Positions 1 to 64,000 of a stretch of 64,000 nt of DNA are shown here, one piece after another. A program made the translations under genes and the position numbers. The DNA is from an uncultured bacterium (GTDB lineage: Bacteria; Chlamydiota; Chlamydiia; Chlamydiales; SLFE01). Every line of letters starts with the position of its first letter. Positions within the stretch are counted from its first letter, which is position 1. The DNA is taken from contig CAZPBC010000002.1 of the NCBI GenBank assembly GCA_964584775.1, forward strand, positions 19,627 through 83,626, in the 5' to 3' direction. Under the pieces are notes generated by a model. That model made no database searches. It was not told where the DNA came from and saw only the letters and a list, made by a program, of their open reading frames with translations.

Positions 1-164
1 ACCCCTTTCATCGTGAGAATGTCAAATGCGATATGTCTTTCCCCTTTGAACCTTTCCCCTTTGAACAAGGTGAAGGTCTAGAAAAAACCCTCTTGTTCAA
101 CAGCTGGCGCTTTATGATCCAAGAGGGCAAGTATCGGATTCTTTCTTTTGAAATCGAAAGTTAA
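1..164 (+). CDS. 3' end of an ORF entering from the left (last 53 aa: PFHRENVKCDMSFPFEPFPFEQGEGLEKTLLFNSWRFMIQEGKYRILSFEIES*); function unknown
   Basis: By manual translation, frame 3 is open from base 3 to the TAA at 162-164. It is absent from the ORF track because it has no start inside the window. It has a 4-nt convergent overlap with the next gene. Confidence 0.35.
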   Translation, partial: PFHRENVKCDMSFPFEPFPFEQGEGLEKTLLFNSWRFMIQEGKYRILSFEIES

Positions 165-1522
165 GCAGCGGGTGGCACCGTCACGGGTTTAATATCGTGA
201 GGTTTTCGATCAAAAACCTTATGGAACCAGGCCGAGGAGCTACGCCAAAGATGGATGATCTCCTTCTCTACTGCGTGGTAAGCGTGCTTGATTTTATCCC
301 CAATCTCACCACGGTGTTCCCATAGGTAACTCACAAACTCTTCAGTCTTATAAGCCGCGTATCCAGCAGCGACAAGACCGACTGCCGCAAGTGCAATCCA
401 ACCCAGTACGGGTGAGCACATGAGAATCGCGCTTCCCAGAAGTGCATTTCCTCCAAGAGCCATCGCCGCTGTATTGACGGCAACCGCTCCAACAGCCGCC
501 GTCGAACCAAGAGCAATGGTCCCGACAGCAAACCCTGCAGACTTGGACAAGAAAGTCCCGACAGCAGCATCACGACCTCCGCGCTTTGCAGCCTCGTAAG
601 TATCAATCCCGATCACAGCTGGGCTAATCAGATATTTACCCGCAAAACCAGCAGCTTTACCTGCCCAACCCAAACTTTTTCCGGTCGCCGTTAGGAATCG
701 AACGACTCGACGGAGACGCGGTAAGCCTGTACGTTTGAGGAGATCGAAGTTCGACATCAGTAATTTTCCGCCTCGCACAGCCTTTCTAGCCAGTGATCCT
801 CGCAGAGCTTCTATTTCCTTAGAAGCGAATCCTTTTTTTCGCAGATATTTTTGCACGATCGTACTCATCTTTTTCGGGAGAAGAATACGGATCTCTTGCT
901 GAACCTTTGAGAGTTGACTTTGGATCTGTCTGATCCTCATCATAGGAGGCATTCTAGATGTTTCTAGGATGTGCAACTCGCGACTCAACACATCTCTTCT
1001 CATCATCGCTTCATAGAGTTGGTCTAGTTGTCTTCTGAGAGGAGCGTACTTTTTGAGTGCAATGTTACTGAGGTTCGCTCCCCATTCAGCTGTATTACCA
1101 AACATATCAAGTAGCGAAGCTCCTGGAACTGATTGATTAACAGCATCGAAAGGAGTCTTGATCAATGGACTATCCCATGCATTTGCAAAGTCTTTTGCAT
1201 AGTCATGAAACTCTTCCATTAGATGATCCATGGCGATCTGAGCAACAACATCTTGTTTTTCAGACTGCATGCTATGGAGCACTTGACGCTCTGTCTCCCC
1301 ATAACTAGCCATCTCTTTCACACACATCCGCAGGTCATCTGCATCTTGACTGTCGAAAGTTCTTGGGAGCAAAACCGGAGTATAAGAGGGTAAAGTATCT
1401 GGGGCACCACAATGGGGGTTGAGAGTCTCAAACTCCTTCTTAAACTCTCCAAAACTTCCGCTGTACTCACTCTCTCTCATTAAAAATGAAAGAGTCTCTT
1501 GTTCACCTGAAATGTATGTCAT
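161..1522 (-). CDS. Hypothetical protein with a C-terminal Gly/Ala-rich hydrophobic hairpin (effector- or Inc-like)
   Basis: 453-aa ORF with no N-terminal signal peptide. Residues ~290-395 are uncharged and G/A/V/L-rich (AGFAVGTIALGSTAAVGAVAVNTAAMALGGNALLGSAILMCSPVLGWIALAAVGLVAAGYAAY). No enzymatic motif recognised. Confidence 0.7.
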   Translation of the reverse strand: MTYISGEQETLSFLMRESEYSGSFGEFKKEFETLNPHCGAPDTLPSYTPVLLPRTFDSQDADDLRMCVKEMASYGETERQVLHSMQSEKQDVVAQIAMDHLMEEFHDYAKDFANAWDSPLIKTPFDAVNQSVPGASLLDMFGNTAEWGANLSNIALKKYAPLRRQLDQLYEAMMRRDVLSRELHILETSRMPPMMRIRQIQSQLSKVQQEIRILLPKKMSTIVQKYLRKKGFASKEIEALRGSLARKAVRGGKLLMSNFDLLKRTGLPRLRRVVRFLTATGKSLGWAGKAAGFAGKYLISPAVIGIDTYEAAKRGGRDAAVGTFLSKSAGFAVGTIALGSTAAVGAVAVNTAAMALGGNALLGSAILMCSPVLGWIALAAVGLVAAGYAAYKTEEFVSYLWEHRGEIGDKIKHAYHAVEKEIIHLWRSSSAWFHKVFDRKPHDIKPVTVPPAA

Positions 1523-1648
1523 GAGCTTCCCTCCTATTTCGGTTCACACCTATGTTAAACCTAACAAAATTTTTTAGCAAAAAAAATTTGATCTTCGCAG
1601 AAAACGTTGGTATATTTGTTAGCGAAGAATTCTAACCTTGGAATTTAA

Positions 1649-2254
1649 ATGAGTCGTACATCAGCTGTTACTCAGTGGTTAAGACCAAAGCTAGCCATCC
1701 AGCACCTATTGAAGAGCCCATCCCTTACACGCATCCACTTCTATATGTTAGCGGGTGTCTCTTTCGCCTTGGTCCTACAGCTCGCCCTCTTTTTCTCCTC
1801 AATACAAGAGCTACGCCCCTTCCCTTTTAGCTCAGCAGAACTCAGCAGAACCATTGCAATCGGATACCTCTTTGTTTTTGCTGCCTCTTATGGGGTTTTG
1901 CAGCTCATCACCCTCCTCTTTTGGAAAATCGCCCGAAGCTTCTCTGGGAAAGGAGGACTCAAAGAGACTCGCCTCGCTCTCACCTGGTGGCTCGTCTGTA
2001 CTGCACCACTGGGATTCTTATTTTTGATCTTTGTTTTTTCTCTGGATCATCCAGCTCTGATGCAGTACGGATTCTTTCATCTGGCTTTATTCGCTGTGCC
2101 GGTCATCGTCTTTTACGGACTAGCAGTGCTGCTACGGGGCATTGCTGAAGCCCACCAGCTTTCTCTTTGGCGCTCCCTCATCGTCTGCCTGCTCTCAGGA
2201 CTCACGCTTTTTGTAATACTCTACCTCATAACGATAGGCCTCAACACACTGTAA
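1649..2254 (+). CDS. Polytopic inner-membrane protein, function unknown
   Basis: 201-aa ORF with about 5 hydrophobic helices (FYMLAGVSFALVLQLALFF, LTWWLVCTAPLGFLFLIFVF, LIVCLLSGLTLFVILYLITIGL). Confidence 0.7.
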   Translation: MSRTSAVTQWLRPKLAIQHLLKSPSLTRIHFYMLAGVSFALVLQLALFFSSIQELRPFPFSSAELSRTIAIGYLFVFAASYGVLQLITLLFWKIARSFSGKGGLKETRLALTWWLVCTAPLGFLFLIFVFSLDHPALMQYGFFHLALFAVPVIVFYGLAVLLRGIAEAHQLSLWRSLIVCLLSGLTLFVILYLITIGLNTL

Positions 2255-2295
2255 AGAATACACCAAGGGAGTTCGAGAGAGGACACCTTTCTTAT

Positions 2296-2820
2296 GTGAT
2301 CCACCGTGAAGACGGTGGCTATGCCGATGCAAGTTGGTTTTACGAGGTCGTACCTGAACTCGAAGCACTTGTAGCGGATCCCGGTATCGGACATCTCTTT
2401 GGGAAAAGATTCAACAGAACCATGAACGAAATAGGTTCAGGCAAATTGAAGTTATCAACCATTTTTTTTGAAAAATATGTTCCTGGCATCGATGGAATAA
2501 GCATGACCTGCTTTAAAGTTTCTCTTCCTCGTAAGGGAGCAGGTGAGAGGTGGGTCTCAAGAAATAACCCCGCTTATGAAGTCAGACTGAGTGTTGCTAA
2601 ACCCCAAGGACAGGATGGACAAAGGGTTGAGTATGTTTCACACACTGAATTAGACGAGGAGGGACAGCCGATTTTTGCCACATGGAATCCTAATTCTAGT
2701 GCTAAAGGATTTGATCAATTGATGACTCAAGAATATACTCATATCCCTTGGGAACAATATGACTTTCAAAAATTTAGCCTCAACATGCCGCTATGCCAAT
2801 GTCGAAACCAAAAATCTTAG
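2296..2820 (+). CDS. Hypothetical protein (start uncertain)
   Basis: The ORF is open from 2167, but its first 88 nt overlap the preceding gene. The in-frame GTG at 2296 (..YVIHREDGG..) is the first start clear of the upstream stop. No family recognised. Confidence 0.5.
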   Translation: MIHREDGGYADASWFYEVVPELEALVADPGIGHLFGKRFNRTMNEIGSGKLKLSTIFFEKYVPGIDGISMTCFKVSLPRKGAGERWVSRNNPAYEVRLSVAKPQGQDGQRVEYVSHTELDEEGQPIFATWNPNSSAKGFDQLMTQEYTHIPWEQYDFQKFSLNMPLCQCRNQKS

Positions 2821-3197
2821 GCTTCATAAATAGTCTAATCTTAAATGCGACTAGAATCTTAAAGGATGAAGAGTATCAACGCCGGATCTGGTTTAAGCAT
2901 GAAGGGCCAGAAGTCAGCAGCTACACAGAGACCAACGTCTACTTTCTAAACACCTGTGAAAAAATTTTTCAGGACACCGCCGCTGAAGAACAGTTAGGTG
3001 AAGAAACTTATGGAATGCTCAAAAAGCTCTATCAGCTTGTCGATGAGCATTTTGAATCAGTCGATGAGCGGATCGACTCCGATCTCATACAAGAAGACGA
3101 ACTACTCAATGATCCCCATTGGCATGACATCCAAACACTGGCAGAAAAATTAGAAGAAAAGCTCGAAGAATTTGTAATGAGGCATACCGATGAATAA
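2793..3197 (+). CDS. Hypothetical acidic helical protein
   Basis: 134-aa ORF with a 28-nt overlap on the upstream ORF. The C-terminal half is very acidic (EKLEEKLEEFVMRHTDE). No family recognised. Confidence 0.55.
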   Translation: MPMSKPKILGFINSLILNATRILKDEEYQRRIWFKHEGPEVSSYTETNVYFLNTCEKIFQDTAAEEQLGEETYGMLKKLYQLVDEHFESVDERIDSDLIQEDELLNDPHWHDIQTLAEKLEEKLEEFVMRHTDE

Positions 3198-3233
3198 ACT
3201 TACAACTCATTCCTTAATCGAGAAAAATTCAGC

Positions 3234-4017
<784 letters not shown>

Positions 4018-4031
<14 letters not shown>

Positions 4032-4995
4032 AGAGCCAGCACCTCGTTCTTTGGTTAGAGGGAAGGGAGATGAGATCGACGTCGCCGGCCTTGCACTTCT
4101 CCATCGTATGCGAGCAGCGAGGGTGGAAGCGGCAGCCGTCGGGCATCTCCTTGAGGTGTGGGACAGCTCCAGGAATGACAGCTAGCCTCTCTTTAGGCTT
4201 GCGGCTCTGCGGGAGGCAGGCAAAAAGCGCTTCTGTATAAGGATGAGAGAGTGTCTCAAAGACCACATCGACCGGACCACTCTGCATCTCCTTGCCTCCG
4301 TAAAGAACCACCACATCATCAGCGTAATTTTTCACCACACCCATGTCATGGGTGATGAGAAGGATGGCCATCCCACACTTTTGTTGAAGCTCTTGCATCA
4401 GATCCAGAATCTGCTTCTGTATTGTCACGTCGAGGGCAGTGGTCGGTTCATCCGCAATCAAAATGTCGGGCTCGTTTAAAAGGCAGCTCGCAATCATCAC
4501 CCGCTGCTTCATCCCTCCAGAAAGCTGGTGAGGATAGCTCTCAAACACACGGTCGACCTCCGGAATCCCCACCTCATCGAGCGCCTCTTTTGCTTTTTTC
4601 AGAGCGGCTTCTTCATCGAGATCGGTGTGAGCAAAGAGCACCTCAAGCAGCTGCTCCCCGACAGAATAGACAGGATTGAGACAGCTCATGGGATCTTGAA
4701 AGATCATCGAAATCTTCGATCCGCGGATTTTTCTGAGCTCTCTTTCAGAAAGGGTGAGTAAATTTTTCCCTTGATACAGCACCTCTCCCTCAGGAGGTAG
4801 AGCTGGTGGGGTAGGCAAAATTCTCAATAAACTGAGAGCCGTCATCGACTTGCCCGACCCCGACTCTCCAACCAAAGCAAGGGTTTTGCCTTTCTTCAGA
4901 GAGAAGGAGAGGTCTGAGACCACCGGATAGCTCTTTTTGCCCAGCTGAAACCGGGTCGTCAAGTGCGAAACTGTTAAAATTTCTTCCATTTTCAC
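4018..4995 (-). CDS. oppD: Oligopeptide/dipeptide ABC transporter ATP-binding protein (D-type)
   Basis: Walker A GESGSGKSM, signature LSGGMKQR, Walker B ILIADEPTTALD, and a C-terminal Opp-type extension containing CRFHPRC. Confidence 0.9.
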
Positions 4996-5033
4996 TAAAG
5001 ATAAGGGTGAAACGGGCTTTGACTCTACAGAAA

Positions 5034-5070
5034 GTTACACTTTTTGTAACTTTCTGTAGACCATTCCTAG
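5034..5070. promoter_or_regulatory. Perfect 16-bp inverted repeat (candidate operator) in the divergent oppD / mscS intergenic region
   Basis: TCTACAGAAAGTTACA-cttt t-TGTAACTTTCTGTAGA read directly from 5034-5070. Both flanking genes diverge from it, so it cannot be a terminator. Confidence 0.4.
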
Positions 5071-5112
5071 ATATACTTGTAAGAAACTCTCTCCTTCAGA
5101 GAGAATATTGTA

Positions 5113-6168
5113 ATGCCAGAAGATATGAATTCCATGACAGACCTATTTCTCTCAGCAGGAAGCCTCTTTTTGTTGACCTTACTCCTTTCTGTCGGGGTAA
5201 GAATTTTTCTCAATTTGATTCTTCGGAGAGAAAAAAACTTCGTCGGTGCAAAAACTCTTGCCCAAACCTCTTCACGGTGGCTCCAGTGGATTCTTTGGGT
5301 CTCTTTCCTCTTCGTTCTACTTAAACCATTAGGAGAAGAGTACTTAACCCTTCCTTTTGGATTGACCTTTACCCAGTTTTTTGAGCTTTTCCTTGCTGTC
5401 GCTTTTTTCGGGTTGCTTTGGCGCTGGAAGACAGCCTACTTCAAAGTTCTCCTTTCTCATGAAAAGGTGAGAGAAAAAATCTCACTGCTAGAGCTTCTCT
5501 CCAAATTAACCACAGTTTTGATTGGGCTGCTTTTTTTGATCTCCCTTATGGAGATCTTACACGTCCCGATCACTGCTATCTACGCTTTAAGCGGTATTGG
5601 AGGTATCGCCATCAGCTTTGCGGCAAGTGATGTCATTAAAAACCTTTTTGGAGGGATTGTGATTCACATCAACCGCTACTTCACTGTAGGCGATTGGATC
5701 ACTTCCCCAAACAAAAACTTCCAGGGAGTCGTTCTCGACACAGGATGGTACCTTACCACGATTCGTACAAAAACAGGCCGTCCACTATACATTCCCAACG
5801 GGTTATTGTCGGACGCAATGATTGAAAATCAAGCACATACAGAGCATAGACGCTTCGATCAGAATCTCTCCATAAAATATGACAATTTTGACCGTTTAAA
5901 AGCTTCCTTACAAAAACTGCGGAACTTGGTAGAGACACACCCAGCCGTCGATAAGAAGAAATCGATCATGGTGCACTTTGTTGAGTATGGAACATCTTCG
6001 CTTGAACTTTCTGTAATCTGTTACACACGCTCTTCTACAATCACAGACTTTCGACGAGATCAAGAAGAGTTGCTTTTCCAATTAGGAGACCTTCTTAAAG
6101 CGCAAGGACTCGAGTTTGCCTACCCCACTCAAACCCTCTATGTGAACAAAGAAGGAGGTGCCTCATGA
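5113..6168 (+). CDS. Small-conductance mechanosensitive channel (MscS family)
   Basis: 351 aa with N-terminal TM helices followed by the MscS core GGIAISFAASDVIKNLFGGIVIHINRYFTVGDWI. Confidence 0.88.
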   Translation: MPEDMNSMTDLFLSAGSLFLLTLLLSVGVRIFLNLILRREKNFVGAKTLAQTSSRWLQWILWVSFLFVLLKPLGEEYLTLPFGLTFTQFFELFLAVAFFGLLWRWKTAYFKVLLSHEKVREKISLLELLSKLTTVLIGLLFLISLMEILHVPITAIYALSGIGGIAISFAASDVIKNLFGGIVIHINRYFTVGDWITSPNKNFQGVVLDTGWYLTTIRTKTGRPLYIPNGLLSDAMIENQAHTEHRRFDQNLSIKYDNFDRLKASLQKLRNLVETHPAVDKKKSIMVHFVEYGTSSLELSVICYTRSSTITDFRRDQEELLFQLGDLLKAQGLEFAYPTQTLYVNKEGGAS

Positions 6169-7238
6169 AAAAAGTGATTGTGACGAGCTTACTCGTCATC
6201 GCCTCGGTTGTCTCTCTCTACACTCTTCCACATATGTTGAAGAGCCGCGACCTCGACCCTGACCTTTTGGCGGGAATGACAGATGGACTGATCGAGCGCG
6301 TGATCCCCGTCCACATTCCAGAGGCAGCAAACGCATACAACCCCGGCTTTATCCGCTTTAAAGACCACTACCTCCTCGCCTTCCGTTACGACTACCCTCC
6401 AAAAATTTCGCTCGAGCGCCTTCAAAAAGAGACCACTCCCTACCTAGGCATTGTCGAGCTGGATGTCAATTTCAAACCGATCAGGAAATTCCAGCTTCTC
6501 AACACCCGACCAGACAACCCCCACGTCCCCCAACAAGCCGAAGACCCACGTCTGGTCCGTGTTGCTGATAAAATTTACCTCTTCTTCAACGACAACCAGA
6601 AGGGAACCCGCTACGGTGAGAGACAGATCTACTTCGCTGAAGTCTTTCAAGATGACACCCGCTTTTTTCTAGGTCCCATTCGCAAAGTGGACCCTCCACA
6701 CCGCAAAGCCTCCTATGAAAAAAACTGGATGCCTTTCGCTTACCGAGGCGATCTCTACGTCGTCTATATGGTCGATCCCCATACCATCTTCAAAATCAAT
6801 CCCAATAACGGTGAAGTGGAAGAGTTTTACAACACCACTTACGGGTACCAGTGGGACTATGGTCCTCTTCGAGGGGGAACACAGGCGGTCGAGCTTCCAG
6901 AAGAGGGAGAGTACATCGCCTTCACCCACTCTTCACTCTCGGCAAGACCGACCTGGCTCAAACGTCGGATTGGGATGGTCTACTTCATGGGAGCCTACAC
7001 CTTTGAAAACCAGCCTCCCTTCCACGTCAAGCGCCTCAGCCCAGCACCCATCACAGACAAGAGCTTCTACGTCTCCAAAAACCGCAGGAAGGTGATTTTT
7101 CCAAGCGGAGTGGTCCACAACGGAAACAAGCTCTATGTGGCATTTGGGCAGAACGACAGCTACATGAACATCGCTGTCATCGACAAGAAAAAGCTTTTAC
7201 AAACGCTCAAGCCGGTTGAAGCAAAAGAGAGCGAATGA
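6165..7238 (+). CDS. Signal-anchored protein resembling the DUF377/GH130-type beta-propeller glycosidase/phosphorylase family
   Basis: 357 aa with an N-terminal anchor (VIVTSLLVIASVVSLY). Motifs EDPRLV, EKNWMPF and VAFGQNDSYMNIAVID. ATGA start/stop overlaps with both neighbours. The functional call is low confidence; the coding call is high. Confidence 0.6.
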   Translation: MKKVIVTSLLVIASVVSLYTLPHMLKSRDLDPDLLAGMTDGLIERVIPVHIPEAANAYNPGFIRFKDHYLLAFRYDYPPKISLERLQKETTPYLGIVELDVNFKPIRKFQLLNTRPDNPHVPQQAEDPRLVRVADKIYLFFNDNQKGTRYGERQIYFAEVFQDDTRFFLGPIRKVDPPHRKASYEKNWMPFAYRGDLYVVYMVDPHTIFKINPNNGEVEEFYNTTYGYQWDYGPLRGGTQAVELPEEGEYIAFTHSSLSARPTWLKRRIGMVYFMGAYTFENQPPFHVKRLSPAPITDKSFYVSKNRRKVIFPSGVVHNGNKLYVAFGQNDSYMNIAVIDKKKLLQTLKPVEAKESE

Positions 7239-7897
7239 CTCTACATTTTCTCGAGTTTGAGCAGCTGAAGGCAGAAAAAGGCATCAAAGCCGGCGTTGCC
7301 TATAGACAGCCTCCACAAGAGATGGAGTCGATTTGGGAAGCTTTCTGCCCAGAGGCGAAAGGTGCCCATGTCCGTCAAGTCCATGGAGACCGTGTCGTCG
7401 TCGCTCAAGCAGATGAGGCTCCCGAGGCGGACGGGCTCATGACAAACGAACCGCAACTCTGTCTCACGATTAAACACGCGGACTGCCAACCTGCCATCTT
7501 CTACGACCCCACTCTCAAGGTGCTCGCGAGTGTCCACTCTGGCTGGAGAGGATCGGTCCAGAACATCTATCACAAGACCGTCGAGCAGATGAAACAAACT
7601 TACGGTGTGAAACCTGAAAACCTCCTCGTCTCGATCGGCCCAAGCCTGGGGCCGGAGAAAGCAGAGTTCATCCACTACAAAACGGAGCTTCCCGAGTCCT
7701 TTTGGAAGCACCAAACAGCTCTCAACCACTTTGACTTTTGGGCTATCAGCCGTGAACAGCTCACCCAGGCCGGAGTGCTCGACCATCATATCGAGATTTT
7801 GGGGCTCTGCACCTACTCGGATAAAGAGAACTTCTACTCATACCGACGCGACAAAACCCGCCTTCGACACTATACATTAGCAGCCCTGCTTCCATAG
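7235..7897 (+). CDS. pgeF: Peptidoglycan editing factor PgeF / YfiH (DUF152 laccase-domain protein)
   Basis: Motifs ADGLMT, HADCQPAIFYD, HSGWRGS, CTYS..FYSYRRD. Confidence 0.85.
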   Translation: MTLHFLEFEQLKAEKGIKAGVAYRQPPQEMESIWEAFCPEAKGAHVRQVHGDRVVVAQADEAPEADGLMTNEPQLCLTIKHADCQPAIFYDPTLKVLASVHSGWRGSVQNIYHKTVEQMKQTYGVKPENLLVSIGPSLGPEKAEFIHYKTELPESFWKHQTALNHFDFWAISREQLTQAGVLDHHIEILGLCTYSDKENFYSYRRDKTRLRHYTLAALLP

Positions 7898-7937
7898 TGC
7901 TAAATCCTTGACGGAAAAGGATTCTGAGCACTACAAT
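7877..7937 (+). promoter_or_regulatory. CIRCE-like inverted repeat plus a sigma70-like promoter upstream of groES
   Basis: TTAGCAgcC-N9-tAGTGCTAA at 7877-7903 (consensus TTAGCACTC-N9-GAGTGCTAA), overlapping the pgeF stop. TTGACG at 7908-7913, an 18-nt spacer, then TACAAT at 7932-7937. An extra half-site TGAGCACT sits at 7925-7932. Confidence 0.4.
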
Positions 7938-7969
7938 TTTGCTGTATTTTTTAAAGAAAAGGAGCCCTT

Positions 7970-8260
7970 ATGACAAAATTTAAGCCCCTCGGAAACCGAG
8001 TTTTAATCCGTCGTTCAAAAGCGATCGCCACCAAAGGTGGAATCCTCCTTCCCGAATCTGCACAAGAGAAGCCAAAACAGGGTGAAATCATCGCTGCGGG
8101 TCCTGGAGCAGAGGACAAAAATGGCAAGATCCAACCTCTTTCAGTCAAAGTGGGCGATAAAGTCCTCTTCAGCTCCTACGCAGGAACAGAGGTCAAGTCG
8201 AATGATGACGAAGAACTCATGATCCTCAAAGAAGATGAAATCCTCGGTATCCTTACTTAA
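7970..8260 (+). CDS. groES: Co-chaperonin GroES
   Basis: 96 aa; KPLGNRVLIRR..TKGGILLPESAQEKPKQGEIIAAGPG. Confidence 0.95.
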   Translation: MTKFKPLGNRVLIRRSKAIATKGGILLPESAQEKPKQGEIIAAGPGAEDKNGKIQPLSVKVGDKVLFSSYAGTEVKSNDDEELMILKEDEILGILT

Positions 8261-9990
<1,730 letters not shown>

Positions 9991-9991
<1 letters not shown>

Positions 9992-10194
9992 TGCCCACCT
10001 ACGACTACCACTGCACCCAGTGTCAATACAACTCTGAGGAGCTGCAAAAAATCACCGCAGCTCCTCTCACTCTTTGCCCTTCTTGCGGAGAGTCGACCTA
10101 CAAACGTCAAATCGGAGCCGGCCTACAGCCCCACTTCTCCGGCAGCGGCTTCTACTGCACCGACTACAGCTCTTTAAAGAGCTCCGATGAGTAA
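9991..10194 (+). CDS. FmdB-family zinc-ribbon protein
   Basis: 67 aa. The GTG start overlaps the groEL stop (TAGTG). MPTYDYHCTQC...CPSCGE is the CxxC..CxxC ribbon typical of the FmdB family. Confidence 0.75.
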
Positions 10195-10244
10195 ATCCCA
10201 AGTGTATTAAAATCAATCATCTAAGTCGATTTTTTTCTATATTT

Positions 10245-10308
10245 GACTATTTATTATATAGGTGTGAGAATAGTCACGACTATTTTCACATACATGTGGT
10301 AAATAGTC
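10245..10308. repeat. Nested inverted repeats built from four GACTATTT/AAATAGTC motifs (likely a bidirectional terminator region)
   Basis: GACTATTTA 10245-10253, AATAGTC 10269-10275, GACTATTTT 10278-10286, AAATAGTC 10301-10308. Lies in a convergent intergenic region. Confidence 0.4.
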
Positions 10309-10315
10309 GAGCTCA

Positions 10316-28093: not shown

Positions 28094-28704
28094 AGAAAAA
28101 AGAGCGCATCGAATTCATCATTCAAGAACTCGAACGCCTCTATCCTGATCCACAAGTCCCCTTGAGCCACACAAGCCACTACACCCTCCTCATCGCCGTC
28201 CTCCTCTCTGCCCAGTGCACAGACGAAAGGGTCAACCTCACGACTCCCCGCCTCTTCAAAAAAGCGGACACCCCAGAAAAGATGATGCACCTTGAACTCG
28301 AGGAAATTGAAGAGATCATCCGTCCGATTGGGCTCACGAAACAAAAAGCAAGAGCCCTCAAAGAGCTGTCCAAGATCTTGGTGGAGAAACATGGAGGAGA
28401 GGTGCCATCGACTTTTGAGGAGTTAGAAGCATTGCCAGGTGTGGGGCACAAGACAGCTTCTGTGGTGATGACTCAGGCCTTTCATCTCCCCGCTTTTCCG
28501 GTCGACACACACATCCACCGGCTCGCAGAGCGCTGGAAGCTCTCTAGCGGAAAAAATGTCGTCCAGACAGAGAAAGATCTGAAGCGTTGCTTTCCAGAAG
28601 CGCTTTGGAACAAGCTCCACCTACAAATCATCTTCTTTGGAAGAGAGTATTGTCCTGCAAGAGGGCACGATAAAAAGCAGTGCCCTATCTGCTCAAGAAT
28701 TTAG
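28090..28704 (+). CDS. nth: Endonuclease III (Nth)
   Basis: 204 aa; LLSAQCTDERVN, HhH LPGVGHKTASVV, FPVDTHIHR. ATGA overlap with mnmE. The C-terminal Cys cluster reads only C-X9-C-X2-C. Confidence 0.88.
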   Translation: MKKKERIEFIIQELERLYPDPQVPLSHTSHYTLLIAVLLSAQCTDERVNLTTPRLFKKADTPEKMMHLELEEIEEIIRPIGLTKQKARALKELSKILVEKHGGEVPSTFEELEALPGVGHKTASVVMTQAFHLPAFPVDTHIHRLAERWKLSSGKNVVQTEKDLKRCFPEALWNKLHLQIIFFGREYCPARGHDKKQCPICSRI

Positions 28705-28714
28705 ATGTAAAAAA

Positions 28715-29206
28715 TTAGGCGCCACAGGAAGTGTCTCTACCCGTCCCTGCACACTCTGCATCAATCAAATTCCAGATTTGCAAAGAAGGGAATTCACCAA
28801 AGACCTTTTCGTAGAGATCAGAAAACTTCTGTTTTTTAGCTAAGTGCTCTTCAAGAGTCGTAGTATCTTCGCTGGTCCTCGGCTTATGGTGAATAAAGGA
28901 GCCGAGCGCACTTTCACAAAAGTGAGCGTATTCTTGTGTAAAGAGGATAAAGGTGTGCCAGAGGTGGTCGACCGCGCTGGAACACATCGGCACCGTCTCA
29001 TCAGAATAGATCTTTGCAATAACGAAGAACCGTTTGAGTTCCTTTTCAAGAGAAGCAGCCTCTTCGAACGATCCACCGTAATCACGTTGATAGCGTTCGA
29101 GGACATGGTGAGAGATCGGAGTCTCCATCACACGTTGTGTCATCTCCTCCTTTCCTGCAAAGAGTAAGATGGGAAGAATGAAAAAAAGAAAGGATGCTCT
29201 TTTCAT
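28715..29206 (-). CDS. Secreted hypothetical protein (motif resembles GRDP/DUF1399-like proteins)
   Basis: 163 aa with a signal peptide (FLFFILPILLFAG). The VDHLWHTFILFTQEYAHFC motif gives only low confidence for the family. Confidence 0.6.
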   Translation of the reverse strand: MKRASFLFFILPILLFAGKEEMTQRVMETPISHHVLERYQRDYGGSFEEAASLEKELKRFFVIAKIYSDETVPMCSSAVDHLWHTFILFTQEYAHFCESALGSFIHHKPRTSEDTTTLEEHLAKKQKFSDLYEKVFGEFPSLQIWNLIDAECAGTGRDTSCGA

Positions 29207-29271
29207 AAAATAACCCTCGTTTTGTCAAAGATGATAGAGAGTCAAAGGCATGTTGTCAACAACCTGGATCC

Positions 29272-30318
29272 TCAGAAGCCGACACGGATGCCGCCGTAGA
29301 GTCCATGAAGCATCAGGTTAGAGCCGTTATCCGAAGTGGACCCACCCCCGGCACCAGTCACAGCACCTGCAGTTCCATCGAAAATATTCTCTTGCCAAAG
29401 CTTGCGTATCTGAGGAAGGTTCCACCAGTTGATGAACTCATATCCCAAGTGCAGATCGATATGGCGTCCACAATAACAGATTTTATAGGAGAGCCCTGTT
29501 TGGAGATGGACACCAGGGGTGCAGAGTGGGTAATCGGAAATGATATCGCAAAACGCAAAAAACTCTTCTTGATTGACAAAGGTCTCAATGTAAGCCTCTG
29601 ACTCCTGATAGCCTGCAACAACGGAAAACGCTCCACGGACAATCCAATCCAAACCGCACATCCAAGAAAGACGGTAATCGGTACCGAGTTCAAAACCGAG
29701 TGCCTTGTAGTCGGAGTTCCAAAGAGCAATCTCACACAATAAGTTACAGTCGGGCACTCGAGAATCAATATTCTGTTCGAGGCGGAGTCCTTGGAGACCA
29801 AAAAAGGTGTTGATACAGTGCCCTTCACAGAGAGAAAATTGACGTCCGACAAGCAGGTCGACTGTCTGATAGTGCAGGGTATTTATGCTCATCAGTTGCC
29901 CTACTGGAAAACCGGATGGGTTGTAGAGGGACTCCAAGTATAAAGTCGTAGGGCTATCACCACAGCAATCTGCACTATCAGATTGACGGGTCCAGAAGTA
30001 GGTATAGTGAGCCATCAACTGATAATCACAGTGGCAGCCGAGTGGGGAAGCTAGATGGATGCGGAATCCTGGATCCCAGCGGTACTCAACAGAAAGGTAG
30101 TCCACATCGGTGACTCCATTCTCTTCTTGCACATAGGCAGCATAATCCTGGCCCGTCTTACACGCGTGCCAGTAGAGAACATCCACGCCCACCTCTAAAT
30201 CATCAAAAAGGCAACAATCCGTAAGACAACCACACGTTCCTCCATAAACAGTACCCACCTGCACGATGAAGGCAACCAAAAATCCGAATAAGAAACGTGT
30301 GGCGTTGGTCATGAACAT
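29272..30318 (-). CDS. Cysteine-rich beta-barrel outer membrane protein, paralogue 1 (most divergent)
   Basis: 348 aa with a signal peptide. DVLYWHACK, SDYKALGFELG, LCTPGVHLQTGLSY, C-terminal NLMLHGLYGGIRVGF. Confidence 0.85.
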   Translation of the reverse strand: MFMTNATRFLFGFLVAFIVQVGTVYGGTCGCLTDCCLFDDLEVGVDVLYWHACKTGQDYAAYVQEENGVTDVDYLSVEYRWDPGFRIHLASPLGCHCDYQLMAHYTYFWTRQSDSADCCGDSPTTLYLESLYNPSGFPVGQLMSINTLHYQTVDLLVGRQFSLCEGHCINTFFGLQGLRLEQNIDSRVPDCNLLCEIALWNSDYKALGFELGTDYRLSWMCGLDWIVRGAFSVVAGYQESEAYIETFVNQEEFFAFCDIISDYPLCTPGVHLQTGLSYKICYCGRHIDLHLGYEFINWWNLPQIRKLWQENIFDGTAGAVTGAGGGSTSDNGSNLMLHGLYGGIRVGF

Positions 30319-30327
30319 CCTCAGGCG

Positions 30328-31329
30328 TTAGAAGCCGACACCCATGCCTACAAAGAGGCCGTGCATCATCAAGTTTCCACCTGTAGACGAAGTCGTTGTC
30401 TGCTGCCCTGCAATCCCATATTGACGGATCTGTGCGACATTCCACCAATCGGTGAACTCATATCCAATGCGGAAGGTGAAATCGCGGTCGCACCAGCATT
30501 TGTCGTAAGAGAGTCCCACCTGTAGATGAACACCTGGGGTGCAGAGACCCTTATCGTCGCTATACTCTCTCGCTCCTATGAAGGTGTCACTCACAAAAAA
30601 CGACTCCTCTCTCTCAACATCGTTGCAACCAGCCACGAAGGAGACACCCGCACGGGTGAAGAGTCCTAAACCACATTCAAGGTCATAGTTGTAAAGAGCT
30701 CCAAGCTCAAGACCGAGAGCTTTGTAATCAGAGATCCAGGATAAGTCGGTAAAGTTGCCAATCGCAACCGTCTGGTTACGCTGGACCAGTCCCTGACGGA
30801 TTTTGACTCCTTGGATTCCAAAGAAGGGCTTGATCTTCTGACACTTACAGAAGCAGAACTCATACCCAAGAAGCACATCAAAGGTTTGATAAGTGAGCGT
30901 GTTCCTTGCATCGATCTCACCAAGAGTGCTGTTAGGATCAGAACCGTTGGAGCTGATCAAAGCCACATTGGTTCCCGATTCCACATGATCACTTCCGCTC
31001 GCCCAAAGATAGGTGTAGGATGCACACATGTCCCAGCCGCAATAGACATTTTCTTTTCCTGCATAGAGACGGAACCCAGGCTCCCAGCCCATCGGAGCGT
31101 AGTGGGGCTCAGCAGCTGTCAAATTTGTGACAGAGGTGTCGATGGTGACACCATACTGAGGGTTATCCTTGCAAACATTCCAGAAAAGAAAGTCAGCGCC
31201 GACACTCCAACCCCCACAGGGATCGAAGCACTCATCGGTCGGGCAGCATTGATCTGCCTGTATTGGAGACACTTGAAGTGCAAACAACGCACTCAAAGTG
31301 AGTAGTTTTCGGAAAAATTGGCTCATCAA
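30328..31329 (-). CDS. Cysteine-rich beta-barrel OMP, paralogue 2
   Basis: 333 aa; signal peptide, CCPTDECFDPCGGWSVGADFLFWNVCK, CFCKCQ, LCTPGVHLQVGLSYDKCWCD, NLMMHGLFVGMGVGF. Confidence 0.88.
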   Translation of the reverse strand: MMSQFFRKLLTLSALFALQVSPIQADQCCPTDECFDPCGGWSVGADFLFWNVCKDNPQYGVTIDTSVTNLTAAEPHYAPMGWEPGFRLYAGKENVYCGWDMCASYTYLWASGSDHVESGTNVALISSNGSDPNSTLGEIDARNTLTYQTFDVLLGYEFCFCKCQKIKPFFGIQGVKIRQGLVQRNQTVAIGNFTDLSWISDYKALGLELGALYNYDLECGLGLFTRAGVSFVAGCNDVEREESFFVSDTFIGAREYSDDKGLCTPGVHLQVGLSYDKCWCDRDFTFRIGYEFTDWWNVAQIRQYGIAGQQTTTSSTGGNLMMHGLFVGMGVGF

Positions 31330-31395
31330 AAGCTCCTTGTCTCGTTAAAAAATTGCTATATTATTCTGAAGATAGGTCAACGGACGATTTAGTGC

Positions 31396-31428
31396 AAAAA
31401 AAGGAGCCCTAAAAAGGACTCCTTTTTC
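31396..31428 (-). terminator. Bidirectional hairpin terminator after OMP paralogue 3
   Basis: A-run, GGAGCCC-taaaaa-GGACTCC, T-run. Lies 24 nt beyond the stop. Confidence 0.6.
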
Positions 31429-31452
31429 TTTAAATCAGCTAGACGGATCCGT

Positions 31453-32439
31453 TTAGAAGCCGACATTCGCTCCTAAGAAGAGACCGTGCATCATCAGGTT
31501 TCCGCCTGTCGAATGTGTCGAAGTGGGAAGACCCGATGCAGGGTAGCGGCGCACCAATGGAACATTCCACCAGTTTTGGAACTCATATCCCACACGGAAA
31601 CCAAAGTCCCATCCACACCAGCACTTCTCGTAGGTCAATCCCACTTGCAGTTGCAGTCCAGGGGTACAAAGGCCTCTGTCATCTATTAAATCATTTACAA
31701 AAATGGAAGAACCATTGTTCACAAGGTCAACCAATTCAGAGTCGTCGTTTCCAGCAACAAAAGAGACGGCCGTTTTTGTGAAGAGTCCTACTCCACAATC
31801 CAAGTCGTAGCTATAGACCGTTCCAAGCTCGAGCCCAAGAGCTTTGTAGTCCGACTGCCAACCTACAGCATTGAGACTCAAAGTAGGGCTTGATTGAAGG
31901 ATCTCAACTTGAGCATATTGTTGCTTAATTTTTACGCCTTGAATCCCAAAGAAAGGTCTGATTCTCTGACACTTGCAGAAGCAAAACTCATATCCTAAGA
32001 GAACATCGAATGTCTGGTATGTCAGGTTGTTTTGAGCTGCGATTGCTTCAGCAGGCTTCTGAGTTAATCCAATGGTGTTGACAAGGGTAGAGTTGGTATC
32101 GTCAAGTCCCTTCGTATCGCCATCGGCAGAAACACGTGTGTAAGAAGCATAGAAGTCCCATCCGCAGAAAACATTTTCTTTTCCTAGGAAGACGCGGAAT
32201 CCAGGCTCCCATCCAATTGGAGCGTACTGGTATGTGGCTTCAAGTTCGTTGGTCGAGCTCACGAGCGTCGCCGCATAGTCAGGGTTGTCTTTACAGATAT
32301 TCCAGTATAGGAAGTCCGCACCGACGCTCCATCCACCACACGGATCAAAGCATTCATCTTGTGGACAGCAGTTATCTGCCTGAATATGAGCAGCTTGCAT
32401 TGAAACTAATGCCAGTGCTGCAAAGAAAATTCGTTTCAT
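31453..32439 (-). CDS. Cysteine-rich beta-barrel OMP, paralogue 3
   Basis: 328 aa; CCPQDECFDPCGGWSVGADFLYWNICK; C-terminal NLMMHGLFLGANVGF. Confidence 0.88.
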   Translation of the reverse strand: MKRIFFAALALVSMQAAHIQADNCCPQDECFDPCGGWSVGADFLYWNICKDNPDYAATLVSSTNELEATYQYAPIGWEPGFRVFLGKENVFCGWDFYASYTRVSADGDTKGLDDTNSTLVNTIGLTQKPAEAIAAQNNLTYQTFDVLLGYEFCFCKCQRIRPFFGIQGVKIKQQYAQVEILQSSPTLSLNAVGWQSDYKALGLELGTVYSYDLDCGVGLFTKTAVSFVAGNDDSELVDLVNNGSSIFVNDLIDDRGLCTPGLQLQVGLTYEKCWCGWDFGFRVGYEFQNWWNVPLVRRYPASGLPTSTHSTGGNLMMHGLFLGANVGF

Positions 32440-32506
32440 CGATCACTCCATTTTTGATCAGTTCAAAATATATTTCCTCCTTATAAAACATTTTCTTATT
32501 AACAAC

Positions 32507-32536
32507 AAAAAAAAAGAGCTTCAAAGAAGCTCTTTT
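32507..32536 (-). terminator. Bidirectional hairpin terminator after OMP paralogue 4
   Basis: A-run, AAGAGCTTC-aaa-GAAGCTCTT, T-run. Lies 25 nt beyond the stop. Confidence 0.65.
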
Positions 32537-32561
32537 GCACATTATGAATTCATTGACCGGA

Positions 32562-33542
32562 CTAAAAACCCACATCCATGCCAAGAAAGAGGCCATGCAT
32601 CATCAGATGCCCATCGTTTCCAGAGGTCGAAGCGAAGAAAACGGGTACAGCGTACTCGCGAATCTGTGCTACATTCCACCAGTTCGTGAATTCATAGCCA
32701 ATATGAAAGTTGAAGACCCTCTCACACCAGCAATGGTCGTAGTTCAAACCGAGCTGAAGATGCATTCCAGGGGTGCAGAGGCTCGTTTCACTTTTAATAT
32801 CACGCCTGAATATGGAAACACCCCCAGACGTCTCTTCAAAGACCAGATCATCGCTCGTTCCCGCCACAAAAGAAACTGAGGCTCTGGTGAAGAGTCCTAG
32901 TCCGCAGTCGAGGTTGTAGCTGTAAATGGAACCCAGCTCAAGACCGAGGGCCTTGTAGTCAGAGTTCCAAATGACCTTGTTGATCGTTGGAGCCTGGAAG
33001 AACTCGCTCAGTTGGTCGAAATTCTGCTCAAGGCGGACTCCCTGAATTCCAAAGAAGGGTTTGATGGTTTGACACTGGCAAAAACAGTAGTCATAGCCCA
33101 AAAGCACTTCAAATGTTTGGTAATTGAGGGTGTTCTTTGCTGTCGCAGCTGCCACGTTGTTCTGGAAAATCCCTGTGGTCACCACAAAGGTGGTATTCTC
33201 ATTTTCAACGCGGTCATGCCCGCTTGCATACATATAAGTGTAAGAGGCAGAGAGATCCCACCCACAAAACACGTTCTCCTTACCCGCATAGACTCTGAAA
33301 CCAGGTTCCCAGCCATAAGTGGCATAATGATAGGTGTTGTCTAGAACATCGACCACACCCGTTTCGATGGTAACGGCATAGTTTGGGTTGTTTTTACAGA
33401 CGTTCCAGTAGAGAAAATCAACGCCGACGTTCCAACCACCACATGGGTCAAAGCACTCATTCGTCGGGCAGCAGTCATCCGCTTGGACTAGTGCACACTG
33501 CAAGAAAACAACCGCTAAAGCCGCAGATAAAACTCTTTTCAT
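32562..33542 (-). CDS. Cysteine-rich beta-barrel OMP, paralogue 4
   Basis: 326 aa; CCPTNECFDPCGGWNVGVDFLYWNVCK; HLMMHGLFLGMDVGF. Confidence 0.88.
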   Translation of the reverse strand: MKRVLSAALAVVFLQCALVQADDCCPTNECFDPCGGWNVGVDFLYWNVCKNNPNYAVTIETGVVDVLDNTYHYATYGWEPGFRVYAGKENVFCGWDLSASYTYMYASGHDRVENENTTFVVTTGIFQNNVAAATAKNTLNYQTFEVLLGYDYCFCQCQTIKPFFGIQGVRLEQNFDQLSEFFQAPTINKVIWNSDYKALGLELGSIYSYNLDCGLGLFTRASVSFVAGTSDDLVFEETSGGVSIFRRDIKSETSLCTPGMHLQLGLNYDHCWCERVFNFHIGYEFTNWWNVAQIREYAVPVFFASTSGNDGHLMMHGLFLGMDVGF

Positions 33543-33591
33543 AAATCCTCCATTTTAAAATTTGAAAATAGAGCAATTGATCATTTAGCAC

Positions 33592-33625
33592 AAAAAAAAA
33601 GAGCCTCACCTGGAGACTCTTTTTC
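33592..33625 (-). terminator. Hairpin terminator of OMP paralogue 5, displaced from the stop codon by the repeat insertion
   Basis: A9, GAGCCTC-acctg-GAGACTC, T-run. Confidence 0.55.
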
Positions 33626-33651
33626 ACTTTAGAATTCCTAGAGCTCGCTTG

Positions 33652-33815
33652 CCTGGATATTTCATGAAGACTTGTGAAAATGGGGCAAAATGACCGGCAA
33701 ATTCGATAGAACTCACTTGAAGGGAAGGGTTCTACACCCTTTCCGAGAGGGAGTTCTATCGAAGTTGATGAAGGCATTTTGTGACAGTTTTGCGAGTGTT
33801 TATGAAATATCCAGG
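33652..33815. repeat. 164-bp palindromic MITE-like element, copy A
   Basis: Termini are CCTGGATATTTCATGAAGAC... and ...TTTATGAAATATCCAGG. Internal arms pair (TTCGATAGAACTC on both arms) and the centre is GGGAAGGGTTCTACACCCTTTCC. Homologous along its full length to 41183-41347. Directly abuts the stop codon of OMP paralogue 5. Confidence 0.75.
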
Positions 33816-34805
33816 CTAAAACCCGACATCCATGCCCACAAAGAGACCGTGCATCATGAGGTGTCCGTTATTTAGGTTGGTCGAAGAGGGAATATTCCTA
33901 TCAGCAAAGCGAGGAGCCTGTCCCACATTCCACCAATGAGTAAACTCATACCCGACATGGAAGCTCAACTCTTTTTCACACCAGCAGTGATCGTAGTTCA
34001 GACCGACTTGAAGGTGCATTCCCGGAGTGCAGAGGCCCGTTTCGAGTTTAAACTCCTCTGTCGTCACTGTCATCCCCTGCGAGGTCTCTTCAAAAAGTAC
34101 ACCATCGTTGGTTCCGGCGACTAAAGAGGCAGAGGCTCTCGTAAAGAGTCCTACCCCACAGTCAAGGTTGTAGCTGTACAGAGAGCCGAGCTCAAGGCCG
34201 AGCGCTTTGTAGTCAGAGTTCCAAATCACCTTATTGTTGTTTGGAGCTTGCAAGAACTCGCTGAACTGATCGAAGTTCTGCTCCAGGCGCAGACCCTGGA
34301 TTCCGAAGAAGGGCTTGATGGTTTGGCACTGACAAAAGCAGTAGTCATAGCCCATCAGAACTTCAAATGTTTGGTAATTGAGGCTGTTTTTCGCTGTCAC
34401 TGCTGCGACATCGCCCAGAAAAACCCCTGTGGTGACCACGATGGTCATATTTTCATTGTCTACACGGTCCTGCCCGCTTGCATAGATGTAGCTATAAGAA
34501 GCTGCGAGATCCCATCCACAAAAGACATTCTCCTTGCCTGCGTAGACCCTGAAACCGGGTTCCCAGCCATAGCCTGCAAAGTGATAGGTGAAGTCAAGGT
34601 CATCGACCACACCCGTTTGGATGGTCACGGCGTAGTCTGGGTTGTTTTTACAGACGTTCCAATAAAGAAAATCGACACCCACACTCCATCCACCGCAAGG
34701 ATCAAAGCATTCACTTGTCGGACAGCAGTCGTCTGCTGAAAGGGAAGAAGCATGTACAGAGAAGAGAGCTAAGAGAGCGAGAAAACTGGATTTAAATGAG
34801 TTCAT
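33816..34805 (-). CDS. Cysteine-rich beta-barrel OMP, paralogue 5
   Basis: 329 aa; CCPTSECFDPCGGWSVGVDFLYWNVCK; HLMMHGLFVGMDVGF. Confidence 0.88.
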   Translation of the reverse strand: MNSFKSSFLALLALFSVHASSLSADDCCPTSECFDPCGGWSVGVDFLYWNVCKNNPDYAVTIQTGVVDDLDFTYHFAGYGWEPGFRVYAGKENVFCGWDLAASYSYIYASGQDRVDNENMTIVVTTGVFLGDVAAVTAKNSLNYQTFEVLMGYDYCFCQCQTIKPFFGIQGLRLEQNFDQFSEFLQAPNNNKVIWNSDYKALGLELGSLYSYNLDCGVGLFTRASASLVAGTNDGVLFEETSQGMTVTTEEFKLETGLCTPGMHLQVGLNYDHCWCEKELSFHVGYEFTHWWNVGQAPRFADRNIPSSTNLNNGHLMMHGLFVGMDVGF

Positions 34806-34869
34806 GAAGGGTCCTCCGACTTGTTTGTTCTCAAAATAGACTTTTCACGAATTTAGAACAAAAAAAGGA

Positions 34870-34903
34870 GCCTCAAAAGAGACTCCCTTTTTTAGTCATT
34901 GGT
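34870..34903 (-). terminator. Bidirectional hairpin terminator after OMP paralogue 6
   Basis: A7, GGAGCCTC-aaaa-GAGACTCC, T-run. Lies 13 nt beyond the stop. Confidence 0.6.
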
Positions 34904-34916
34904 ACAAACAACGGGC

Positions 34917-35924
34917 TTAGAAGCCGACGTCCATTCCAAGCACAAGACCGTGCATCATGAGGCTTTCGCCTGAAGCAGAAGTCGTTGTGAAGTTACCTGG
35001 AGAAGGGAAGCGGCGAGCTTGTGCCACATTCCACCACTCTTGGAACTCGTATCCAACATGGAATGTAAAGATACGGTCACACCAGCACTTGTCGTAGCAG
35101 AAAAGAACCTGCAGGTTCAGTCCAGGTGTGCAAAGTCCAGAGTCCGAACGGAAAGTCTGTGTTGTATCTGTAGAAACACCGTCAGTAAACTGGATGTTTT
35201 TTACATCGTTGTTACCAGCTACGAGAGAAACACCCGCTTTAGTGCAGAAGTTTAGTCCGCACTCAAAGGCGTACTTGTAGCTAGATCCAAACTCAAGACC
35301 GAGAGCTTTGTAATCAGATGTCCAAGAGACTGTCTGAGACTCAGCAGCTGTCTCGTTACGAGCATCAAGACCTTGCTTGATTTTCACACCTTGAAGACCA
35401 AAGAAAGGAGTAAAGAGGTGTCCTTGGCAGATGCAGCACTCGTAGTGCATCAACACATCAAAAGTTTGATAGTTGAGTGTGTTCTTCGCTTCTATTGCAG
35501 TCAAGCTGTTGAGAGGCTGGAAGAAGTAAGTCGATCCCAATCCAACGATTGGAGATGCGAGCTCTACACGCTCATGACCGGTTGCGTAGTAGTCGGTGTA
35601 AGAAACCGTTAGGTCCCATCCGCAGTAGACGTTTTCTTTACCAAGGCGTAGACGGAAGCCAGGGTTCCAGCCCATATCTACATAGTGGTCTGTTACAGCA
35701 GTTGTATTTGAGTCAACCTGCACATTTGAAGTTCCGTACAGTAGGTTTCCTCTGCAGGCTTTCCAATACAGGAAGTCCGCACCGAAGCTCCATCCCCCGC
35801 AAGGGTCGAAGCACTCATCACAGCAGTCACTATTAGCATAATGATACTCTGCCTGAACTTGGGCTGTCATCAATGTGAAGATGGAAAGCAGCCCTAAGCT
35901 AAAATTTCGAATTTGATTTTTCAT
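34917..35924 (-). CDS. Cysteine-rich beta-barrel OMP, paralogue 6
   Basis: 335 aa; CCDECFDPCGGWSFGADFLYWKACR; SLMMHGLVLGMDVGF. Confidence 0.88.
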   Translation of the reverse strand: MKNQIRNFSLGLLSIFTLMTAQVQAEYHYANSDCCDECFDPCGGWSFGADFLYWKACRGNLLYGTSNVQVDSNTTAVTDHYVDMGWNPGFRLRLGKENVYCGWDLTVSYTDYYATGHERVELASPIVGLGSTYFFQPLNSLTAIEAKNTLNYQTFDVLMHYECCICQGHLFTPFFGLQGVKIKQGLDARNETAAESQTVSWTSDYKALGLEFGSSYKYAFECGLNFCTKAGVSLVAGNNDVKNIQFTDGVSTDTTQTFRSDSGLCTPGLNLQVLFCYDKCWCDRIFTFHVGYEFQEWWNVAQARRFPSPGNFTTTSASGESLMMHGLVLGMDVGF

Positions 35925-35961
35925 TTAAAAATCGCTCCTTATTGATTCATATATTTTGGGC

Positions 35962-36975
35962 TTAGAAGCCAATATCCATTCCAACAAATAGTCCGTGCAT
36001 CATCAAGTTTCCGATAGAGCCTGATGTTGTCACGTTGCCTCCAGGTAGAGGATGTTGACGCACTTGTGGGATATTCCACCAGTCTTGGAACTCGTATCCA
36101 GCGTGGAAGCTGAAGACACGGTCACACCAGCACTTCTCGAAAGAGAATCCAACTTGAACGTGCATTCCTGGAGAGCAGTACCCAGGATTTCCAGTGAACT
36201 CTAAACTTTCAATCGCAGAACCATCGTCAATCTGTTCAATATCTTGATAGTCGTTGTTACCAGCAACAAGGGAAAGAGACGCTTTTGTGAAGAGTCCGAG
36301 TCCACACTGTAGGCTGTACTGGTACATCGTTCCAAGCTCAAGACCTAGAGCTTTGTAAGTCGACTCCCATGCGATTGTTTCTATGGGAAACTCGTCGTCA
36401 GTAAGGTGTGCAAGAGAGTCAAAGTTTTGCTGAATACGAACGCCTTGAATTCCAAAGAAAGGCTTCACAGACTGGCACTCACAGAAGCAGTACTCATATC
36501 CCATAAGGACATCAAAATCTTGATACTGAAGGCTGTTCTTCGCGTTGATGTCGAAGAGGCTGTCAGAAGTAAAGCCCACTGTATTCACAAGGGTATTGTT
36601 TCCAGCTTCAACAAAGTTGCTTCCGTTGGAGCGGAAGAAAGTATAAGAGGCTGAGAGATCCCATCCACAGTAGACGTTCTCTTTGCCAAGACGGATACGG
36701 AATCCAGGATCCCAGCCCGTATTCGCATACTTGTAGGTCGTTGTGGTCACTGGGGGATTGTTGTCGTCAATGACGACTGCAAAATCAGGGTTGTTTTTGC
36801 AGGCATGCCAGTAAAGGAAGTCAATTCCGACGCTCCAACCACCGCACATGTCACCCACGTCGCAGCAGCTAAAGCAGTCTGTCTCAGGGCAGCAGGTCGC
36901 TGCACTTGCCTGTGCCGTCACCATGGTGAACGCTGCAAGCAAACTTAAGCTTAAGTTTTTGATTGTTTTATTCAT
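35962..36975 (-). CDS. Cysteine-rich beta-barrel OMP, paralogue 7
   Basis: 337 aa; CCPETDCFSCCDVGDMCGGWSVGIDFLYWHACK; NLMMHGLFVGMDIGF. Confidence 0.88.
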   Translation of the reverse strand: MNKTIKNLSLSLLAAFTMVTAQASAATCCPETDCFSCCDVGDMCGGWSVGIDFLYWHACKNNPDFAVVIDDNNPPVTTTTYKYANTGWDPGFRIRLGKENVYCGWDLSASYTFFRSNGSNFVEAGNNTLVNTVGFTSDSLFDINAKNSLQYQDFDVLMGYEYCFCECQSVKPFFGIQGVRIQQNFDSLAHLTDDEFPIETIAWESTYKALGLELGTMYQYSLQCGLGLFTKASLSLVAGNNDYQDIEQIDDGSAIESLEFTGNPGYCSPGMHVQVGFSFEKCWCDRVFSFHAGYEFQDWWNIPQVRQHPLPGGNVTTSGSIGNLMMHGLFVGMDIGF

Positions 36976-37011
36976 AGAGTTCTTACTCCTTGTTTGTTTT
37001 CGTTAAACTTT

Positions 37012-53747: not shown

Positions 53748-55073
53748 CTAGTGCCTCGCAAACGTTTCAGTCCAAGGCCAAATCCATCCCCAGTTCGCTC
53801 CCCGGAAGAGGGAGCCGACGATGATCAAGATGCCTTGAGAGGTCATGAAGGCCGTATAGAGGAAAATCGCAAGGTAGCGGCTACGGTGGAACCAGTAGCC
53901 CTCACCGTGAGGGTTGCGGTCGAGGTAGGGGATGAGTGCAAGGCCGATCACGATCAAGAAAGGCACTCCTATCCCTCCCCAAAAAGCACTGTACGCAACC
54001 ATCTCTTGCAGACCGAGGAAGTACCACGGCGCCTTTGAAGGGTTGGGCGGCTTGCTCGGGTTTGCCGGTTCTTCAAGCGGCGCGTCGATGAGGGAAAGCC
54101 CGAGAACAAGAACTAAAATGACTAAAAAGGCGACAAGCTCAGCGCGGAGAAGATGCGGCCAGGTGAAGACAAAATTGTAGGGGCCTTTGTCGACGGTAGG
54201 ACAAGTCCCCCGCACGAGTTCCATCAATCCGTAGGTACGTTTCACACCTGGAGCAAAAGACTCTTTCGTATCAGACCGTTGCACAACGCGGTAAGGGTCA
54301 GGTCGCAGTTGGTCTGGAGGACGTGAAAGACCTCCATCCTTCCGGATCCGCCAAAAATGGACCCCAATTAAAATGGAGGTGAAGATCGGAAGCACCGCCA
54401 CATGCAAGACATAAAAACGGATCAAGGCATCTTGGCCCACGGTTGTCGAGGCAAGAAGCATCACTTTGTTGATGTTGTACTCAAAGCCTGGAATGTTCGG
54501 CGCATAGCCCGCAATCTCCGCTCCGACCGTGACCGCCCAGAAGGAGAGCTGGTCCCAAGGAAGCAGGTAACCTGTAAAAGAGAGAAGAAGAGTCATCACC
54601 ATCAAGATGACACCGATCACCCAGTTGAACTTGCGCATCCCCTTGTAGGAACCGGTATAGAAGACCCGCGACATATGCAAGAAGACAAAGAGCACCATCA
54701 AATGTGCGCTCCAACGGTGCATGCTGCGGTAGAAGCCTGCAAACGGGGTCGTATCTTGCCAATCTTTCATGATCTGGAAAGCGCGGTCTTCAGCGGGGAT
54801 GTAGTAGAACATCAAAATCACGCCTGAAATCGTCAGGATGAGGAATAGACTGGTCGTGATGGCGCCGAGACCAAGAGTATAAAAGGGATCGAGCGAGTTT
54901 TTGTGGCACTTAACCGGGTGGAAGTGGAGAAAGAAGTTCTTAAAGACGATCTCCGAGCGGTCGACGTCGTTGTTGGGGTAGTTGTGGCGGAAGATCGAGC
55001 GGACAAAGGCGCGTGGGAGATTAAGCAAGTGCTCGAAAAAACTCTCTCTTCTTTTTCCCTTAAACGTTTCCAT
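53748..55073 (-). CDS. Cytochrome b (fused b6 / subunit IV type)
   Basis: 441 aa; HRWSAHLMVLFVFLHMSRVFYTGSY, FTGYLLPWDQLSFWA. Its stop abuts the start of the haem-c gene. Confidence 0.9.
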   Translation of the reverse strand: METFKGKRRESFFEHLLNLPRAFVRSIFRHNYPNNDVDRSEIVFKNFFLHFHPVKCHKNSLDPFYTLGLGAITTSLFLILTISGVILMFYYIPAEDRAFQIMKDWQDTTPFAGFYRSMHRWSAHLMVLFVFLHMSRVFYTGSYKGMRKFNWVIGVILMVMTLLLSFTGYLLPWDQLSFWAVTVGAEIAGYAPNIPGFEYNINKVMLLASTTVGQDALIRFYVLHVAVLPIFTSILIGVHFWRIRKDGGLSRPPDQLRPDPYRVVQRSDTKESFAPGVKRTYGLMELVRGTCPTVDKGPYNFVFTWPHLLRAELVAFLVILVLVLGLSLIDAPLEEPANPSKPPNPSKAPWYFLGLQEMVAYSAFWGGIGVPFLIVIGLALIPYLDRNPHGEGYWFHRSRYLAIFLYTAFMTSQGILIIVGSLFRGANWGWIWPWTETFARH

Positions 55074-55076
55074 TCA

Positions 55077-55586
55077 CTAACTCACTGTAAACCATGCTGC
55101 GTCAAAATCGAGTGTCTGCTGGGCTTTGTCGACCATCAGATCGCCAGAGGCTCCCAGAAAAACTTTAAAGAACACCAAAGGCAGCGGGGCGGGCCCTCCG
55201 GTGTTTCGTCCATATTGGTCATAGGTCGACCCATGACAGGGGCATTTGTAGCCCGTCTCTACCGCGTTGACGGTGCAGCCGAGGTGAGTACACACCGCCG
55301 TCTGGACGCGCACCTTCCCTCCTGCCGTCTGGATAAAGACCTTCTGATTCGGATCGAAGATTTTTCCATCTCTCGAAAGAACGTCGTCAGGGCGTCCGAT
55401 CGAAAAGGTCGATGGGGGTGTTTTCATTGCATTCGGATAGAGGAACCCCAGCATCGACATGCCAAAGACCTGTGAAAGCCCCACCACTCCTGCACCGACA
55501 CCCAAGAGCGCAAGGAAAGAGCGCCTCGAGATCCGTGGATCCTCATCGTCGGGATCGACATTCAAAGAGTTGCGGTACTTCGGCAT
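55077..55586 (-). CDS. Rieske [2Fe-2S] protein with a Tat signal
   Basis: 169 aa; twin-arginine [20 protein letters not shown] and CPCHGS boxes. Confidence 0.92.
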
Positions 55587-55589
55587 CGT

Positions 55590-55727
55590 TTAGTCGTCCT
55601 TATCATTTCGAAAAAGTTCATATTTCACATCCTCGACATCATCGAAGTGTCCCTTCCTCCAAAAGAGATAGGTCACAACAAGCGTCGAAACTCCCATCAG
55701 AGAAGTTAAAAGTAACAGACCATCCAC
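55590..55727 (-). CDS. 45-aa single-TM ORF between the flavoprotein and Rieske genes
   Basis: The GTG start shares a G with the upstream stop (TAGTG). VDGLLLLTSLMGVSTLVVTYLFWRKGHFDDVEDVKYELFRNDKDD. The track's longer 72-aa version would overlap the upstream gene by 82 nt. Confidence 0.45.
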   Translation of the reverse strand: MDGLLLLTSLMGVSTLVVTYLFWRKGHFDDVEDVKYELFRNDKDD

Positions 55728-57556
55728 TATCCAATCCACCGAATTGAGTAATTCATCACATCCATCGTCACAGCTTGAGTCGGGCACTTCTCTGCACAGA
55801 GACCGCAACGGATGCAGAGGTCCTCATCTTTTAACATTGCCGTCCCCATCAAATCAAGCTCAGACTCGTCGATCTCATCCGAGTCCACACTGTAGAGGTT
55901 ATCGACCGCTTGACGCAGTTTCCCATCTCCTTGGTCGAGGTTGAGCTGGCTGAGCGGAACTTGCTTTAAGCAGTTACAAGGACAGACATCGACGCAGCCG
56001 TTGCACTTGATGCAAAGCGCTCCATCGAAGACGGGGTTGACATGGCACTGAAGGCAGCGGTTGGCCTGCTCGTGGGCCGACTCATCGGTGTAGTTATTCT
56101 CCACCATGTTCCAGTTCTCTTTCCTCACTTCCTTCGGCTGAGAGGTCGGGAGAGCGTAGTCGGTGCGGAGGTAGTCTTTATTCCGGATAGGAGAGATCTC
56201 GGTGAACTCGCCAACCACCTCCTGGTAGGGACGTGTCCCTCGGAGGTCTGTGTCAATGGTCCGTGCGGCTTCTTGTCCATGACGGATCGCCGTGATGAAG
56301 AGCGCCGGACCGAAGGCAGCGTCGCCGCCTGCATAGACGCCTTCAACAGAGGTGCGCCCTGTCTCGCGCTCTGTCTGAATGATCCCTCTGTCGATCTTGA
56401 GCTGATCGGCCTTCTCCCAGCCGTTTAGAAAGCTGGTATCCATCGACTGTCCGATGGCAAGAGCGATCGTGTCGCATTCAATCACCGACTCATCTCCCTC
56501 AATGAACTGCGGTGCGAAGCGGCCGTCACTGTCAAAAAGAGAGGAGATTCTTTGGACCTTCAGCCCAACGATTTTGCCCTCCTCATCGCGGAGGATCTCT
56601 TTCGGACCCACACGGTTGACAATGGTCACTCCCTCTTCTAAACCATCTTCAATTTCAAACTCATCCGCCGTCTGCTCATCACGCGCCTCCAGACAGGTCA
56701 TCGTCACCTCAGCGCCGTTCCGTACCGAGGTCCGCGCAACGTCGAAAGCAACGTTCCCCCCCCCAATGACCACCATCTTTCGACCGATCGACCACTTCTC
56801 CTCAGCACAGAGGACCCGTAAATACTCGATTCCTCGGATGACGTCGGGGGCATCTGCACCGGGAATCGGAAGGGAGCGGGAACGCCAGAGACCGATCCCG
56901 ATAAAGATGGCATCGTATTTCTCCTCGAGCTCGCTCATCAAAATATCGCGCCCGACCTTCGTGTTATAGATGATCTTAGCCCCGAGGTGTTCGATCGCAG
57001 CACACTCATTGAGAGCGACTTCGTTCTTCAAACGGTAGTTCGGGACACCGTAGGTGAGCATCCCCCCTGCCATGCGCATCATCTCAAAGACATCCACTTC
57101 ATAGCCGAGGCGGAGGAGGTCGTGAGCGACCGTCAGGGAAGCGACACCTGCGCCGAGGCAGGCCACCTTGAGACCATTTTTCTTTGGCTTTGTCGAGCCA
57201 CGGGCATAAGAATACTCAAGTGATTGAATATGAGCTTTTTTTGAATAACCAAACCACTCATCCAGGTAGCGCTTTTGGGCTCGAATCGTGAGAGTTTTAT
57301 CGACCCGGTCACGGCGGCAAGAGATCTCACACGGGGCCCCACAGATCAAACCACAGATCGAGGCGAAGGGATTCGGTCCACGAGCGATCTTGTAGCCCTC
57401 TAAATAGTTTCCCGCATGGAGCGCCATCATATAGCCGCGGCCATCGGTGTTCACAGGACATCCGTCACGACAGTCGATCTGTCTTAAGTAGTAATCGAGG
57501 TCAGGGACTACCGCATCGTAAAGGGGCTTATAAATCTCTTCAGGATCGTCGGACAT
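55727..57556 (-). CDS. GltD-like NAD(P)H-dependent FAD/FeS oxidoreductase with a C-terminal 2x[4Fe-4S] ferredoxin domain
   Basis: 609 aa. N-terminal helical FeS domain (CPVNTD..NPFASICGLICGAPCEISC), Rossmann motifs VACLGAGVASLTVAHDL and VVIGGGNVAFDVAR, and CIKCNGCVDVCP plus CIRCGLCAEKCP. Confidence 0.85.
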   Translation of the reverse strand: MSDDPEEIYKPLYDAVVPDLDYYLRQIDCRDGCPVNTDGRGYMMALHAGNYLEGYKIARGPNPFASICGLICGAPCEISCRRDRVDKTLTIRAQKRYLDEWFGYSKKAHIQSLEYSYARGSTKPKKNGLKVACLGAGVASLTVAHDLLRLGYEVDVFEMMRMAGGMLTYGVPNYRLKNEVALNECAAIEHLGAKIIYNTKVGRDILMSELEEKYDAIFIGIGLWRSRSLPIPGADAPDVIRGIEYLRVLCAEEKWSIGRKMVVIGGGNVAFDVARTSVRNGAEVTMTCLEARDEQTADEFEIEDGLEEGVTIVNRVGPKEILRDEEGKIVGLKVQRISSLFDSDGRFAPQFIEGDESVIECDTIALAIGQSMDTSFLNGWEKADQLKIDRGIIQTERETGRTSVEGVYAGGDAAFGPALFITAIRHGQEAARTIDTDLRGTRPYQEVVGEFTEISPIRNKDYLRTDYALPTSQPKEVRKENWNMVENNYTDESAHEQANRCLQCHVNPVFDGALCIKCNGCVDVCPCNCLKQVPLSQLNLDQGDGKLRQAVDNLYSVDSDEIDESELDLMGTAMLKDEDLCIRCGLCAEKCPTQAVTMDVMNYSIRWIG

Positions 57557-57637
57557 GCAACCGTATCGTGTTAAATTTTAGAATCTAACAGACTAAAGAA
57601 ATTATTAACAGAAGTGTTCTTTAAGTAAGCAGAAAGC

Positions 57638-57669
57638 TTCCGCAGGCCAAGATCGGCTGGCCTGCGGAA
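57638..57669 (-). terminator. Strong hairpin downstream of the 402-aa membrane protein gene
   Basis: TTCCGCAGGCCA-agatcggc-TGGCCTGCGGAA, a perfect 12-bp stem. The T-tract is weak, so its terminator function is uncertain. Confidence 0.45.
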
Positions 57670-57678
57670 AAGAATCCA

Positions 57679-58887
57679 TTAGCCATAAGAGACGAGTTGA
57701 TCTTCTAGAGGCCGGATATAGGAGATACAGCGTTGTCGCTGGGTATAAGTCGCTCCATTCCGAAACCTTGCAAGTTGAGACCAAAACTCTCTCTCGATAT
57801 CAGGAATAGCGTTGTGGGTAGGCTTTGAACCTACCAAGATATCTGTATACCACTTGTTTTTCTTCCTAATGGCATCAATCGCTGCGCTAAGACATTTACC
57901 ATGAGAAGAGAAGTCGAGCCCAAGCTCCAGCCTTTCAATCTCACGGTTGAAATCACCTATAGCCATCGGAGCCACCACCTGAATAGGAAGGGTCCCTATA
58001 AACTCAACAGTCCGATAAAAAGCATCCACTTTTGCATGCTTATCCCCCTTTCTGTGAGGAAACTTTAGAGCATCTCTTTCACTAGATGCTATCTCCACCT
58101 TATTGATGTGACTTTCTAACAATCGAACAATCTTCTGCGCGTTTACTAGATGATCATCAACGTTAAAGTAGCCTTCTCTGACCTCTGATAAGTTCTCTTG
58201 CTTCTTATCAACCTCGTCTCTCAATTGCTTTAAGTCTAACGCTCCATTCACAATGAATCCTTGCCGATAGAAATGACGTTGGACGATCTCAGCCTTCGCT
58301 TCTTCTGTCGAAAAGAGACTATAATAGACAGGGCTCAACCAAAGAGCCGCTCCTAAGAGAAGAAGTCCAAGGGGGTAGAGGACCGCAGAAGCCACTCCCA
58401 TGATCGACACTAATAGATCTGTGCTGAGTGGTTTCAAGTGCGTTACCGCCTTGTTCCCATATATAATATCACGAGCTAGATGTGCAGAGTGATAGGCCAC
58501 TCCAATCGGAGCCACCACCACTGCGGTAAAAATCGCTGCAACCCAGCGGATAGGATAGCGCAGGGCGGTTGATTGCAAACCACTCAGTAAGCGAAAGAAA
58601 TGACGGACAGCGACACGGGTCACCGCCAAAGCCATCCCCACCAATCCCACAAAAGAGTTCGCACCAGCAGCTGCTCTCTCATACTCGACCTTGGAGCCCG
58701 GGGTAAGGGGAGCAGCACGGAACATCCCAAAAGCAAAGCTCGGCTTCTGGTCCGAAGTAAGATAGTCCCGTGACATCATCCGAGCCAACAGATGTTTATA
58801 CGGAACGTTTTCCACCTTGAGTGCGTAGGTGGGTTCTGTGTGCCGCTGCACGCGGCTTAAATACACTCCTGTAAGAGAAGATTCCAT
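57679..58887 (-). CDS. Paralogue family Y, member 1 (membrane protein with hydrophobic hairpins)
   Basis: 402 aa. Shares with the next gene HLKPLSTD.., ..GAALWLSPVYYSLFSTEEAKAEIVQRHFYRQGFIV, and the N-terminal GVYLSRVQRHTE. Confidence 0.72.
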   Translation of the reverse strand: MESSLTGVYLSRVQRHTEPTYALKVENVPYKHLLARMMSRDYLTSDQKPSFAFGMFRAAPLTPGSKVEYERAAAGANSFVGLVGMALAVTRVAVRHFFRLLSGLQSTALRYPIRWVAAIFTAVVVAPIGVAYHSAHLARDIIYGNKAVTHLKPLSTDLLVSIMGVASAVLYPLGLLLLGAALWLSPVYYSLFSTEEAKAEIVQRHFYRQGFIVNGALDLKQLRDEVDKKQENLSEVREGYFNVDDHLVNAQKIVRLLESHINKVEIASSERDALKFPHRKGDKHAKVDAFYRTVEFIGTLPIQVVAPMAIGDFNREIERLELGLDFSSHGKCLSAAIDAIRKKNKWYTDILVGSKPTHNAIPDIEREFWSQLARFRNGATYTQRQRCISYIRPLEDQLVSYG

Positions 58888-59047
58888 AATCTACCACTCC
58901 TTCGTTTAATCAATAAAAGTTAGGAAAGTACCAGGGTGCCTTTATCGAGGTCGTGCTTCGTCCACTACCTCAACTCATATCGAAGGGGGGAATTATTAAT
59001 CAAGAGCATAACCTGCTGAAAATCAGCTTTTCTTGCTCTACTATCGT

Positions 59048-59893
59048 TTAACCGATTGTGAGCTCTGGAAAAGCTGTGGTAAGGGCGTTATCCAGCCGCG
59101 TGTAGAAGGCTAGCCAATTTTTGACCTCGTCGATATTCGGAAGTCTAACATCCTGAGCCTCAATTTCTTTTAGGTCTCGACGCTCTCTAAACTCACGTCT
59201 GAGCTCGTAAAGATCCCTATCACCGACTTCAAAGACAACATCAAAGCCTTCTCGGCGAAACTCTTGCTCCACTGTATACTCAAAACGCTCTTCTCTCGAA
59301 AGGAAATAGGTTTGTACGGGACGGCTACCAATCAAGGCGCCAAAAACCACGACAGGAATCAACGAAAAACAGGCTAAAGCAACCGTTGTGATAAAAAGAG
59401 CTGCGTCCGTCACAAAAGGCTTCAGCCGCTGCCAGGAGGTAGAGTAGAGCTTTTCACTCGCCTCTTCTCTATTGAAGAAGAGAATAGAAAGTTCATGCAC
59501 AGCAAATATCCCCACACTGAATGGAGCCGCGGCAATAGGACCCAAAATTCCTGCCAAAGTACGGAGAGGAATCTCGACTATGGTTTGTAGACTGACGTAA
59601 GGAGTTATCGTATAACGACAATAATCTAATACCTCATTGAAAAACTTCGATGACAAATCCCACGCTTCTCCAATACTTTCTGCGTCGCCGACCGCTTTCA
59701 GACGTCCCTTCAAATCGAGGTCGGAAACCTTCTCACTCGCACTCTTCAAACTGGACTCACCAATCCGCTTTATAGCCAACTCATGATCCATTTCAAAATC
59801 ACCCCTAGGTGTGCAGTACCTCTGTTGCAGCGTCCTTTCGGTATAATTCAACATTGAAAAATAGAGTCCACCTTGTGTGATTTTGATTGCCAT
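59048..59893 (-). CDS. Paralogue family Y, member 2
   Basis: 281 aa; GLYFSMLNYTER, RLKPFVTD, GALIGSRPVQTYFLSREERFEYTVEQEFRREGFDV. Confidence 0.72.
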   Translation of the reverse strand: MAIKITQGGLYFSMLNYTERTLQQRYCTPRGDFEMDHELAIKRIGESSLKSASEKVSDLDLKGRLKAVGDAESIGEAWDLSSKFFNEVLDYCRYTITPYVSLQTIVEIPLRTLAGILGPIAAAPFSVGIFAVHELSILFFNREEASEKLYSTSWQRLKPFVTDAALFITTVALACFSLIPVVVFGALIGSRPVQTYFLSREERFEYTVEQEFRREGFDVVFEVGDRDLYELRREFRERRDLKEIEAQDVRLPNIDEVKNWLAFYTRLDNALTTAFPELTIG

Positions 59894-60111
59894 TGGATTT
59901 TCCTTTTTGAATTTAAAAAATTAAGTTTAGCGTCTTCCTCTAATTTTTTGTACCCTTGAGTGATCCCAGATTGATAGAGACGCCCTTCATACACCAAGTC
60001 TCTTTCAAAATTTGCACCACCTGCGCCATTTTTAGATTCAATATTGATTATTTTTGTTTATTTTATTTTTAATTTAATGGTAATATTATTAACAAAAATA
60101 GGTTATAAAAC

Positions 60112-61962
60112 ATGATTAATAAAGTTAATAAAGATACCAGAAGCCCCGATTCAAGCCCTCCAGCCTCTCCTCCTCCCCCTAAACAACCGCGGTTGTTAGG
60201 TCGAGACGTCCGTGATGAAGCAGGCAGCGTTTCGGGAGATCTCGACAAAATCCTCCAGTTCTTGCGGAGCCTTCCTTCTTCACCTGCAGCATGCTTTTAC
60301 AAAGATAGACTGACGCCTCTCGAGGGACTAGAGACAGAAGCAGAAGTCACTGCAGCACTGTGTAACGCCGTTTCGATCTGGATTCTGTTTAGAATTGAAA
60401 ACAGAAACATAAAGCACCTATTAGACTCGCTCGAAGCTTTTCCCCCCAGTCTTATCCCTCATCTTTTAGGGTATTTGACTAAACAACAGCTGGGGACACC
60501 CAGAGCTGTAGAAAATGTGCTTCCCGATCGATGGTTCTTAAATAACGACTTTTTGGAGAAATTAAACGGTTTACTCTCTCACGAAGATATCCATATTCGA
60601 CTTGGATCAGTGAAGCTTTTACTTCGTGCTAAACAGTGTGGAGCTCCTTTAGACACGAATCTTGTTTCCCGCTTTTTGAATGACTGCTTTCAGGTCATTC
60701 ACTTATCACATCGTGACAAATCCCCGGTCCTTTGGTCCGAACTGATAGAGGTTTTACTTTCCGCTAAAGAACTAGGTATCTCCTTGAATTGGCAAAGAAT
60801 TCTAAGTTCAATCGCAGGCTCTCTTCCAACCAATCCAACCTATGCAAACACGATGCTAAGTGAAATATTGAAAGATCAGTCCACCTCTCTTAGAGAGGAC
60901 GCCGTCACTCCTCTCATGTACCTCCTTCATAATCAAAATGATTCGGTAAAATTCAAGGCTGCTAAATTGTTGATGCTCGCTAAAGAGCATGGAGCCCCAG
61001 TCCAAACCGAGAAGGTCGTCACAACCTTAATGGAACTCTTTTGTAAAGGGGACGATTTAACAAAATTGGACACTGTCAATTTTTTGCTAAAAGCAGAATC
61101 CAAGGGAGCTTCCGTGGAATGGACTCGGCTCGCGTTGGATGTCGACCCTTTGACTCATGAAATTGATGAGCTAAAAATCGAAGCTGCACGCCTTTTAGTC
61201 AGACGCGGACTTGGAGGAATGGCCGTTGATTGGGAGAGAATAAGTGATTTACCCGCACTGATGGCCCCCGAAGAAGGGGAAGTTGAAATTGAAGACTACT
61301 TGGAAAGGCAACTAGACGCTGCCTTGGTGGTGGTAGATGCAAAGGAGAGAGGAGCTCCTGTCAACCTCGATACAGTGATCTCTGTTGCAACTCGCATTCT
61401 GGAAACTGGAGATCGCATGAACCAAGGTAAAGCTGCAAAAATATTGGCCCGCACTAGGGTTAAAACATCCTATCCTCAGGTCGTTCAAACATTGATGGAT
61501 CTTCTCGAAAAATCTCCAAACTTTGAACTGAAGCTGCAGGCAATCAACACTCTTCTAAAAATCCAGAGTGACGGTCATGATATCGATTGGAAAAAAGTTC
61601 TTCCGATACTATCACCAAGCGAGATCGATTCCTCTCATACAGGAAAAGTGGCTCAATTTTGTTCTTTTGAAACAACCAATTATACTAACTTACTTAAGGC
61701 AAAGCTTTTAATGAAATTGGGACTCAGAGGAGTCAACGTCAACTGGGAATTTGTATTGAAGACACTCACTGATCAACTCTCCGATGATGAACCCTCCCAT
61801 TCTCTGCTCGCTGCAAAACAGTTGATCAAAGCGAGAGAGTCAGGGGTCGAGGTAGAGAGCTCTAAAGTGATTGCAACACTCAGGGAACTAATTCAAAAAT
61901 CGATCTTGAATCGAGAGGAAGCCTCTAATCTTCTAAGAAGAGTCGAGTCGTTTCAACCCTGA
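60112..61962 (+). CDS. Repeat protein (HEAT/ARM-like helical repeats) with a Pro-rich N-terminus
   Basis: 616 aa; N-terminal SPDSSPPASPPPPKQP. At least 10 repeats of the type KLLLRAKQCGAPLDTNLV, LLMLAKEHGAPVQTEKVV, VVVDAKERGAPVNLDTVI, LLKIQSDGHDIDWKKVL, QLIKARESGVEVESSKVI. Confidence 0.8.
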   Translation: MINKVNKDTRSPDSSPPASPPPPKQPRLLGRDVRDEAGSVSGDLDKILQFLRSLPSSPAACFYKDRLTPLEGLETEAEVTAALCNAVSIWILFRIENRNIKHLLDSLEAFPPSLIPHLLGYLTKQQLGTPRAVENVLPDRWFLNNDFLEKLNGLLSHEDIHIRLGSVKLLLRAKQCGAPLDTNLVSRFLNDCFQVIHLSHRDKSPVLWSELIEVLLSAKELGISLNWQRILSSIAGSLPTNPTYANTMLSEILKDQSTSLREDAVTPLMYLLHNQNDSVKFKAAKLLMLAKEHGAPVQTEKVVTTLMELFCKGDDLTKLDTVNFLLKAESKGASVEWTRLALDVDPLTHEIDELKIEAARLLVRRGLGGMAVDWERISDLPALMAPEEGEVEIEDYLERQLDAALVVVDAKERGAPVNLDTVISVATRILETGDRMNQGKAAKILARTRVKTSYPQVVQTLMDLLEKSPNFELKLQAINTLLKIQSDGHDIDWKKVLPILSPSEIDSSHTGKVAQFCSFETTNYTNLLKAKLLMKLGLRGVNVNWEFVLKTLTDQLSDDEPSHSLLAAKQLIKARESGVEVESSKVIATLRELIQKSILNREEASNLLRRVESFQP

Positions 61963-61974
61963 CCTCTGATTTTT

Positions 61975-64000: not shown

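Follow-up and report, generated by a model that had tools for sequence, protein, structure and literature searches.

An undescribed, probably MITE-type palindromic repeat abutting the stop codon of a surface-protein paralogue in an uncultured bacterium

The palindrome behind OMP paralogue 5

The window, by which we mean the whole stretch of 64,000 nucleotides that was analyzed, comes from an uncultured bacterium and carries eight Legionella_OMP (PF05150) paralogues in tandem at 29272–38010, the C-termini of which all read ...GF or ...VY and are followed by the stop. The fifth of them, here called OMP5 (33816–34805, minus strand), encodes a cysteine-rich protein (Pfam Legionella_OMP, E 1.8e-30), and the five other paralogues that a search recovered are 46–74% identical to it. 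Among 5.8 billion proteins, no OMP homologue was found at E <= 1e-20 beyond six of these paralogues, and the paralogue family is very lineage-specific. A search for orthologous OMP arrays, which might have held empty sites, returned the window's own paralogues only.

When comparing the spacers of the array, we found 273 nt after OMP5 against 111–123 nt after paralogues 3, 4 and 6 (31330–31452, 32440–32561 and 34806–34916, respectively, all on the minus strand). When the four spacers are aligned with MAFFT, the element described below appears as a single unbroken gap block of ~167 nt that starts at the stop codon. The residual flank beyond it (GAATTC..AAAGTG..AAAGAG) aligns with the spacer of paralogue 4, which has a homologous GAATTC flank and terminator. 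The intrinsic terminator of OMP5 (33595–33625, minus strand), a 13-pair stem with a T-run, is retained 26 nt beyond the element, and homologous terminators follow paralogues 3, 4 and 6, where the stem starts ~23–27 nt past the stop. An earlier note on this DNA had taken the paralogous intergenic regions for empty sites and the 26-nt flank for a homologue of that of paralogue 4; the alignment bears out both, and the clean gap block supports an insertion. The distance of 13–25 nt between stop and hairpin that the same note gave for the other units was roughly right. The odd 273-nt spacer in the OMP array is explained by the element.

This element (copy w1; 33651–33816 on the plus strand, which is also the family polarity; covariance-model match of 170.5 bits, E 3e-38) has a core of 164 nt at 33652–33815, or 166 nt counting the outer pair G33651–C33816, and is an imperfect palindrome over nearly its whole length. 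The left arm (33652–33692, plus strand) is a terminal inverted repeat starting with CCTGGATATTTCAT (33652–33665), and the right arm (33775–33815, plus strand) finishes with ATGAAATATCCAGG (33802–33815); besides these exact 14-nt termini, the arms are 79% complementary over 42 nt and pair at 90% over an inner 20 nt. The apical hairpin, GGGAAGGGT-loop-ACCCTTTCC (33722–33744, plus strand), shows the strongest sequence conservation in the family and is missing in its 84-nt forms. Folded as RNA, the plus strand reaches −89.5 kcal/mol (z −12.9) and the complement, which is what OMP5 mRNA bears, −61.4 kcal/mol (z −9.8), with 0 of 200 shuffles as good in either case. Next to the element, the CTA at 33816–33818 is the TAG stop of the minus-strand OMP5 gene, with zero spacing. 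No open frame is conserved among the family copies, most of which have stops in all frames, and the element's translated frames, used as queries to catch spurious ORFs over other copies, had no match among 5.8 billion proteins. What had been read from the letters alone, namely inverted termini with pairing arms, direct contact with the OMP5 TAG and no encoded transposase, was therefore confirmed, and the folding that had been proposed as a check set both strands far apart from shuffled sequence.

Elsewhere in the window, three adjacent minus-strand genes at 10316–17763 encode proteins with microbial PARG catalytic domains, one of them of 1441 aa and with a Macro domain as well; the proteins may be effectors that reverse ADP-ribosylation. 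An AT-rich 72-nt hairpin (10241–10312), separated by 3 nt from the TGA that ends the PARG gene 10316–11812, may be a terminator; it matches the family covariance model weakly, at 22.5 bits, and we rejected it as a copy, having found no convincing sequence relationship. The SecA gene (18363–21347) has an insertion of ~220 residues in the DEAD motor domain (Pfam match over residues 6–514, for a model of 290 positions). At 42396–46880, a cluster of eukaryote-like proteins, two with LRRs and one with a RasGEF domain, suggests a host-associated lifestyle. Just past the left end of the window, contigs L119 (12758–21362) and L129 (3413–18936) carry canonical type VI secretion genes (ClpV, TssK/VasE, gp25-like, ImpA, DotU, TssF and VipA), which adjoin a ninth Legionella_OMP-like gene.

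Family copies, flanks and stop codons

The terminus pattern of the element occurs five times in the window versus 0.45 expected. A second full copy, w2 (41182–41348, plus strand), is 78% identical to w1 with the same polarity, folds at z −9.5 and −11.3, and occupies most of a 245-nt intergenic region between the divergent genes 39210–41144 (minus) and 41390–42421 (plus). Its right arm holds a sigma-70-like motif (TTGCGA-18-TAAAAT, 41311–41340) facing the heptosyltransferase gene that starts at 41390; as this motif is present in w2 only, we rejected an outward promoter as a feature of the family. An internally deleted mini copy of 38 nt at 23509–23546 (plus strand), also in a divergent intergenic region, keeps both termini (TCTGGATATTTCAC...CCCAGA) and folds at −13.9 kcal/mol (z −4.5), and a left-arm remnant of ~38 nt lies just outside the window (L122, 3208–3292). 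Scanning metagenomes with a degenerate terminus pattern yielded 12 loci, five with genuine relatives and seven by chance; the single-terminus matches in L100, L101, L104, L106–L108 and L110 cease to resemble the element immediately past the pattern, which makes them chance matches and not IS ends. The relatives are three full copies, L105a (L105, 1155–1319), L109a (L109, 3528–3693) and L103b (L103, 6107–6271, with L111 being the same region from another sample), and two 84-nt short forms, L103s (L103, 2156–2239) and L102s (L102, 31–114). The family in the ~185 kb examined thus comprises five full copies, two short forms, one mini copy and one remnant, or nine loci, and its members differ by 15–22%. 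The copy-number search that had been called for therefore turned up further copies at unrelated loci, in the window and on metagenome contigs of the same organism. A local, non-mobile palindrome, made by inverted duplication or kept as part of a bidirectional terminator, might fit the terminator region behind OMP5 and those copies that lie between convergent genes; it is contradicted by the at least nine related copies at unrelated loci, by the absence of a T-run after either end and by the original terminator retained downstream, and we give it practically no credence.

Both 84-nt forms, although at different loci, have a common deletion junction at which AAAATGGG joins ACGA. On the simplest reading of this shared sequence, the short form itself would have spread; recurrent slippage between GGGA repeats is a weaker alternative. 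Contigs L113, L116 and L118 break within the element (L113 stops 14 nt past its edge, and the other two begin inside it), and the metagenome assemblies of this organism are fragmented because of the repeat.

All of these copies belong to one host population. Along 6,963 nt, a locus of the same sample series matches the window at 100% identity, and the proteins of L109 and those of the window come from the same samples, each on 14 contigs. We therefore rejected the idea that L102–L111 stem from a second organism, given the same samples and the same contig counts as for the window contigs. Strain variants of the flanking genes are all at least 99.98% identical and element-bearing, and no filled/empty polymorphism was seen among the recovered strains; since all strains are this similar and related species were not found, there is no orthologous empty site for comparison. 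Among 185,579 species genomes, the conserved core gave four chance matches and the window's own copies were not recovered, which means that this set lacks the host genome. Two scans of viral contigs gave chance matches only, searches of plasmids, of phages and, by blastn, of 5,426 E. coli genomes (28 Gb) found no similarity, and no copy in another organism emerged from the genome, viral, plasmid, phage, E. coli and metagenome scans together. A literature string search with the termini and the core returned nothing relevant. The family is known from a single uncultured population. Within it, we counted four copies of any kind over ~97 kb of uninterrupted sequence that includes the window, which by extrapolation suggests tens of copies per genome. 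Walking outward on three more contigs (~30 kb of new sequence) gave no further copy and no transposase, and the autonomous partner that the earlier note had proposed to look for did not materialize: ~185 kb of this organism's DNA yielded neither transposase nor IS with matching termini.

Taking as flanks the four bases just outside CCTGG...CCAGG on each side, we obtained a consensus of CTAA on both sides. Only L105a and L103s have perfect CTAA/CTAA flanks, while those of the other six copies are degenerate. For w1, the right flank is CTAA (33816–33819), a candidate copy of a target-site duplication, and the left flank CTTG (33648–33651) is its degenerate partner with 2 of 4 bases kept; the left and right flanks are CAAG and CCAA for w2, CTAC and CTGA for L109a, and GTAG and CAAA for L103b, with right flanks of TTAG for L102s and TTAA for the mini copy. 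L105a and L103s are also the youngest copies, because their arms differ at only 1 of 84 positions, and a genuine target-site duplication would be expected to erode with age in this way. The check for such duplications therefore had a mixed outcome, perfect in two copies and degenerate in six. In 4 of 6 left flanks and 4 of 7 right flanks there is a TA one base beyond CCTGG...CCAGG, and the outermost bases of the 166-nt version pair in 5 of 8 copies. The flanks would fit equally well a 4-bp duplication at Py-T-A-Pu (YTAR, IS5-type) or a TA duplication of a 166-nt element. CTAA, like CTAG and TTAG, is among the targets of IS5, and the likeness to IS5 is one of target choice only, the CTAA flanks matching its Py-T-A-Pu targets (PMC5493358). 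Unlike our non-coding family, IS5 is a 1.2-kb autonomous element, and the DNA examined yielded no IS5-family transposase. The target duplication of IS5 is 4 bp long, and its terminal repeats start with GGAAGGTG, which is unrelated to CCTGGATATTTCAT.

At 5 of 8 loci the element abuts a stop codon exactly, with zero spacing. The genes concerned are OMP5, an aconitase gene (L105), genes for 499 aa and 171 aa (L103) and a gene for 620 aa (L102), and they enter the element from either end (three from the left, two from the right). On either strand CTAA contains a stop triplet, TAA one way and TAG (TTAG) the other, so that stop codons would be natural target sites; the stop would be restored either by the duplication or by the first base of the element (A or G), and because it is restored, such insertions would be harmless and persist. 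The full copy on L103 (6106–6272) abuts the TAG of the 171-aa gene with one end and at its opposite end runs into a convergent 410-aa gene (6256–7488, minus), to which it contributes the final five codons along with the TAA. We counted 50 intergenic CTAA/TTAG sites in the window versus 11 stop codons in that context, which by a binomial estimate puts the probability of at least 5 of 8 copies abutting at ~0.007; for plain TA sites (433 versus 31) the estimate is ~6e-5. Target choice explains much of the stop abutment, but not all, and the remainder of the excess may reflect the loss of insertions from promoter regions. An imperfect palindrome of this length, directly after stop codons and with one strand folding better, also resembles an integron attC recombination site at the ends of gene cassettes. 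We regard that reading as having next to no chance: the termini are GCCTGGAT...ATCCAGGC, with no RYYYAAC/GTTRRRY core sites, the copies are scattered by housekeeping genes (aconitase, OMP, VIT1) rather than in a cassette array, some lie between divergent genes, and there is no integrase in the annotated neighbourhoods.

Stem covariation and the nature of the element

Covariation was computed on the five full copies, in which 93% of the cells of the 69 stem pairs do pair. As many as 18 of the 69 pairs have changed on both sides, compared with 6.9 ± 1.9 in shuffles (0 of 500 shuffles reached this number) and 0–4 in controls with slid partners, so the covariation analysis that had been suggested gave a strong signal. 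Eleven of the double-changed pairs are in the terminal 24 nt and seven further in, within columns 25–120. The terminus of L103b, TCCAGATATGCCCTAAATTC, is wholly different from the others, yet perfectly complementary to its partner, and in the apical hairpin (helix 3) 7 of 9 pairs are invariant. With five sequences, such covariation can originate in a propagating lineage, in which both ends must fit one transposase, or in selection on resident RNA hairpins; at the least, the pairing of the stem, kept while the family diverged, reflects a constraint on the propagating lineage. The two strands are not equivalent. In 5 of 6 copies the plus strand folds 17–28 kcal/mol better than the complement because of G·U pairs (28 G·U versus 8 A·C cells), and OMP5 mRNA carries the weaker-folding strand. 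The CTAA flank, for its part, lies the same way round relative to the family polarity in ~6 of 8 copies, which a simple DDE model does not predict.

These features bear on the second possibility raised in the earlier note, that the element is a structured RNA module, the resident copies of which the host would keep for the function of the hairpin as a 3' UTR stabilizer, a processing site or an sRNA. The covariation along the whole stem, with its seven inner double-changed pairs, the better-folding plus strand with its excess of G·U cells, the nearly invariant apex and the five copies at 3' UTR positions all argue for it. However, the stop-abutting copies present either strand to the mRNA (three plus, two minus) and three copies sit between divergent genes, and this use of both orientations and of divergent sites speaks against a dedicated cis-acting RNA as the primary nature of the element. 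In addition, the short forms persist and fold without the conserved apex, the excess of derived G·U over A·C changes (~13 versus 7 columns) is non-significant, and covariation can arise in a propagating lineage rather than in resident copies. Nor did Rfam have a match: none was obtained at gathering scores across the whole window, and around the element there were only chance-level hits with E of at least 0.17. A host-selected RNA module is therefore unlikely as the main explanation, even though the strong covariation leaves room for an RNA role as an added layer.

The strand asymmetry also fits movement as single-stranded DNA by an HUH/Y1 transposase (IS200/IS605- or REP/RAYT-like), which would insert the element in one orientation 3' of CTAA, the right CTAA then being the element's own end. 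G·T wobble in single-stranded DNA would give the same strand-specific fold advantage, and the shared polarity of the CTAA flank in ~6 of 8 copies would follow. This mechanism nevertheless strikes us as highly improbable, since the terminal inverted repeats run end to end instead of forming separate subterminal hairpins, the element is far longer than REPs (20–40 nt) and lacks their GTAG or CGTC heads, the DNA examined yielded no Y1 transposase, and the orientation bias is marginal (one-sided P ~0.06), three of the copies being one subfamily. There is, finally, a small chance that the family is a polarity-bearing hairpin that seeks out stop codons, sits in fixed orientation at CTAA and has its stem selected in resident copies, as a domesticated 3'-UTR module or an ssDNA-moved element. 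We keep this reading because the abutment exceeds site availability (P ~0.007), the fold asymmetry is consistent and the covariation extends over the whole stem.

With good confidence, we favour the insertion of a non-autonomous, MITE-type element into the CTAA/TA of the OMP5 stop, where it is now co-transcribed as a long hairpin before the retained terminator. A transposase supplied in trans would have inserted it at a CTAA-type site, duplicating either CTAA (in the style of IS5) or the central TA alone (in the style of IS630/mariner). The duplication would have restored the OMP5 stop, leaving the element without spacing on the TAG and upstream of the original terminator, so that it would be transcribed along with the gene, as a hairpin of 164 nt in the OMP5 3' UTR. 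We infer mobility from the empty paralogous spacers, the dispersed copies at unrelated loci, the CTAA flanks, the shared deletion junction and the assembly breaks. The same observations support the MITE-like, non-autonomous insertion proposed at the outset; with dispersed copies, CTAA flanks and a common junction in hand, the case that these were the only copies and bore no signatures of mobility did not arise.

Likeness to known repeats and meaning for the organism

Although the family was undescribed, its kind is familiar: it is most likely a bacterial MITE, with likenesses to Correia, ERIC, RUP and QMITE2. It has several generic traits of such elements, being under ~500 bp and non-coding, with terminal inverted repeats in the five full copies and with dispersed copies. 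Correia elements (CREE/NEMIS) of Neisseria are non-coding palindromic MITEs of ~100–160 bp with many intergenic copies in full and internally deleted classes, a TA-containing target duplication and no known transposase partner; RNase III cleaves their co-transcribed hairpins, and some copies also act as promoters (PMC2229807, PMC10969869). Exact stop-codon abutment, as seen here, is not among the Correia features in these two papers (PMC2229807, PMC10969869). The two share a small, intergenic, palindromic and non-coding build, size classes, TA-containing flanks and, for the DNA examined here, the missing partner. They differ in that pairing is full-length in our family and mainly confined to a 26-nt terminal repeat in Correia, that no IHF site was identified in our family, and that a promoter-like motif occurs here in one copy only (w2). 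The Correia termini also appear to differ from those of our family, and no sequence relationship between the two is apparent.

ERIC (IRU) of enterobacteria is an imperfect palindrome of ~127 bp, often at the 3' ends of genes, where the hairpin alters mRNA decay and, in transcripts, exposes an RNase E site (PMC10969869). Our family is likewise a full-length imperfect palindrome often at gene 3' ends, but it is 164–166 bp long and belongs to another host lineage, and the absence of any match in the 5,426 E. coli genomes rules out ERIC, REP/BIME and other E. coli repeats by sequence. REP/RAYT-associated palindromes, which are 20–40 nt long, begin with a GTAG or CGTC head, are often clustered and lack terminal repeats and duplications, were also rejected, as the element here has 164 nt, no GTAG/CGTC head and single copies. 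RUP of Streptococcus pneumoniae is a small non-coding MITE with terminal repeats that inserts at TA and is mobilized by IS630-Spn1 (PMC2229807). One reading of the flanks here, a TA duplication, is similar; unlike RUP, however, which has a partner IS with matching termini and copies that are highly similar to one another, our family has no such partner in the DNA examined and copies that differ by 15–22%. QMITE2 of Coxiella burnetii, itself an intracellular bacterium, is 150–190 bp long, comes in large and small versions, lies mainly in 3' UTRs and intergenic regions, has variable direct repeats of 7–11 nt and contains a GTAG REP targeted by IS1111 (PMC5896051). In size, in its large and small versions and in its 3' UTR and intergenic placement our family is close to it, whereas our copies have a short, CTAA-like flanking repeat and lack a GTAG REP.

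If it behaves as Correia and ERIC hairpins do, the hairpin in the OMP5 3' UTR could alter mRNA decay, either as a cleavage site for RNase III or RNase E or by shielding the message from 3' exonucleases. For annotation, the element accounts for the 273-nt OMP spacer, for contig breaks and for the last five codons and stop of one gene (on L103). It also offers a simple and testable reason why small transposons can sit exactly on stop codons, since CTAA reads as a stop whichever strand is taken and the duplication would restore that stop. The finding brings to light a MITE family, undescribed so far, in an uncultured bacterium with a host-associated look (type VI secretion, cysteine-rich OMPs, RasGEF, LRR and PARG proteins), in which one surface-protein paralogue has a 164-nt hairpin in its 3' UTR that could set its expression apart from that of its neighbours.

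Follow-up and report, generated by a model that had tools for sequence, protein, structure and literature searches.

Known flavoprotein-bearing Rieske/cytochrome b complexes

Rieske/cytochrome b complexes are textbook Q-cycle machines. Those bearing a flavoprotein are the main unexplained exception, and discussion of them has so far centred almost entirely on anammox bacteria, a difficult group to study. The Kuenenia complexes Kustd1480-1485 and Kuste4569-4574, each with an NAD(P) oxidoreductase subunit, are said to have been described by Kartal in 2013 and by de Almeida in 2016. The anammox flavoproteins co-migrate with their Rieske/cytochrome b complex (cited in PMC12954380 and PMC5600118), and co-occurrence of such cytochromes b with NAD(P)-binding FeS oxidoreductases was noted "in many other cases" (Dibrova 2017, PMC5600118). 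The cytochromes b of Parachlamydia and Waddlia group with Kuenenia 1 and 2 (Baymann 2012, PMC3509893). The complex described here belongs to the same set of cytochromes b, variously called "Subfamily G", "group A2" or the "APWY clade" (Dibrova 2013, 2017; Baymann 2012; Kao & Hunte 2014), the last of these having been defined in PMC4122944. These papers classify cytochrome b; the chlamydial operon, its cbb3 linkage and its coenzyme motif are not analysed in them. Published chlamydial reconstructions list the complex only as "PetBD" and "CcoNO" and do not mention the flavoprotein (PMC9816063), and our search of the literature outside subscription journals found no account of a chlamydial flavoprotein or of a cbb3-linked variant. 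Flavoprotein-bearing bc complexes are known but uncharacterised, and the cbb3-linked form with an NAD(H)-type site is new.

The window analysed in this study is a stretch of 64,000 nucleotides from an uncultured bacterium, an environmental chlamydia (GCA_964584775.1, CAZPBC010000002.1:19627-83626), in which a flavoprotein gene lies together with the genes of a Rieske/cytochrome b complex and of a cbb3-type O2 reductase (Table 1). A preliminary description of the locus had drawn an analogy to the anammox bc complexes, and this analogy is well founded, with a full-length homologue of the flavoprotein encoded in the anammox locus L083 (33% identity, E 5e-94). The cytochrome b shares 46% identity with anammox b6 and 49% with subunit IV (SUIV), and the nearest solved relative of the Rieske protein is the anammox Rieske 9rk3_A (E 2e-17). 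Both systems have the APWY Qo motif and, in cytochrome b, the N-terminal His proposed to bind an interfacial haem, together with its basic partners, both replace cytochrome f or c1 by a multihaem cytochrome c, and both pair menaquinone with a Rieske protein of the high-potential type. In contrast, the flavoprotein gene heads the gene order here, that of anammox bacteria being placed between the genes of b6 and subunit IV, the cytochrome b is fused here but split there, and the haem cn cysteine of the CxGG motif, present there, is missing here, with Gly68 in its place. At the coenzyme motif, LEA is found here where L083 has YRR, and the anammox flavoprotein falls outside the clade of the window protein. 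The high-potential partner is a cbb3 O2 reductase rather than an HAO-like or other multihaem enzyme of the nitrogen cycle, and the host is an aerobic heterotrophic endosymbiont, whereas that of the anammox homologue is autotrophic.

Organization of the gene cluster

Table 1. Features of the cluster, numbered from the first letter of the window and listed in the direction of transcription.
Feature	Position	Strand	Basis
Hairpin, 14-bp stem and T-rich tail, at the end of the preceding gene; upper limit of the transcription unit	57637..57670	-	
FeS flavoprotein ORF, ATG start, soluble, 609 aa	55727..57556	-	ORF, Pfam, PDB matches, AF2, Foldseek
Flavoprotein, N-terminal helical FeS domain, aa 28-102	57251..57475	-	Fer4_20
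Flavoprotein, FAD and NAD Rossmann domains, aa 130-427	56276..57169	-	Pyr_redox_2, alignment
Flavoprotein, Leu289-Glu290-Ala291, end of beta2 of the NAD domain	56684..56692	-	Residue-level alignments
Flavoprotein, Arg-Cys-Leu-Gln-Cys, aa 500-504, CxxC after the core	56045..56059	-	Alignment of 41 sequences
Flavoprotein, C-terminal 2x[4Fe-4S] ferredoxin domain, aa 515-596	55769..56014	-	Fer4/Fer4_7
Putative CcoS-like single-TM ORF, 45 codons, GTG start	55590..55727	-	Sequence, hydropathy, orthology
Rieske [2Fe-2S] protein, 169 aa, Tat signal and TM anchor	55077..55586	-	Pfam, NCBIfam
Fused cytochrome b, 441 aa, four b6-like helices and subunit IV-like part	53748..55073	-	Pfam
Cytochrome b His50, N-terminal extension, motif N-x-F-L-H	54924..54926	-	Alignment
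Cytochrome b Qo motif Ala-Pro-Trp-Tyr, aa 348-351	54021..54032	-	
Membrane-anchored heptahaem cytochrome c, 1220 aa, C-terminal coiled coil	50085..53747	-	Pfam, NCBIfam
CcoN, catalytic subunit of cbb3-type (C-family) haem-copper O2 reductase	48683..50104	-	COX1, 259 bits
CcoO-like monohaem subunit, long N-terminal extension	47445..48686	-	FixO, 87 bits; one CxxCH
TM protein, 53 aa, conserved after ccoO	47294..47455	-	ORF
TM protein, 87 aa, final gene of the cluster	47058..47321	-	ORF
Terminator-like hairpin past the last small ORF; lower boundary	47026..47044	-	Consensus match only

The genes are arrayed in the order flavoprotein, CcoS-like protein, Rieske protein, fused cytochrome b, heptahaem cytochrome c, CcoN, CcoO and two small membrane proteins, with overlaps or gaps of at most 3 nt all the way to position 47058. 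Hairpins flank the cluster on both sides. The flavoprotein gene is the first of the operon, as in the earlier view. Its stop had also been described as fused to the start of the bc genes. The packing is indeed that tight, but the overlapping gene is ccoS-like and not a bc gene: the last base of the flavoprotein's TAG stop (55729-55727) is at the same time the first G of the GTG with which the 45-codon ORF starts, and the Rieske ATG follows at 55586, 3 nt past the stop of this ORF.

The window copy of the 45-codon ORF matched no Pfam or NCBIfam family. It is an annotated gene in Waddlia and in a Logan assembly, the Waddlia orthologue matches TIGR00847 (ccoS) at E 5e-5, below the cutoff, and the motif G[QH]F[DE]D..E.[VI]K[YF]..FR is common to the small ORFs of loci L001-L004. 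By orthology, this ORF may encode a CcoS-like assembly factor of the cbb3 oxidase. An alternative assignment as a PetG/L/M/N-like subunit of the bc complex was tentatively dropped in favour of a CcoS-like one, which is backed by the sub-cutoff match of the Waddlia orthologue only. At the far end of the cluster, the 53-aa protein is 31% identical to a 57-aa ORF at the same position in Waddlia, and the 87-aa protein is 51% identical to a Waddlia ORF of 84 aa. Waddlia keeps the whole operon, gene for gene.

Domain architecture and coenzyme site of the flavoprotein

The GltD-like FAD/FeS layout with a C-terminal ferredoxin domain, as first proposed for this ORF, was recovered by Pfam, PDB matches and structure prediction alike. 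The N-terminal domain matches Fer4_20 with 50.2 bits (cutoff 25.8) and the Rossmann domains match Pyr_redox_2 with 96.7 bits, with a GGGNVA motif at aa 265-270; the Fer4/Fer4_7 region contains two CxxCxxCxxxCP motifs. No hydrophobic or transmembrane segment was found in the hydropathy profile. The best PDB sequence matches are the NfnB-like subunits of NfnABC/StnABC, followed by NfnB, GltD and DPD. The AF2 model is confident across all 609 residues (pLDDT 93.5, pTM 0.91), and Foldseek retrieved with it the same relatives as the sequence search, with probability 1.00 to NfnB, GltD and DPD, TMq 0.68-0.69 across about 600-644 columns to 9bov_A, 9n5u_A and 8oh5_C, and TMt 0.77-0.80 to NfnB and GltD. 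We regard the gene as real because an identical protein is present in public assemblies and more than 5000 homologues were found at E<=1e-20.

In 41 flavoprotein sequences, Cys29, 33, 68, 72, 76 and 80 are invariant or at least 90% conserved, R500, C501 and C504 are invariant, with RCxxC found at all loci, and all eight cysteines of the ferredoxin domain are invariant. For all 16 cluster cysteines, conservation is complete or nearly complete. The C501/C504 pair would complete the N-terminal pair of [4Fe-4S] clusters. A GltD/NfnB core followed by a linker and a C-terminal 2x[4Fe-4S] domain is the DsrL/StnA-type layout; DsrL likewise consists of four parts, with 2x[4Fe-4S] at the N-terminus, an NAD(P) domain set into the FAD domain, some 100 aa of linker, and a ferredoxin domain with 2x[4Fe-4S] at the C-terminus (PMC7596348). 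In contrast to DsrL, the CxxC that would complete the N-terminal clusters is located after the core here (R500-C-x-x-C504). DsrL is the partner of DsrAB, a soluble sulfite reductase, while the partner of the window flavoprotein would be a membrane cytochrome b; no dsr genes were found among the window ORFs scanned, and 42 related loci have Rieske/cytochrome b neighbours. Fold and cofactor sites are also common to NfnB, GltD, DPD domain I-III and the NfnB-like subunit of StnABC/NfnABC. Enzymes of this kind use NADPH with a YRR motif, and their partners are NfnA, GltB or HydABC-like proteins. The FAD of NfnB bifurcates between two exits; flavin-based bifurcation of the NfnAB kind was rejected for this locus, since the window lacks a gene for a partner at a second exit.

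Could the protein be an ordinary member of such a soluble system, that is, a glutamate synthase small subunit, NfnB, DsrL or SfrB with its partner encoded elsewhere? The protein has the architecture of DsrL and the fold of NfnB and GltD, and relatives appear in databases as "glutamate synthase beta subunit-like", "formate dehydrogenase beta subunit" or "NADPH-Fe(3+) oxidoreductase subunit beta". We nevertheless find this very improbable. All NCBIfam matches fall below their cutoffs (gltA 259 against 472; GltD families 177-213 against about 450-480), the YRR of the NADPH enzymes is absent, and the protein belongs to a clade defined by linkage to bc genes. A partner large subunit had been noted as missing, and the scan agrees: no GltB-like or NfnA-like gene was found among most window ORFs of at least 150 aa, and neither dsrAB nor a gene for a catalytic formate dehydrogenase subunit was present among the ORFs scanned. 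On the basis of the sub-cutoff scores, the lack of YRR, the lack of a partner gene among the window ORFs scanned, and the bc-linked clade, GltD of glutamate synthase and NfnB were both rejected.

Residue-level alignment to NfnA, StnA and NfnI, all with the NADPH-specifying Tyr-Arg-Arg, places Leu289-Glu290-Ala291 at this position, and L-E is kept in every non-anammox bc-linked relative. Kinetics of DsrL proteins associate YRR with the use of NADP(H) and its absence with the use of NAD(H), and in vivo NAD+ was discussed as the better electron acceptor compared with NADP+ (PMC7596348), the latter point being counted in favour of quinol-driven NAD+ reduction. Since YRR is replaced by LEA, we predict that the coenzyme of the flavoprotein is NAD(H). 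Of the NAD(P)H originally suggested, the NAD(H) alternative is retained and the NADP(H) alternative is not. An insertion in the NAD domain, as in DsrL-1A, is seen in some members of the clade.

Rieske protein and cytochrome b

Box 2 of the Rieske protein reads CPCHGSTY, with the Ser and Tyr of the high-potential type. This Ser/Tyr motif correlates with high potential (PMC3509893), and two anammox relatives were measured at +303 and +335 mV (PMC12954380). A high potential is accordingly expected, by motif, for the window protein.

The cytochrome b matches b6 at E 4e-37; its best NCBIfam match is ExtP/ExtQ of the Geobacter selenite/tellurite operon, below the cutoff. The Qo motif is embedded in PSKAPWYF (aa 345-352), and APWY was found in 42 of the 43 bc-linked loci. 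The cysteine of haem cn belongs to the Qn site of the b6 type. It is lost not only from the window protein but also from most of the clade, a loss that we counted in favour of the quinol-driven direction.

In the N-terminal extension of cytochrome b, His50 aligns with His62 of Kustd1481, which was proposed as a ligand of an interfacial haem b, flavoprotein Lys590 aligns with Arg550 of Kustd1483, and R243/K244 match residues said to hold the haem propionates (PMC12954380). N46, L49 and H50 are at least 90% conserved in 42 flavoprotein-linked cytochromes b, and His50 is missing from b6 and from a flavoprotein-less cytochrome b paralogue in locus L032. These residues suggest that a haem b may be bound between the two His50 of a cytochrome b dimer.

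Heptahaem cytochrome c and cbb3 oxidase

The heptahaem cytochrome c, whose position is conserved in relatives, has seven CxxCH motifs, an N-terminal TM segment, and CcoO-like and CcoP-like domains. No ccoP gene for a separate dihaem CcoP is present in the cluster; the 1220-aa cytochrome itself includes a CcoP-like haem domain at its C-terminal end (TIGR00782, 48.6 bits, below the cutoff). CcoN aligns to 3mk7_A at E 1.5e-56, with the haem and CuB His residues and the cross-link (helix-VII) Tyr aligned, and keeps the motifs RPxH, YxHN, Y..W.G.HH and GHxH. Both CcoN and CcoO are homologous to their counterparts in 6xkw, 9g83 and 3mk7.

In the bc1-cbb3 and bcc-aa3 supercomplexes (Rhodobacter capsulatus CIII2CIV; actinobacterial CIII2CIV2), a quinol:cytochrome c module is hard-wired to a haem-copper oxidase by a membrane-bound multi-domain cytochrome c. 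In the same way, the bc complex and the cbb3 oxidase of this locus are probably joined physically via the heptahaem cytochrome. In contrast to those supercomplexes, the system described here has no separate CcoP, is encoded in one operon and includes an additional NAD(H) flavoprotein.

Conservation and phylogeny

The linkage of the flavoprotein gene to those of Rieske and cytochrome b, on which the original proposal depended, is kept far beyond the window. The order flavoprotein-Rieske-cytochrome b was found in 42 of the 45 informative related loci, from at least 12 phyla, and a multihaem c gene may follow. Exceptions are three Armatimonadota loci (L007, L013 and L038) with an orthologue without adjacent bc genes; in locus L020 the flavoprotein gene is placed after ccoO. 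Most related loci carry neither oxidase genes nor ccoS. Within Chlamydiota, identities are 72-78% for the flavoprotein, 62-76% for the Rieske protein and 81-84% for cytochrome b, compared with 41-61% for the oxidase and cytochrome c genes. Conservation of the flavoprotein tracks the bc core, unlike that of the oxidase and cytochrome c genes.

These data also bear on the idea that the flavoprotein is a soluble enzyme which is only co-transcribed, as a redox or assembly helper that would, for example, provide the reductant needed to insert cofactors into the cytochromes or the cbb3 oxidase. The lack of a membrane segment, the overlap of its stop codon with a ccoS-like assembly gene in chlamydiae, the unlinked Armatimonadota orthologues and the position after ccoO in L020 would all fit a helper. 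The linkage, however, is to Rieske/cytochrome b and not to cbb3, with oxidase genes and ccoS missing from most loci; a cytochrome b extension with the His is found only together with the flavoprotein; the anammox homologues migrate with the complex (PMC12954380, PMC5600118); and conservation follows the bc core. We consider a helper role improbable, and it is quite likely that the flavoprotein is a subunit of the Rieske/cytochrome b complex, whichever way the electrons run.

In the phylogenetic trees, which are simple neighbor-joining trees on an automatic alignment, the bc-linked flavoproteins form one clade without the anammox flavoprotein in 85 of 100 bootstrap replicates, and the latter is sister to this clade in only 47 of 100. 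A position of the anammox protein nested inside the clade, as had been expected, was not recovered. The anammox flavoprotein is the model for bifurcation; its place outside the clade and its opposite coenzyme motif were counted against NAD+ reduction.

Direction of electron transfer

We tentatively propose that the flavoprotein is the cytoplasmic NAD(H)-binding subunit of an APWY-type complex in which menaquinol drives the reduction of NAD+. The wire would lead from FAD over the two N-terminal and the two C-terminal [4Fe-4S] clusters to the interfacial haem b and haem bN. Menaquinol would be oxidised at the Qo site, and the first electron would pass downhill over the high-potential Rieske protein, the heptahaem cytochrome and CcoO/CcoN to O2. 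As a result of this downhill run, the second electron would be reducing enough for the b haems, the FeS wire and NAD+, and would take this route. Such a reaction would be a quinol-based bifurcation as proposed for anammox bacteria, but pulled by O2 and yielding NADH instead of NADPH. The NADH would re-enter the chain via Nqr or Nuo, and energy otherwise lost by a menaquinol Q cycle would be recovered.

Environmental chlamydiae make menaquinone (PMC4333871, PMC5826181), and the combination of a high Rieske potential with a low quinone potential was taken to imply b haems of very low potential, an argument for NAD(P)+ reduction (PMC12954380). Kao & Hunte suggested a reverse operation of APWY complexes, which would then be fed with electrons by the high-potential chain. 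Reverse operation is inapplicable here because this chain ends in an O2 reductase, and since the catalytic residues of the latter are intact, the chain is a sink and not a donor.

Several points speak against NAD+ reduction. Reverse electron flow would be of no evident use to an aerobic heterotroph with a TCA cycle, and an NAD(H)-type site would suit a catabolic donor just as well. The energetics are estimated to be tight: the first electron yields about 374 mV, and the second costs about 206-246 mV and has to cross the membrane once. The reaction would proceed only if the menaquinone pool is reduced and the NAD pool oxidised. To our knowledge, reduction of NAD(P)+ by a Rieske/cytochrome b complex has never been demonstrated by experiment.

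The same subunit and wire could be used in the opposite direction, from NADH over FAD, the four clusters, the interfacial haem and haem bN to menaquinone at an n-side site, where menaquinone would be reduced alone or together with an electron from Qo. The operon would then encode a full NADH-to-O2 chain in one assembly, and every component from NADH to O2 is indeed found in it. This is the usual logic of enzymes with an FeS wire and a dihaem cytochrome b, FNR bound to b6f on its n side sets an example of electron entry there, and the reaction is thermodynamically downhill throughout. The NAD(H)-type site is that of a catabolic coenzyme in heterotrophs, with the NADPH-type site in the autotrophic anammox homologue, and the "membrane-anchored dehydrogenase" origin proposed for cytochrome b (PMC5600118) counts on the same side. 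NADH input, however, would duplicate Nqr and, in this chlamydial group, also Nuo (PMC9816063, PMC5826181), would conserve no more energy than NDH-2, and has been argued to waste a great deal of energy (PMC12954380). It also leaves unexplained the tie of the flavoprotein to a Rieske/Qo module in at least 12 phyla, and does not account for the pairing of the flavoprotein with a high-potential-type Rieske protein in menaquinone lineages or for the loss of the haem cn/Qn motif. Both of the directions first proposed for this locus are possible, and quinol-driven NAD+ reduction is only slightly favoured over NADH input.

Implications for environmental chlamydiae and other bacteria

At least 12 phyla conserve a sister clade of the anammox device, which has an NAD(H)-type site and, in this locus, an O2 reductase as its partner. 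Cultivable carriers exist in Waddlia, Parachlamydia and Protochlamydia, grown in amoebae, and presumably in cultured Planctomycetes, Acidobacteria and Ignavibacterium as well. The question of direction, NADH input or quinol-driven NAD+ reduction, becomes accessible to ordinary membrane biochemistry. It bears on how menaquinone-based aerobic chains use the large energy gap between menaquinol and cytochrome c, and on the respiratory capacity of environmental chlamydiae. O2-pulled quinol bifurcation, in which the second menaquinol electron is not recycled at Qi but lifted to NAD+ via the haem-FeS-flavin wire, is a speculative mode of operation that we hold possible. In it, an "NADH loop" via Nqr or complex I would replace the Q cycle and thereby raise the ion/O ratio. 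If true, O2-pulled bifurcation would occur in menaquinone-using bacteria, among them environmental chlamydiae, Acidobacteriota, Planctomycetota, Verrucomicrobiota and Ignavibacteriota, and would be a third operating mode of Rieske/cytochrome b complexes, widespread beyond anammox bacteria.

Gene organization of the operon

The operon, all on the minus strand, runs in the order flavoprotein, ccoS-like ORF, Rieske, cytochrome b, cytochrome c, CcoN, CcoO and two TM ORFs, with intergenic gaps of at most 3 nt or overlaps. The preliminary description of the flavoprotein ORF was borne out. CcoN matched the CcoN of the Pseudomonas stutzeri cbb3 oxidase (E 1.5e-56) and retains its haem and CuB histidines as well as the cross-link tyrosine. 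The two terminal ORFs share 31% (53 aa) and 51% (87 aa) identity with their Waddlia counterparts. The C-terminal part of the cytochrome c is Glu/Lys-rich, coiled-coil-like and without haem motif; orthologues in chlamydiae are longer still, with 1291 aa in Waddlia.

Features of the operon and of other genes in the window
Feature	Position	Strand	Length	Description
Flavoprotein	57556..55727	minus	609 aa	ATG start
Fer4_20	aa 28-102			flavoprotein domain (Pfam)
Pyr_redox_2	aa 130-427			flavoprotein domain (Pfam)
4Fe-4S dicluster region	aa 515-596			flavoprotein domain (Pfam)
CcoS-like ORF	55727..55590	minus	45 codons	GTG start; one TM helix
Rieske		minus	169 aa	Tat signal and anchor
Cytochrome b	53748-55073	minus	441 aa	b6-like half fused to subunit IV-like half
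Cytochrome c		minus	1220 aa	membrane-anchored; seven CxxCH; CcoO-like and CcoP-like domains
C-terminal part of cytochrome c	50085-50720	minus	~200 aa	
CcoN		minus		between cytochrome c and CcoO
CcoO		minus		between CcoN and the two terminal small TM ORFs
Two small TM ORFs		minus	53 and 87 aa	operon end
Strong hairpin	57670..57637			terminates upstream gene
Terminator-like hairpin	47044..47026			after last operon ORF
Three PARG-domain genes	10316-17763	minus	498, 495, 1441 aa	successive
Paralogue array	29272-38010	minus	~326-348 aa each	eight head-to-tail ORFs
RasGEF-domain and leucine-rich-repeat proteins	44094-46880	plus; minus	500; 425 aa	just downstream of operon
Two Inc-like proteins	57679-59893	minus	402 and 281 aa	upstream of operon; paired hydrophobic segments
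HEAT-repeat protein	60112-61962	plus		beyond the Inc-like pair

The stop of the flavoprotein gene had been described as fused to the start of the bc genes, which proved incorrect: its TAG (55729-55727) shares the last base with the GTG of the CcoS-like ORF, whose own stop lies 3 nt before the Rieske ATG. All four chlamydial loci carry this small ORF after their flavoprotein gene, with the motif G[QH]F[DE]D..E.[VI]K[YF]..FR in common, and gene annotations for it exist in Waddlia (43 aa) and in a second assembly of the window's organism. The Waddlia ORF matched the cbb3 assembly protein CcoS (TIGR00847) with an E-value of 5e-5, under the cutoff. The window ORF itself has no family match in Pfam and NCBIfam, and the CcoS-like label is thus based on orthology.

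The window also encodes membrane proteins of Inc-like type, domains resembling eukaryotic ones and an array of outer-membrane-protein paralogues. The three genes with a microbial-type PARG (poly(ADP-ribose) glycohydrolase) catalytic domain look like an expanded effector-like family. Three of the eight array ORFs were searched and matched Legionella_OMP, a major outer-membrane protein family (E 1e-25 to 1e-32), and the array is thus taken as a tandem porin-like paralogue family. The RasGEF and leucine-rich-repeat proteins are probable host-interaction effectors. The two proteins upstream of the operon have no Pfam match and, given their paired hydrophobic segments, look Inc-like. Since the Waddlia operon is directly preceded by acylphosphatase, dus and yggT, the Inc-like and HEAT-repeat genes look like a lineage insertion between dus and the operon.

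Anatomy and fold of the flavoprotein

The solved proteins nearest to the flavoprotein by sequence are the NfnB-like subunits of NfnABC/StnABC transhydrogenases, followed by NfnB, GltD and DPD, and the fold search returned the same relatives. The AlphaFold2 model, built from an alignment with 41 relatives, is confident along the entire chain (pLDDT 93.5, pTM 0.91); it matched 9bov_A, 9n5u_A and 8oh5_C with TMq of 0.68-0.69 across ~600-644 columns, and NfnB and GltD with TMt of 0.77-0.80. Hydropathy analysis of all 609 aa found no hydrophobic segment. Six Cys of the N-terminal domain, the R-C-x-x-C motif (500-504) and a pair of CxxCxxCxxxCP motifs are invariant or at least 90% conserved among the 41 full-length relatives, a set that suffices for four [4Fe-4S] clusters; C501 and C504 probably belong to the N-terminal ones.

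Conservation of the linkage to Rieske and cytochrome b

Proteins identical to the flavoprotein were found only in metagenome assemblies; Waddlia chondrophila, Parachlamydiaceae and other Chlamydiota have close homologues (72-81% identity). Among 1.84 billion cluster representatives, a single chlamydial cluster stood at 77% identity and the next at 47%, below which many full-length proteins of 590-680 aa follow. Operon gene order is identical throughout in Waddlia, including the upstream yggT and dus. Within Chlamydiota the identity is 72-78% for the flavoprotein, 62-76% for Rieske and 81-84% for cytochrome b, so that conservation of the flavoprotein matches that of the bc core; it is far lower for CcoN (58-61%), CcoO (53-57%) and the heptahaem cytochrome c (41-45%), the least conserved operon product.

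A total of 80 loci were obtained by scanning one genome per GTDB species, with six-frame ORFs searched with the window proteins. The flavoprotein falls in the same clade in 48 of them, three of which are uninformative as their sequence stops at the flavoprotein gene. Rieske and cytochrome b genes adjoin it in 42 of the remaining 45, and the linkage is thus conserved in relatives; that the flavoprotein is a co-transcribed enzyme unassociated with the complex is unlikely. A multihaem cytochrome c is usually next. The linked loci are labelled Chlamydiota, Verrucomicrobiota, Victivallales, Planctomycetota, Nitrospirota, Acidobacteriota (many), Abyssobacteria, Zixibacteria, Ignavibacteriota, Eisenbacteria, Chloroflexota and Actinomycetota. 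Genes for cbb3 also adjoin in L016 (Verrucomicrobia), L020 (Holophagaceae) and L024 (Ignavibacteriota); the order in L020 (3877-11896) is permuted to Rieske, cytochrome b, multihaem c, CcoN, CcoO and, last, the flavoprotein. The three exceptions, Armatimonadota L007, L013 and L038, have no Rieske/cytochrome b gene in their flanks (10 kb, or less where the contig ends). Their flavoproteins fall inside the bc-linked clade and carry F-G-E-S or I-P-E-S at the NAD site, not C/S-L-E. No bc genes were found in L051-L082, remoter matches with other architectures.

The preliminary description drew a comparison with the anammox bc-associated subunits. In the neighbor-joining tree, bc-linked flavoproteins form one clade (85/100 bootstrap); the anammox protein lies outside, as sister in only 47/100 replicates. 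On average it is 38% identical to the bc-linked clade and 35% to the other sequences. Chlamydial flavoproteins group with the cbb3-linked verrucomicrobial L016 (93/100). An ordinary GltD, NfnB or DsrL, the last of which has the same four-part layout (defined in PMC7596348), is a very improbable identity for the window flavoprotein.

Many planctomycete and acidobacterial flavoproteins (L009, L011, L012, L015, L023, L033, L034, L047) have an insertion of 24-40 aa after GGGNVAxDVAR in the NAD domain, a helix of repeated D-x-A-R-T/S-A-x-R; it is reminiscent of the ~32-aa NAD-site insertion of DsrL-1A.

Comparison with anammox complexes and the coenzyme site

The best solved relative of the window Rieske is the anammox Rieske 9rk3_A (E 2e-17), which carries the Ser/Phe motif reported for Kustd1480. 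Starting from its sequence, we retrieved the anammox locus L083, with Rieske, b6 (275 aa), flavoprotein (566 aa), subunit IV (277 aa) and multihaem c (945 aa), the layout of Kustd1480-1485 (PMC12954380). The two flavoproteins share 33% identity over full length (E 5e-94), and window cytochrome b shares 46% with the anammox b6 and 49% with subunit IV. The APWY Qo motif is common to both cytochromes b and present in 42 of 43 bc-linked loci; the 'APWY clade' of Kao & Hunte (PMC4122944) was called uncharacterised by its authors. The top NCBIfam matches of window cytochrome b are ExtP (245 bits) and ExtQ (73 bits), both under cutoff, b-type cytochromes encoded in the ext operon for selenite/tellurite reduction in Geobacter; this suggests that cytochromes b of ext clusters are members of the APWY group too.

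AlphaFold3 modelling of the anammox complex led to the proposal of a new haem b at the dimer interface, with His62 from both Kustd1481 copies as ligands, Arg266/Lys267 and Kustd1483 Arg550 near its propionates, and four FeS clusters leading on to FAD (PMC12954380). In the window, cytochrome b His50, a candidate haem ligand, aligns with His62, R243/K244 with Arg266/Lys267, and flavoprotein Lys590 with Arg550. The N-x-F-L-H motif is at least 90% conserved in the 42 flavoprotein-linked cytochromes b, and is absent from cytochrome b6 and from an L032 cytochrome b paralogue without flavoprotein.

Several features differ from anammox. Cytochrome b is fused in the window and split into b6 and subunit IV in L083; the haem cn cysteine (CxGG) is found only in L083 and locus L006, with Gly68 in the window; and the high-potential partner in the window is an O2 reductase. 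The Tyr-Arg-Arg that binds the NADPH 2'-phosphate in NfnB is kept in all solved relatives and L083; its place is taken by Leu-Glu-Ala in the window and by x-Leu-Glu in all other bc-linked flavoproteins. Judged by their kinetics, DsrL enzymes with YRR use NADP(H) only and those without use NAD(H) (PMC7596348), and on this basis the window flavoprotein is predicted to use NAD(H).

Direction of electron flow

The anatomy, the homology, the conserved three-way linkage, the conserved candidate ligand and the coenzyme motif are observed; beyond these, we propose that the flavoprotein would be located at the n side of the cytochrome b dimer, where it may exchange electrons with haem bN via its four clusters and the interfacial haem. 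The finding is real, and we judge the interpretation in the preliminary description, which allowed for electron flow either way, to be sound. Quinol-driven NAD+ reduction is the reading to which we tentatively incline. It is favoured by the production of menaquinone in these chlamydiae (PMC4333871, PMC5826181), by the dispensability of the Qn-associated haem cn in the bc-linked clade, and by the strict linkage of Qo module and flavoprotein, as predicted for obligatory coupling. The window Rieske motif is Ser/Tyr, of high-potential type by the motif-potential correlation (PMC3509893), and the potentials determined for the two anammox relatives are +303 and +335 mV (PMC12954380); by the symmetry argument of the latter paper, such a Rieske implies very low-potential b haems, which also favours NAD+ reduction. 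NAD+ is moreover the easier acceptor in vivo (PMC7596348). By our own estimate, the first electron gains ~374 mV (-74 to +300 mV), while the second goes ~206-246 mV uphill and crosses the membrane, so that NAD+ reduction would require near-equilibrium conditions as well as menaquinone. That the flavoprotein instead feeds NADH electrons into the complex is somewhat less likely: it is the usual logic of enzymes combining an FeS wire with cytochrome b, NADH serves as catabolic coenzyme in a heterotroph without evident need of reverse flow, and the whole NADH-to-O2 chain would then lie in one operon.

Relation to known systems

Baymann et al. 2012 (PMC3509893) grouped the cytochromes b of Parachlamydia and Waddlia, as 'group A2', with those called Kuenenia 1 and 2. 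Dibrova et al. 2017 (PMC5600118) noted large NAD(P)-binding FeS oxidoreductases with subfamily G cytochromes b 'in many other cases', and read this as an ancestral membrane-anchored dehydrogenase. The chlamydial respiratory reconstruction (PMC9816063) lists PetBD and CcoNO, with no mention of the flavoprotein found in it. Our search of the accessible literature returned no publication on a cbb3-linked, NAD-type variant. The type of system is already known from genomics. What sets the window variant apart is its NAD-type site, a fused cytochrome b that lacks haem cn, and the linkage to cbb3 and ccoS.
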